Origin: Rebecca billardiae RCC1528
Lineage: Eukaryota; Protista; Haptophyta
Direction: 5' to 3'
NCBI GenBank assembly: GCA_965240325.2
Contig: OZ251228.1
Span: 2,976,001 to 3,040,000 of the forward strand
DNA: 64,000 nucleotides
In this document: positions 1 through 64,000 of the stretch, piece by piece
Layout of the letters: every line of letters begins with the position of its first letter
How positions within the stretch are numbered: position 1 is the first letter of the stretch
Translations under genes and position numbers: made by a program
Notes under the pieces: model-generated
The model's database searches: none
Told to the model about the DNA's origin: nothing
Seen by the model: only the letters and a program-made list of their open reading frames with translations

Positions 1-107
1 GCGGCGCGGCGTACTCGCTGTGGGCGCGCGCGCTCGGCGCGCGCCGCGCGCACGACCCCGCCGCGTCGCACCCCGCCGTCACGTGGCGGCCGCTGCCGTT
101 TGCCGCG

Positions 108-1844
108 GTGCGCGCGGCCGTGCGGCTGGGCGGCCACCCGCACCCGCCGCCCGGCGCCGGGCCGGCGCGCGCGCCGCCCGCGCTCGCGCGGCGCGCGCCG
201 TTCGCCACGGCGGTCGCGGCGGGCGGCATCCGCCTCCTCGGCGACGCCGAGCTCGCGGACGACGGCCTCGAGCTCACCCCGCTCCGCAAGGGCGTCGGGC
301 TGTGCGGCGCCGCGTGGGCGACCACGCCCGTGCGCATCGCGGACGGCTTTGAGACGGAGTTCGTGCTCGGCATGGGGCGGCCCGCGGGGGAGGCGCTGGG
401 CGGGGACGGGCTGGCGTTCGTGCTGCACGCGGACCCGGTGGGCGCGGACGCGCTCGGCGGCGCGGGGCTGCAGCTCGGGTACGAGGGGCTCGTCAACTGC
501 CTCGCCGTGCAGGTGCGTGTGTGCGTGCGTGTGCGTGCGCGTGCGTGCGTGCGTGCGTGCGTGCGCGCGCGTGCGTGCGTGCACGCGCGCGCGTCGCAGC
601 GCGCCCGGCGGCGGTGCGCGCCGCCCGGCTCACGCGCCGCGCCACGCGCCCAACGCGCTGCGCCGCGCGCGCCCCGGCCGCAGTTCGTCTCCAACCCCTC
701 CTTCGCCGGCGGCGACAGCGCAGCGCGCCGCTCGGCGGGGGCGCGCCGGCGCGCGCGCGGCTCGGACACCGAGTCTGACGAGGAGCGCGGCGGAGGGCGC
801 TCCGGGTACGACAGCAGCAGCAGCAGCAGCTCGGACGAGGGCGGCGGCGCGGACTCGGAGCGGCGGCTCGGGCGGCGCGCGGCGCGCGGCGCCTCGTCCC
901 GCCGCCGCGCGCTCGAGCACACCGAGCTCGTCGCCGTCCCGTCGCGGCCGGGCGTGCTGCGCGTGCCGCTCGCGTGGTCGGGCCGCGAGTGCATCGACCC
1001 GCACTCGGGCGAGCACTTCATCGCGCCCACGTTCAGGCGGCACGCGCAGCTGAGCGCGAGGCGCAAGGCGCGGCAGCTGTCGGCGCGCGCGAGGCTCGAG
1101 GCCGAGCGGCGCAGCGCCGACTACGGCCGCCGCCGCTCGCACCTGCACAACACGGTCAGCCTGCAGTCCAACGGTGCGCGCGCGCGCGCCGCGGCGCTCG
1201 TGCGAGCCTCCCAGCGCGCGCGGCCCCCCCGCCCCCGCCCCCCCCCCTTCCGCCGCTCACGCGCCGCTCGGCCGCGCACGCCCGCCGCCCGCCTCGCCGC
1301 CGCCCCGTGGCGCAGGCGAGAAGCCCAACTCGCCGCGCGCCGACTGCACGCTCGCGCGCGCCGCGCTGACGCACACGCAGCTCGACGACGGCGCGCCCAA
1401 GCGCGTGCGCATCGTGCTCGAGCCGTCGCGGTACGAGAGGGAGGCGGGCGCGGCCGAGTCGGCGCTCGGCTCGATGCGGCTGATGGTGTACGTGGCCGAC
1501 CTGCACGACAGCGCCGCCAACACGCAGGTGCGCGCGCGCGCGCGGCCGCTCGCCGCGGGCGCGGCGTCGTGCGCGGCCGTGCTCCCTCACTGACTCGCTC
1601 GCTCGCTCGCTCGCTCACGCGCGCCCACGCCCACGGCCGCCTCACTGTGCCCCCCTGTGCTCAGGCGGTGCTCAACATGGAGGTGGACCTGGGCTCTCTC
1701 TTCCGGCACTGGAAGGGCGGCGCCATGTACGCGGGCTTCACCGCCTCGACCGGCCGGCTGTACGGCTCGCACGCGATCAGCGAGTGGACCTTCTACGAGG
1801 TGGTCAACGGCGAGCGCCACGCCGGCCGCCGCTCGGTCTTCTGA
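108..1844 (+). CDS. L-type (legume-like) lectin domain protein, spliced, 5' end uncertain (introns 513-683, 1174-1315, 1528-1664)
   Basis: Motifs GDAELADDGLELTP...GAAW...GFETEF...GGDGLAFVLH...LGYEGL.NCLAVQF and C-terminal YAGFTASTG...HAISEWTF. Removing three GT..CAG introns joins the frames. Confidence 0.75.
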   Translation: MRAAVRLGGHPHPPPGAGPARAPPALARRAPFATAVAAGGIRLLGDAELADDGLELTPLRKGVGLCGAAWATTPVRIADGFETEFVLGMGRPAGEALGGDGLAFVLHADPVGADALGGAGLQLGYEGLVNCLAVQVRVCVRVRARACVRACVRARACVHARASQRARRRCAPPGSRAAPRAQRAAPRAPRPQFVSNPSFAGGDSAARRSAGARRRARGSDTESDEERGGGRSGYDSSSSSSSDEGGGADSERRLGRRAARGASSRRRALEHTELVAVPSRPGVLRVPLAWSGRECIDPHSGEHFIAPTFRRHAQLSARRKARQLSARARLEAERRSADYGRRRSHLHNTVSLQSNGARARAAALVRASQRARPPRPRPPPFRRSRAARPRTPAARLAAAPWRRREAQLAARRLHARARRADAHAARRRRAQARAHRARAVAVREGGGRGRVGARLDAADGVRGRPARQRRQHAGARARAAARRGRGVVRGRAPSLTRSLARSLTRAHAHGRLTVPPCAQAVLNMEVDLGSLFRHWKGGAMYAGFTASTGRLYGSHAISEWTFYEVVNGERHAGRRSVF

Positions 1845-2324
1845 GACGTTGGAACTAGCAGTTTTACTCCGATTCTTTACCCGCACCCATCGGTTCGCGG
1901 TGGTTTGACGCGATGGGAAATCTCAAATCTGGCATATGATACCTCCATACAATCATAATCTGAGGTCGATCACAATCACACCTCGACCGCGGATTCACAT
2001 TCAGATATACAGTCATGTTTAAGTCGAATTTGTACTGTGTATGCCGTTCACGTGTTAATGACGTTTCGAAAACCGGACAGCCGCGCTAACACCTCTGATA
2101 ATTGACGATGTCCGAATAATTAGTCAATGGTATATATTAACGATATAATGCGTTTTCCCCCGCCTGATTCGATTTCGGCTAGATTCCCCACGCGACGAGT
2201 GCTAATTGATGACCAGCCTAGATCAATTAAGTCTCGTTGAAAACATTTGGCGCGCCGATTCGGACGCCGAAAGCGCACATGCCCCTGCACAACCCAACGC
2301 GCCGCCGCCGCACGATTGCACGGA

Positions 2325-5300
2325 ATGAACGACGCCCCGCACGTGATGACGTCGACGGAGAGCGACCGCCGGAGCCCGCGGCTCTCGCTGCGCTCGCTCG
2401 CGCCCGCCGCCCCCGTGGTGCCGAGCATGCTCGACGACGGCGCCCTCGCCTACGCCGTCATCCTGGGCGCGGTGTGCTACTACCTGCTCGCGCTCGCGCT
2501 GTGCTACGCCGCGCTCGGCGACGCGCGTGAGCAGCTCCTCCCGGTGGAGCGGTACGCGGCGCAGTGCACGGGCGCGGTGATCGTCGGCAGCACCGTGCTG
2601 CGCTCCATCCACCTCGCCTTCTCGCGCGGCCCCGTCTCCAACGCCGAGCTCGCGATGCTCGCGACCAACGCGGTCGCCGCCTCGTCCAACCTGCTGATGG
2701 GCGCGACCTCCACGCCCGTGCTCGTCGACCCGATCACCGGCACCTCCGAGTTCATGGTGCGCTGGTGCGAGTACACGTCCCTCGGCTTCCTCATGACCTT
2801 CGTCGTCGAGGCCATGTCCGCGCGCTCGGTGCGCGAGGCGCTCGCGCTCGCCGTGCTGATGGGCGTGAGCACGTGCTGCGGCCTGCTCCTGCCGCTGTGC
2901 AAGAGCCCGCGCGCGTGGGGCCTGCTGATGGCCTTCGCCTTCGCCACGTACGCGCCGCTCTTCCCGCGCCTCGTCCGCTGCCGCCGCGCGTACCACGACG
3001 CCGCCGCGTCGTGCAGCAGCGCGTCCGAGGTGGGCCGCGTGGTGAGCGCCAAGGTGGGCCACGAGCTGATGGCGTGCTGCACGGTGCTGTGGTCGCTCAT
3101 CGTCCTCGACTACGTGCTCGCGTGGGCGGTGGCGGCGTGCCTCGGGGAGCGGTACGGCACCGGCGCGTCGCGGCCGCAGTGGCCCTTCGTGCTCGACTGC
3201 GTGATCGACCTCGCCGCCAAGATGCTGTACGCGCACCTGATCGCGAGCTCGCACGCGCACGTGCCGCTCGAGGCGGAGCGGCAGCAGGCGCGCTGGATCC
3301 GCGAGGCGATGGACGTGGTGTGGGCGGGCTCGCACGACACCATCGTGATCTCCGAGCTGCACGGCGACGGGACGGCGCGCAGCATCGGCTCGAAGGGACT
3401 GTCCGCGCTGCTCGGCGAGGTGCACGCGCGCGAGTGGACGACGTGGCGCGCGCACGCGCTCACGCCCGCGACGCCGGCCACGACCGCGTCGCGCGCCGAC
3501 GCGCTCTCCGAGTCCTCCTCCGCCTCGTCCTACGCCTCGTCCGCGTGCGCCGAGCCTCCCGAGCGCACCGCGCTCGACGAGTTCGGGCCCGCCGTCGAGA
3601 CGGCGTACGAGCCCGACCCGACGCCCGCCACGCCACCCACCACCCCCCAGTCCAAGCTGTCGCGCAGCGGGCGCGTGCGCGGCGCGCCGAGCGCGCAGCA
3701 GCAGGCCGTGCAGCGCGCGTTTGAGCAGCTGATCGCAGACGCGTGGGCCGCGACCGCCGACGCGGACGGGGCGACGGCGATGCTCACGTGGCGGCTGCCG
3801 CACGGCGGCGCGCGCGGCGGGCTGCAATGCGAGGTGCGCGCGACCCGCTGCCGGCACGAGCCGCTGCGCGGCGCGAGCGGCAGCGCCGTGCGCGGAGCAG
3901 CGGCTCGGCTTGGCGCGCCGCCCTTTCTGGTGCTCGTGCTGCGCGACGTGAGCGCGCTCGTGCGCGCGGCCGAGGTCGAGAGGAGCCTGCTGGCGCAGAT
4001 CGCGGAGAAGACGCTGCTCGCCGAGCGCATCGGGCGGAAGAAGGACGAGGAGGCCAACCGCTTCTCGCGGCACGAGGTGAAGAACTGCGTGCTCGCCGCG
4101 ATCGCGCAGTGCGAGGCGCTCGCCGAGTGGCACGCCAAGACCAAGGCGAGCTTCGCGGCCGCGGACACGCAGCCGCTCACCGCCGGGCTGGCCGACCTCT
4201 CGTCGATGCTGCAGCGCTCGCTGAACACGGTGCTCGCCGCGGCGATGGCGAAGGAGCTGGCGAACGGCGAGTACCTCGCCAAGCCCGAGCCAACCGACGT
4301 CGAGGCGCTGCTCCGCGACAACCTCGCCTCGGGCAGCGCGCGCTTTGAGCTGCGCACGACCCCGGCGCCGCTCCCGCCCATCTCGCTTGACCCGCAGCTG
4401 CTCTTCTGCGTGCACCGCAACGCCGTCTCGAACGCGGTCAAGTACGGCTGCCAGACGAGCAAGATCGAGACGGAGGTGCGCCTCGAGGGCGACGTGCTTG
4501 AGCTGCGCGTGACCAACGCGCCGGGCCCGGGCCACGCGGCGCTGCTCGCCACGGGCAGCGCCGAGCGCGTGTTCGTGCGCGGCCTCAGGCTGCACGAGTC
4601 AGCCGAGCTCGGCAGCGGCGGCGGCGGCGCGGGCGCGCACCACGCGAGCGCCGATCCGAACGGCCGGCTCTCGGCGGGCGACGGCGGCTGGATCATGCGC
4701 CGCTGCGCGCAGGCGCTCGGCGGCGAGTGCTCGATCCGCTTCGAGCCCGCGCAGACGGTGTTCGAGCTGCGCTGCCCGGTGCTCACGCCGCGCGCGGACG
4801 ACGGCGGCGGGTGCGCGGGCGCGGAGGCGGCGGCGCCGTTCCAGCTGCCGGCTGGCACGGTCTGCGTCGGCATCGACGACTCCAAGGTGCAGCGCGTCAT
4901 CCTCAAGAAGATCTTCGCCGCGCTGGGCGCGGACGCCGAGCACGTGCACATCCTCGGCGAGCAGGACGAGCACATCCTCAGCGTCGTGCCCACGCTCGCC
5001 CAGGCGGTGCGCGCGCACCCCACGCAGCGGCTCCTCGTGATCGGCGACGAGCACCTCGACCTGGCCGAGGGGTGCGCGTGCACCACCGTCTCGTGCTCGC
5101 GCGCGTTCGGCGAGCTGCGCGCGCTGCTGGCGGGGGAGGAGCTCGAGCGCGTGCTCCTCGTCATCCGCTCGGCGAACGACTCGCGCGCGGACGTGGAGCG
5201 CTACCGCGTGCACGCGCACGGCGTGCTGCCCAAGCGCGGCTTTGCCAAGCAGCCGACCATCGACGCGGTGCGCCCGCTGTGGGAGCAGCGCTTCGAGGCG

Positions 5301-5678
5301 CCGCGCGCGCACGGCGCGGGCGTGGGCGCGCGGCCCGACGCGGCCGACGCGGTCGCCAGGCTCGTGGGCGCGCAGCCGCGCCGCGGCTCCCCGCTGGGCG
5401 CCGACCCCGACCTGCTGTGCGAGGTGAGCCGCACGGTCTCACGGCTGTGCCGAGAGCTGAGCGCGCGCGGCCTGCCGTGGGCGGCCGTGCGCCGCCACCT
5501 GATCTCGCTCAAGGGCGAGCTCGTCTCGCTCAACGCGGTGCTCGGCGTGGCGAATGAGCGCGTGTCCGACGTGGTGCGGCACGTGGACGCACTGCTCGAG
5601 CATCGTGACGAGCCGCCCGCCTTCTGGTCGGAGTGGCACACGCTGCTCGCGCAGATCAACGCCGCGCTCGAGGTGTGA
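2325..5678 (+). CDS. Rhodopsin-histidine kinase-receiver(-Hpt-like) hybrid sensor
   Basis: About 8 hydrophobic helices including helix-C-like VRWCEY, helix-F-like LWS and helix-G DLAAK (Lys codon 3219-3221). Then H-box RHEVKN (4071), N-box NAVSNAVKYG, G2-like SAGDGGWI, and receiver GIDDS..IGDEHLD..IRSAND..LPK. First ATG at 2325; intronless. Confidence 0.85.
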   Translation: MNDAPHVMTSTESDRRSPRLSLRSLAPAAPVVPSMLDDGALAYAVILGAVCYYLLALALCYAALGDAREQLLPVERYAAQCTGAVIVGSTVLRSIHLAFSRGPVSNAELAMLATNAVAASSNLLMGATSTPVLVDPITGTSEFMVRWCEYTSLGFLMTFVVEAMSARSVREALALAVLMGVSTCCGLLLPLCKSPRAWGLLMAFAFATYAPLFPRLVRCRRAYHDAAASCSSASEVGRVVSAKVGHELMACCTVLWSLIVLDYVLAWAVAACLGERYGTGASRPQWPFVLDCVIDLAAKMLYAHLIASSHAHVPLEAERQQARWIREAMDVVWAGSHDTIVISELHGDGTARSIGSKGLSALLGEVHAREWTTWRAHALTPATPATTASRADALSESSSASSYASSACAEPPERTALDEFGPAVETAYEPDPTPATPPTTPQSKLSRSGRVRGAPSAQQQAVQRAFEQLIADAWAATADADGATAMLTWRLPHGGARGGLQCEVRATRCRHEPLRGASGSAVRGAAARLGAPPFLVLVLRDVSALVRAAEVERSLLAQIAEKTLLAERIGRKKDEEANRFSRHEVKNCVLAAIAQCEALAEWHAKTKASFAAADTQPLTAGLADLSSMLQRSLNTVLAAAMAKELANGEYLAKPEPTDVEALLRDNLASGSARFELRTTPAPLPPISLDPQLLFCVHRNAVSNAVKYGCQTSKIETEVRLEGDVLELRVTNAPGPGHAALLATGSAERVFVRGLRLHESAELGSGGGGAGAHHASADPNGRLSAGDGGWIMRRCAQALGGECSIRFEPAQTVFELRCPVLTPRADDGGGCAGAEAAAPFQLPAGTVCVGIDDSKVQRVILKKIFAALGADAEHVHILGEQDEHILSVVPTLAQAVRAHPTQRLLVIGDEHLDLAEGCACTTVSCSRAFGELRALLAGEELERVLLVIRSANDSRADVERYRVHAHGVLPKRGFAKQPTIDAVRPLWEQRFEAPRAHGAGVGARPDAADAVARLVGAQPRRGSPLGADPDLLCEVSRTVSRLCRELSARGLPWAAVRRHLISLKGELVSLNAVLGVANERVSDVVRHVDALLEHRDEPPAFWSEWHTLLAQINAALEV

Positions 5679-6065
5679 CAGACGGCGCGCGCACCGCCGC
5701 ACCCCGCAGCAGCACACCGTGTCTCGTCATCAGCAGCACGCATCACTACGCGCACGCCACATGTGCTGCCCAGCAGCACCATCGTCATGCGCGCGCGCTA
5801 ATATGCGTGTGCATGCACTGGCACGACGCTCATCTCCTGCCGTCAGCAGCAGCAGCAGCAGCGCTGCGAGCTCGCGGACCTGGCAGTGCGGCGCAGCATG
5901 GAGGATCAGCATCGGCGCGCGCTCGTATCAGTATCACGCGCGCAGTCGTCATCGTATCGTCGACGATCGGCGGTGACACATATTCGTCGTCGTCGTCATC
6001 GCCGAGCATACGCAGCCGTCGTCGTCAGCATGAGCACATCCGTGACAGTGTCCCCGCCATCATAG

Positions 6066-6082
6066 TATATATATATATATAT
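6066..6082. repeat. (TA)n microsatellite in intergenic AT island
   Basis: tatatatatatatatat. Confidence 0.9.
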
Positions 6083-6217
6083 GACGAAGCCTCAGAGTCG
6101 TCATACTGTAGCTGGTCGTCGTCCGGTATCATCCGCGCAAATCGAATAAAGGGCGCCCTGGCCGCCCTCTTTAATAGAAATTAGAATTGGTCACCCTCAT
6201 CAGTGCTCACCGTCACG

Positions 6218-7588
6218 ATGGCGGCGGGCGCAGCGGCGCTCGCCGGCGTGCTGGCGATGGTCGGTCCTCGCGAGCCCCCCGCCGTGAGCGGCGACATGAA
6301 GCGCGTGCTGGCGAGTATGCACCTGCGCATGCGCGAGGAGCTGGTCGCGCTGCGGACGCGTGGCCATAACGCGCGCCGCCGGCCGGTCGGGCTGATCGTG
6401 AGCGGCCTCGCGCGCAACTGCGACGTCAGCGAGGCGGCGGCGAACCTGATGGAGGATTGCAATGCGGGCGTGGCCAGCCTCGCCGTGCTGCTGCAGCACT
6501 ACGAGCCCGGCCGCTTCCCCCTGGACGAGCGCTGGGTCGCGCCCAGCCGCCTCGCCAACGAGAGCCTGCCGTTTGCGTGGGGGGCGTGCGCGGCCACGCT
6601 GCTGCGCGCCGCCAACGAGTCGTCGTGCGAGCTGGTGCTCGGGCGGCAGTGGTTCGAGGCGGACGCGCGGGCGCAGGCGCTGTGCGACGGGCGCGGGGCC
6701 ATCCGCAACGTCGGGCGCGCGGCGATGCAGGCGCTCGCCGCCGGCCGCGCGTACGAGTGGCACGGCCACTTCCTCGGACGGCCCAGTCCGGGCGTGCCGC
6801 CGCACGCGTACGTGCGCGGCCGCCTCGACGGGGTGCTGTGCGCGCCGCGCACGCCGGCGGCGACGCTCGCCACGCTGCGCGGCGTGCTCGTCGGCTCGAG
6901 CGTGCAGGACGACGCGCTCACCGGCGCGCAGTTCATCGGCGACATTTACGGCATGATGAGCGCAGACGTGGCGCCCGCCTACTTTGGCGCGTGGCGCTCG
7001 TGGCTGCCGCTCAACTGCTCGAGCGTGTGCTACGCGGGGCAGGGCTCGAGCGCGGTGGACGTGATCAAGCCGGCGTTGGCGAAGGCGTGCACGGGCGAGA
7101 TCCCGCTCTCGCGCTACCTGATCGGCAGCGGCGTGCGCGCCAGCCACCGCGCCAAGTACAGCGGGCAGCCGTTCTTCAAGTTCAGGCCGGGCGAGGCCGC
7201 GAGGGGCGCGCCCAAGCTCGCGGCCGCGTACAGCGCCTTCCGCGCGAAGTTGTGCGCGCCGTGCTGGCCGGCGTGCCAGCTGCCGGCGCTGCGTGGGAAG
7301 AGCGTGCCGCGCTACGCCTGCGGCCGCCGCCCCGACCGTTGCGCGGTGTACGAGCTCGTGCGTGCCAAGCTGCGGTGCAGCAGCGCGTGGTCGCGCCCCT
7401 CGACGTACTGCATGATGCAGAACGCAGAGCGCACCGCGCTGCCGCCGGGCATGAACTGGAGCGCGCCCGGGCGCATGCCGTTGCTCCACTACCCCCCGTC
7501 GATGAAGGCGTCACCATCCTCGCCTCAGATGCCTCGTCGTCGGCGAGGCGTCCGCAGGCGGCGCGATCGGCGGCTGGCCCGGGGCTGA
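6218..7588 (+). CDS. Secreted or type II membrane Cys-rich protein, possibly glycosyltransferase-like
   Basis: Long ORF with hydrophobic N-terminus (MAAGAAALAGVLAMV). Motifs LIVSGLARN and YVRGRLD resemble the SG..R / Y..R.R.D pattern of algal GT-like proteins. Confidence 0.6.
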   Translation: MAAGAAALAGVLAMVGPREPPAVSGDMKRVLASMHLRMREELVALRTRGHNARRRPVGLIVSGLARNCDVSEAAANLMEDCNAGVASLAVLLQHYEPGRFPLDERWVAPSRLANESLPFAWGACAATLLRAANESSCELVLGRQWFEADARAQALCDGRGAIRNVGRAAMQALAAGRAYEWHGHFLGRPSPGVPPHAYVRGRLDGVLCAPRTPAATLATLRGVLVGSSVQDDALTGAQFIGDIYGMMSADVAPAYFGAWRSWLPLNCSSVCYAGQGSSAVDVIKPALAKACTGEIPLSRYLIGSGVRASHRAKYSGQPFFKFRPGEAARGAPKLAAAYSAFRAKLCAPCWPACQLPALRGKSVPRYACGRRPDRCAVYELVRAKLRCSSAWSRPSTYCMMQNAERTALPPGMNWSAPGRMPLLHYPPSMKASPSSPQMPRRRRGVRRRRDRRLARG

Positions 7589-8294
7589 AGGCACGTGGTC
7601 GTGATGCATCGGCGATGCTGTCATCGACAGTTGGCCGATAGATATCCTCCGACGACTTGTTAATATATATATATGGCGGGCCGTAGGTCCGCCCCTTGTA
7701 GTGCCCGGGAAAAGATAAGAAAAAGAAAAAGAAAAAAGAAAATCGCCTCGCAGAGAAAAGAAAATCGCCTCGCTCACTGCCGGGTCGCTTCGCTCACTAC
7801 CGGGCGCCCTCGCAGCTCCCACTGGGGACGCTCGGCCGAAAACACAGTACCGGGTGGCGCGGAGCGCATGGGTGGCGCGCGCCAAATCCAACGCCGGCGC
7901 GGTCATCGCGAGAGGACTCCCGAGGGGGGTTTTCGCCCGATTCGCGATTGCTGCCCTCGTCGTCTCGCGTGCAGGTCGAACGAGGGCCAAAGTCGACGCA
8001 TTTGGAGGCACGCTCGGCGCGTCGACACGATCGTGCGACCTGGGGCGGTCCTCGCCCGACTTGCACGTCGAGCGCTCGCACCGGCCATAGTAGCAAGCGC
8101 TGCGCACGATGACCGCCTCGCCCGATTCACCGCCGCGCGTCGGGCTCGGTGCGGAAAGGCCCTCATCACGAGGCGTCTCGCGGGCGGGAAGCGCCATCGC
8201 ACGCGACGCAAGCTTTGGCGCGGCCTTCTGAACACCATAGCCGGAATCCACACACCGGACTGTCGCGTGCCACAACTTCTCAAGGAACGGGCGC

Positions 8295-9156
8295 ATGCAA
8301 ATCCGTTTGCGTACAAGACGGTGGCGATCATCTTTCGCGATCGTGGCCAAAGATCGCTCGGCGCTCGCGGTCCCTCTAGACGAAAACCCACGTCCGGCCT
8401 GCATGGCGTCGACGGTGACCAATGCGACGGAGGCGCAGCGCAAAGCGGCGTACGAGGCGCAGCGAACGCAGCTGCCGTGTCTGTCGCCGTGGCAGGAACC
8501 GCGTCTTGGCGAGTCGGCGGCCCTCGTCGCACAGCGCTATGACCGATCCCAGAGGCGCATCCGCCACGAGCTGAAACGCCGAGCGTGCAACATTGTCGCC
8601 CCATCCTCCACCATGTCACGAGCGCTGCGGGACGAGGCCGACGTCGTGAAGCCAGTGGCACATGCGCTGCGCTTCCTGTGCCTGCTCGAGCAGCGCGTGC
8701 CCACCCTCGATCGCGAGTGGCACACGCCTCTCGCACTGCGCGCGCGCGCACCGCCGACAGCTCCTGATACCGCCGAACGTGCGGGTGCCGGACCTGTCGC
8801 GCGAAGCGGCGAGCGCCGACGAGCGCTTGGACCTGGACGCGTTGTTGCGCAGCGTGGCGGCCGTGCACGACGCCGACGCGACCTTCGCCGAGCCCATCGT
8901 GCCCGGAGCGGACATCGGCATCCTCGCGACACACGATCTCAGCTGGCGGCAGGAGGAGATGCTGTCGCGTTATTATTCGTCAGTGAGTCAGGTAGCAGAG
9001 GTAGCTCACCATCATCTGTGTGTCGCATTGTTATTCGTCATCCTGCCCGTCAAACCGCTAGATAAAAGGCGCGAACCCGCTGGGGAAATATTGCGACAGC
9101 ACTGGCACGGCCCGCCGACCCCCCCGCCCGCCAGGGCAGAGTTCATATATATTTAA
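8295..9156 (+). pseudogene. Frameshifted remnant of an unknown ORF
   Basis: Protein-like text in frame 8295-9065 (..RYDRSQRRIRHELKRR..) continues in another frame (LLIPPNVRVPDLSRE..). No recognised domain. Confidence 0.3.
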
Positions 9157-9486
9157 CGACGTGGCAGCATCGGACAAGCGTCAGGCTCATAGAGTGCAAC
9201 AGACACATAGAATGCGTCCGCGCCTTCCGTCCAGCCTCCAGGTCAGACAGTGCGCCACCCGCAGCCCTGCCCCCCTACGGGAGCGGGGCCGGAATGGAGC
9301 ACCGCCTCGGCCTGGGGCACGCGGCGGCGACGGCAGATGCCGCCGCGGTCGAGCGCCTTCCGGAGCACTTGGGTGAGGGTGAGGTCGTAGTCAATGTCGC
9401 CGCCCGCCGACCTAGCGGAGGGCAGCTCCGGCAAGCGGCAGCCGCGGCAGCTGTCGCCCCCGTGCGCCCGCGTGGGCGCCTGGATG
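9153..9486 (-). mobile_element. 5'-truncated or non-autonomous relative of the non-LTR retrotransposon at 46.7-51.4 kb
   Basis: Terminus ttaacgacgtgg plus ~25 further similar nt shared with 46673. Flanked on both sides by atatatat (9145-9152, 9487-9494). Confidence 0.7.
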
Positions 9487-9849
9487 ATATATATAAGTGT
9501 AAGATCGTCGTTATTTAATTGGCTGGCTCAAAATAGGCCCAAACATTTCGTCGCCTCAGGCCGGCGAGGCCCCGGACCCCCCAGTCACCAGTGGGCCGGA
9601 CTCGTCCAGTGATGTCACGTGATCACGCCTGTTGAGCAGACGTGACGACGACACGTGACGGTCATCACGGCACGACGAATTCCCAGCCCTGTTCCGCTGG
9701 CGCGGCCGAAGCCGCATCATTTCGATCGTTGCAATTCCGAATGAATTAGTACGACGTCCGAATGATTATTGTGAGCCAAGTCGGAAGAATGATGGGCACA
9801 AAGGAATGAAAGGGGGCTTTCATTCCTTTGACTTGGGCACTGGGCTGTA

Positions 9850-11063
9850 CAGGTGGATACGGGTGATCTGGACAGTGGCCGACCCAACTCACGCGGAGGC
9901 CTCCCTGGGAGCATTGGGGTCGAAGGGGCGCCAGGGACGGACTTCAGGGGGTCCCCGGAGTTCCGCCGCAGCGCGCTTTCTGCGCTGCGGGCCCGTCTCC
10001 GCGCGTGGCGGCCGCAATGGCACTGTCCAATTAGCCCCTGGCACTGGCTGAGGCATGGGAATCGAGCTCAGAGACGCGCGCGCGGAGGAAAAGCGTGTGC
10101 AGCGGCTCGGACGGTTGCTCTTGGACCTACCCACGCCAGCGCAACCGCGCCTTGCCTCGGAGTCCGCCCTTCCTGAGTCCGCGCACGCGCCTTGCGGCTT
10201 GAAACGCTGGCGTTCGCCCTTGTGCGCGGGACTCACCGTCACGAAACAAGGCGAAGGCGGCGAGAAGCGCGACCTGGCGCGTGCGCAGACGACGTCTCAC
10301 GACCAGGTGAGTTCAGCGAACATCGTGCGCCGTCGTGGCGACCCGCCAGTGGGCGCTCGTGCTCGTTCGCCCACGAGCCCTCGCCACGAGGCCCGCCGCC
10401 CGCTGAGTGTCCAGATAGCCCCTGTGTCCAGTTACGCACAACACACTTTTACCTGATGCTCCCCCCCCGACTCCTCTACCGTATTGGCAAATACGACAAT
10501 GTCCGCGCGCGCGATCTCGATTCTTTGTATGTGGCGTGGGGATTACTTTCATACAAACCGGCCTCCTAGGACAACCTACAAGAATGTGTGGAGAAGTACT
10601 CGCTCGCATATGCCATTCGTACTTTCCTATGCCGTGCTGAACGCCTTGCCGTTTCGATAACCGACCAAAAGCGTCGTCGGTATGCCGCCGACGCCGTTCG
10701 AAGCGTGCATGTGGCCACGCCTCCGAGTTTTTGCAGACAACGAGACGTGTGGCCCTTGCCGCCCTGGCCGGCGCAACGGCGGTGGCCGCGATGGCCGAAA
10801 AACCGCCGAAGCCGCCGAGCCCGGCCGCGGTTGTCCTCGAAGCTCTTTGCCGTACGTCGGCCTGCGTCCCAGAGTGGATGCACGGCCCACGAGAGGAGGT
10901 CGAGCGTGCAATTCCGTTTGCTCGTGGCGTGGTCCGGCGTGAATCCGCCGGGATGCCGACGGAGCCGCTCGCGACGCGCGGGCTGCACATGGCGGGCGTC
11001 GACCCCCTCGACGCGACGGAGACGCCAGATAGCCCCTGTGTCCAGTTAGCCCGTATCCACCTG
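9850..11063. mobile_element. Non-autonomous Tc1/mariner-like TIR element (MITE-like, 1214 bp)
   Basis: TA TSD at 9848-9849 and 11064-11065. 25-bp TIRs CAGGTGGATACGGG....CTGGACA match 22/25. Internal copies of the tgtcca(g/a).tagccc motif near 10024, 10408 and 11025. Confidence 0.8.
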
Positions 11064-11207
11064 TATCGACTCTGCAGGGACGAACAGCGCCCATGATTAT
11101 GCAATAATAACATAATACGGCCCGCCATAATAAGAAAGCGCGCCATCATAAAGCAGTCGTACTTTATCGCATCGATTAGGAGCATACTGGTAGATAGATT
11201 GGCGGCG

Positions 11208-12398
11208 ATGCACCGCCTGGTGGCGGCCGCGGTGGTCTGCGCGTCGCCGGCTGGCGATGGCGCCGCGGCCGGTGGCAACATGGCGCCCATCCACCGCGAG
11301 TGGTGGGCTCCGCTACACAGCGAGCTGGCGCGCGTGCCCGGCGCCTTGCTGCCGCACTGCTGCGACAACGAGCACATGTACAAGCCGTGCGCACCCAGCG
11401 CGGCGCGCATGCGGCTGCAGCGCTGGGTCGGGCCCGAGGGCGCGGTGCGCATCGGCGGGCCCGAGCGGCTGCGGCGGCACCTCGCGCATCGACGCGTGCT
11501 GATCGTGGGCGACAGCATCGCGCAGCAGTGGTACGAGAGCCTGCTGTGCTACGCTGGCACGCCGTTTGGCGGCTGGTTCAGCTCGGGCGCGCAGTGGGAC
11601 CAGGCGGGGCCGGACGCGGAGTACTCGGCGTGGGCCGCGGAGATCCGGCGCGACCTGCGCACCATGCCCTTACTGTTCAACATCCCGGGCTTCATCGGCT
11701 TCCACATCCAGCACCCCGCCCCCGTTGCGGCGCGCGGCGCGCTCGGCAACGGCTCGGCGCGCGGCGCGGGCTCCTCGGCAGCGCCGGGCCGGGTGCGCAA
11801 GCCCGTCGGTCTGCTCTTTATCAACATCAACGTGTACCTCGGCCAGCGCCGGGCGCACACGGCGCTGCCGATCGTGCTGCGCCACGCCGCCGCGCACGGC
11901 GTCGACCTCGCCGTCGTCGAGCCGGGCGGGCTGCACCTCAAGATGACAGACCTGCGGCGTGCGACCGAGTCGGTCGTGCGCGCGTGCGCCGAGCTGCCCC
12001 TGCGGTGCGCGCTGCGCGAGCCGACGCCGCAGCACTTCGCCTACCCCAAGTACCCGATGAACAGCTCGTGGGGCCTGCACCTGGGCCGCGCGAAGGGCGG
12101 CAAGTGCCGCCCCTTTCCCGGCGACGCGTACAAGGCCTCCGTCGCCGGGCTGCGCGGGCTCGTGCTCCGCAGCGCAGCGGGCGGGCTGCGCGTGCTGCCG
12201 GCGTTTGACGCACTCGCGCCGCTCGGCGACCTGCACGTGGGCGTGCTCGCGTGGAAGAGGAACAAGTCGGACTGCACGCACTACTGGTCGGACACGGAGA
12301 TCTGGGAGCCGCTGCACATTGGGCTCGTCGACCACCTGGACGCCGTCTTCGGCCGCGCGGCAGCTGGCGGCGGCAGCGCGGCTCATGGCCGAGTTTAA
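11208..12398 (+). CDS. TBL / PC-esterase (SGNH-type) O-acyltransferase, copy 1
   Basis: Signal/anchor N-terminus, RVLIVGDSIAQQWYESLLC (GDS) and DCTHY (DxxH) motifs. Confidence 0.8.
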   Translation: MHRLVAAAVVCASPAGDGAAAGGNMAPIHREWWAPLHSELARVPGALLPHCCDNEHMYKPCAPSAARMRLQRWVGPEGAVRIGGPERLRRHLAHRRVLIVGDSIAQQWYESLLCYAGTPFGGWFSSGAQWDQAGPDAEYSAWAAEIRRDLRTMPLLFNIPGFIGFHIQHPAPVAARGALGNGSARGAGSSAAPGRVRKPVGLLFININVYLGQRRAHTALPIVLRHAAAHGVDLAVVEPGGLHLKMTDLRRATESVVRACAELPLRCALREPTPQHFAYPKYPMNSSWGLHLGRAKGGKCRPFPGDAYKASVAGLRGLVLRSAAGGLRVLPAFDALAPLGDLHVGVLAWKRNKSDCTHYWSDTEIWEPLHIGLVDHLDAVFGRAAAGGGSAAHGRV

Positions 12399-12505
12399 TT
12401 AATACGTTCAGTTTATTACTCGTCATTGATTTAACGATGACAATGATTTCCAGCGCGCATTTTCCCGCCTACCAGTTGCACGGTTGGCATCGTCGCGAGG
12501 AAGCG

Positions 12506-13750
12506 ATGGCGGCGATGCACCGCCTGGTGGCGGCCGCGGTGGTCTGCGCGTCGCCAGCTGGCGATGGCGCCGCGGCCGGTGGCAACATGGCGCCCATCCA
12601 CCGCGAGTGGTGGGCTCCGCTGCACAGTGAGCTGGCGCGCGTGCCCGGCGCCTCGCTGCCGCACTGCTGCGACAACGAGCACGCGTACAAGCCGTGCGCG
12701 CCCGGCGCGGCGCGCGCGCGGCTGCGGCGCTGGGTCGGGCCCGAGGGCGCGGTGCGCATCGGCGGGCCCGAGCGGCTGCGGCGGCACCTCGCGCATCGAC
12801 GCGTGCTGATCGTGGGCGACAGCATCGCGCAGCAGTGGTACGAGAGCCTGCTGTGCTACGCTGGCACGCCGTTTGGCGGCTGGTTCAGCTCGGGCGCGCA
12901 GTGGGACCCGGTGGGGCCGGACGCGGAGTACGCGGCGTGGGCCGCGGAGATCCGGCGCGACCTGCACGCCATGCCCGTGCTGAATATCCCGGGCTTCATC
13001 GGCTTCCACATCCAGCACCCCGCCCCCGCGGCGGCGCGCGGCGCGCTCGGCAACGGCTCGGCGCGCGGCGCGGGCTCCTCGGCAGCGCCGGGCCGGGTGC
13101 GCAAGCCCGTCGGTCTGCTCTTCATCAACATCAACGTGTACCTCGACCAGCGCCGGGCGCACACGGCGCTGCCGATCGTGCTGCGCCACGCCGCCGCGCA
13201 CGGCGTCGACCTCGCCGTCGTCGAGCCGGGCGGGCTGCACCTCAAGACGACAGACCTGCGGCGTGCGACCGAGTCGGTCGTGCGCGCGTGCGCCGAGCTG
13301 CCCCTGCGGTGCGCGCTGCGCGAGCCGACGCCGCAGCACTTCGCCTACCCCAAGTACCCGATGAGCACCTCGTGGGGGCTGCACCTGGGCCGCGCGAAGG
13401 GCGGCAAGTGCCGCCCCTTTCCCGGCGACGCGTACAAGGCCTCCGTCGCCGGGCTGCGCGGGCTCGTGCTCCGCAGCGCAGCGGGCGGGCTGCGCGTGCT
13501 GCCGGCGTTTGACGCACTCGCGCCGCTCGGCGACCTGCACGTGGGCGTGCTCGCGTGGAAGAGGAACAAGTCGGACTGCACGCACTACTGGTCGGACACG
13601 GAGATCTGGGAGCCGCTGCACATTGGGCTCGTCGACCACCTGGACGCCGTCTTCGGCCGCGCCGCCCGCGCGGCAGCTGGCGGCGGCAGCGCGGCTCCCC
13701 CCGTCGTCGGCGACGGAACATTGGGATCGACGACACTGCTACAACGATGA
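12506..13750 (+). CDS. TBL / PC-esterase (SGNH-type) O-acyltransferase, copy 2
   Basis: Near-identical tandem paralog with the same GDS and DCTH motifs; ATG at 12506. Confidence 0.8.
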   Translation: MAAMHRLVAAAVVCASPAGDGAAAGGNMAPIHREWWAPLHSELARVPGASLPHCCDNEHAYKPCAPGAARARLRRWVGPEGAVRIGGPERLRRHLAHRRVLIVGDSIAQQWYESLLCYAGTPFGGWFSSGAQWDPVGPDAEYAAWAAEIRRDLHAMPVLNIPGFIGFHIQHPAPAAARGALGNGSARGAGSSAAPGRVRKPVGLLFININVYLDQRRAHTALPIVLRHAAAHGVDLAVVEPGGLHLKTTDLRRATESVVRACAELPLRCALREPTPQHFAYPKYPMSTSWGLHLGRAKGGKCRPFPGDAYKASVAGLRGLVLRSAAGGLRVLPAFDALAPLGDLHVGVLAWKRNKSDCTHYWSDTEIWEPLHIGLVDHLDAVFGRAARAAAGGGSAAPPVVGDGTLGSTTLLQR

Positions 13751-14066
13751 GAAATCGCGATGAGACAGCGGGATATTGTATCGCGAATAGTATTCATCAT
13801 TGGCGAATCGGCCGCCAGTTTTCTGATGCCGCGAAGATGGATAGGACTTCAGCTCATTTGCTACCGGAAGTCTTTCGCTGGAGCACGGGCCCTTGGCTGG
13901 AGGAATAATATGAAAGTCGATCCCGCCATCCTGTGAATTCATGAATCCGGGTACCGTTACCAGTGTAATTTCGAGCGGCGGCCGCCGGGGCGGGCCGCGA
14001 TCCCGGCCGCTCGCCCAGCGCCTCGCCTGCGCACCCGCCGCGCTCCGCCCAGCCCGAGCCCGAGCC

Positions 14067-17000
14067 ATGCTGCGTGCGTCGGCCGCGCTGATCGCTCTCG
14101 CGGCGTGCGCGCTGTGCGTCGCGGGCGAGCCCATCCCGCCGGACGAGCGCTCCGCCCGCCAGCTCGAGGCGGCCGACGAGGCGCCGCTCACCGAGGAGGA
14201 GGTGGCCAAGCTCAAGCCGCTCATCCGCTCCATCCTCGCGCGCAAGACGACGGCGGAGCTCCTCGTGCTGGGCGGGATGGACTGGATGGACGAGGAGGTC
14301 ATCGAGGAGCTCGACGCCGCGCAGGAGTTCGCCGACGGCGGCGCGTTCGTCGCGTGGTGCGGCGCGCACGGCCGCGACGCGTCGTCCTCGGGCGGCGCGC
14401 ACCTGCTCACGCCGGACGAGCTGGCGCAGGCGTGCAAGGAGCGCTCGGCCGCGGGCGCGCCCGAGCCCGAGGTGCGCTCGGTCTCGCTCTCGGCCCTCGC
14501 CGCCGCCTCGCCCTCGACCATCGTGACGGTGCCCGTCGCCTTCCACGTGTTCAACAACCTGGCGAGCACGGCCGACTGCCTGCTCGGCCTCCGGCGCATG
14601 AACGAGAACTACGCGGGGATGCAGACGCGGCTGGGGCTGGTGGGCTCGCGCTCGGCGCCGCACGGCGAGCGGCCCGAGACGGGCGTCCGCTTCGAGCTCG
14701 TCGGTATCCACCAGCACACCGACGACGCGCGCGCCGACTGCGGGCGCGAGGGCCGCACGTTCCAGCGCTCGATCGCGTACGCGGAGGAGTACGGCGCAGA
14801 CCCGTGGCAGGTGGTGAACGTCTTCGTGTGCACCAACGAGTACGCGGGGTACGCGTACCTGCCGTCGTACCCGTCGTGGACCAAGGGGCTCAACGCCTTC
14901 ATGAACCCGTCGTACATCACCGCGCAGACGCTCTCGCACGAGCTGGGCCACGGGCTGGGGCTCGCGCACACCTTCTCGGGCGGCTGCTCGGCCGACAACG
15001 ACGGCGTCGACGACACGCCCGCGATGAGCGACGCCTCGCACTGGCAGGGCTGCCTCGCGCGCGGGCGGGGGCCGCCCTCGCCGAGCGACACGTGCCCCGG
15101 CATGCCCGGCGCCGACGCCGCGGACAACATCATGAGCTACAACTACCAGAACTGCCGGCAGCGCTTCACGCCCGGCCAGGCGGCGCGGATCGCGGCCAAG
15201 TCTGGCTACGGCCGCCCTCGGATCTTCAGCCCGTCCGCGGAGCGGCTCAAGTTCAAGGTGGTGGGCGCCGGCCGGTGCACGCAGCCCACGGCGACGCTGG
15301 GCAGCGACGACACGCTCGACGCGTGCCTCGGCCGCGCGCTCTCCAAGTTCCCCTCGCAGCCCGCGCTCGCGGTGAGCCACCAGTGGCGCACGCACGAGTG
15401 CCGCGTCTTTGGCGCGCACGAGTGCGACGACCCGGCCGGCCTGGCGGAGGCGGGCTCGCAGTGGGCGACGTACGTGCTGCGCGCGGGCGGGCCGGAGGAC
15501 CGCTCGGGCGCGTGGGTCGCGAGCCGCGGCTCGTCCGCCGCCCTCTCCCTCGCCCAGCAGCACGCGCCGGTGGGCGGCTCGCTGAGCGTGAGCGTGTCTG
15601 ACGACCTCTACCTCACCTCGGACGACAACTGGCTGGCGCTCCTCCCCGCCGGCACCGACCTGGGCGGCGCGCCGACGCCCGCGGCCGAGCTGAAGATCGG
15701 GGACGCGCTCGGCAGCGCGCAGGTGAGCTACGCCGCCGACGGCCGTCGCACCGCCACGCTCCAGCTGAGCGCGCCCTCGGTGGCCGGCTCGTACGAGCTG
15801 CACTACCTGTGCTGCGGCGGGTACCGGCCTCTGGCTGAGCCCGTGCACGTCGGGGTCGGAGGGGGCGCGGCGTCGCCGCCGCCGCCGCCGAGCCCCGCGC
15901 CGCCGCCGCGGGCGCCGTCCCCGTCGCCGCTCTCCACCGCGCCCCCGCCGCCGCCCTCGAGCGGCGGCGAGTGCGTCGACGTCACCATCGCCATCGTCCC
16001 AGACAGGTACCCAACCGAGATGTCGTGAGTAGCGCGCGCGCCCGCGCCGCCACGCGCGCCGCGCGAGCGCGCCGCGCCGCAGCCCGACCGGCTGGGGAGG
16101 GACGGGCTGGCGTCGGCGTGGGGCTCGGGCCGAGCTGCGCCGCGCGCCGCGCCGACCTCCCCTCTGCCGCTGCCACCCCCCGGCCCCTACCCGCGCGCAG
16201 CTGGCAGCTGGCCAACCACCACGACCACACCGTGGCGCAGGGCACCTCGAGCGGCAGCACGGTGTGCGTGCACCCGGGGCTGTACGAGTTCACGGCGCTC
16301 GACTCGTGAGCGCGCGCACACACACGCACACGCGCGCGCGCGAGAGAGAGAGGGCACGCGGTGGCGCCCCGCGCGGCGCCGACTGCTCACGCGCCGCCGC
16401 CCCGCGCCGGTGCGCTCGCCACCGCACGCGCCCGCGTGCACACGCGCGCCCGCGCCCCTTCCCTTCCCAGGCACGGCGACGGCTGGTGCTGCGGGTACGG
16501 CCACGGCGGCTTCAGCCTGCAGTACCACGGCGAGGTGGTGGCGCGGGGCGGCGAGTTCGGCCGGGTGCAGACGGTGCAGCTGGATGTGGTCGCGAAGGGC
16601 ACGCCGCAGACCGCGCACGTGCAGCTCAAGCTCACGCCCGACCGCTACCCCAACGAGGTGAGCTGGCGCGTAACCGACTCCTCGGCCGTGACGGTGATGC
16701 AGGGCACAGAGGCGCGCGGGGACGAGGAGGAGCTGGTGGCTGGCGCGTACACGCTCACGCTCACGGACTCGTACGGGGACGGCATGTGCTGCGCGTACGG
16801 GCAGGGCTCGTACGAGCTCCTCGTCGACGGCGAGCTCGTCGCCAGCGGCGGCGACTTCGGCTCCGAGGTCTCGCACCAGTTCAGCGTCGGCGCAGCGAGC
16901 AGCGTGCGCGCGACCAAGCCGCCCGCCGCGCGCGGACGCGGCGGCCTCGCGCGCGCGCGCGTGCCGATGGGCACGCTCGTGGCCGTGGGCGCCGCCCTGG

Positions 17001-17098
17001 CCGTGGGCCTGGCGGTCGGCAGCGCCGCCGGGCGCTCGCTCGCGCACCACTCGCACGAGGAGGCGTCGAAGCAGACCCGCCCGTCGCAGCTCCTCTGA
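14067..17098 (+). CDS. M43 (pappalysin/ulilysin-like) zinc metalloprotease with two DS(H/Y)GDGxCC domains and a C-terminal TM (introns 16025-16200, 16306-16470)
   Basis: Signal peptide, HELGHGLGLAHTF zinc motif, DGVDDTP, Met-turn NIMSY. Repeated PDRYPxExSW...DS(H/Y)GDG(W/M)CC..G.G modules are restored by removing two GT-AG introns. Confidence 0.85.
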
Positions 17099-17751
17099 GC
17101 AGCGCGCGAGCTCGGCGGCTGCCAACGCAGTAAACGCGCAGCGCGCGGCGCATCATCATCGTCGTCATCACTAAGCTGTAGCGCGCAGCGCACTACAGTA
17201 CTGATGTCGTCTGCTGCGCGCGCGACTGATGGCACTGTGTATAGCGCAGCGCGCGCGCAGTAGTCGATCGTCGTCGCGACGATATATCCGCCGCCCCTCT
17301 CTCAGATAGACCACAGCATTGTATAGCGCAGTAGTACTAGTAGCAGTCGATCTACTTAAAGTAGTCATCGCGCGTGTCTATATAACGAGAACTTCATCAT
17401 CAGTATCGGGCCAACCATCGCCGGCGTCGGCGGCCCTTGGCATTATGGCGGGGCCCCACTGAGTCACTGAGTAGGGCGGGCTTGACGTACGCGCCGCCGG
17501 CGCGCGCGCCCGGCTCGTCAGTATACTGACTGATGTACGTAGCAGCTCGATCAGCCTCATAGGCTTCGTAAAGACGAGCAGCGACGCCGACGAGTCGATC
17601 GACGAATAATCGTACGACGCCGTCGCGCGTCGCGGTGTGTGACCAGACTCGGCAGCAGACAGTCGACAGTCGTGCTGCGTGATACATGGCGCGCGCTAGA
17701 TCGCGCTCGATCTGCTGCGCGCGCGACTGCCGCCTGCCCGCCTCATCGGAG

Positions 17752-20700
17752 TCATCCGCGGAAGATGAAGTGCAGCGCGCTGAGCGCGCGCACAATCGCC
17801 GTGCCCATCGCGCCGAGCAGCGCGCGATTCGAGCGCGCGACCAGCCGGTTGGCGGCGTGCGCGAGGCTGGGCCCCGCGTGCGCGGCGAGCAGCAGCGCGG
17901 GCTCGTGCACGAGCAGCGCGCCGAGCAGCGCGCCGCCCCACGCGCGCAGCATGGCGCGCGTCTTGGCCTCGCCGAAGAGGCGGCCGTACACGATCACGAG
18001 GGCGCACAGCCCGACGAACGTGCCGAGCATCAGCGCCCACGCGCACGCGGCGTGCGCGCGCAGCCGGCAGCGCTCGCGCTCGGGCGGCGCGTCGTCCTCG
18101 GCGGGCGCGCACGGCCGCGCGCGCGAGCCGCGCCGCCGGCGCGCGCCCTCCTCGCGCCGCGCCGTGTACCAGCGCACGAGCTGCGACTCGACCACGTGGC
18201 CGGCGCGCGGGCCGAGCGCGCCGTCCGGCAGCGGCACGGCGCCGAGCTCGCGCGTGAGGCGGCGCTGCTCGACCGCGGTGAGCGGCTCGCCCAGCTCGGT
18301 CATGAGCACGCCCACCTCGGCCGCGTCGAGCGCGCCGCTGCCCGAGAGGTCGTACATCTTGAAGGCGACGCGCAGCGCGTGCAGCTCGGCGCTGCGCACC
18401 GAGTCGGCGGAGGAGGCGGCGGAGGTGGCGCGGGAGGAGGCGGAGGAGGCGGCGGGGCTCACGCGGCTGCGGTGCGCGCGCCCAGAGCCGGGGTGCGGCG
18501 GGGTGGGCGGCGCACAGCCACAGGCCCAGCGCTCGGGCGCGGGCGCGGCGGCGGCGGCGCGCGCGGCGGCGGCGCTGCCGGGCGGCGGCGGCGCGAGGGG
18601 CGGCAGCGGCGGGCGCGCGCGCGCGCGCGGCGGCGAGGCCGGGCGCGGCGGCGAGGGCGGCGGCGAGTGCGCGCCGCTGCCGCCGCCCGCCGGCGGCGTG
18701 CAGCTGCTCGACGCGAGCGACGGCGGCGTGGCCGACGCGGCGCCGCGCGGCGAGTCGGCCGCCGCCGCGCGCCGCGCCGCCGCCAGCCCGAGCGGCAGGT
18801 CGGCCATCACAGGCGCCACCACCTGGTCCCACCCGCCGCGCCGCGCCGCGCGGTGCGCGGCCGCGCGCAGCTCGCGCCGCGTCGCCGCGCCGAGCGCGCC
18901 GCCGCCGCCGCCGGCCGCGAGCGTGGCGCGGCGCGGCGCGCCGCCGGCCGCGCCGCCCGGCGGCGCGACCGGCGCCGGCGGGTGCGGCGCGCCCGGCGGC
19001 GCGCCCGCGCAGCCCAGCCCGACGCGGCCCGCCGCGCGCGGCAGCTGTGCGTGGGTGGCCGCGCGGCGCGCGGCGCTCGGCCGCGGCGCGAGCGGCGGCG
19101 CCGCGTGCCGCGCGCCGCGCGGCCGCGCGCCGCGCGGCGGCCGCTCGGCCGCGCCGCCGCCCTCCGCGTCCGAGTCGGCGCCGCTCTCGAAGCCGCACGC
19201 GTCGCGCGGCGACGACGCGGCGGACGCGCGCGCCGACGGCGGCGCGCCGCTGCCGCCGCCGCCGCCGCCGCCGCCGCGCGCCTCGGCCGCCTCGAGCGGC
19301 CCGTCGTCGTCGCCGTCGCCCTCGTCCGCGGCGGCGGCGGCGATCGCGGCGGCGCTGATGCGCGCCGAGCCGGTGGCGAGCAGGGTGGGCTGCGCGCGCA
19401 CGACGGTGGCGCCCACCATCGGCAGCTCGGGGCCGCGCGAGCGCGCGCTGTCGGGCGCGAGCCTCGCACTGTACGCGCCGCCGCTGCCCGCGCTCCGCGC
19501 CGAGCGCGCGGAGACGCTGCCGCCGTCGCCGCCGCCGTCCGCGCGCTGACAGCGCTGGCGGCACGGTGCGCCCGAGCCGCGCGGCGCGCGAGAGCGAGCG
19601 CTGCCGTGCGCAGAGCCGAGCGCGGCGGGCGCGGCTGCGCCGAGCTCGGGCGAGGGTGCGGCTGCGGGGCCGAAGAAGTCCGCATCGGTGGCGGCGCCCA
19701 CCGCCTCCGCCTCCGCCTCCGCCTCGGCCTCCGCCTCCGCCTCCGCCTCGGCCTCCGCCTCCGCCACGCCGACGCCGTCGGCGCACGTGCCGTGCGCGCC
19801 GCGCGCGCGCTGGTCGGAGGAGGACGGCGGCTGCGCGCACGCGGCGGCGCACGCGGCGGCGCCCGCGGCGGCGCCCTCCTCGGGCGGCGGCCGTGCGCCG
19901 CCCGCGCCGTCCGCGGCGGCGCGCGGCGGCGTGCGCCCGCTCGCGATCGCGGGCGCCGCCGAGGCTGGGCGCGCGCCGCGCGCGAGCGCGCACGCGCCGG
20001 CGCGGTGCGCGGTGCTGGTGGGCGCCACGCGGTCGAGCGCGCGCGCGCACCCGCGCGCCTCCGCGCTGCGCGGGCGCGACGCGGGCGCGTCGGCGGCGGC
20101 CGCGCGCCACAGCGGCAGCTGCGCCTCCGCCGCGCGCGTCGCCCACAGCGGAGCCGCGGGCGGCGGCGGCGGCGGGTGCGGAGACGACGACGACGCGCGT
20201 GCGGCGGCGGGTGCGGCGGCAGCCGGCGCGGCCGGCGGCGGCGAGCAGGCGGCGGGCGGGCGCGCGCTGAGCGGCGGCGTGCCCGGCGCGCCCGCGGCCG
20301 GCAGGCGCGGGTGCTGCAGCTGCGGCAGCGGCGAGCCGAGCGCGGGCGTGGGCGCGCACGAGGCGGTGGGCGAGGAGAAGGGCGGCGTGGGCACGGCCAC
20401 GCGCAGCACCGGCCGCCGCGCGCCGCCCGCCGCTCCGGCCCCCGCCGCGAGGGCGGCGCGCCACGCGGGCGAGCTCGCGGCCGAGGGCGGGTGGTGCTCT
20501 GCGCACGGCGCCTCGGCGTCCGGCTCGAGCGCGGCGGGCGGCGGCGGGCGGCGGCTCCAGCAGCGCGTGCCGCCGAGGAGCGAGGCGGCGCACTGCAGCA
20601 CCACCGGCGAGCCCAGCCACCCGGACCCGCCTCCGCGCGCGGGCGAGGCGGCCGCCGCGCGCTGCTCGGCGGCGGCGGCGGCGGCGGTGGCGGCCGCGAC

Positions 20701-21705
20701 CGCGTGCGCCGCCGCCTTGGCGCGCGCGTCGCGCTGTGCGCCGAGCTCCGCCTCGGTCGCGCGCTGCGAGAGGAGCGCGTGCAGCCCGACGTACAGCCGG
20801 CGCGCGGGCGCGGCGCGGGCGCGCGCGCCGCACGAGCGCCAGATGGCGTTGAAGGCGGCAAGCGCGGGCCCGGCCAGCAGCGCGCCCACCGCACCGTTCA
20901 CGGCCGCGCGCGCCGCGCCGCCGTGCGCGGGCTCCTGCTCGGGCTGCTCGGGCTGTGGCGCGTACAGCATGCACTCGGCGACCAGCTGCAGCGCGCCCAG
21001 GTTGAAGAGCGTCTGCACGAGCTCGGCGCGGCGCGGGAACGCCTCGGCGGGCGCGAGCAGCAGGCTGAGCGCGCTGTGCCCGTCGGCGAGTGCGAGCGCC
21101 GCGCGCCGCGCCGCGTCCGCCCACGAGCCCTGCTGCCGCCGCCGCCGGTCCGAGCCCGAGTCCCAGCGCACCGACGGGCCGAAGCGCTCGTGCGCGGGCG
21201 CGTAGGGCGAGAGGCCGCCTGGCGAGAACAGGCTGCCGCCCGGCGAGAGCAGCGAGCGCGCGTCGGGCGAGGGCGGCCGGCTGGGCGCCGAGCGGCACCA
21301 CCCGGGCGCCGGCCGCGCAGCCGGCCGCTCAGCCCCAGCCTGAGCCTCAGCCTGATCGAGGCGCGAGGCCTGCAGCGGGGAGCTCGGGCGCACGCGCTCG
21401 CGCGCCCAGCGCATGGAGGCGGAGGGCGCGCGCGCCGGCCGCGCCGGCGGCGTGCGGCTGCGCGGCGGCGCGGGTCGCACGAGAGGCGAGGCGCTGCGTG
21501 CGCTGCGCGCGCTGCTCGGCGGGCGGCCGCGCACCGGGCGCACGGAGCCGACGCGCGGCGCGGGGCCCACGCCCGCACCGCACCCGCACCCGCGGGCGTC
21601 GGCGTCGGCGGCCGCGTCGGCGTCGGCGTCGGGTGCGGGTGCGTACGCGCGGGGCGGCACGGCCGGCGAGTTGTCTCGCGTCGAGGCGGCGGCCGGGCTG
21701 GCCAT

Positions 21706-21738
<33 letters not shown>

Positions 21739-24700
21739 TGCGCAGAGGCTGCCCACGCGCGAGGGGAGCAGCTGCGGGGAGAGACGCACCGCCAACCGCG
21801 GGCCCAACCGCGGGCTGTGGCGCGGGCTGTGGCGCGGGCTGTGGCTCGGGCTGCGCGCGAGGGGCTGCACGCGCGCGTGCGCCCGCCCGCCCGCGCCGTC
21901 GTCCGGGTCGGAGAGCCGCCGCTCGTCGGCGCGCGAGCCGCGGGGCGGCGAGGACGAGGAGAAGGAGGCGCGCGACGTGCGCGGCGCGCCGGCGCGCGCG
22001 GCGCGCGACGCGCGCGCGCTCGCCGCCGCAGAGGCCTGCTCGGCGCGCGACGCGCGCGCGCTCGCCGCGCTCGTCACCGCCGCCGCCGCCGCCGCCGCCG
22101 CGCGCAGCCGGCGGCGGCCGAGCGGCGTCTCCGCCGCCGAGCCGTGCGCGGACGCGCCCGCCCGCCACAGCAGCCGCTCGCGCGCCGCGCCCAGCTTGGA
22201 GACGTGCCCTCCGGTGCCGAGCTCGCGCGCGCGCCACGCGACGTAGCTGCGCCGCGCGTGCGCGTCCGCGAGGCCGGCGAGCAGCAGCGCGAGCGCGTTG
22301 GTGCACGCGAGGAGGTAGACGAGCCGGTACACCGTGCGGTTCTCGCGCTGCCCCTGCGCCGGGCTGAGCAGCACCGCCGCACCCTCCGCCGCGGAGAAGG
22401 TGTTGACGCGCGCCGGGCCCACGGCAGCCACGCCGCCGCCGCCCTCGGCCGCGGGCTGCACCGAGATGGTCGCAAAGTCGGTGAGGTGGTTGCACGCGCA
22501 GTAGAGCAGCGACGGGTCGGGCCCGACGACGGTGGCGCACCCGTCGGTGGACCAGGCGCCCGCGCCCTCGTCCCACCAGTGGCACGCGTCGAGCGCGCCG
22601 CAGCCGGGGCCCGAGTAGGGCGGCTCGCACGCGCACGCGCCCTCCGCGCCGCTCGCGCCGCCGAGCACGCACGCGCCGTGCCCGCCGCACGGCGCGCACT
22701 CGGCGTGCGCGCAGCCGGGCGGCAGCCACTCGGCGCACGTGCCGCTCGGCCCGTACTGCAGCGCCGGCGCGCCCGCGTCCGCGCGCGGCAGTCCGAGCAG
22801 CACAGGCGCGGGCAGGTTGGCGACCGTGAGCGCGGGGCCCGCGCCCGACGCGCCCGCAGCGAAGAGCGAGACGGAGAAGACGCGCGAGGAGAGGCCCGAC
22901 GCGCTGGCGTTGGGCGCGCTGGCGTTGGCGCGCGCCGCGGTGCCGTGCACGTTGCGCGCGATCGAGTAGACCACCAGGTCGACCGCGCCCACATTGCTGC
23001 CGCCCACGTTGCTGCCGCCGAGCAGCTGTGCGGGCAGCGAGACAGAGCCGCCCGCCGCGGCGGAGAGCGTCGTCGCGCCCGCCTCGAGCGCGGCGGCGCT
23101 CGCGCGCGCGGCGGACACCGCCACCTCGACGCCCGCCACGCCCGCCGCCGGCTCGCCCGGCGCCGCGCCCGCGAGCAGCGCGGCGGCGAGCGCGGCCGCG
23201 GCCGCGCTCGCCGCGCCGCCAATCTGCGCCGCCGCCGCCGCCAGCGCCGCCTCCGAGCCGGGCGCGGGCGGCGCGAGCGCGGCGTCCATCGCGCCGAGCA
23301 GCTGCGCGGCGACGCGCTCGGCCACGCCGCTCTGCGCCGCGGCCGCGGCGATCGCGCCCGCCTGCGCCAGCGCGGACGCGCGCGCGGCGCCGTCGAGCGC
23401 GGCCGCGGGCGCGGCGGCGAGCACGGCGGCGAGCGCGCCCGCCGCCTGCTCGCGCGCCGCGGCCGTGTGCGCGCCGTCCGCCGCGACGAGCTCGGCGGAG
23501 AGCGCGAGCAGCTCGCGCGACGCGTCGGCGGCGGCGGGCGCGCTCGCGTTCGCGCCGCCGCCGCCCTCCGCCCCCGCGCCGAGCAGCTCGCCGAGCGCGC
23601 GCACCAGCTGGCGCGCGCCGCCCAAATCGCCCGCCGACTGCGCCGCGCGCGCGGCCGCGAGGCCGTCCGCGTACGAGGGCGAGGCGGCGAAGGCGGGCGC
23701 GGCGGGGTCGGGCGGCGCGACGGCGACGCTCGCCGCGGCGCTCGCGCACGCGCCGCGCGCGTCGCACACCGTCGCCACCACCGAGCCGTTGCCCGGCGGC
23801 AGCGCGACGGCCAGCAGCCACGCCGTGCCGCGCGGCTCGGCGAGCGCCGCGCCCGCGCCCGCGCCCGCGCCGCCGGCGCCGGCGTCGGCCGCGTGCCCAA
23901 ACGCGTAGGAGAGCGGCAGGTCGTCGTCGTCGTCGTCCGCCCAGCCGGGCGCGGAGAGCGCGAACGGCGTGCGCAGCGCCACGCCCGCGCGCGGCTCCAC
24001 TTCCACGCCGCCCCCGTGCGGCGGCCGGTTGAGCGCAAGCACGAGCGTCGCCGCGGCAGAGGCGCCGAGCACGCCCAGCCGCGCGGCCGCGGCCGCGCGC
24101 TCGGCGGTGGCGGGCGCGAGCGTCGCGCTGAGCGTGAGCGCGTAGCGGCCGCCGGGCGCCAGCGCGCCCGAGCGGAAGGCGAGCACCGCGCCGAGCGCGC
24201 CCGTCGTCGTCACGCCCGCCGTGTCCGCCAGCTCGACGCCGCCCTCGGCGTGTGCGTGTGCGTGTGCGGCGTCGGCGTCGGCGTCGGGCCCGCCCAGCGG
24301 CCGCGCGCTCCAGCTGAGGTTGAAGTCGCGCTCGGCCCACGCCCACGCGCCGCCCGGCGCGGCGGGGTCGGGCGTGGCGAGGGCGACGCTCGCGCGCACG
24401 CTCAGCCGATCGCCCGGCAGCGCCCACTGCGCGCTCGGCGCGCGCCCCGCGCCGCTGCGCTGGAACGCGATGGCCGGCAGCGGCAGCTCCGAGCGCGCGA
24501 CGCGCACGAGCGCGCGCGCCACGGCGGGCGCGCGCGCGGCGGCCGGGTGCGCCGCGCCCGCCGCGCGCGTGACGGTGAGCTCGAGCGCGTACTCGCCCAC
24601 GCCCAGCGCGCCCGCCGGCACGGCCAGCGCCGCGGCCGACGTGTTGAGCGCCTCGCCCAGCGCGCCCGACGCCGGCAGCTCCCACTCGGAGCCGTCCGAG

Positions 24701-27700
24701 CCGAGCGCGAGCGCGCGCCACGCGTACCGCAGCGGCGGCGGGGCGGCACCGTCGGCGTGTGGCTCGTTCGGGTCGGTCGAGGCGGAGCCGTCCACGACGA
24801 ACGGCTCGCAGCCGGGCAGCACGGCACCGCCGCCGCCCGCTGACGACGCGTTGGCCGCGCCGCCCGCGCCCAGCAGCGGCGTGGCCGCGCTCGCGCGCAC
24901 CTCGACGGCGGTGGCGCCGAGCACGGCGCGCAGCGGCTCCGGGCGCACGAGCAGCCGCACGCGCGCCGTGCTCGACGCGCCATCCGCCGCCGCCGCCTCC
25001 CACGCGCGCACCTCGAGCTCGTACGCAAAGCCGGCGCTGAGCGCGTGCGGGCGCAGCAGCAGCGACGCGCGCTCGCCCGCCGCGCCGTCCAGCTCGGGCG
25101 CGCGCGCGCCGAGCGACGCGGCGCCCTCCGCGCCGAGGAGCCGCGTGCCGTTGGGCGGCGCACGTCCGTCGTCACCGAGGGGCGCCACGCCGACGAGGCG
25201 CCACGAGAAGGACAGCGCGGCGCCCGACGCCGCGCCGCACGGCGCTGCGACCGCGCTGGCGACCAGCAGCTGCGCAGAGCCCGCGCGCGCCACGCGCTCC
25301 GCCGGGCCGGCGACGACGAGGCTGGGCGCGCGCGCGGCCGGGCGGCGCACGACGTGGTGCACGGGCGCAGACACGAGGCCGAGGACGGAGGAGCGAACGC
25401 GCAGCGCGACGGTGAAGTCGCCCGCGCCGGGCAGCGGCGCCGCGCCGCCCGCGCCGAGCGTGAGCGTGGGCGTGCGCGGCGGCAGCGCCGCGAGCGCCGC
25501 GTTCGCCGCCTCGGCCGCGCCGCCGTCCTCCGAGGCGGGCGGCACCAGCCGCCACTCAAAGTCGAGCGGCACGACGCCGCCGCCGCTCGAGCCGCTGCCG
25601 TCGAGCGTGAGCGACGCCGCGCCGTCGGCCTCTGCGCCTAGGTCGCACGCAGCGAGCTGCGCCGGCCCCGACAGCGCGGCGACGGGCGCGGCACAGGCGG
25701 AGGCGGGTGCGCCGCCGCCGGCCTCTGCGCCGAGCTCACACGGCGCGTCCGCGTCGATGGCGACGGCCGCGGCGGGCGCGAGCAGCGACGGCTCGGCGCA
25801 CGGCGCGGGCGCGCACGCGGCGGGCGCGAGCACGCCGCCGCGCACGCCGATGCGCGCGCCCGGCCGCGCGAGCGTGCCGCTGCCGAGCTGCGCGACGAGC
25901 GTCGAGTCGTCCGCCCAGTAGCAGCGCGGCGCGGGCGCGGCCGCCACCGCCGGCCCGCGCAGCAGCGCGACCGTGTCGTCGTCGAGCACCGCCTCGCACG
26001 GCGCGAGCGCCGAGCCCATGCGCGCGCGGTCGGTCGGCTGCCGCCCAAACCACACGCGCACGACGCGCAGCGCGCCGTCGAACGCCGCGCCGAGCGGCTC
26101 GGGCGCGTGCAGCCCGGTAAACTCGAACCACGCGCCGCCCTCGGCGCCGCCCTCGGCGCCGCCGGGCGCGGGCTCGTACTGCGCGCCGCCGTTGAGCGAG
26201 ACGCGCACCGCCGCGCGCCCCTCCGCCGACGGCGGCGTGCGCACGCGCGCGTGCGTGCCGTTGGCCCACTCGGCCGGCACGGCGGCGCCGCCGGCGCCGA
26301 AGGCAAACGCCAGCGCGAGGCCCTCGCCCGCGTCGAGGCCCGCGCCCACCACCGTGACCACCGTGCCGCCGCGCGCGGGGCCCGAGCGCGGCGCGAGCGC
26401 GCGCACGGCCGCCGCGCCGTCCGCGTACGCCGTGAAGGGCGCGCCCGAGCGGCTCGTCGTGTTCGCGCGGCCGGCGCCGAGCGAGAGCTCGAGCGCGAGC
26501 GGCAGCGGCGGCGCGGAGGGCGCGAGCGGCAGCGGCGGCAGCTCGCACGCCGCGCGCGCCGTGCCGTCGTCGAGCGGCGAGAGCAGCGCCGCTGGCGCCG
26601 CGCAGCCGCCGCCGAGCGCGGGCAGCACGCAGCACAGCTCGCCCGCGCCGTACTGCGCAAAGCCAACGCCCTCGAGCGTCACCACCGTGCCGCCGCGCGC
26701 CGGGCCGGCCGACGGGCGCAGCGCGCTCACGACGAGCGCGGCCGCGTCGTACAGCTCGAAGCGCAGCCCGTCGCCGAACAGCGTGCGCACGGCGTGCGCG
26801 CCGCCGCCCAGCCGCAGCTCGGCCAAGTACGACGCCGCGGGCGCGGACGCCGGCAGCAGGCAGCGCGCCCTGCGGCCGTCCGCGCCGAGCGCCGCGTCGA
26901 CGGCGATGGGCGCGGCGGGCGCCTGCGGCGTGAAGACGCACACGCCGCCGCCGCCCACGCCGACCAGCCCCACGCCGCGGAAGGTGATCTCGTGCGACAC
27001 GTCGGCCGCGCCAGGCGCGCCGACCGGCGCGCCGAGCGGCTGTAGCCCGTCGAGCTGCGCGCGAGCGAGCGAGGGCGGCGGCGGCGGCGGCGGCGGGCTC
27101 GGCGGCGGCGAGGGCGGCGATGAGGGCGGAGGGCGCAGTGGGGGCGACGGCGGCACGCTGGGCGGCGGCTGCGTGGGCGGCTGCGACGGCGGTAGTGAGG
27201 GCGGCTGCGACGGCGGCTGCGAGGGCGGCTGCGACGGCGGTGGTGACGGCGGCTGCGACGGCGGCAGCGAGGGCGGCTGCGAGGGCGGTAGTGACGGCGG
27301 CTGCGACGGCGGCTGCGAGGGCGGCTGCGAGGGCGGTAGTGACGGCGGCTGCGTGGGCGGCTGCGACGGCGGCTGCGACGGCGGTAGTGACGGCGGCTGC
27401 GACGGCGGCTGCGAGGGCGGCTGCGAGGGCGGCTGCGACGGCGGTAGTGACGGCGGCTGCGACGGCGGCTGCGACGGCGGCTGCGAGGGCGGCTGCGAGG
27501 GCGGTGGTGACGGCGGCTGCAAGGGCGGCTGCGACGGCGGCTGCAACGGCGGTAGGGACGGTGGCGGGCTCGGTAGCGGCGGCGCCGGTGGCGGCGATGG
27601 AGGCGGGCTCGGCGGCGGGCTCGGTGGCGGCGGCGCAGGTGGCGGCGAAGGAGGCGGGATAGGCGGCGGGCTCGGTGGCGGCGGCGCAGGTGGCGGCGAA

Positions 27701-30700
27701 GGAGGCGGGCTCGGCGGCGGGCTCGGTGGCGGCGGCGCAGGTGGCGGCGACGGAGGCGGGCTCGGCGGCGGGCTCGGTGGCGGCGGCGCCGGTGGCGGCG
27801 AAGGAGGCGGGCTCGGCGGCGGGCTCGGTGGCGGCGGCGCAGGTGGCGGGCTGGGAGGCGGGCTGGGCGGCGGGCTCGGAGGCGGCGGCGCAGGTGGCGG
27901 CGATGGAGGCGGGCTGGGCGGCGGGCTCGGTGGCGGCGGCGCCGGTGGCGGCGAAGGAGGCGGGCTCGGCGGCGGGCTCGGTGGCGGCGGCGCAGGTGGC
28001 GGCGAAGGAGGCGGGCTCGGCGGCGGGCTCGGTGGCGGCGGCGCCGGTGGCGGGCTGGGAGGCGGGCTCGGCGGCGGGCTCGGTGGCGGCGGCGCCGGTG
28101 GCGGCGAAGGAGGCGGGCTCGGCGGCGGGCTCGGTGGCGGCGGCGCCGGTGGCGGCGAAGGAGGCGGGCTGGGCGGCGGGCTCGGTGGCGGCGGCGCCGG
28201 TGGCGGCGAAGGAGGCGGGCTCGGCGGCGGGCTCGGTGGCGGCGGCGCAGGTGGCGGCGAAGGAGGCGGGCTCGGCGGCGGGCTCGGTGGCGGCGGCGCC
28301 GGTGGCGGCGAAGGAGGCGGGCTCGGCGGCGGGCTCGGTGGCGGCGGCGCAGGTGGCGGCGAAGGAGGCGGGCTCGGCGGCGGGCTCGGTGGCGGCGGCG
28401 CAGGTGGCGGCGACGGAGGCGGGCTCGGCGGCGGGCTCGGTGGCGGCGGCGCAGGTGGCGGCGACGGAGGCGGGCTCGGCGGCGGGCTCGGTGGCGGCGG
28501 CGCAGGTGGCGGCGAAGGAGGCGGGCTCGGCGGCGGGCTCGGTGGCGGCGGCGCAGGTGGCGGCGAAGGAGGCGGGCTGGGCGGCGGGCTCGGTGGCGGC
28601 GGCGCCGGTGGCGGCGAAGGAGGCGGGCTCGGCGGCGGGCTCGGTGGCGGCGGCGCAGGTGGCGGCGAAGGAGGCGGGCTCGGCGGCGGGCTCGGTGGCG
28701 GCGGCGCCGGTGGCGGGCTGGGAGGCGGGCTCGGCGGCGGGCTCGGTGGCGGCGGCGCAGGTGGCGGCGAAGGAGGCGGGCTCGGCGGCGGGCTCGGTGG
28801 CGGCGGCGCCGGTGGCGGGCTGGGAGGCGGGCTCGGCGGCGGGCTCGGTGGCGGCGGCGCCGGTGGCGGCGAAGGAGGCGGGCTGGGCGGCGGGCTCGGT
28901 GGCGGCGGCGCAGGTGGCGGCGATGGAGGCGGGCTGGGCGGCGGGCTCGGTGGCGGCGGCGCAGGTGGCGGCGAAGGAGGCGGGCTCGGCGGCGGGCTCG
29001 GTGGCGGCGGCGCAGGTGGCGGCGAAGGAGGCGGGCTCGGCGGCGGGCTCGGTGGCGGCGGCGCCGGTGGCGGGCTGGGAGGCGGGCTCGGCGGCGGGCT
29101 CGGTGGCGGCGGCGCCGGTGGCGGCGAAGGAGGCGGGCTCGGCGGCGGGCTCGGTGGCGGCGGCGCCGGTGGCGGCGAAGGAGGCGGGCTCGGCGGCGGG
29201 CTCGGTGGCGGCGGCGCCGGTGGCGGCGAAGGAGGCGGGCTCGGCGGCGGGCTCGGTGGCGGCGGCGCCGGTGGCGGCGAAGGAGGCGGGCTGGGCGGCG
29301 GGCTTGGTGGCGGCGGCGCAGGTGGCAGCGATGGAGGCGGGCTGGGCGGCGGGCTCGGTGGCGGCGGCGCAGGTGGCGGCGAAGGAGGCGGGCTCGGCGG
29401 CGGGCTCGGTGGCGGCGGCGCCGGTGGCGGCGAAGGAGGCGGGCTCGGCGGCGGGCTCGGTGGCGGCGGCGCCGGTGGCGGCGAAGGAGGCGGGCTGGGC
29501 GGCGGGCTTGGTGGCGGCGGCGCAGGTGGCGGCGAAGGAGGCGGGCTCGGCGGCGGGCTCGGTGGCGGCGGCGCAGGTGGCGGCGAAGGAGGCGGGCTCG
29601 GCGGCGGGCTCGGTGGCGGCGGCGCCGGTGGCGGCGAAGGAGGCGGGCTGGGCGGCGGGCTCGGTGGCGGCGGCGCAGGTGGCGGCGAAGGAGGCGGGCT
29701 CGGCGGCGGGCTCGGTGGCGGCGGCGCCCGTGGCGGGCTGGGAGGCGGGCTCGGCGGCGGGCTCGGTGGCGGCGGCGCAGGTGGCGGCGAAGGAGGCGGG
29801 CTGGGCGGCGGGCTCGGTGGCGGCGGCGCAGGTGGCGGCGACGGAGGCGGGCTCGGCGGCGGGCTCGGTGGCGGCGGCGCAGGTGGCGGCGAAGGAGGCG
29901 GGCTCGGCGGCGAGCTCGGTGGCGGCGGCGCCGGTGGCGGCGAAGGAGGCGGGCTCGGCGGCGGGCTCGGTGGCGGCGGCGCCGGTGGCGGCGAAGGAGG
30001 CGGGCTGGGCGGCGGGCTTGGTGGCGGCGGCGCAGGTGGCGGCGAAGGAGGCGGGCTCGGCGGCGGGCTCGGTGGCGGCGGCGCCGGTGGCGGCGAAGGA
30101 GGCGGGCTCGGCGGCGGGCTCGGTGGCGGCGGCGCCGGTGGCGGCGAAGGAGGCGGGCTGGGCGGCGGGCTCGGTGGCGGCGGCGCAGGTGGCGGCGAAG
30201 GAGGCGGGCTCGGCGGCGGGCTCGGTGGCGGCGGCGCCGGTGGCGGGCTGGGAGGCGGGCTCGGCGGCGGGCTCGGTGGCGGTGGCGCAGGTGGCGGCGA
30301 AGGAGGCGGGCTGGGCGGCGGGCTCGGTGGCGGCGGCGCAGGTGGCGGCGACGGAGGCGGGCTCGGCGGCGGGCTCGGTGGCGGCGGCGCAGGTGGCGGC
30401 GACGGAGGCGGGCTCGGCGGCAGGCTTGGTGGCGGCGGCGCAGGTGGCGGCGAAGGAGGCGGGCTCGGCGGCGGGCTCGGTGGCGGCGGCGCAGGCGGCG
30501 GCGAAGGAGGCGGGCTGGGCGGCGGGCTCGGTGGCGGCGGCGCCGGTGGCGGGCTCGGAGGCGGGCTCGGCGGCGGGCTCGGTGGCGGCGGCGCAGGTGG
30601 CGGGCTGGGAGGCGGGCTCGGCGGCGGGCTCGGTGGCGGCGGCGCAGGTGGCGGCGAAGGAGGCGGGCTCGGCGGCGGGCTCGGTGGCGGCGGCGCAGGT

Positions 30701-33700
30701 GGCGGACTCGGAGGCGGGCTGGGCGGCGGGCTCGGTGGCGGCGGCGCAGGCGGCGGCGAAGGAGGCGGGCTGGGCGGCGGGCTCGGTGGCGGCGGCGCCG
30801 GTGGCGGCGAAGGAGGCGGGCTGGGCGGCGGGCTCGGTGGCGGCGGCGCCGGTGGCGGCGAAGGAGGCGGGCTGGGCGGCGGGCTCGGTGGCGGCGGCGC
30901 AGGTGGCGGCGAAGGAGGCGGGCTCGGCGGCGGGCTCGGTGGCGGCGGCGCAGGTGGCGGCGAAGGAGGCGGGCTGGGCGGCGGGCTCGGTGGCGGCGGC
31001 GCAGGTGGCGGCGAAGGAGGCGGGCTCGGCGGCGGCCTCGGTGGCGGCGGCGCAGGTGGCGGCGACGGAGGCGGGCTCGGCGGCGGGCTCGGTGGCGGCG
31101 GCGCAGGTGGCGGCGAAGGAGGCGGGCTCGGCGGCGGGCTCGGTGGCGGCGGCGCAGGTGGCGGCGAAGGAGGCGGGCTGGGCGGCGGGCTCGGTGGCGG
31201 CGGCGCAGGTGGCGGCGACGGAGGCGGGCTCGGCGGCGGGCTCGGAGGCGGCGGCGCAGGTGGCGGCGACGGAGGCGGGCTCGGCGGCGGGCTCGGTGGC
31301 GGCGGCACCGGTGGCGGACTCGGAGGCGGGCTCGGCGGCGGGCTTGGTGGCGGCGGCGCAGGTGGCGGCGAAGGAGGCGGGCTGGGCGGCGGGCTCGGTG
31401 GCGGCGGCGCAGGTGGCGGCGACGGAGGCGGGCTCGGCGGCGGGCTCGGTGGCGGCGGCGCAGGTGGCGGCGAAGGAGGCGGGCTCGGCGGCGGGCTCGG
31501 TGGCGGCGGCGCCGGTGGCGGGCTGGGAGGCGGGCTCGGCGGCGGGCTCGGTGGCGGCGGCGCAGGTGGCGGCGACGGAGGCGGGCTCAGCGGCGGGCTC
31601 GGTGGCGGCGGCACCGGTGGCGGACTCGGAGGCGGGCTCGGCGGCGGGCTTGGTGGCGGCGGCGCAGGTGGCGGGCTCGGAGGCGGGCTGGGCGGCGGGC
31701 TCGGTGGCGGCGGCGCAGGTGGCGGGCTCGGAGGCGGGCTCGGCGGCGGGCTCGGTGGCGGCGGCGCAGGTGGCGGCGACGGAGGCGGGCTCGGCGGCGG
31801 GCTCGGTGGCGGCGGCGCAGGTGGCGGCGAAGGAGGCGGGCTCGGCGGCGGGCTCGGTGGCGGCGGCACCGGTGGCGGACTCGGAGGCGGGCTGGGCGGC
31901 GGGCTCGGTGGCGGCGGCGCAGGCGGCGGCGAAGGAGGCGGGCTCGGCGGCGGGCTCGGTGGCGGCGGCGCCGGTGGCGGCGAAGGAGGCGGGCTGGGCG
32001 GCGGGCTTGGTGGCGGCGGCGCAGGTGGCGGCGAAGGAGGCGGGCTCGGCGGCGGGCTCGGTGGCGGCGGCGCCGGTGGCGGCGAAGGAGGCGGGCTCGG
32101 CGGCGGGCTCGGTGGCGGCGGCGCCGGTGGCGGCGAAGGAGGCGGGCTGGGCGGCGGGCTCGGTGGCAACGGCGCAGGTGGCGGCGAAGGAGGCGGGCTC
32201 GGCGGCGGGCTCGGTGGCGGCGGCGCCGGTGGCGGGCTGGGAGGCGGGCTCGGCGGCGGGCTCGGTGGCGGCGGCGCAGGTGGCGGCGAAGGAGGCGGGC
32301 TGGGCGGCGGGCTTGGTGGCGGCGGCGCAGGTGGCGGCGATGGAGGCGGGCTGGGCGGCGGGCTCGGTGGCGGCGGCGCAGGTGGCGGCGAAGGAGGCGG
32401 GCTCGGCGGCGGGCTCGGTGGCGGCGGCGCCGGTGGCGGCGAAGGAGGCGGGCTCGGCGGCGGGCTCGGTGGCGGCGGCGCAGGTGGCGGCGACGGAGGC
32501 GGGCTCGGCGGCGGGCTCGGTGGCGGCGGCGCAGGTGGCGGCGAAGGAGGCGGGCTCGGCGGCGGGCTCGGTGGCGGCGGCGCAGGTGGCGGCGAAGGAG
32601 GCGGGCTGGGCGGCGGGCTCGGTGGCGGCGGCGCAGGTGGCGGCGACGGAGGCGGGCTCGGCGGCGGGCTCGGAGGCGGCGGCGCAGGTGGCGGCGACGG
32701 AGGCGGGCTCGGCGGCGGGCTCGGTGGCGGCGGCACCGGTGGCGGACTCGGAGGCGGGCTCGGCGGCGGGCTTGGTGGCGGCGGCGCAGGTGGCGGCGAA
32801 GGAGGCGGGCTGGGCGGCGGGCTCGGTGGCGGCGGCGCAGGTGGCGGCGACGGAGGCGGGCTCGGCGGCGGGCTCGGTGGCGGCGGCGCAGGTGGCGGCG
32901 AAGGAGGCGGGCTCGGCGGCGGGCTCGGTGGCGGCGGCGCCGGTGGCGGGCTGGGAGGCGGGCTCGGCGGCGGGCTCGGTGGCGGCGGCGCAGGTGGCGG
33001 CGACGGAGGCGGGCTCAGCGGCGGGCTCGGTGGCGGCGGCACCGGTGGCGGACTCGGAGGCGGGCTCGGCGGCGGGCTTGGTGGCGGCGGCGCAGGTGGC
33101 GGGCTCGGAGGCGGGCTGGGCGGCGGGCTCGGTGGCGGCGGCGCAGGTGGCGGGCTCGGAGGCGGGCTCGGCGGCGGGCTCGGTGGCGGCGGCGCAGGTG
33201 GCGGCGACGGAGGCGGGCTCGGCGGCGGGCTCGGTGGCGGCGGCGCAGGTGGCGGCGAAGGAGGCGGGCTCGGCGGCGGGCTCGGTGGCGGCGGCACCGG
33301 TGGCGGACTCGGAGGCGGGCTGGGCGGCGGGCTCGGTGGCGGCGGCGCAGGCGGCGGCGAAGGAGGCGGGCTCGGCGGCGGGCTCGGTGGCGGCGGCGCC
33401 GGTGGCGGCGAAGGAGGCGGGCTGGGCGGCGGGCTTGGTGGCGGCGGCGCAGGTGGCGGCGAAGGAGGCGGGCTCGGCGGCGGGCTCGGTGGCGGCGGCG
33501 CCGGTGGCGGCGAAGGAGGCGGGCTCGGCGGCGGGCTCGGTGGCGGCGGCGCCGGTGGCGGCGAAGGAGGCGGGCTGGGCGGCGGGCTCGGTGGCAACGG
33601 CGCAGGTGGCGGCGAAGGAGGCGGGCTCGGCGGCGGGCTCGGTGGCGGCGGCGCCGGTGGCGGGCTGGGAGGCGGGCTCGGCGGCGGGCTCGGTGGCGGC

Positions 33701-36700
33701 GGCGCAGGTGGCGGCGAAGGAGGCGGGCTGGGCGGCGGGCTTGGTGGCGGCGGCGCAGGTGGCGGCGATGGAGGCGGGCTGGGCGGCGGGCTCGGTGGCG
33801 GCGGCGCAGGTGGCGGCGAAGGAGGCGGGCTCGGCGGCGGGCTCGGTGGCGGCGGCGCCGGTGGCGGCGAAGGAGGCGGGCTCGGCGGCGGGCTCGGTGG
33901 CGGCGGCGCCGGTGGCGGCGAAGGAGGCGGGCTGGGCGGCGGGCTTGGTGGCGGCGGCGCAGGTGGCGGCGAAGGAGGCGGGCTCGGCGGCGGGCTCGGT
34001 GGCGGCGGCGCCGGTGGCGGCAAAGGAGGCGGGCTCGGCGGCGGGCTCGGTGGCGGCGGCGCCGGTGGCGGCGAAGGAGGCGGGCTGGGCGGCGGGCTCG
34101 GTGGCGGCGGCGCAGGTGGCGGCGAAGGAGGCGGGCTCGGCGGCGGGCTCGGTGGCGGCGGCACCGGTGGCGGACTCGGAGGCGGGCTCGGCGGCGGGCT
34201 TGGTGGCGGCGGCGCAGGTGGCGGGCTCGGAGGCGGGCTGGGCGGCGGGCTCGGTGGCGGCGGCGCAGGTGGCGGGCTCGGAGGCGGGCTCGGCGGCGGG
34301 CTCGGTGGCGGCGGCGCAGGTGGCGGCGACGGAGGCGGGCTCGGCGGCGGGCTCGGTGGCGGCGGCGCAGGTGGCGGCGAAGGAGGCGGGCTCGGCGGCG
34401 GGCTCGGTGGCGGCGGCGCCGGTGGCGGGCTGGGAGGCGGGCTCGGCGGCGGGCTCGGTGGCGGCGGCGCAGGTGGCGGCGAAGGAGGCGGGCTGGGCGG
34501 CGGGCTTGGTGGCGGCGGCGCAGGTGGCGGCGATGGAGGCGGGCTGGGCGGCGGGCTCGGTGGCGGCGGCGCAGGTGGCGGCGAAGGAGGCGGGCTCGGC
34601 GGCGGGCTCGGTGGCGGCGGCGCCGGTGGCGGCGAAGGAGGCGGGCTCGGCGGCGGGCTCGGTGGCGGCGGCGCCGGTGGCGGCGAAGGAGGCGGGCTGG
34701 GCGGCGGGCTTGGTGGCGGCGGCGCAGGTGGCGGCGAAGGAGGCGGGCTCGGCGGCGGGCTCGGTGGCGGCGGCGCCGGTGGCGGCGAAGGAGGCGGGCT
34801 CGGCGGCGGGCTCGGTGGCGGCGGCGCCGGTGGCGGCGAAGGAGGCGGGCTGGGCGGCGGGCTCGGTGGCGGCGGCGCAGGTGGCGGCGAAGGAGGCGGG
34901 CTCGGCGGCGGGCTCGGTGGCGGCGGCGCCGGTGGCGGGCTGGGAGGCGGGCTCGGCGGCGGGCTCGGTGGCGGCGGCGCAGGTGGCGGCGAAGGAGGCG
35001 GGCTGGGCGGCGGGCTCGGTGGCGGCGGCGCAGGTGGCGGCGACGGAGGCGGGCTCGGCGGCGGGCTCGGTGGCGGCGGCGCAGGTGGCGGTGAAGGAGG
35101 CGGGCTCGGCGGCGGGCTCGGTGGCGGCGGCGCCGGTGGCGGCGAAGGAAGCGGGCTCGGCGGCGGGCTCGGTGGCGGCGGCGCCGGTGGCGGCGAAGGA
35201 GGCGGGCTGGGCGGCGGGCTTGGTGGCGGCGGCGCAGGTGGCGGCGAAGGAGGCGGGCTCGGCGGCGGGCTCGGTGGCGGCGGCGCCGGTGGCGGCGAAG
35301 GAGGCGGGCTCGGCGGCGGGCTCGGTGGCGGCGGCGCCGGTGGCGGCGAAGGAGGCGGGCTGGGCGGCGGGCTCGGTGGCGGCGGCGCAGGTGGCGGCGA
35401 AGGAGGCGGGCTCGGCGGCGGGCTCGGTGGCGGCGGCGCCGGTGGCGGGCTGGGAGGCGGGCTCGGCGGCGGGCTCGGTGGCGGTGGCGCAGGTGGCGGC
35501 GAAGGAGGCGGGCTGGGCGGCGGGCTCGGTGGCGGCGGCGCAGGTGGCGGCGACGGAGGCGGGCTCGGCGGCGGGCTCGGTGGCGGCGGCGCAGGTGGCG
35601 GCGACGGAGGCGGGCTCGGCGGCAGGCTTGGTGGCGGCGGCGCAGGTGGCGGCGAAGGAGGCGGGCTCGGCGGCGGGCTCGGTGGCGGCGGCGCAGGCGG
35701 CGGCGAAGGAGGCGGGCTGGGCGGCGGGCTCGGTGGCGGCGGCGCAGGTGGCGGCGACGGAGGCGGGCTCGGCGGCGGGCTCGGAGGCGGCGGCGCAGGT
35801 GGCGGCGACGGAGGCGGGCTCGGCGGCGGGCTCGGTGGCGGCGGCACCGGTGGCGGACTCGGAGGCGGGCTCGGCGGCGGGCTTGGTGGCGGCGGCGCAG
35901 GTGGCGGCGAAGGAGGCGGGCTGGGCGGCGGGCTCGGTGGCGGCGGCGCAGGTGGCGGCGACGGAGGCGGGCTCGGCGGCGGGCTCGGTGGCGGCGGCGC
36001 AGGTGGCGGCGAAGGAGGCGGGCTCGGCGGCGGGCTCGGTGGCGGCGGCGCCGGTGGCGGGCTGGGAGGCGGGCTCGGCGGCGGGCTCGGTGGCGGCGGC
36101 GCAGGTGGCGGCGACGGAGGCGGGCTCGGCGGCGGGCTCGGTGGCGGCGGCACCGGTGGCGGACTCGGAGGCGGGCTCGGCGGCGGGCTTGGTGGCGGCG
36201 GCGCAGGTGGCGGGCTCGGAGGTGGGCTGGGCGGCGGGCTCGGTGGCGGCGGCGCAGGTGGCGGGCTCGGAGGCGGGCTCGGCGGCGGGCTCGGTGGCGG
36301 CGGCGCAGGTGGCGGCGACGGAGGCGGGCTCGGCGGCGGGCTCGGTGGCGGCGGCGCAGGTGGCGGCGAAGGAGGCGGGCTCGGCGGCGGGCTCGGTGGC
36401 GGCGGCACCGGTGGCGGACTCGGAGGCGGGCTGGGCGGCGGGCTCGGTGGCGGCGGCGCAGGTGGCGGCGAAGGAGGCGGGCTCGGCGGCGGGCTCGGTG
36501 GCGGCGGCGCCGGTGGCGGCGATGGAGGCGGGCTCGGCGGCGGGCTTGGTGGCGGCGGCGCAGGTGGCGGCGAAGGAGGCGGGCTCGGCGGCGGGCTCGG
36601 TGGCGGCGGCGCCGGTGGCGGCGAAGGAGGCGGGCTCGGCGGCGGGCTCGGTGGCGGCGGCGCCGGTGGCGGCGAAGGAGGCGGGCTGGGCGGCGGGCTC

Positions 36701-39700
36701 GGTGGCGTCGGCGCAGGTGGCGGCGAAGGAGGCGGGCTCGGCGGCGGGCTCGGTGGCGGCGGCGCAGGTGGCGGGCTGGGAGGCGGGCTCGGCGGCGGGC
36801 TCGGTGGCGGCGGCGCCGGTGGCGGCGAAGGAGGCGGGCTCGGCGGCGGGCTCGGTGGCGGCGGCGCCGGTGGCGGCGAAGGAGGCGGGCTGGGCGGCGG
36901 GCTTGGTGGCGGCGGCGCAGGTGGCGGCGATGGAGGCGGGCTGGGCGGCGGGCTCGGTGGCGGCGGCGCCGGTGGCGGCGAAGGAGGCGGGCTCGGCGGC
37001 GGGCTCGGTGGCGGCGGCGCCGGTGGCGGCGAAGGAGGCGGGCTCGGCGGCGGGCTCGGTGGCGGCGGCGCCGGTGGCGGCGAAGGAGGCGGGCTCGGCG
37101 GCGGGCTCGGTGGCGGCGGCGCCGGTGGCGGCGAAGGAGGCGGGCTGGGCGGCGGGCTTGGTGGCGGCGGCGCAGGTGGCGGCGAAGGAGGCGGGCTCGG
37201 CGGCGGGCTCGGTGGCGGCGCCGGTGGCGGCGAAGGAGGCGGGCTCGGCGGCGGGCTCGGTGGCGGCGGCGCCGGTGGCGGCGAAGGAGGCGGGCTGGGC
37301 GGCGGGCTCGGTGGCGGCGGCGCAGGTGGCGGCGACGGAGGCGGGCTCGGCGGCGGGCTCGGTGGCGGCGGCGCAGGTGGCGGCGACGGAGGCGGGCTCG
37401 GCGGCGGGCTCGGTGGCGGCGGCACCGGTGGCGGACTCGGAGGCGGGCTGGGCGGCGGGCTCGGTGGCGGCGGCGCAGGTGGCGGCGAAGGAGGCGGGCT
37501 CGGCGGCGGGCTCGGTGGCGGCGGCGCCGGTGGCGGCGAAGGAGGCGGGCTCGGCGGCGGGCTTGGTGGCGGCGGCGCAGGTGGCGGCGAAGGAGGCGGG
37601 CTCGGCGGCGGGCTCGGTGGCGGCGGCGCCGGTGGCGGCGAAGGAGGCGGGCTCGGCGGCGGGCTCGGTGGCGGCGGCGCCGGTGGCGGCGAAGGAGGCG
37701 GGCTGGGCGGCGGGCTCGGTGGCGGCGGCGCAGGTGGCGGCGAAGGAGGCGGGCTCGGCGGCGGGCTCGGTGGCGGCGGCGCAGGTGGCGGGCTGGGAGG
37801 CGGGCTCGGCGGCGGGCTCGGTGGCGGCGGCGCCGGTGGCGGCGAAGGAGGCGGGCTCGGCGGCGGGCTCGGTGGCGGCGGCGCCGGTGGCGGCGAAGGA
37901 GGCGGGCTGGGCGGCGGGCTTGGTGGCGGCGGCGCAGGTGGCGGCGATGGAGGCGGGCTGGGCGGCGGGCTCGGTGGCGGCGGCGCCGGTGGCGGCGAAG
38001 GAGGCGGGCTCGGCGGCGGGCTCGGTGGCGGCGGCGCCGGTGGCGGCGAAGGAGGCGGGCTCGGCGGCGGGCTCGGTGGCGGCGGCGCCGGTGGCGGCGA
38101 AGGAGGCGGGCTCGGCGGCGGGCTCGGTGGCGGCGGCGCCGGTGGCGGCGAAGGAGGCGGGCTGGGCGGCGGGCTTGGTGGCGGCGGCGCAGGTGGCGGC
38201 GAAGGAGGCGGGCTCGGCGGCGGGCTCGGTGGCGGCGCCGGTGGCGGCGAAGGAGGCGGGCTCGGCGGCGGGCTCGGTGGCGGCGGCGCCGGTGGCGGCG
38301 AAGGAGGCGGGCTGGGCGGCGGGCTCGGTGGCGGCGGCGCAGGTGGCGGCGACGGAGGCGGGCTCGGCGGCGGGCTCGGTGGCGGCGGCGCAGGTGGCGG
38401 CGACGGAGGCGGGCTCGGCGGCGGGCTCGGTGGCGGCGGCACCGGTGGCGGACTCGGAGGCGGGCTCGGCGGCGGGCTTGGTGGCGGCGGCGCAGGTGGC
38501 GGCGATGGAGGCGGGCTCGGCGGCGGGCTCGGTGGCGGCGGCGCAGGTGGCGGCGAAGGAGGCGGGCTGGGCGGCGGGCTCGGTGGCGGCGGCGCAGGTG
38601 GCGGCGAAGGAGGCGGACTCGGCGGCAGGCTCGGTGGCGGCGGCGCGGGTGGCGGGCTGGGAGGCGGGCTCGGCGGCGGGCTCGGTGGCGGCGGCGCAGG
38701 TGGCGGCGAAGGAGGCGGGCTCGGTGACGGGCTCGGTGGCGGCGGCGCAGGTGGCGCCGATGGAGGCGGGCTCGGCGTCGAGGGCCAGCTGATCCCGAGG
38801 TCGACTGGGGCGAGGTTGTCGCCCATGTGCCCGGCACTCTTGCCCACGTCTGCAGTGCCGCCCGAGCCGAGCTGGCCGTTGGTGCCAGCGCCCCAGCTGC
38901 GACACACGGCACACGCGAGCGCGCACGCGTGCGCACGCGGCGGTGAGCACGCGGGCATGGTGACACGCGGCCATCGCCGCGAGTGGCGCGGGGGATCCGC
39001 GCGCGCAGCAGCAGCCCGCCGCGCTGTGGCCCCGCCTGTGCGCGCGCCCCCTCCGCGCGCACCACTTGAGCTGCGCGCTGCCGTCCAGGATGGCGCACGT
39101 GCCGTGGGCGGAGGCGGCCACGGCCACCGCCGAGCGGCCCGCCCCGAGCTCGATGGCGGGCAGCTGGTCGCCCATGTCCGCCGGCGCGGTGCCGCGGCTG
39201 ATGGAGTCCTCCGTGCCCAGCTGGCCGTCGGAGCCGCGGCCCCAGCTGCACGCACGCGCGCGCGGGCAGCGGGCAGGGTGCGGCGGCGCGGCGGCGCGGC
39301 GGCGTGTGAGCGCGTCGCGTCGCGCGCGGGCGCGCGCGCGGGCGCGGCGCGGGGCGGCGGCGGACGGGGCGGTGGCGCACCACTTCAAGCTCGCGTCGTC
39401 CAGCCGCGCGCAGCTGTGCGCCTCGCCGAGCGCGAGCTCCGCGGGCGTGCGCCCGTCTCCGAGGGCGACCGGCCCGACCGGCGTGAAGGCGTCCGTGTAG
39501 CGGTAGTGGCCGAGCTGCAGGTCGCCGCCCGCGCCCCAGCACGCCACGAAGCCTGCGCTGTTGCGCGCGCACGTGTGCGCAGGCCCCGTCGCCACTTCGA
39601 GCAGGACGTGGTCTGGCGCGGTGTAGGGCAGGTTCGCGCCCATGTCGCCGCGCTCGCCGCCTCGCTCTCCGTACAGAGCTCCGACGCCGAGCTGCCCGGC

Positions 39701-40845
39701 CGAGTTGTCGCCCCAGCACTTGAGCCGTTTGTTGGAGAGCAGCGCGCATGCGTGCGAGCCCAGGTGCAGGGCGAACGAGCTCACGCTCGCGGCGCCGTCG
39801 TCCCCGTCCGGCGCGACGAGCAAGACGAAGGGCAGCGCGTTGCCCATCGTGCCGGCCGTGCCGCCGCGCTCCTCCCTGTCGCCGTACCCGAGCTGTCCGA
39901 GCTCGTTCTCGCCCCAGCACTTGAGGCCGGACTGGCCGCTGCTGCTCTGGTACACGTGCGCGCACGTGAAGTGCGCGCCGCAGCGCACGCCGAGCACGGA
40001 GGCGCCGCTGCCCAGGCGCAGGGCCGGCAGCGCGTCCCCCATCGCGCGCCCGCCGCCGTCGCCCACGTCGTCCCCGTGCCCGAGCCCGAGCTGCCCCACG
40101 CTGTTGGAGCCCCAGCTGCGGGCGGACGGGAGACGCGCCGCGCGCGCGCGAGGCGGGCGGCTCAGCGCACACGCGGCATTGTCGGCGCGGCGCGGGCGCG
40201 CGCGGGCGCGCGCGGGCGCGCACCAGCGCAGCGTCGCGTCGCTGAGCACGGCGCACGTGTGCTCTACGCCCGCGGAGACGTCGGAGACGCCCAGCCCGGA
40301 CGGCAGCTGCACGTACGGCAGCGCGGCGCCCATCGTGCTCGGGTGGTCCCCGCGCCTCGCCTTGTCGCCATAGCCCGTCTTGCCCTTGTCACCGTCCCCG
40401 AAGCTGCGCGCGCGCGCGCGCGCGCACCGCAGGGCGCCCGCGCGGGGTGGTCGGCGCGCGCTGCGCGGCGCGGCGCACAGCGCGCGAGCGCGCGGCGCTG
40501 CAGGCGCGCGCGCGCGCACCACTTGAGCCGAGCCACGCCGGCGTCCGAGATGATCACGCAGGTGTGCAGCTGGCCCATCACCACGCGCGTGATCGTGGTC
40601 GGCAGTTCGTAGATCTCGGGCGGCATGGTGCCGTCGTAGGGCATGGCCACAGGGCCGCCGCCGCTAGGATCAAAAGGGGATGCCACCTGCGCGCGCACGC
40701 CCCAGTGGAGCTGCCCGCGCGGCGGCGCGGCGAGGAGCACGAGGGCAAGCCCGGCGACGTCGCCGAGCCGTCGCCGAGCTCGGCCCGTGCCGGGCGTCGG
40801 TGCGAGCGCTCGGCTCGCTCGTTCGCGTGACCACTGCGCTTTCAT
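17752..40845 (-). CDS. Giant (~7,522 aa) polycystin-1/REJ-like surface protein: RCC1 repeats, Pro-rich extensin-like stalk, IPT/TIG, PKD/REJ, EGF, GPS, TMs, EF-hand (introns 40404-40519, 40116-40223, 39246-39380, 38897-39062)
   Basis: RCC1-type HTC...LKCWG.N..GQLG repeats. IPT motif P..GPARGGTVVT x2. REJ-type NRPPHGG...W.DDDDDLPLSY.F. EGF CGGHGAC..CACEPPYSGPGC. GPS CHWWD...WSTDGC...CACNHLTDFA. EF-hand FKMYDLSGSGALDAAE. Exon lengths sum to 22,569 nt, a multiple of 3. Confidence 0.8.
27160..27560 (-). repeat. 12-bp coding tandem repeat, (S[Q/L]PP)n
   Basis: ggcggctgcga(c/g) units on the + strand. Confidence 0.9.
27560..38780 (-). repeat. 51-bp coding minisatellite, ~220 copies, encoding SPPPAPPPPSPPPSPPP
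   Basis: Unit ggcgggctcggtggcggcggcgc(a/c)ggtggcggcgaaggaggcgggctcggc repeated for ~11.2 kb with mostly synonymous variants. Confidence 0.97.
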
Positions 40846-41545
40846 GGCCACACTCGTGGTCTTCGTGGGGGGCGCTTGCTTCGCGGTTCCCCGAATGAGT
40901 GGACCCTGCTGACCGGTGCGGGTATCATACAGACCTTGGTGGCTTGGTCAGATTCAGTTAGACAGTTATGAGCTGAGCCTGTCCGATGAGCTCATGATCT
41001 ATCAGGCTCGCTATTTATGGCCTGTGCACACCTATCATCATACGAACCGCGGAACCTGCAAAACAAAGCTCTAAACGGCGAACTCACGGAACGTATTGAC
41101 GTGGTTATGTCTTAATGGCTTAAGCTGAGCGGTCAAACGATCCCGTTCCGATCAATAGCCGTTGACCCAATGAGTACAGCGCGGATGATTCGAAGTTTAT
41201 AGTTGATTACTGATATTCGGCCTATTCATCGGCGATTCGGCGGGGTATTCTGACGACGCGCTGCCTTTTTCTCCGAATAATAAAGTACTGCTGGCGGATA
41301 CCCCCATATTGAATCATTGAATATGGCACATCAATTCATAATCAATTATCGATCATCAACTGCCTGCTCGAACTTTCGAACGAGGCGCTACTCATCAACC
41401 CAGTTGCAGGGGCCGCAGCCCAGAAGGCGCGACGCCGGGGGCTGTAGCGTGCCCGGCCAGAGCAAGTGAGCCACCCACACCCACGCTGACGGCTGCTGCG
41501 AAGCGATGGGTCTGCGTCTCGCGGTCACTGCAGCTCGCCACCGCG

Positions 41546-43975
41546 TCAGCCGCCAGCGCGCCCGCCGCTCGGGTCACGGGCCGCGCCGTCGCGGCGCGCG
41601 AGGGGCGGGGCGCGGCCGGGCTGCTTCCGCGACGACGGCTTGCGCGCCGCCTGCTCGGCCGCGGCCGCGGGCGGCCCCGCCGGGCGCGCCGCGCGCGGCG
41701 GCCGCTCCTTGCCGCCGCCAGGCCGCCGCGCCGCCGCGCCCGCCGTGCCCGCGCGCCCGCGCCCGCCGCCGCCGCGCGGCGCGCCCGCGCCCGCCGAGTC
41801 GCGCGGCGCGCGCGGCGGCGGGCGGCGCGCGCGGTCGAAGCGCAGCGCGCCCTGCACGCTGTGCGGCTCCAGCGCGCGCGTGCGCGCCTCGAGCGCGTCC
41901 GCGCGCGCGTGCTCGTCCGCGCGCGCCTCCTGCAGCGCGCGCGCCACGAGCGTCTGCAGCTGCTCCACGGGCGGCAGCTCGTTGAAGAGCAGACGCGCGC
42001 CGCCGTGCGCGGAGGACACGTGCGCGCGCTCGGCGGCGACGAGCGGGCGCAGCTCGGCCTGCACGCCCTCCAGCGCCGCGCACAGCGGCCCGCCCGGCGC
42101 GCGCCCGTCCGCCTCCGCCGCCGCCGCCTCCGCGCGCGCGAGCGGCGTGAGCCGCTGCGCCTCGCGCATGAGCGGCGTGAGCTGTGTGTGGAACTGGAAG
42201 CAGGCGGGGCAGGTGCAGCCGTACTTGTACAGCCAGCCGATCGGCGAGTCGTCGTCCATCAGCCGGCGCAGCGGCGGCGCGACCAGGTGCCGCCCCGCCG
42301 AGGGCTGCACGAGCAGGTTGTACGCGCACGGCGGCAGCGCGCGCGCGCCGCCGCCGCCGCCGCCGCCGCCGCCGGACGGCGCGGCGGCAGCGGGCGGCGG
42401 CGCGTCGTTGGGCGCGGGCTGGGGCTGCGCGAGCTCGGCGTAGAGCGCGGGCAGCGTGGGCGCGCCGAGCGGCAGCTGGGCGTAGTCCGGGCACTCGCCG
42501 CTCGCGTACGTGCTCAGCACCCACGTGAGCGCCTTGAGGTACGCGGCCGCGCACGCGCGCTCGGCGTCCGTGCACTGCGCGCCCAGCTCTGGCAGCGGCA
42601 GCTGCGCGCCGCCGCCCACGCCCGGCGGCACGCGCAGCGCGCGGCGCTTGTGCAGCTCGAGGAGCAGCGAGGCCAGCGCGGGCGCGTTGAGCTCCGCGCG
42701 GCGCGCGCGCGACGGCGGCGCCGCGCCCTCCGCCGTACCCTCCGTACCCTTCGTACCCTCCGTGCTGCGCGTGCCGAGGGTGGTGCGCGTGCTCACCAGG
42801 AAGAAGGACGCGGGCAGCGGCGCACCGCGCGCACACACCTTGCGCGCACCGTCGAGGTACGCGTCCATCGCAGCGCTGAGCGTCGCGCCGTGCAGCGCGG
42901 GGAGGTAGTCGTTGCCCGAGCACAGGATCGCGAGGCACGCCATGTCCACTCCCGCGCGCCGCGCGTGCGCGTGCGCGTGCGCGCCCGCGGGCGCGGGCGG
43001 CAGCTGCTTGCCCAGCTGCGCCACGCACGTGTCCGCGTCGAACAGCTCGTGCGAGGGGGGCGCGCGCTTGGCGCCGGCGCGCGCGCCGCCGGCGCCGCCG
43101 CGCACGGGCGCGACCACCGCGATGTGCGGCACGCCGCACGCCAGCGCCATCAGCAGCAGGTCCGAGTCCGAGCCGTGCAGCGCGTGCGTGAGCGGCGCGG
43201 CCGCGCGGCCGTGGCGCGCGGCCTGCGCCGCGTGCGCCTCCCACTGCGCGCTGAGCTCGAGCATGTGGCCGATGCACTTGACCTCGCCCTCGCCCGCGAC
43301 GTGCGCGCCGGAGACGATGAACGCCGGCGGCTCGTCGCCCCCGCCGAGCGCGGCCGCCGCCCTGCGCCGCGCCGCGTACGCGTGCAGCGCGTCCGAGAGG
43401 TCGGCCATCAGCGCGGTGCCGGGCGTGAGCGAGAGCGCGTCCACGCGGCACACGCCGGGCGCGGACGCGGGGCCCGTGCGCTCCGCCTTGCTGGCCGTCT
43501 TGCGCCGGCGCTGCCGCTGCGTGAGCACCTTGGCGAGCGGGCCGGGGCCGTCCACCGCGAGCACGACGCACACGCGCGCGGGCGTGAGCCGCAGCAGCGC
43601 GCTGATGCGCCGCAGCACGAGCCGGATGAGCTCGTCGTTGCTGGACGCGCGGCGCACGACGTGGTGGATCTGCTCGTTCACGTCGACGTACACGCAGTCG
43701 TACGCGCCGAGCGACCGCGCGTCCTCCGCGTGCGCGAACGCGCGCGGGAAGCGCGCGCGCATCCACGTCTGCATGCCCGAGACGCCCGCGCGCACGGCCG
43801 CGCGCGGCGCGCGCGGCGCCGCGCGCGCGGCGCGCGGCCGGGCGGGCGCGAGGCGGCCGGTGCGCGCGCCGGTGCCGCCGAGGCCGACGCCACCCGGCGC
43901 CGCCGACGCCGCGAGCGGCGCCAGCGCCGCCGCCAGCAGCAGCAGCAGCGCCGCGAGCACGCGCGCCGCCGCCAT
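41546..43975 (-). CDS. XRN-family 5'-3' exoribonuclease-like protein with N-terminal signal peptide
   Basis: XRN_N motifs GVSGMQTWMRARFP, DCVYVDVN, AVDGPGPLAK..QRQRR, LTPGT, GEGEVK, GSDSDLLL, GNDYLP. Leader MAAARVLAALLLLLAAALAPLAASA. Confidence 0.85.
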   Translation of the reverse strand: MAAARVLAALLLLLAAALAPLAASAAPGGVGLGGTGARTGRLAPARPRAARAAPRAPRAAVRAGVSGMQTWMRARFPRAFAHAEDARSLGAYDCVYVDVNEQIHHVVRRASSNDELIRLVLRRISALLRLTPARVCVVLAVDGPGPLAKVLTQRQRRRKTASKAERTGPASAPGVCRVDALSLTPGTALMADLSDALHAYAARRRAAAALGGGDEPPAFIVSGAHVAGEGEVKCIGHMLELSAQWEAHAAQAARHGRAAAPLTHALHGSDSDLLLMALACGVPHIAVVAPVRGGAGGARAGAKRAPPSHELFDADTCVAQLGKQLPPAPAGAHAHAHARRAGVDMACLAILCSGNDYLPALHGATLSAAMDAYLDGARKVCARGAPLPASFFLVSTRTTLGTRSTEGTKGTEGTAEGAAPPSRARRAELNAPALASLLLELHKRRALRVPPGVGGGAQLPLPELGAQCTDAERACAAAYLKALTWVLSTYASGECPDYAQLPLGAPTLPALYAELAQPQPAPNDAPPPAAAAPSGGGGGGGGGARALPPCAYNLLVQPSAGRHLVAPPLRRLMDDDSPIGWLYKYGCTCPACFQFHTQLTPLMREAQRLTPLARAEAAAAEADGRAPGGPLCAALEGVQAELRPLVAAERAHVSSAHGGARLLFNELPPVEQLQTLVARALQEARADEHARADALEARTRALEPHSVQGALRFDRARRPPPRAPRDSAGAGAPRGGGGRGRAGTAGAAARRPGGGKERPPRAARPAGPPAAAAEQAARKPSSRKQPGRAPPLARRDGAARDPSGGRAGG

Positions 43976-44677
43976 CCCAAGCGGAGAGCGTCGGCCGACC
44001 GACGCCACGTCGAAGACTCGAAGAGCGCCGAAAGCCGAGAGACGCATGCGGTTGGCGTCTTGGCGACGTGAGTTCGCGTGAGCTTCGAAATCTGCCGAGG
44101 CGAAAATGAAATATCAGTAAATCACTCAAATCACCTGCTCGGAGCTCGGGCTGCTCACGAGCTCCGCTCGATGGACGATGAGCACAGGCGCAAGGCATTT
44201 TCATGCCCGGCTGAACGGCATACGAGTTTGTCGTACCCGCTCGGGTAAGTACCTGTACTCACGCATGAGCGGGGGCCGGGCAGCGACATTTATGATCTAG
44301 TTGAGATTCTCCCGCCGCTTCTTCCAAAAGGGTTCGCACGAGGTCGCGGGCGCGGCCGCATCTGGCGAGCGCGATCTCGGCCTTTTACATCGCGCGCTCG
44401 CGAATTGAAGACACACCCCCATACAGGAATTGGGGCGTGCACATATGAGCGAATCACGGCGCGTGGGTGTTTGCCGCGGCGTCCGCACCGGGATCCCAGG
44501 CTGCGCGTCGCCGGATGTTTGAACAGCCGTGATGAGGTGTCTCGACTTGTCCATCCGCCAAGGGGAAGTGGCGCAGAAGTTGCTTGGCTCTCGCCCTCCC
44601 ACTCATCCGCCACCGCACCGACAGCGAGGCCCCCCCCTCCCCGGGCCACATACATCGGGGCGAGCGGCGCGAGCGCG

Positions 44678-46000
44678 ATGGAGATCAGCACGCGCGAGAA
44701 GGCGCCGATCGTCGGCGGGCGGTACAAGATCGCCAACCGCGAGCTCGGCTCGGGCGCGCAGGGCACCGTGTGCGCCGCGTCCGACATGCAGACCAACGAG
44801 CAGCTCGCGGCCAAGCTCTTCCGCGGCGCCGACGCGGGCAAGCAGGAGGCGGCGCTGATGCGCCGGTGCAGCGGGCACAAGCACGTCGCCGCGTTCGTCG
44901 ACTACGTCGGCGGCGTCGAGATCGGCGGCAGCCCCAGCTCCGTGCTCCTCATGGAGCTCGTCGCTGGCGGCGACCTGTTTGACCGGCTGATCTCGGGCGG
45001 CGCGATGCCCGAGCAGGCGGCGCGGCACTTCTTCCACCAGCTGGTGCACGCGGTGGCGCACTGCCACGCGCGCGGCGTGGCGCACCGCGACATCAAGCTC
45101 GAGAACGTGCTCATCGACCTCGAGGGCCACATCAAGCTCACCGACTTTGGGCTCGCGGGCGTGTTCCGCATCCAGGAGGGCGGCGCCGAGCGGCTGCTGA
45201 GCGACCGCTGCGGCTCCAAGGCGTACGTCGCGCCGGAGCTGATCGCCGACCGCAGCTCGCCGTATGTGGGCCCGCCGGTGGACGTGTGGGCGTGCGGCGT
45301 CTGCCTCTTCGCCATGCTCGCCAACTTCTTCCCCTTCGACGTCGCGTGCGCGCGGCGCGACTGGCGCGTGCCGCACGTGCAGCTCGCGCAGGCGGCGGGC
45401 GGCTCGACGGTGCGCACGCTGTACGAGCTGGCGTCGCGCCCGTGCGACTTCTCCGCGGAGGTGACGGCGCTGCTGGACAGCATGCTCGCCCTCGACCCCG
45501 CGCGCCGCGCCACCCTCGCCGACGTGCTCGCCTCGCCGTGGCTCGCCGCCTCGCCCGCGGGCACGCCGTACGCGACGCCGCAGCCCTCGGACGGCGCCGC
45601 ACCCGCCGACGGCGCCGCCGCCGACGCGTCCGTCCTGAGCGTGCTCTCGGTGGACCAGATCCCGGCGCAGGGCGAGAACGTGGAGACCGCCGCCGACGAG
45701 CCCAACGCGCCGCTCGTCGACGAGCACGACCCCGCCGAGGTCTACCGAGACGTCTCCGCGATGGTCAACTCGGGCAGCCACTCGTTGCTCGCGCCAACCG
45801 CCGAGGCGTCGCTCGAGGTGGGCGAGGAGGGCGTGTACCGCTCCGCGCTACCCCAGCCGACGCCCGGCGTGCCGGCCGCGGCGCACGTGCCCGCGCTCCG
45901 GCGCGAGCGCGCGTTCGAGCGCTGGTCCAACTTCGAGCAGGCGTACGACGCGGACATGGTCGTCGCGCCGCGCGAGCTGCTCGACATCGACCTCGTCTGA
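44678..46000 (+). CDS. Ser/Thr protein kinase, CAMK group (SnRK/CIPK-like)
   Basis: LGSGAQG, AAK, HRDIKLEN, DFG, CGSKAYVAPE, DVWACGV. Confidence 0.92.
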   Translation: MEISTREKAPIVGGRYKIANRELGSGAQGTVCAASDMQTNEQLAAKLFRGADAGKQEAALMRRCSGHKHVAAFVDYVGGVEIGGSPSSVLLMELVAGGDLFDRLISGGAMPEQAARHFFHQLVHAVAHCHARGVAHRDIKLENVLIDLEGHIKLTDFGLAGVFRIQEGGAERLLSDRCGSKAYVAPELIADRSSPYVGPPVDVWACGVCLFAMLANFFPFDVACARRDWRVPHVQLAQAAGGSTVRTLYELASRPCDFSAEVTALLDSMLALDPARRATLADVLASPWLAASPAGTPYATPQPSDGAAPADGAAADASVLSVLSVDQIPAQGENVETAADEPNAPLVDEHDPAEVYRDVSAMVNSGSHSLLAPTAEASLEVGEEGVYRSALPQPTPGVPAAAHVPALRRERAFERWSNFEQAYDADMVVAPRELLDIDLV

Positions 46001-46036
46001 CGCCTCCTGACGCCTCCTGACGCCTCCTGACGCCTC
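45998..46036 (+). repeat. 10-bp tandem repeat (tgacgcctcc) x~4 beginning at the kinase stop codon
   Basis: tga cgcctcc tga cgcctcc tga cgcctcc tga cgcctc. Confidence 0.9.
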
Positions 46037-46672
46037 GCCGCACGCGCGCACGCGCGCAGCGCGCACGCGCGCAGCGCGCGCGGCGCCGCGCCGCGCCGCC
46101 GTCGGCGCACGCCGCCGCCGTGCACGCCGCGTGGCGCGCGGCCCGTATCAGCAATGCCCGCCGCATGCCTCGGGCATCGTCGCCGCCGCACCACTGCCGC
46201 CACAACGACGTGCGGCAGCCCGGCCCCCTCTCTACAGCATCTGCGTGCTGGCGGGCGCGGGCTCCCACGCGCCGCCGCACCGCGCGAGGTGACCTGCGCG
46301 GCGCGGGCTGCCGCCGGGCCTCGAGCCTCGAGCGCGGCTCAGCCCTCGGACGCTCCGGGCGCCACCCACACCTCTTCTCCCCGGTCTTGCACTCGTCCGG
46401 GCTTCACCGCTGGTTGCAGGCCAGGCCGCGGCCTCCGGAGTCGGCGTCAGTTCTGACGCCACAGCCGCGATGCCGCCCACGGGCCCAGCGGCAGCGGGCG
46501 CGGCACGCCGGCACTGCGCGTGCTGCGCACCGCCACCCGAGTTTTGGCAGCACACTTCGCCACGCGCGACGCGACTGTATGTCTATTGTGCACTGTACGC
46601 TCCGACATGTCCGGACTCGCGTGTGAGTTTATTATTATTAATTATTTGAAATTATTTTTGGCTATATATATA

Positions 46673-49600
46673 TTAACGACGTGGTATGCAACGGGCAGGC
46701 GTCAGAGTCAGCAAGCTGTAGCAGCAGATCGAGCAGCAGAGACAAACACCAGGATCAGCGCTCCTCGCCGTCGTCCCCCCCCTCATAGTCGCCCATCACT
46801 CCATCGCCGAGCGGAAGCTCGACGCACCGTCTGGCGTCGACGCGCACGCGCCACCGCGGTGGTCGCGGTGCCACGCGTCGTCAGCCGTCGTCTCGAAGTA
46901 GTCGTCGTATGCAGCGCCCCCGCGGGCGCGTGCCCCCGGGCGCACGTGCGCCATGCGCGCGCGGGCGATGAGCATCTTGGCCTGGCCACGCAGGCAGCGC
47001 ATGCCCAGCTCGCGCCGCATGGTGCCGAGCAGCGCGCGCTCGGCGGCGGGGCGCGAGGGCGCGCTGAGGCGCGCGCGCCACGTGTCCCGCCCCATCTTGG
47101 CGATCTTCTTGAGGGTGAGGTCCACCTCCGCGCTCCACTCGCCGAACGCCCCCACGACAATCGGGACGATCGCGGGGAAGGTGTCGAGCCGCGCCTCGTA
47201 TGGGCCCACCTGGCCCTCAAGCGTGCCGTAGACCTCGCGGTCGAGGAGCTGCAGCTGCTTGCGCCGCTCGCGCGGGACGAGTTCCGCGCGGTGGCGCACC
47301 GCACCGTTGCGGCCGTCGCTCACCCTGTAGCGCGACTGGCTCAGCGAGATGGTCTTGACCTCGAACAGGGTACAGTTGCCGTGCACCTCGGCACTCAGGT
47401 CCACCACCGGCACGCGCTTGCGGTCCGTGCCGAGCACCGCCTGCGCCTGGGCGGTGGACTGGGCGTGCACCGAGCCGAAGATCCAGGTGTCCTCCGGCAC
47501 GGCGTACACACCGGCGTACGTGCGGAAGAACCCCGCCAGCACGCGGATCACCGGGTCGTGCCGGTAGCGTGCGACGTGGTCGCCGGGGAGCGCGTTGCGG
47601 CCGGACGCGCTGAGGAGCGCGTCGCCGTACGCGTCCACCCGGATGCCAGGACCCGAGCGCGTGGGCACGTACGCCCCGGCCTGGGCCAGCGGCGCGCAGA
47701 CCGGGCTGGGGATCCCGAGCGCGCGCGCCGCGATCTCGAGCCACTCACCCTGGTGGTGGACCGCCGCGCTGCCGATCGGGAGCGCGCCCACGAACGCGAG
47801 TGAGGCACGGTCCACGTTCTGGATGAGGTGCACACGGCGGTCGTCCCGCGAGAGAGAGCTGAGCTGCCGCCGCAGGAGCCAGCCGTGGGTGTTCTCGACG
47901 TCCTCCGTGATGTCCTTGGCGAGGCTGTAGTAGATGGTGCCGTCCACAGCCCGGCGTGCAGTGGGTGCCACCTGACCCGCCGGGAGGTGGAGCACGCAGT
48001 AAGGCTGCCGGTTGGGCACAGCTGGCGCCTCCTGCTCGGCGAGCTGGAGGCGCTCCCAGATGGTCGCGAGCGTCCGCCCGAGCGCCGAGCCCGACTGCAG
48101 AAACTGGCGCCATCCGGCGGCGCGCATGTCCACGAACGCGTCGCGGCCCACGCGCGCGACGATGGAGTCGCGCTCGAGGACGCCGTGCACGGCGACGCCG
48201 CCCTGCATGGGGGCGTGGCGGTCGAGGAACGCGGGAACAGCGGCGTGGGCCCCCGCCCAGAAGGCGGCGGGTGCCCGCTGCGCCGCCGAGCGCAGGGCGA
48301 GCCCCCCGAGGCGGACGGGCAGGCGGAGCCGCTGCAGCATGATGTCGTCGAGCTGGTCGTCGGTGGGGAAGCCTAGCGCGACGCCGGCCTGCCGGAGGAT
48401 GATAGCGTCAAACCGCTCACACGCCTCGGCGGTGGCGTCGGGCTCGATGTGGCGGAGGAAGTAGTCGAGCTTCGTCGAGGTCGAGTAGTGCGTGAGCACC
48501 CACAGCCCCTGCTTGTGCGCCGAGCCGAGCCTGTTGATCAGCTTGTTCGAGATGCCAGCGATCTCGGCACACTTGTCAGAGAGGTGGGTGGCCACGTAGC
48601 CCTCGGTCCCGACGGGCACGCCATACACCGTGACGCCGTGGTGAGCGACGCCGTCTGCGTCCGTCAGCGTGCCGCGCGGCACGTCGCCCCGGTGCTCGTC
48701 CAGCAGGTGGTCGTACTCCGGGTTGATGTAGCACTTGGTCTTGGCGACCTGCAGCTCCAGGCCGAGCGAGTCCTTCACGGCGGCGGCGAACTCGTGGAGG
48801 GCGCGGAAGGCCTCGGACGGCGGGCCGATGATGCTCACATCGTCGTGGCCCGCGCGTGCGGCGCCCCCGCACGGCTGCAGCCGCTCGTCCAGCGCGCGCA
48901 GGTGCGGCTGGAGCGCGATCGCAAAGAAGGCCGCTGCCTCGACCGAGCCCTGCTGCACGCCCTCCTCGCTGAGGAAGTCGAGCTGCCGAATGGGCTGGCC
49001 AGTGCCGCCACCGCCATCGAAGACGCGCGCCTTGGGAGCGAGCATCGCGAGCGCGAGCGGCGTCAGCGACGACAGCTCGCCGGCCGTCGACACCGCGCGG
49101 ATGATCGACCGGCGGAGCGTCGCGTTGAAGGCGTTCCGGATGTCGCACGAGATCAGAACCCAGTCCGGGTGCGCGTCCAGCAGCTCGCGAATCGCAAAGA
49201 CGAGCTTCGTGCCGCCCGACGGGACGGCGACGCCGAGCTGCAGCGGGGCGAGGTACGACTCCAGCATCTCCTTGACGTCCGCGCGACGGAGCAGGCAGCG
49301 CGTGAGCGCGCGGCGGAGGCCGCACGAGATACCCACCGGACGCGCGTCCTCCGCGCCGGCCGCGCTCGCGGCGCGCTTGCGCACGGGGATGAGCCGCACG
49401 GACGCAAAGGTGAGGTTGAACCAGCCCGGGAGCTGGTTGTTGAGGAAGAGCGTCGCGAACGCGGCGTGCGCCTCGGGGGCGCTGGCGGCCTTGTCGTCGG
49501 GGAAGTCCACGGTCGGCGCGACGGCCGTGAGGTACTCAAACCGCCACGCCGACGCCCCAGCCGCCTTCTCGCGCGGCAGGCCGCGGTACACCTCCTTAAT

Positions 49601-51370
49601 GTCGTCAGCCGTGATGATGAACTCGGCGGCGTCGTCGAGGGCGTCGTCGTCGAGGACGCCGTCGAGCGAGTACGTGCGCTGCGGGTGCTTCGCGCGCATC
49701 TGCGCCTGTACGGCCTGGTCCTGCATGCTAGCCAGGCCGTGGCTCTCGAGCAGCCGCGCCGCCGCCGAGACCTCGCCCTTCGCCAGCAGCTCGGTGGCGC
49801 GCTTGACCTCGCGCTGCGCGTCTCCCAGCCCCTCGCCGCCCCCCGCGGCGGCCTGGTCAGCGGAGCGGCGGCACTCCTGCGCCCACTCGTCGACGAGCGT
49901 GTCGAGCTCCCCGCGGTCCCACAAGCCGAAGCGGCGCTCGATGGTCCGCGTCGCGCGGCCGCGGCCCCCGCGCAGAGGCTGCCACAGCAGGAGCCCCGGC
50001 AGGAGCGTCAGCACCTTGAGCGCGCGCGTCTGCTCGAGGCTGTCCGGCTCGGCCTCGGTCACCGCCGACATGGTGTCCGCGGTGATGCGTGCCCAGCGCT
50101 CGCGCAGCATGAAGGGCACAGACTTGATCGTCTTGACTGTCGATCCCTGCTCGAGCCCGGCCGCCTGCCAGGTCGAGAGGTGGTCGACCGCCGCGAACTT
50201 GGAGACGGTGGGCTGGCCAGCCGCGCGCGGCAGCGGCGGCGGCATGGTCGGCTCCTCCGATGTCTCCGTGCGGCGTCGCTTCCGGTGGCCGTGCGCGTCG
50301 GTGCCGTCCTCCGGTGGTGGGCGCTCGTGCGGTGCAGCGCCTCCGCGTGCGCCGCCGCGCCCGCCGCTGCCGCGCGCAGCGCCGCGGCCGCCGTCTCGCG
50401 CCGCACCGCGGCCGCCGCGGCCGCGCGCGCCGCCGCGACCGCCGCGACCGCCGTCGCGCGCGCCGCCGCGACCGCCACCGTGACCGCCGCCCCGGCCGGC
50501 GTCACCCGCACCGGCACCACCGTTGAACGGAGGTGTCGTGCCGGGGGCACCGGCCAGGTCGTAGTCACCGAGCCGCTGCGCCTCGAAGGGGCGATGTGCG
50601 CGCTCGGCGCCTGGGAGGTCCCGAGCGGCCCCCTCCCAGAGCGAGTGCCAGCGGCGCTGGTAGGACGTACCAGCCGCGGGCGACTGCGAGCGCTGCGCGG
50701 CGGCGCGCAGCACGTGCAGCTCGAAGAGGGACGGCCCGCCATCGGGGCCCGCTGACCGAGTGTAGCGCTGTTGTGGGAACGGAGGGGGAAAGGGCGTGTT
50801 GTTGTGATGCCCGTCCCTGAGGGTTCCCTTGGCGCACTCGGCCAGCTGGCGTACGACGTCGAGCATGTACTCGTGCTCGATGCCGAGGTATGGGGGCTGG
50901 ACGCCCCCAGTCGTAGTACTTGTCAGGCTGTAGAACTTGTCAGGGTGTAGGCCGTGCACGTTTGATGTGCGGTAGCGCCGGAGAGCGTCGCGCACGCGTG
51001 CATCATCGTCATCAGGGTCTTCAGTGGTTGGAGATGGCGTCGAGCCAGGTAAGTGCTCCATCACAAAGAGCGACGCCTCTTTGGACATGGAGTACTTGTT
51101 GGACCGCATCGTGTTGAAGTTGAACATGTCGAAGTACCGGAAGTAGTTGTCATACGAGACCTCGAGTTGTTTGCCAAACTGTTCGTCCTGAGCAGGAAGC
51201 GAGTCCTCGCCCTGGACGAAGGCGAGCAAGTTGGACTGGGACATGCCGGTCTCAGCGGTGAGGCCGAGAGCGGCCGTGGTCGAAGACAGCGCAAGGCTGA
51301 TCAGGATGGGCTGCCACGAGGGGCGGGGGAACGCGGTGCGGGCGTGCGCCATCCTAGTCGGCCATTACGC
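46673..51370 (-). mobile_element. Non-LTR retrotransposon, RLE-type (CRE-like), inserted in a (TA)n tract
   Basis: Single ORF with RT and restriction-like endonuclease; lower GC than host genes. tatatatata flanks both sides (46663-46672, 51377-51386). Confidence 0.9.
46796..51352 (-). CDS. Retrotransposon polyprotein (RGG-rich N-terminus, reverse transcriptase, RLE)
   Basis: RT motifs RPVGI, QLGVAVPSG, DIRNAFN, GVQQG, GHDD, LQVAKTK, YGVPVG, LPVRLGGL. RLE motifs RHD, VD...FEVK, PIVVGAFG. Confidence 0.92.
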   Translation of the reverse strand: MAHARTAFPRPSWQPILISLALSSTTAALGLTAETGMSQSNLLAFVQGEDSLPAQDEQFGKQLEVSYDNYFRYFDMFNFNTMRSNKYSMSKEASLFVMEHLPGSTPSPTTEDPDDDDARVRDALRRYRTSNVHGLHPDKFYSLTSTTTGGVQPPYLGIEHEYMLDVVRQLAECAKGTLRDGHHNNTPFPPPFPQQRYTRSAGPDGGPSLFELHVLRAAAQRSQSPAAGTSYQRRWHSLWEGAARDLPGAERAHRPFEAQRLGDYDLAGAPGTTPPFNGGAGAGDAGRGGGHGGGRGGARDGGRGGRGGARGRGGRGAARDGGRGAARGSGGRGGARGGAAPHERPPPEDGTDAHGHRKRRRTETSEEPTMPPPLPRAAGQPTVSKFAAVDHLSTWQAAGLEQGSTVKTIKSVPFMLRERWARITADTMSAVTEAEPDSLEQTRALKVLTLLPGLLLWQPLRGGRGRATRTIERRFGLWDRGELDTLVDEWAQECRRSADQAAAGGGEGLGDAQREVKRATELLAKGEVSAAARLLESHGLASMQDQAVQAQMRAKHPQRTYSLDGVLDDDALDDAAEFIITADDIKEVYRGLPREKAAGASAWRFEYLTAVAPTVDFPDDKAASAPEAHAAFATLFLNNQLPGWFNLTFASVRLIPVRKRAASAAGAEDARPVGISCGLRRALTRCLLRRADVKEMLESYLAPLQLGVAVPSGGTKLVFAIRELLDAHPDWVLISCDIRNAFNATLRRSIIRAVSTAGELSSLTPLALAMLAPKARVFDGGGGTGQPIRQLDFLSEEGVQQGSVEAAAFFAIALQPHLRALDERLQPCGGAARAGHDDVSIIGPPSEAFRALHEFAAAVKDSLGLELQVAKTKCYINPEYDHLLDEHRGDVPRGTLTDADGVAHHGVTVYGVPVGTEGYVATHLSDKCAEIAGISNKLINRLGSAHKQGLWVLTHYSTSTKLDYFLRHIEPDATAEACERFDAIILRQAGVALGFPTDDQLDDIMLQRLRLPVRLGGLALRSAAQRAPAAFWAGAHAAVPAFLDRHAPMQGGVAVHGVLERDSIVARVGRDAFVDMRAAGWRQFLQSGSALGRTLATIWERLQLAEQEAPAVPNRQPYCVLHLPAGQVAPTARRAVDGTIYYSLAKDITEDVENTHGWLLRRQLSSLSRDDRRVHLIQNVDRASLAFVGALPIGSAAVHHQGEWLEIAARALGIPSPVCAPLAQAGAYVPTRSGPGIRVDAYGDALLSASGRNALPGDHVARYRHDPVIRVLAGFFRTYAGVYAVPEDTWIFGSVHAQSTAQAQAVLGTDRKRVPVVDLSAEVHGNCTLFEVKTISLSQSRYRVSDGRNGAVRHRAELVPRERRKQLQLLDREVYGTLEGQVGPYEARLDTFPAIVPIVVGAFGEWSAEVDLTLKKIAKMGRDTWRARLSAPSRPAAERALLGTMRRELGMRCLRGQAKMLIARARMAHVRPGARARGGAAYDDYFETTADDAWHRDHRGGACASTPDGASSFRSAME

Positions 51371-51589
51371 ATATATTATATATATAATTAAAAAGTCGAA
51401 TATCTGTCTATATTTACTATAATATATATATAATGATGACCGCGGGGCGTGAGTCCGTGCCGGGAGCGTCAGCGGTGGGCCGGTGGCGGGCCGCCTGGGA
51501 ATCGGCCCCGGGGCGCCGCGAAACAGGCCCGAGCTCGATGCTCCATCGGCCTCGCGACGCGCGCGGCGCGCGTGCGGCTGTGCGCCGCG

Positions 51590-53266
51590 CTAGCACAGCA
51601 GCGGGCTGCTGAGCACCGCAAAGCCGGCGGCGACGCCGCCCTCGTCCGTGCCGACGAGCTTGGTGCGCAGCAGGTGCCCCGCCGCGCTGTTCAGCAGCGG
51701 GGGCGCGCCGCCGCCGCCGAGGTACACGCCGAAGACGCCGAGCTCGCACGTGGCCTCGCCGTACGCCACCTGGTTGTCGCGGCAGAGCGCCGCGCGCCTG
51801 GGCGTGGGCTGGATGCGCTCCATCAGGATGAAGCCCTCGCGCTGCCCCGCGGGGAGCGCGCGCAGCGCGGGCAGCACCGCGCGGCCGTACGTGTTGTGCC
51901 CGCCGCCCTCGCGCTGCGGCTTGAGCACGTACCCCTCGGGCCGCTCCTCCAGCAGCCGCAGCGCGTGCGCGTACTCGCCCTCCGTCTGCAGCGAGTAGAG
52001 CCCGGCAAACGTGCGGGCCATCGCCGCGCACGCCGCGGGCGGCAGGCCGAGCCGCTGCAGCGCGCCCGGCTGTGCGAGCAGCTGCTGCACCTTCTTGGTG
52101 CCCGCGAGCTGGTAGCCGAGGCACGGGCACTTGATCGCGGCGGAGCGCTCGAGCAGCAGCCGCGCGTCCCACGCGCTCTGCGCCGGGTAGTCCGCGGGGC
52201 CGTACCCCGCGCGGAAGTAGACGACGCCCACCTCGACGGCGCGGCCGCCCTCCTGCACAAGCAGCGCGCCAACACGGCACGCGCCGCCGGCACGCGCGAG
52301 CGCGGCGCCCTCGGCGAGCTCGGCGAGCGTGCGCCGGAGCACCGGCACGCCGTGCCGCTCCCACAGCGCGAGCTCGAGCAGCAGCTGGTCGCCCACGTTG
52401 CTCTCGCCCGGCTGCACCACGAAGAGCACCGCGGGGCCCGAGGGCGTCAGCGCGGGGCGCGAGGACGTCAGCGCGGGGCCCGAGGGCGTCAGCGCGGGGC
52501 CTGCGGGGCCCGAGGCGCGCACGGGCGACGCGCCGCCCTGTGCGCGCGCGGGCTGCTGCGCGCCGTACGCGGCCACGGCGGCGGCGAGCGCGTCGGGCAG
52601 CGCGCGCAGCGCCTCGTTCTCGGGCAGCGCGCCCTCGCGCGCGTACGCCCGCGCCGCCTCCGCCCCGAGCACCTCGGCGCACGCGCCGTGCTCGCGCGCG
52701 CGCAGGAAGGCGTGCAGCTCCGACAGCCGGCCGCTCAGGCAGCCAAACGAGGAGGCGATCGTGTTGAGCTCGACCTGCAGCGGGCGCGCGCCGTCGGCGG
52801 CGGAGGATTCGTCCACCATGTAGTCGGAGCGGTGGATGCCCAGCCGCAGCGGCTGCCGCTCCTCCGCGCCGTCCGCCAGCGCCGCGCGCCACAGGGCCGC
52901 GAGCTGGCCGGTGAACTCGTCCGACGCGGACGTGGCGGCGAGCGCGGTGCCCAGCCACTCGTGGTCGCGCGAGACGGCCTCGACGAGCTCGTTGAAGAGC
53001 GGCGCGAGCGCGCGCGCCGTCTCGAACGCCTCGCGGTCGAGCGGGAAGGGCACGAGCGCGAGCGGCGCGTGCACGTACCGGCCGGGCTCGGGCGACATCT
53101 GCAGCCCGCGCGCGCTCGCCCAGCCGAGCGCGCGCGCCACGAGCGCGGGCGAGGCGGGCGCGCCGGTGGCGCGGGCGCACGGTGCGTGGCCCGCGAGGGC
53201 GAGCGCGAGCACCGCGCCCGCCGCCGCGCGCGCGCGCGCGCGGCGTCCGCTCGGCGTGCGCTGCAT
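51590..53266 (-). CDS. GSS: Eukaryotic glutathione synthetase
   Basis: HAP..L.P, LGIHRSDYM, QVELNTIASSF, YFRAGY.P.DY, LAGTKKVQQ, KPQREGGG.N, GHLLRTK...EGGVAAGFAVL. Start codon uncertain. Confidence 0.95.
   Translation of the reverse strand: MQRTPSGRRARARAAAGAVLALALAGHAPCARATGAPASPALVARALGWASARGLQMSPEPGRYVHAPLALVPFPLDREAFETARALAPLFNELVEAVSRDHEWLGTALAATSASDEFTGQLAALWRAALADGAEERQPLRLGIHRSDYMVDESSAADGARPLQVELNTIASSFGCLSGRLSELHAFLRAREHGACAEVLGAEAARAYAREGALPENEALRALPDALAAAVAAYGAQQPARAQGGASPVRASGPAGPALTPSGPALTSSRPALTPSGPAVLFVVQPGESNVGDQLLLELALWERHGVPVLRRTLAELAEGAALARAGGACRVGALLVQEGGRAVEVGVVYFRAGYGPADYPAQSAWDARLLLERSAAIKCPCLGYQLAGTKKVQQLLAQPGALQRLGLPPAACAAMARTFAGLYSLQTEGEYAHALRLLEERPEGYVLKPQREGGGHNTYGRAVLPALRALPAGQREGFILMERIQPTPRRAALCRDNQVAYGEATCELGVFGVYLGGGGAPPLLNSAAGHLLRTKLVGTDEGGVAAGFAVLSSPLLC
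52431..52510. repeat. 21-bp tandem repeat x~3 inside GSS, encoding PALT(P/S)S(G/R)
   Basis: gcggggc(c/g)cgagg(g/a)cgtcagc units. Confidence 0.85.
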
Positions 53267-53515
53267 GCGCTGATTGCGTGCCGCCCTGCTGCTGCACTCG
53301 CAAGTCCGGTGCGCAGCGCCACGCGTGTGCGGTGCAAGTTTGGGCGGTGGAACTTCTCGACACGCGTCGAACGGCCCCGCCATCGTGATTCCGCTGCACA
53401 AGGCAGCTGCTCGCGCCGACGAGACCGGCTCAGAAGCGGCGGGAGCGCGACTCGCGCCAGCTCAGCGTCCTCCAGCCGCCGCTCCCGACGCGGCGAGCCG
53501 CGCACACCGGAAGCC
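53267..53515. promoter_or_regulatory. Probable bidirectional promoter between GSS and SAR1
   Basis: Head-to-head start codons about 250 bp apart. Confidence 0.45.
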
Positions 53516-54668
53516 ATGTTCATCGTCGACTGGTTCTGGGGCGTGCTCAACTTCCTGGGTGCGCACGCGCGCGGCGAGCTCGGCGTGTGGCTGGCACGCG
53601 GCGCGGCGCGCTGACCGCGCGCCTGCGGCGGCGGTTGGGTGCGCGCCCGGGCGGCGCGCGAGCAGGTCTGGCCCAGAAGAACGCAAAGATCCTGTTCCTC
53701 GGGTTGGACAATGCGGGCAAGACGACGCTCCTGCACGTGCTCAAAGACGAGCGCCTCTCGCAGCACCCGCCGACGCAGCACCCGAGTGCGCGCGCTGGAG
53801 GCGCGCCCGCGCGCGGCGCACCGAGGGCGCGAGCGCGCCGTGCTCACGCGCTCGCCTGGCGTGCGCGTGCGCGCGCCGCGCGTACGCAGCGTCGGAGGAG
53901 CTGAGTATCGGCAAGATCAAGTTCCGCACCTTCGATCTGGGCGGTCACGAGATTGGTGCGCGCGCGCGCGCGCTCGCTAATTGGCGCGGCGGTGCGGGCG
54001 GCTCACGCGCACGCGCGCGCGCGCCGCGCCGCGCTGCGGCGCGCACAGCCCGGCGCGTGTGGAAGGACTACTTCCCGCAGGTGGACGCGATCGTCTTCCT
54101 CGTCGACGCGATCGATCGCGAGCGCTTCCCGGAGGCCAAGAAGGAGCTCGACGTGCGCGCGGCGCGCGCGCGCTCTCCCTCTCGCGAGCGCGCGCTCGGC
54201 GGCGCGGGCGCGCAGCGCGCGGCTCGCGCGCCGCACGGCACTGCGCTGGCGTGCGCCGCAGGCCGGCCGTGCGGGCGGCGGCTGACCACCCTCGCGCCCC
54301 GCGGCCGCCGCGCGCGCGCAGTCGCTCCTCTCGGCCGACGACCTCGCGACGGTGCCCTTCCTGATCCTGGGCAACAAGATCGACATGGGGCGGGTGGCGT
54401 CTGAGGACGAGCTGCGCAGCGCGCTCGGGCTGCACCACCTCACGACCGGCAAGGGCAAGGTGGCGCTCAAGGACATCAGGCCGATCGAGCTCTTCATGTG
54501 CAGCGTCGTCAAGCGCTCCGGCTACGGCGAGGGTGCGCGCGCCGCGCGCGCGCGAGGGTGCGCGAATCGCGCGCCGCGCGCGCCGCGGCGTGCTCACGCG
54601 CGCCGCGCCCCTCGGCCGGCTTGGCGCGCCGCGCAGGCTTCCGCTGGCTCAGCCAATACATCAACTGA
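53516..54668 (+). CDS. SAR1: Small GTPase Sar1 (COPII); introns 53559-53665, 53786-53889, 53956-54048, 54153-54321, 54533-54636
   Basis: [80 protein letters not shown] after splicing. Confidence 0.97.
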
Positions 54669-55713
54669 GGGAGGCGGCGCACGCGAGCGCAGCGGGCGGG
54701 CGCGGCGGCGCGAGCGCGCGCTCGGCGGCGTGAGCGGCCGAGTACTCGCCTCGCACCTTGGCAGATGCCCGCCCGTCCGCCTCCGCGCGCACGGCCGCGA
54801 GCTGGCTCGAGATGGCCTGTCAGAGGGCCGGCGCGTGCGTGAGCGACGGACCGTGCGCGAGGCGTCGGGCTGGCGCGGCGACGGCATGGCACGGCCGATG
54901 AAGCGTGCTGACCCGGCGAACGCCTTCGCACGCTTCTCACGGCGGTGCTGCGCTGGTTGCCGCCTGCCCCGCTGCGTGTCGACGCTGCCGCTGCAGACGA
55001 GGCGGAGCGGCATCAGGTATTGCATGCCCTCAATTCGCGCGGCCGCGAGCGGCACGCCATCACGATTCGCAACTCGTTGGTCGCCCGGCCGCCTTGCCGC
55101 TCGCGAGGCGCGCTCGCCGCTCGTATATCAGCTCGTCATGGCTGATGATGCGATCAGTCTGCGTCGTTATTATAACAGTAGTCGTATACCGGTACGCCTC
55201 CCCGGACCGGGGTCCGGGCCGACTCCGCGAGTCCGCCCCGGAGGCGGAGCGAGTCACCGGCCTCATCACGGCTCGCGGACCGCAAGGCCAGCGGCGTCGG
55301 CACGGGGCCCCCGGTCCCGGCGCGCGGCGGCGCCGGGCCGCCGCCGCATCACGGGCCGGTCCGGCGCCCGGTCCGATCGCGAGCCTGCCGCCATGCCGGG
55401 CAGCCGGGGCCGGTCCCCGGGCCTGAGCGGCAGGCTCGGGCCGGCTGGCGCCGGGCGCCCGAGTCGGCCAGTCTGGGTATATAAGCTCAGACAGTCAGTC
55501 AGCAGAGTTATATTGATTATATATTAGCGCATCATCATCACGGAGCAGCAGTAGGGAGTAGGCGGCCGCGGGCGGCGCCGGTCCTATATTAATAAACTCG
55601 GCGCGGCGGCAGCGTCAGTGATCCGAGTCGTCGCGCGTCCGGTCGAGACGTCAGACGACTAGCAGTACTACTACTCGGACTCGCTCCGCCTGGTCAGTTA
55701 TAGTTCATCATCA

Positions 55714-55764
55714 ATATATATACATATATATATATGTGTGTGTGTGTATATATATACATATATA
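55714..55764. repeat. Compound (TA)n/(TG)n microsatellite
   Basis: atatatatacatatatatatatgtgtgtgtgtgtatatatatacatatata. Confidence 0.9.
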
Positions 55765-56052
55765 ATACGATCCCATCCGAGCATGGCGTGACCCGCCGAC
55801 CCCGCCCGCATAGAGTACAGCAGGCAATCGCGGGCCAATCAAGGAGCTGTCACGTTAGGAAACTGGGGCGCTTGCTATCTGCGGATCTGGCCTAGAAACT
55901 GAGACTAGCGATTGGCTGGTTCGCTATACGCATCTTCACATACTGCTAAGTAACCGGGACTACGTCGTCGCGGCTGACGAGTGGTCCACCGAGGCGCAGT
56001 CGGCGCCCCGCGGTGCGTCAGGGACTCGCGGCGCGCGGCCCGACTACGAGTA

Positions 56053-56662
56053 TGGAGCGCTCGTTGGAACTTGAGCGGGGGTGGAACTTGACACCGCATT
56101 TCCCAGCGAAGTGCCCCATCTCGGCGGGGCTGGCACGGTCGGCACACGCTCCTGAGCGCTCGCTTCGCGGTGCGGCAGGCCTTGGGCAGCCCAGACAGAC
56201 ATGCCGCGACCGAATTACCGGGCCATGCGCGCACCACACCCGCGCTGCATGGCCTGCGCGCTGGACGACTGAGAGGCAACGCCGAACCACTGCATTCCAC
56301 TGCCCCGCATGCACCCCGAGTCACCTTCAGAGGGCGTCGACGAGCGCAGAGCGGGTGCGTGGGAGTTCGACCAACTCGTGTACCTTCTTGCAAGCACCAG
56401 CGGCGAGGTCGCAAGCCGAACCTTGACCAGCCGTGGAACTTGAGCTGGTCGGCAGCAGAACCACCGCGTTTAACCCGGATCAAGTTAGCAGCGTGCGAGG
56501 AGGAGGCGCGGTGCGCGTCCGCGGCTGGCGAGAGGCGTCCGGACCGTGCTGCCGTTCTCGGCCGCGCCCGCGCGCTTCCCGCCGCCGCGGGCCCCGTGTA
56601 CGCCCGTCGTCGCCCTCGCCGCGCGGGCGCCAAACCGGCGTCAAGTTCCAACGAGCGCTCCA
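56053..56662. mobile_element. MITE-like element (610 bp) with 22-bp perfect TIRs and TA flanks
   Basis: TA|TGGAGCGCTCGTTGGAACTTGA ... TCAAGTTCCAACGAGCGCTCCA|TA. Internal tggaacttga copies at ~56082 and ~56434. No credible ORF. Confidence 0.85.
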
Positions 56663-57043
56663 TACAGGCCAAGTCCAGACTTCCCCTGATGACTGACTCC
56701 TGCCACTCCTGGCCAGTGCACCGCATGCAGCATCCATGCAACATCATGCTGCCAGCAGATTTGCTCCATAAAATAATAATGGCCCAATAATATATTGTTT
56801 TCTTCGGCCTCGCCGGCCGGGCCCGTAAAGACTCAGCGGGGGGCTCAGCCCGCCCCCTGCGCCCCCGGCGCCTCGGCGCGGCGGGCGGACCTACTCAGCT
56901 AACATCATGCAGCCGAGCTCACGCTGGCCCGGATCGGCGCGGACAAACAAAAGGACAGCGCATCTGCCACGGGCACGACGGCACGAGGGCGAGGCCACGA
57001 GCAACCACGGAACCACCCGGCAGCGGCTGCGCCCGGGCGGCGC

Positions 57044-60000
57044 CTATGGCAGCGGGCGGCTGAGCGGCGCCAACGCGTCGGCCTGCGGCAGCGGCAGCAG
57101 CACCGGCGTGGTCGCCGTCCTGCTGCCGCCATTGGCATCGCCGCACGGCCGCACCGCGAGGTGCGCCGCGGCCGCGGGGGTGCCGTGCGCGCGTGGCGCC
57201 TTGCCGGCGCTGCCGCCGATGCTCCCGCCGCTGGCGCTGGCGGCGGGCGTGGCGGTGGCGCGCTCGGCGCTTGGCGGGTGCCGCCGTTCGCTGCCGCCCT
57301 GATGGACGGCCCTGCGCGCGCGCGCAGCCGGCCCGCTCGAGTCTGCCGCCCCCTCCGCGTCCGAGTGCGACGCGGACGCGGTGGAGCCGGCGGTGGACGT
57401 GATCGCGCTGAAGCTCAGCCGCGCGACGGGCGGCAGCGAGCGCGTGGACGAGGCGGACTCGGAGGGCGAGGGCTCGGCGCGCGCGCGAGATGCGCGCGCG
57501 TGCGCGGCCGAGACGGCGGCAGGGGCGGCGCCGCCCTGTGCGTCGTGCTGTGCGCCGAGTGGCGGGGGCGAGAAGACGGCGAGCTCGAACACGTCGGGGG
57601 AGCGCAGCAGCTCGGCGCGCTCGCCGTGCGCGTCGGCTGGCGCGCGGCCGGCGGCGGCTGAGGCGGGCGGGGTGGCGGGCAGCTGTGCGCGCAGCGCGGC
57701 CGGCTGCGGCCGCGCCGCGCTGCTGTCGGCGTCGGCGTCGCTGGGCACCGGCGGCGCACTGCCGCCGGTGGCGCCGTCACGCCCGGCCGGAGGTGCGCGG
57801 CGCGGGGAGGAGGGTAGCGGGGAGGAGGGTAGCGGGGAGGAGGGTAGCGGGGAGGAGGGTAGCGGGGAGGAGGGTAGCGGGGAGGAGGGGAGCGGGGAGC
57901 AGGGTAGCGGCACCACGACGGGCGCAGCCAAGCGCGGCGCGCCCGCGCGCTCGGCCTCGGCCGGCGGCGCGTGTGGCGAGGCCGCGCGCGGCGAGTGCGG
58001 GGTGGGCGCGTGTGCGGTGGGCGCGTGGGCGGTGGCGGTCGCGTCTGCGGCCGGCGGCGGCGCGCTGCCAGCGGGCGCAGCGGCCGGGGCAGCGGCCGGC
58101 GCGCGAGCGGGCTCGGCGGCGGCGGGCGCGAGTGCGGGCGCCTCCACGGCCGAGGGCGCGCCCGCGGCGGGCGCGCCCTCGGCGCGCGGCGCGCGCGCGC
58201 GCCGTCGCCACGCGCCCGCCCCCTTGCGCTGCTGCGCGCGCGCGGCCGCCTGCTGCGCCGCCTGCTGCGCCAGCGCCTTGGCCGCGTGCCGCGCGCGCGA
58301 GCGCTCGACGGCGAGGCCGAGCTCGCGCACGGTGGCGAGCGCGCCGAACGCCGCGGCGGCGCTCGCGCTGATCCCGCCCGCGCCGCCGCGCGGCTGCTCC
58401 CCCGGCTGCGCCCCAAAGTAGTCGCACACGCGCCGCAGCTCGCCCTCCAGCATGGCCGCCTCGCCCTCCAGCCACGCCACGCCCGCGGCCGCGCGCGCCT
58501 CGAGCGCGGCGACGCGCATGCGCGTGCGGTCCGCCTTGGAGGGCAGCGGCGAGCGCGCGCGCGGCGCGGCGGCGAGCTCGGCCACCGGCGTGCGCGGGCT
58601 GGCGCAGCCCCACGCCGCCGAGCCCGCCTCGGCCGCGCCCTCGCCGGGCGGCGGCGGCGCGTGCACGCGCGCGGGGGCGCCCACCAGCCGCGCGCGCGCC
58701 CGCGCCACGTCCGCGGCCGCAAGCGCCGCGCCGCGCGAGGACCACGCACCGCGCGGCGAGGCGGCGGCGGGCGCGCCGCCCGGCGCGGGAGCGTCGGCCG
58801 ACTCGCCCCACGCCTCAAAGTCGCAGCAGTCGTCGATGATGGCCCACACCTCGGGCGGGGCGCCGTGCGCGCCCGCGCACGGCGGCAGCCACGTCGCGAC
58901 GCGCGCGCCCGAGGGCACCGCGAGGGCGCCGCCCGCCCACCCGCCCGCGCGCTGCCCCGCGCACCGCCCCGCGCACCGCCCGCCCTCGGCGGCGCGCGGC
59001 GCTGGGTGGGCGGGCGAGCCCGAGCCGCCAAGCCCGGGCGCGTCGCGCGGCGCGAGAGAGGCCTCGAGGATCTCCGCGCCGCTCGGCGGCGGCGCGGGCA
59101 GCGCGATGGGCGGCGGCCGGCAAGCGTCGGCGCGCGCGGCCGCGGGCGCGGCGGCGGGCTGCGCCGAGCCCGCGTCGCCCTCGGCGGCGACGCCGCCACC
59201 GGGCGGGTGCGGCGGCGGGGTGGGCGGCGAGCCCTCCGCTGCCGCCGCCGCGCCCGCCCGCAGCGCGTAGCGAACGACGCACGCCGCGTCGGCGGCGACG
59301 CTGAGCAGCCAGCCGCCGCCGGGCGCGGGCAGCAGCGCCGCGCCGCCGGCGGCAAACGCGGGCGGCGGCGGCGGCGGCGCGCACTCGGCGAGCTCGGCGC
59401 GCACGGCGGCGAGCTCGGCGCGCAGCTGCTCGAGCTGCACGAGCACGGAGGCGAGCGCGTCCGCGCCCTCGTCCGCGCGCGGCAGCGGGGCGAGCTGCTT
59501 GGGCATCGCGCGCAGCACACCCTCGCCGCCCGGCGCCGCGTCCGCCACGTGGCTGAGCGCGAGGTCGAGCAGGGAGGCGCCCGACTCCACGCCCGAGCGC
59601 ACGCGCTCGGCGGCGAGCGCGCCGCTGAGCTCGAAGCCGGCCGCGCCGCCGCGCGCCGAGCCCTCGTTCAGCACGTTGCCCGCGTCGAGCAGCGCGCGCA
59701 GCACGTAGCGCAGCCCCTCGCACCGCAGCGCGTCGCAAGCGGCCTCGCGCAGCGCGCCCAGCGCGGCGCCGGTCGCGCACAGCACGCCCTCGAGGGAGCG
59801 GCGCAGCGCGAGGAGCTGCAGCTTGCGCGCGGCGCGCGGCACGGCGTGCAGCACGCACGCGAAGCGCTCGGCGTCGCGCAGCCGCGCGAGCCCGGCCGCG
59901 CGGTCCTCGGCGCTCGGCTCGGCGCCGCCGTCGGCCGCGCCGCCGGCCGCGGCCGCGGCCGCGCCGAGCCGCTCGGCGCGCGCGGCCGCGGCCGCGCGCG

Positions 60001-60534
60001 CCTCGAGCGCGCTGAGCGCCTTGGCCTCGTCGGCGCTGGCGGGCAGCACGGTGAGGAGCTGCAGCGCGTGGTCGGCCGTGAGCACATCGTCCACGTCGAT
60101 GCTGTCCACCGCCTCCGCCAGCTGCTGCGCCGAGAGGTGGCGCAGCCGCGCGCGCACGATGTTTGCGTTGTTGGCGCGGCGCAGCTCGAGCGCGTGCAGA
60201 GGCGAGGAGGGGGCGCCCGCGCACGCGCCCCCGCCCGCGCGGCGGGTGGCGCCCGCGCCACCGCCCTCGCGCGGCGCGCCGTCCGCGCCCGCGCCCCTGC
60301 CCGCGCGCTGCGTGTTGGCAAAGTGCTGCCGCAGCGCGGCCGCGTGCGGCGCTGGCAGCGGCAGCGGCGGCAGCTGCGCCCACACGCACCGCGCGTCCGC
60401 CGCGCTCTCGGCGCGCAGCTTCTTCCAGTGCAGCGGCTTGAGCGCGGGGGGCGCGGCCGCGGCGGCGCGCGCCTTCAGCGCGCCTGCCGTCGCCACCGCC
60501 ACCACCGCCGCGCCCGCGCCGCCGCCCTTGGCGC

Positions 60535-60567
<33 letters not shown>

Positions 60568-61270
60568 GAGGCGGCGGCGGCGGCGGACCGCCGCTCGCGG
60601 CGGCGGCGGCGGCGGCTTTGGGAGGCAGCGGCGGCGGCGGCGGCGGCGGCGGTGGGGGCGGTGGCGGTGGCGGCGGCGGCGGCGGCGCTGCGGTGCCCGC
60701 AGACGAGCCCGCCCCCGCCGCCCCCGCCGAGCGGTTGGCGCTCGGCGCGCTCGAGGGCGCGGCAACGGCCTCGGCCGCGGGCGCGCTCGCGCTCGCGCCG
60801 ACGGCGCGCCAGTCGATGGGGCTGGTGGCCGTGCTCGTGACGCGCACCCCGCCGGCCGACGTCTCGACCACCAGCCCGCTCGGCCGCCGCGCCTTGCGCG
60901 CCTCGAGCTGCCGGATCCGCTCGTCGATCGGGACGAGCTCGTCGGGCGAGACGACGAACCGACCGCCGGCCGCGCGCGCGTCGACCGGGGTGTACAGGTG
61001 CTGCTGCATCGTGAGCAGGTTGACGTGCGCGGCGCGCAGCCGGCTGTTCACCATCGTGAGCAGCGTCGCGTCGTCGTCCGGCGTGGCGACGAGCGCGGGC
61101 GGCGCGGTCGCGCGCGGCAGCGGCGAGGATCGGAACGGCGGCGCGGGCGTGCGCATCAGCAGCTCGTCGCGCTGCACGGCCGCGTCGAGCGCGGCGTCGC
61201 GGGCGCGCGCCGCGGCGATCATCGCCGCCGCGTGGCGCGCCGTGCGCGCGCGCGACTCCGAGCTGCTCAT
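57044..61270 (-). CDS. Formin (FH1 polyproline + divergent FH2)
   Basis: Two polyproline tracts, then LKPLHWKKL, VWAQL, LELRRANNANI, LLDAGNVLNEGSARGGAAGFEL, SLLD, VCDYFG. Start uncertain (61270 or 61441). Confidence 0.85.
57804..57910. repeat. 15-bp tandem repeat x~7 in the formin tail, (SPLPS)n
   Basis: ggggaggagggtagc units. Confidence 0.9.
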
Positions 61271-61816
61271 CCCGCCGCTCAAACGCGCGCGCGCCGGCGC
61301 GACGACGAGGGCCGCCGAAAGGCGCGCTTGGCTGCCGCTTTTGAATGGAGGCAATCGCGCCACCGAGTGGCGCTCGTGAGCAGGTGCAGCACCGGACAAG
61401 TATTGTACTTCTGTCCGGTCTCGCCACTGTGCCGCTTTCATCAGAGTTCAGCATGGCGCCGGCCATGGACTGGCGACGCATGTGCGCATCGCCATCGAAG
61501 CCTCCTCAGGACGCAAGCGCGTGGGCCGTCGGACGCTTGCCTGCCGGGCTGCCACGCGGAACTTACTTAACACCACCGCCCGCGCCGCGCCACAGCTCGC
61601 GCAGCCCCGGAGCGCCACATCAATTGAACATTGCCGCCGCGTTCACTACCGTCAGCCTTCTGCGCTTGAAAGTTGAACTCAGATGAATCGGCGTCGGCCG
61701 GTCCGGGCGGCCGGCCGCACGGACTGGGGCCAACCGCCGGCAGCAGCCTGCGGCGGCCACGGGCGCGCCGACCTGCACTGGCCGGCGCCGCCACTGGCGG
61801 CCGCGGGCTGCCTCGC

Positions 61817-63440
61817 TCACCCCTCCTGCCCGAACTCCTTTGTGAACTGCGTGTAGCGCTCGAGGTCCTTGGCGGAGACGGTGGGGCGCGCGTTGCGCAG
61901 CACCTTCAAAAAGTCGTTCTGCGCGAAGCAGGCGCAGGGCGCGGCGGCCGGCGGCGGCGGCGGCGCGGCGTGCGGGCTGAGCCGCGGCGCGCGCCTCGGC
62001 AGCCGCGCGCGCGCGCGCGCGCGCGCGCGCACCATCGTGACTTCTGGCGGCAGCAGCTCGTCTGGCTTGACGTCCATCAGCCCCATCTCCACCGCGCCAG
62101 GCGCGCCGGGCGAGCACGGCGTCCACTGCGCGCCCTCGCGCCGGAAGTGCGTGGCGGACTGCAGCGCGCGCACGGGCTCCATCAGCGCGTCGCGCACGGC
62201 GACCGAGATGTCCGAGCCGCTGTACCCCTCGGTGAGCGAGGCCAGCCGCACAAAGTCGGGCGGCGCGAGGCCGTGCGGCGTGTCGCCCACGTGGATCTCA
62301 AACACGCGCGCCCGCGCGTGCTGCTCGGGCAGCGGGATGTAGATGCGCTTCTCGAAGCGGCGGCGGATGCCCGGGTCGAGCGCCCACGGGATGTTGGTCG
62401 CGCCGAGCACGAGCACGCCGTCGTCCGCCGACGTGCCCGCGCCCTGCATGCGCACGAGGAACTCGTTCTTCATCCGGCGCGACGCGTCGGACTCGCCGTC
62501 GCCCCTGCTGCCGCACAGCGCGTCGATCTCGTCGATGAAGATGATCGACGGCCGCGACTCCGCCGCCATCTCGAAGAGGTTGCGCACGAGGCGCTCGCTC
62601 TCGCCCAGCCACTTGGAGACGAGGTCGGAGGACGAGATCGAGAAGAACGTCGAGTCCACCTCGGTCGCCACCGCCTTGGCGAGGTACGACTTGCCCGTGC
62701 CGGGCGGGCCGTACAGCAGGATCCCCTTCCACGGCTTGCGCTTGCCCACAAAGAGCGACGGGAAGCGGATCGGCAGCACCACCGCCTCCTTCAGCGCGTC
62801 CTTCGCCGCCTCGAGCCCGGCCACGTCGTCCCAGCTCACGTTGGGCTTCTCCGACAGGATCGACGAGTCGAGCCCCGCGCGCAGCTTGCTCTTGTCCGCG
62901 TCGGCGCCCGCGTCGCCCTGCCCCTTGCGCGCGGTGCCGGTCGCGCCGCCGCCGCCGCCGCCCGCCGGCTCGGGCCCGCCGCCGCCCTTCTGCCGGCGCA
63001 CGGCCTCCTTGAGCTGCTCGGCGCGGTCCATGTACTCGGCGATCTTCTTGCGAAGCGTCTCCTTCGTCCGCTCGTTCTTCTCGTCTGCGCGCGGCGGCGC
63101 GGCGCCGCGCGGCGCGGCGCGGTGCGCGGCGCGGCGGTCGGCGGCGCGGGCCCGCGCGCCGCCGCGCGCGCGCGACGCGGCGCGCCGCCCACATTTGAGG
63201 CCGGTCACAAAGTACTCGAGGCTGCGCTCGTACAGCTGGTACGCGAGCTCGTAGTTCTTGTCCTGGTCCTCCTTGATCGCCTGCGTCACCAGCTCGATGG
63301 CCTTGGGGATGAAGTTGTTGTCCTGCGGCGCGCCGGCGCCGGGCATGCGCGCCGCCCGTCGCCGTCGGCGCGCGGACGCGCCGCCGCGGCGGCGCCGCTG
63401 GGCGCGACCGAGGCGCGCGCTCGCGCGATCCGCTCACCAT
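61817..63440 (-). CDS. VPS4: Vps4 AAA+ ATPase (ESCRT); introns 63323-63437, 63085-63192, 61919-62032
   Basis: MIT domain ([24 protein letters not shown]), [43 protein letters not shown]-terminal FTKEFGQEG. Confidence 0.97.
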
Positions 63441-63698
63441 GGCGCCTCGGGCGGCGTGCGCGCCGGCGTCCAGCTAGCAGCGCGCGGCGCCGCAGCGCAT
63501 CCGCGCGAGGCCGTCAAGCCCTTCACGCCCGCTTGCTCCCACCGCAGCAGCAGCTCCGCTGCACACCTGCTCAGCGGAAGGCTGGAGGGGAAATGGCGGC
63601 TGCCGTTTGCCCGCTGCTCGCGAGCTTTCGCCCGAAGTCGTCAGTCCTCTCATCAAGCACAGGCCTCCTCGCTCGGCCGGCCTCATCAGCTCGGCGCC

Positions 63699-64000
63699 AT
63701 GGGCGCGGCGAAGCTCGCGGACCACAGCGCGAAGGCGGCAGCGCTCTTCTCCAACATGCGCGTGCCCGCCGCGTTCCTCGCGGGCGCGGTGATCCCGCTG
63801 GCCTTCGCCATCCCGCTCCCGAAGACCGATCGGCCCGAGCGCGACCGGCTGTACTACCTCACCAACCTCACGCTCGGCGTGCTCGCGTTCGCCTCCGAGC
63901 TGCTGGCGGTGGTGTACACGACGGTGGCGTGCAACAAGCTGACGGAGACGGTCTCCGCCCCGTCGAGCACCGTCTTCGCCCTGCTCGGCCGCGACCACGA
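63699..64000 (+). CDS. Membrane protein of unknown function, 3'-partial
   Basis: Open frame MGAAKLADHSAKAAALFSNMRVPAAFLAGA...LGVLAFASELLAVVYTTVACNKL with two hydrophobic segments, running off the window. Confidence 0.65.
   Translation, partial: MGAAKLADHSAKAAALFSNMRVPAAFLAGAVIPLAFAIPLPKTDRPERDRLYYLTNLTLGVLAFASELLAVVYTTVACNKLTETVSAPSSTVFALLGRDH

What the first reader, a model, noticed from the sequence alone, without database searches (positions are those of the whole stretch)
2325..5678. Single-chain light-sensing phosphorelay candidate: 8-TM rhodopsin + atypical His kinase + receiver + Hpt-like tail
Seen: eight hydrophobic segments, the last seven lining up with microbial rhodopsin helices, with DLAAK equivalent to bacteriorhodopsin D212/K216, followed by H-box, HATPase, receiver and a helical tail. 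Known: enzyme rhodopsins have an extra TM0, and the best-characterised green-algal histidine kinase rhodopsins (2c-Cyclop) end in a cyclase. Inference: this is a cyclase-less rhodopsin kinase of a distinct type that could be an uncharacterised photoreceptor.
Basis: partly seen in the sequence, partly recalled or inferred. Interest (0 to 1): 0.8.

Follow-up and report, generated by a model that had tools for sequence, protein, structure and literature searches.

The report
Hidden rhodopsin-histidine kinase light sensor gene
This intact, intron-free gene of a very GC-rich haptophyte-type alga joins an eight-helix retinal-type light-sensor domain to a bacterial-style signalling kinase and receiver; it belongs to a haptophyte and diatom family that standard domain searches miss, and in this copy the last relay module has lost its key histidine.

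Summary
Window 2325-5678 (+) is one intact 1117-codon gene.

- **Rhodopsin domain.** Residues 38-308 form eight membrane helices. With a 77-sequence alignment they fold confidently (pLDDT 95.7) into a microbial-rhodopsin fold with an extra TM0. The best match is the enzyme rhodopsin Rh-PDE (Z 24.2; family profile E 9e-9). K299, R146, E149 and D295 sit at the Schiff-base lysine, arginine and counterion positions. The lysine and arginine are invariant in 77/77 relatives.
- **Downstream modules.** A PAS-like stretch is only weakly supported. The histidine-kinase core has an H-box at H583 and an atypical NxPG G1 box. The receiver carries D851/D852, D908, S949 and K970. A helical tail closes the protein.
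- **Tail.** In most relatives the tail carries the HPt motif HxLKG. Here the histidine is Ile1060, so this copy has a degenerate HPt.

Pfam recognises only a sub-threshold HATPase_c in this protein. Relatives come from pavlovophyte haptophytes and diatoms and are annotated as hypothetical. I found no paper describing the family.

Cyclase-less rhodopsin kinases are already known (Ot-HKR), so this is a new variant of a known kind. The scan had already flagged at least eight paralogues elsewhere in this genome. Retinal binding and light-regulated kinase activity remain untested.

The parts
2325..5678 (+). Complete single-exon coding sequence, 1117 codons plus the stop codon
   Evidence: ORF list and translation. 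GC3 is 97.6% in this frame. It is collinear with the 1174-aa homologue P0001 over 98% of its length. A relatively AT-rich intergenic stretch lies upstream at 1860-2250.
2436..2525 (+). TM0, the extra N-terminal transmembrane helix (residues 38-67)
   Evidence: Hydropathy and AF2 helix. Structurally it is covered only by the 8-TM Rh-PDE (model 4-309 against chain 44-335, Z 24.2). The profile alignment to Rh-PDE starts inside its TM0.
2544..3248 (+). Seven-helix microbial-rhodopsin core (residues 74-308), with a B-C loop beta-hairpin
   Evidence: AF2 pLDDT 95.7 and pTM 0.91. All 50 Foldseek rows shown (42 of the hits at E<=0.001) are microbial rhodopsins. Z is about 20 to sensory rhodopsin II and bacteriorhodopsin, with 215-225 residues aligned at rmsd 2.5-2.8. 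The family profile against PDB returns 12 hits, all rhodopsins.
2760..2774 (+). Helix-C motif RWCEY: R146 (position of BR R82), E149 (BR D85 / Rh-PDE E164), Y150 (BR W86)
   Evidence: Profile alignment to Rh-PDE together with the residue equivalences given in the Rh-PDE paper. Among 77 relatives R is present in 77, E in 71 and W in 70. Only this protein and P0001 have Y.
3207..3221 (+). Helix-G motif DLAAK: D295 (BR D212 / Rh-PDE D292) and K299, the predicted retinal Schiff-base lysine (codon 3219-3221)
   Evidence: Aligned to Rh-PDE D292/K296 and to the DVVMK motif of bestrhodopsin. K is present in 77/77 relatives and D or E in 72/77.
3249..3338 (+). Cytoplasmic helical linker that continues TM7 (residues 309-338)
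   Evidence: One continuous AF2 helix spans model residues 256-308. It aligns with the linker region of the Rh-PDE structure 7d7q. W333 and D338 are conserved across the family.
3339..4004 (+). PAS-like middle region with a long low-complexity insert (residues 339-560)
   Evidence: The family motifs are SSDVIxIS...G and ...VxVxRDISER. The best PDB profile hits are the PAS domain of Brucella LOV-HK and a 'sensory box' protein, but only at E 0.14-0.87. This is suggestive, not demonstrated.
4005..4274 (+). DHp-like helical region with the H-box RFSRHEVKN; H583 (codon 4071-4073) is the predicted autophosphorylation site
   Evidence: H is present in 35/36 aligned relatives. It lies about 110 residues upstream of the N-box. 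No HisKA-type Pfam match was found, so the assignment rests on motif and position.
4347..4784 (+). HATPase-type catalytic domain (residues 675-820): N-box HRNAVSNAVKYG, atypical G1 box TNAPG (N731), G2 box GDGGW
   Evidence: Pfam HATPase_c scores 25.2 bits in this protein against a cut-off of 26.4. It matches 35/36 relatives, and P0001 passes at 28.8. hhalign against the E. coli ArcB catalytic domain gives probability 96.6 and E 6e-10. The profile against PDB hits WalK/YycG at E 5e-5. N731, N703, G734 and G787 are invariant in 36/36.
4851..5294 (+). Receiver domain (residues 843-990): D851, D852, D908 (predicted phospho-acceptor, codon 5046-5048), S949, K970
   Evidence: hhalign of the family profile against ten E. 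coli receivers gives E 2.4e-4 over 118 columns spanning the whole domain. The five landmark residues fall on CheY D12/D13/D57/T87/K109. Language-model features score 0.93 to Response_reg clusters, and 19 of the 20 hits carry Response_reg. Pfam Response_reg matches only 7/41 relatives weakly. The landmarks are conserved in 40-41 of 41.
5406..5672 (+). Degenerate HPt-like helical tail (residues 1028-1116). Ile1060 (codon 5502-5504) sits where the family has the HxLKG histidine; His1058 lies two residues upstream
   Evidence: The family consensus is LHxLKGDL, with His in 25/34 tails. This protein has Ile, and P0001, P0002 and P0003 have Ala. hhalign against six E. coli HPt domains gives E 0.0039 and places the family His on ArcB H717. 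Pfam Hpt matches 7/34 weakly. UniRef names the Diacronema relative 'HPt domain-containing protein'.

Best explanation
The gene encodes a membrane photoreceptor of the enzyme-rhodopsin kind.

Shown: the architecture, the fold, the homologies and the residue conservation.

Inferred, step by step:
1. An eight-helix microbial-rhodopsin domain binds retinal at K299. R146, E149 and D295 form the counterion complex. Val160 replaces the proton donor of pumps, so this is a sensor and not a pump.
2. TM7 continues as a long cytoplasmic helix into a PAS-like segment and then the dimerisation/His-phosphotransfer helices.
3. Light-driven movement of TM6/TM7 changes autophosphorylation of H583 by the attached GHKL ATPase domain.
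4. The phosphoryl group passes to D908 of the fused receiver.
5. In most family members the next acceptor would be the histidine of the C-terminal HPt-like module. In this paralogue and its closest relatives that histidine is lost (Ile1060). The relay therefore most likely ends at the receiver. The output would then go through a separate HPt protein or through phosphorylation-dependent interactions of the receiver with the pseudo-HPt tail.
For: **Fold.** AF2 with 77 homologues gives pLDDT 95.7. All Foldseek top hits are microbial rhodopsins, with Rh-PDE first. VIA-align gives Z 24.2 over 280 residues to Rh-PDE, including TM0 and the linker, and Z about 20 to sensory rhodopsin II and bacteriorhodopsin. 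The nearest ESM Atlas shape is a bacteriorhodopsin cluster.

**Sequence.** The family profile against PDB gives Rh-PDE E 9e-9, bestrhodopsin 2.8e-4 and ChRmine 0.009, and all 12 hits are rhodopsins. E149, D295 and K299 fall on Rh-PDE E164, D292 and K296. K and R are invariant in 77/77 representatives of 50%-identity clusters.

**Kinase.** hhalign to the ArcB catalytic domain gives probability 96.6. HATPase_c matches 35/36 relatives. H583 is conserved in 35/36.

**Receiver.** There is a full-length hhalign match with all five landmark residues and language-model support.

**Co-occurrence.** The 2-sequence kinase profile matched 75, and both kinase and receiver profiles 44, of the 151 proteins carrying the rhodopsin domain.

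**Tail.** Family HxLKG against Ile here.

**Real gene.** GC3 is 97.6% and a relative is encoded on a transcript-like contig.
Against: - No experiment exists: retinal binding, absorbance and kinase activity are all unknown.
- Pfam Bac_rhodopsin does not match this protein and matches only 3/77 relatives.
- Several retinal-pocket positions differ from bacteriorhodopsin: W86 to Tyr, Y185 to Ile, P186 to Val, W189 to Tyr (BR numbering from my own knowledge).
- The G1 box lacks the canonical Asp (NxPG instead of DxGxG), so ATP binding could be altered.
- The DHp has no profile support, only a motif.
- The PAS and HPt assignments are statistically weak.
- No public sequencing run was listed, so expression of this particular gene is not shown.
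- I could not read model coordinates, so the statement that K299 faces the pocket rests on alignment and not on measured geometry.
Confidence: 0.6

Rival explanations
1. The membrane domain is a rhodopsin-fold homologue that no longer binds retinal. It would act as a chemo-, lipid- or voltage-sensing input domain for the kinase.
For: Pfam's rhodopsin model fails. Four pocket positions that are aromatic or Pro in bacteriorhodopsin are changed, and the W86 equivalent is Tyr only in this protein and P0001. Sequence identity to solved rhodopsins is 11-17%.
Against: The Schiff-base lysine and the helix-C arginine are invariant in 77/77 divergent relatives. The two counterion carboxylates are kept in 71/77 and 72/77, and the W182 equivalent in 75/77. 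That pattern is hard to explain without a chromophore. Rh-PDE, the best match, is a proven retinal protein with similarly low identity to other rhodopsins.
Confidence: 0.15
2. This paralogue is a signalling-dead or purely regulatory copy. It would be a pseudo-kinase with a pseudo-HPt that modulates other family members in the same genome, for example by heterodimerising or acting as a phosphate sink, and would not relay a signal itself.
For: The HPt histidine is lost in this protein and in its nearest relatives. The Rebecca sp. relative P0002 has lost the kinase and receiver altogether but keeps the rhodopsin, middle region and tail. The G1 box is atypical. The scan's notes list at least eight other paralogues in this genome. 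HATPase_c is below Pfam's cut-off in this protein.
Against: H583, the N-box, the G2 box and all five receiver landmarks are intact here. The NxPG G1 box is invariant across 36/36 relatives. It is therefore a conserved family trait, not decay in this copy. The ORF is intact, with strong codon bias.
Confidence: 0.15
3. The ORF is not a functional gene. It would be either a chance long ORF in very GC-rich DNA or a recent pseudogene.
For: GC-rich DNA here produces long ORFs in several frames, for example a 790-aa antisense ORF at 2223-4595. No expression data could be obtained.
Against: There is end-to-end homology to a 1174-aa protein and to hundreds of relatives. Codon-position GC is 72/53/98%. 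There are no stops in 1117 codons, and the functional residues are conserved.
Confidence: 0.03

Closest known systems
Histidine kinase rhodopsins of green algae (Chlamydomonas HKR1/COP5, 2c-Cyclop, Ostreococcus Ot-HKR)
   Same: One chain combines a microbial rhodopsin, a histidine kinase and a receiver. Like Ot-HKR, it has no cyclase (reviews read). The expected logic is the same: light modulates a His-to-Asp phosphotransfer.
   Different: It occurs in haptophytes and diatoms, not green algae. A PAS-like segment lies between the rhodopsin and the kinase, and an HPt-like tail follows the receiver. The rhodopsin domain is invisible to Pfam Bac_rhodopsin, and the G1 box is NxPG. Direct sequence kinship with green-algal HKRs could not be tested because no HKR sequence was available through the tools. 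The 2-sequence HMM search of 1.84 billion representatives returned only 316 proteins at E<=0.001, which suggests the family is well separated from the bulk of rhodopsins.
Rhodopsin phosphodiesterase of Salpingoeca rosetta (PDB 7cj3, 7d7q)
   Same: It is the best match by both sequence profile (E 9e-9) and structure (Z 24.2, 280 residues). It has eight helices with TM0, a shared VDxxxG B-C loop, the E/D/K triad at E164/D292/K296, a non-carboxylic residue at the BR D96 position, and a helical linker leaving TM7.
   Different: Its output is a phosphodiesterase, not a two-component kinase. Identity is only about 15%.
Bestrhodopsin (PDB 7pl9, rhodopsin-bestrophin fusion)
   Same: Both rhodopsin modules of this entry match the family profile, and it is the third distinct PDB sequence hit after the two Rh-PDE constructs (E 2.8e-4). 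The helix-G D-x-x-x-K aligns.
   Different: It has tandem rhodopsins fused to an anion channel and contains no kinase.
Bacterial hybrid histidine kinases with HPt (ArcB, BarA, EvgS, TorS)
   Same: The module order is HK, then receiver, then HPt. The catalytic domain aligns to ArcB with probability 96.6. The receiver aligns to the E. coli receiver profile with all landmarks. The family tail His aligns to ArcB H717.
   Different: The input is a rhodopsin. The H-box is HEVKN and no HisKA Pfam model matches it. In this gene the HPt histidine is replaced by Ile.

Membership tests
Microbial (type-1) rhodopsin | Seven-transmembrane rhodopsin fold | tested here: met
   AF2 pLDDT 95.7. Z is about 20 with 215-225 aligned residues to SRII and BR. 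All Foldseek top hits are rhodopsins.
Microbial (type-1) rhodopsin | Schiff-base lysine in helix 7 | tested here: met
   K299 aligns to Rh-PDE Lys296 and is invariant in 77/77 relatives.
Microbial (type-1) rhodopsin | Helix-3 arginine and carboxylate counterions (BR R82, D85, D212) | tested here: met
   These are R146, E149 and D295. E149 and D295 are aligned to Rh-PDE E164 and D292. They are conserved in 77, 71 and 72 of 77 relatives.
Microbial (type-1) rhodopsin | Aromatic retinal pocket (BR W86, W182, Y185, W189) | tested here: inconclusive
   The W182 equivalent W256 is kept. W86 is Tyr150, Y185 is Ile259 and W189 is Tyr263. The mapping to BR numbers uses motif alignment from my own knowledge.
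Microbial (type-1) rhodopsin | Match to the curated profile Pfam PF01036 | tested here: not met
   There is no hit at E<=10 for this protein. Only 3/77 relatives match, with a best E of 4.8e-5.
Microbial (type-1) rhodopsin | Covalent retinal binding and a photocycle | not testable with these tools
   This needs expression with retinal and spectroscopy.
Enzyme rhodopsin (8-TM class) | Extra N-terminal helix TM0, with both termini cytoplasmic | tested here: met
   Eight helices are present. TM0 is aligned to Rh-PDE by both structure and profile.
Enzyme rhodopsin (8-TM class) | Cytoplasmic enzyme domain joined to TM7 by a helical linker | tested here: met
   A continuous helix runs through residues 286-338, followed by the kinase.
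Histidine kinase rhodopsin (HKR) | Rhodopsin, histidine kinase and receiver in one polypeptide | tested here: met
Histidine kinase rhodopsin (HKR) | Sequence kinship with green-algal HKR rhodopsin domains | not tested
   No green-algal HKR sequence could be obtained through the tools, and PDB holds no HKR structure.
Histidine kinase (GHKL, two-component) | H-box histidine in a DHp helix | tested here: inconclusive
   H583 lies in RFSRHEVKN and is conserved in 35/36. No HisKA-type profile matches.
Histidine kinase (GHKL, two-component) | N-box and G2 box of the ATP-binding domain | tested here: met
   N699, N703, G785 and G787 are conserved. hhalign to ArcB gives probability 96.6 and E 6e-10.
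Histidine kinase (GHKL, two-component) | G1 box DxGxG | tested here: not met
   The protein has TNAPG, and the family has an invariant NxPG aligned to the Asp of ArcB and WalK.
Histidine kinase (GHKL, two-component) | Pfam HATPase_c above the gathering score | tested here: not met
   The score is 21.3-25.5 bits against 26.4 for this protein. The homologue P0001 scores 28.8.
Response-regulator receiver domain | Acidic pair, phospho-Asp, Thr/Ser and Lys at canonical positions | tested here: met
   D851/D852, D908, S949 and K970 fall on CheY D12/D13, D57, T87 and K109 in a 118-column hhalign alignment with E 2.4e-4.
Response-regulator receiver domain | Match to Pfam PF00072 | tested here: not met
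   There is no hit for this protein. Seven of 41 relatives match at E<=1.
HPt phosphotransfer domain | Phospho-accepting His in the HxxKG motif | tested here: not met
   Ile1060 occupies the His column, while 25/34 relatives have His.
HPt phosphotransfer domain | Profile similarity to known HPt domains | tested here: inconclusive
   hhalign against six E. coli HPt domains gives E 0.0039 and probability 8.6%. Pfam Hpt matches 7/34 weakly. There is no PDB hit.
PAS domain | Profile or fold similarity to PAS | tested here: inconclusive
   The best PDB profile hits are PAS domains, but at E 0.14-0.87. There is no Pfam hit.

The most novel reading that the evidence does not exclude
The family to which this gene belongs would be a previously unrecognised class of retinal photoreceptor kinases. 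The architecture is an 8-TM rhodopsin, a PAS-like segment, a histidine kinase, a receiver and an HPt. It is widespread in diatoms and pavlovophyte haptophytes. It would give these major marine primary producers a rhodopsin-based light input into two-component signalling that current photoreceptor surveys miss. Within it, this paralogue and its nearest relatives show rewiring of the relay: the HPt histidine is lost, and in one relative the kinase and receiver are lost altogether.
Probability: 0.5. Interest if true: 0.8.

Novelty: new variant of a known kind. Interest (0 to 1): 0.68.

Why it matters
Enzyme rhodopsins are few, and they are sought after both for algal photobiology and as optogenetic tools.

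The photoreceptor surveys I read list enzyme rhodopsins mainly for fungi, green algae and choanoflagellates. One ocean metatranscriptome survey, which covered haptophytes and diatoms among other plankton, detected no rhodopsin-histidine-kinase transcripts in its dataset. If this family binds retinal, diatoms and haptophytes have a light-to-phosphorelay sensor that profile-based annotation overlooks.

The family would also supply a naturally light-addressable histidine kinase. This gene's degenerate HPt offers a natural comparison for how such relays are rewired among paralogues.

Tried and rejected
- Single-sequence AF2 of residues 1-352 gave an unusable model (pLDDT 47).
- Single-protein and 2-sequence profile searches against PDB found no rhodopsin. 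Only the 77-sequence profile did.
- The language-model atlas search on the membrane domain gave nothing useful (score 0.77).
- The word-index homology search with the whole protein found only one relative.
- The same search with the 44-sequence full-length alignment found nothing. I treat that as a failure of the prefilter, not as absence.
- No public sequencing run was listed for the gene, so read laying was not used and expression is untested.
- hhalign of the receiver and tail profiles against the single ArcB sequence was too weak to use. It was repeated against small E. coli domain alignments.
- The DUF1761, Crp and Rx_N Pfam hits at E 0.02-0.2 were rejected as noise.
- The 790-aa antisense ORF at 2223-4595 was rejected as a GC-content artefact, given the codon-position GC of the + frame.
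- A proton-pump reading was rejected because Val160 sits at the BR D96 donor position and the domain is fused to a kinase.
- My idea that the H-box and N-box are of the HisKA_2/HWE type is recalled from memory. Pfam did not support it, so it is not claimed.


Full report
**What is in the sequence**

Window 2325-5678 (+) is one uninterrupted reading frame of 1117 codons. The genome is extremely GC-rich, at 65-86% in 2-kb windows, so long ORFs appear in many frames, including a 790-aa antisense ORF. Codon-position GC in the + frame is 72/53/98%, which marks it as the coding frame.

The stretch 1860-2250 upstream is comparatively AT-rich and follows the stop of the preceding gene at 1844. The ATG at 2325 is the first in the frame. 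The product aligns from start to end with a 1174-aa protein, P0001, at 37% identity and 98% coverage. P0001 is encoded on a 3.6-kb transcript-like JGI contig. No intron needs to be assumed.

**What standard annotation sees**

Pfam on the protein or on its pieces reports only HATPase_c, at 21-25 bits against a cut-off of 26.4. It reports nothing for rhodopsin, HisKA, receiver or HPt. A single-sequence search of PDB gives only a marginal KdpD kinase hit. By routine criteria this is a 'hypothetical protein with a weak ATPase domain'.

**The membrane domain**

Hydropathy and the structure models give eight helices between residues 38 and 308.

An exhaustive HMM search of 1.84 billion cluster representatives, using the N-terminal domains of this protein and P0001, returned 316 proteins at E<=0.001 and 244 at E<=1e-10. 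I aligned 77 full-length domains (alignment A3). With that alignment AlphaFold2 gave pLDDT 95.7 and pTM 0.91, including a B-C loop hairpin and a TM7 that runs on as a long cytoplasmic helix.

- Foldseek against PDB lists only microbial rhodopsins in its top 50, led by the *Salpingoeca* rhodopsin phosphodiesterase.
- VIA-align gives Z 24.2 with 280 aligned residues, model 4-309, to Rh-PDE 7d7q. That match includes the first helix and the linker.
- Seven-helix rhodopsins such as sensory rhodopsin II, *Acetabularia* rhodopsin and bacteriorhodopsin give Z about 20. They cover model residues ~40-287 only.
- The nearest ESM Atlas shape is a bacteriorhodopsin cluster.

Independently of the fold, the 77-sequence profile hits Rh-PDE at E 9e-9, bestrhodopsin at 2.8e-4 and ChRmine at 0.009. 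All 12 PDB hits up to E 10 are rhodopsins.

In those alignments the family motif R-W-C-E-W lies on Rh-PDE R-Y-A-E-W, and D-x-x-A-K lies on D-Y-A-A-K. After converting chain indices (offset 31), E149, D295 and K299 correspond to Rh-PDE Glu164, Asp292 and Lys296. The Rh-PDE paper equates these with bacteriorhodopsin D85, D212 and the retinal lysine.

Conservation across the 77 relatives:

| Position (BR numbering) | Residue in this protein | Residue(s) counted | Kept in relatives |
|---|---|---|---|
| Schiff-base Lys (K216) | K299 | K | 77/77 |
| R82 | R146 | R | 77/77 |
| D85 | E149 | E | 71/77 |
| D212 | D295 | D or E | 72/77 |
| W182 | W256 | W | 75/77 |
| W86 | Y150 | W | 70/77; Tyr only here and in P0001 |

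The BR D96 position is Val160, and it is always hydrophobic in the family. This argues for a sensor and against a pump. Pfam's Bac_rhodopsin model matches only 3 of the 77.

I could not read model coordinates. The statement that K299 faces the pocket therefore rests on alignment to solved rhodopsins, not on measured geometry.

**The cytoplasmic modules**

Local HMMs built from this protein and P0001 show that the same kinase region occurs in 75 of the 151 retrieved proteins. Kinase and receiver occur together in 44 of them.

*Kinase.*
- HATPase_c matches 35/36 aligned relatives.
- The family profile hits WalK/YycG at E 5e-5.
- hhalign against the catalytic domain of E. coli ArcB gives probability 96.6 and E 6e-10.
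- H583, in RFSRHEVKN, is conserved in 35/36. The N-box and G2 glycines are conserved.
- The G1 box is an invariant NxPG in place of DxGxG.
- No DHp-type profile matches, so the H-box is assigned by motif and position.

*Receiver.*
- Pfam and PDB profile searches fail or are marginal.
- hhalign of the family profile against ten E. coli receiver domains, fetched, gives E 2.4e-4 over 118 columns spanning the whole domain.
- D851/D852, D908, S949 and K970 fall on CheY D12/D13, D57, T87 and K109.
- Language-model features point to Response_reg clusters at 0.93.

*Middle region.* Residues 339-560 carry PAS-like end motifs. They reach only E 0.14 against the PAS of Brucella LOV-HK. I call this region PAS-like and unproven.

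**The tail**

Aligning the C-terminal ~100 residues of 34 relatives gives the consensus W...LHxLKGDL.
- hhalign against six E. coli HPt domains is weak (E 0.0039, probability 8.6%). It does place the family His exactly on ArcB H717.
- Seven of 34 tails match Pfam Hpt weakly.
- UniRef labels the *Diacronema lutheri* member 'HPt domain-containing protein'.

The module is therefore probably a divergent HPt. In this gene the His column holds Ile1060, within RRHLISLKGEL, and His1058 lies two residues upstream. P0001, P0002 and P0003 have Ala there. Overall 25/34 tails keep the His. This paralogue therefore has a degenerate HPt, and the 'complete one-chain relay' reading does not apply to it.

**Who has it**

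- Named relatives come from the pavlovophyte haptophytes *Rebecca* sp. RCC1486 and *Diacronema lutheri*.
- They also come from the diatoms *Cylindrotheca fusiformis*, *Corethron hystrix* and *Entomoneis* sp.
- All are annotated as hypothetical or uncharacterised.
- In a quick maximum-likelihood tree, this protein sits in a well-supported 10-member clade with P0001, the *Rebecca* protein and the *Diacronema* protein (quick search only, SH-aLRT 98).
- The *Rebecca* relative keeps the rhodopsin (42% identity), the middle region and the tail, but lacks the kinase core and the receiver.

**Literature**

Histidine kinase rhodopsins are described for green algae, including the cyclase-less Ot-HKR.

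I found no paper describing a rhodopsin-kinase family in haptophytes or diatoms.
- A metatranscriptome survey reported no rhodopsin-histidine-kinase transcripts in its dataset.
- In the passages of a survey of eukaryotic histidine kinases that my term search returned, no diatom or haptophyte kinase is linked to rhodopsin.
- A 2026 rhodopsin census mentions 17 sequence clusters of uncharacterised rhodopsins. The family may be among them.

The library is incomplete, so 'not found' is not 'not published'.

**Earlier notes of this scan**

At least eight other loci of the same genome were read as the same hidden rhodopsin-kinase family in haptophytes and diatoms. My searches reproduce the family, its taxonomic range and the failure of Pfam independently. 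They add that this copy lacks the HPt histidine.

**Verdict**

The best reading is a retinal-type, eight-helix sensor that controls a His583-to-Asp908 phosphotransfer. Its terminal HPt-like module is no longer a phospho-acceptor.

- That the membrane domain is a true rhodopsin homologue is close to certain.
- Retinal binding is likely.
- Light control of an active kinase is plausible but unproven.
- I rate the whole mechanism at 0.6.

Noticed in passing
window 27559-38777: There is an 11.2-kb array of about 220 copies of a 51-bp unit (17 codons if translated). Copies match at 93%, GC is about 85% and GC skew is strong (+0.39). Shorter 24- and 36-bp arrays lie just upstream at 27076-27616. Whether it is a coding Gly/Ala-rich repeat or a minisatellite was not examined.
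   Followed up: no
P0002 (Rebecca sp. RCC1486, MMETSP1335), whole protein: This close relative keeps the rhodopsin domain (42% identity), the middle region and the HPt-like tail. It lacks the HATPase core and the receiver and has no H-box. It is either a natural rhodopsin-plus-tail variant or an assembly or splice artefact of the transcriptome.
   Followed up: partly
window 4515-4526 and alignment A4: The G1 box of the ATP-binding domain is NxPG in all 36 aligned family kinases, in place of the canonical DxGxG. This is a conserved family trait, and its effect on nucleotide binding is unknown.
   Followed up: partly
window 108-1844 (+): The ORF that ends just upstream carries a legume/L-type lectin domain (Pfam Lectin_legB, E 9e-10). 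This agrees with an earlier scan note of a giant protein ending here.
   Followed up: partly
window 2223-4595 (-): A 790-aa antisense ORF overlaps the gene, and several other long ORFs lie in other frames. They are best explained by the scarcity of stop codons in GC-rich DNA, given the 98% GC3 of the sense frame.
   Followed up: partly
window 18000-27000: Nine kilobases have 82-86% GC with positive AT skew, ahead of the tandem array. The content was not examined.
   Followed up: no
window 2772-2774 (Tyr150): The position equivalent to bacteriorhodopsin W86 is Tyr only in this protein and P0001 among 77 relatives. The two proteins nearest in the tree have Trp. This may be a colour-tuning or pocket change specific to these copies.
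   Followed up: no
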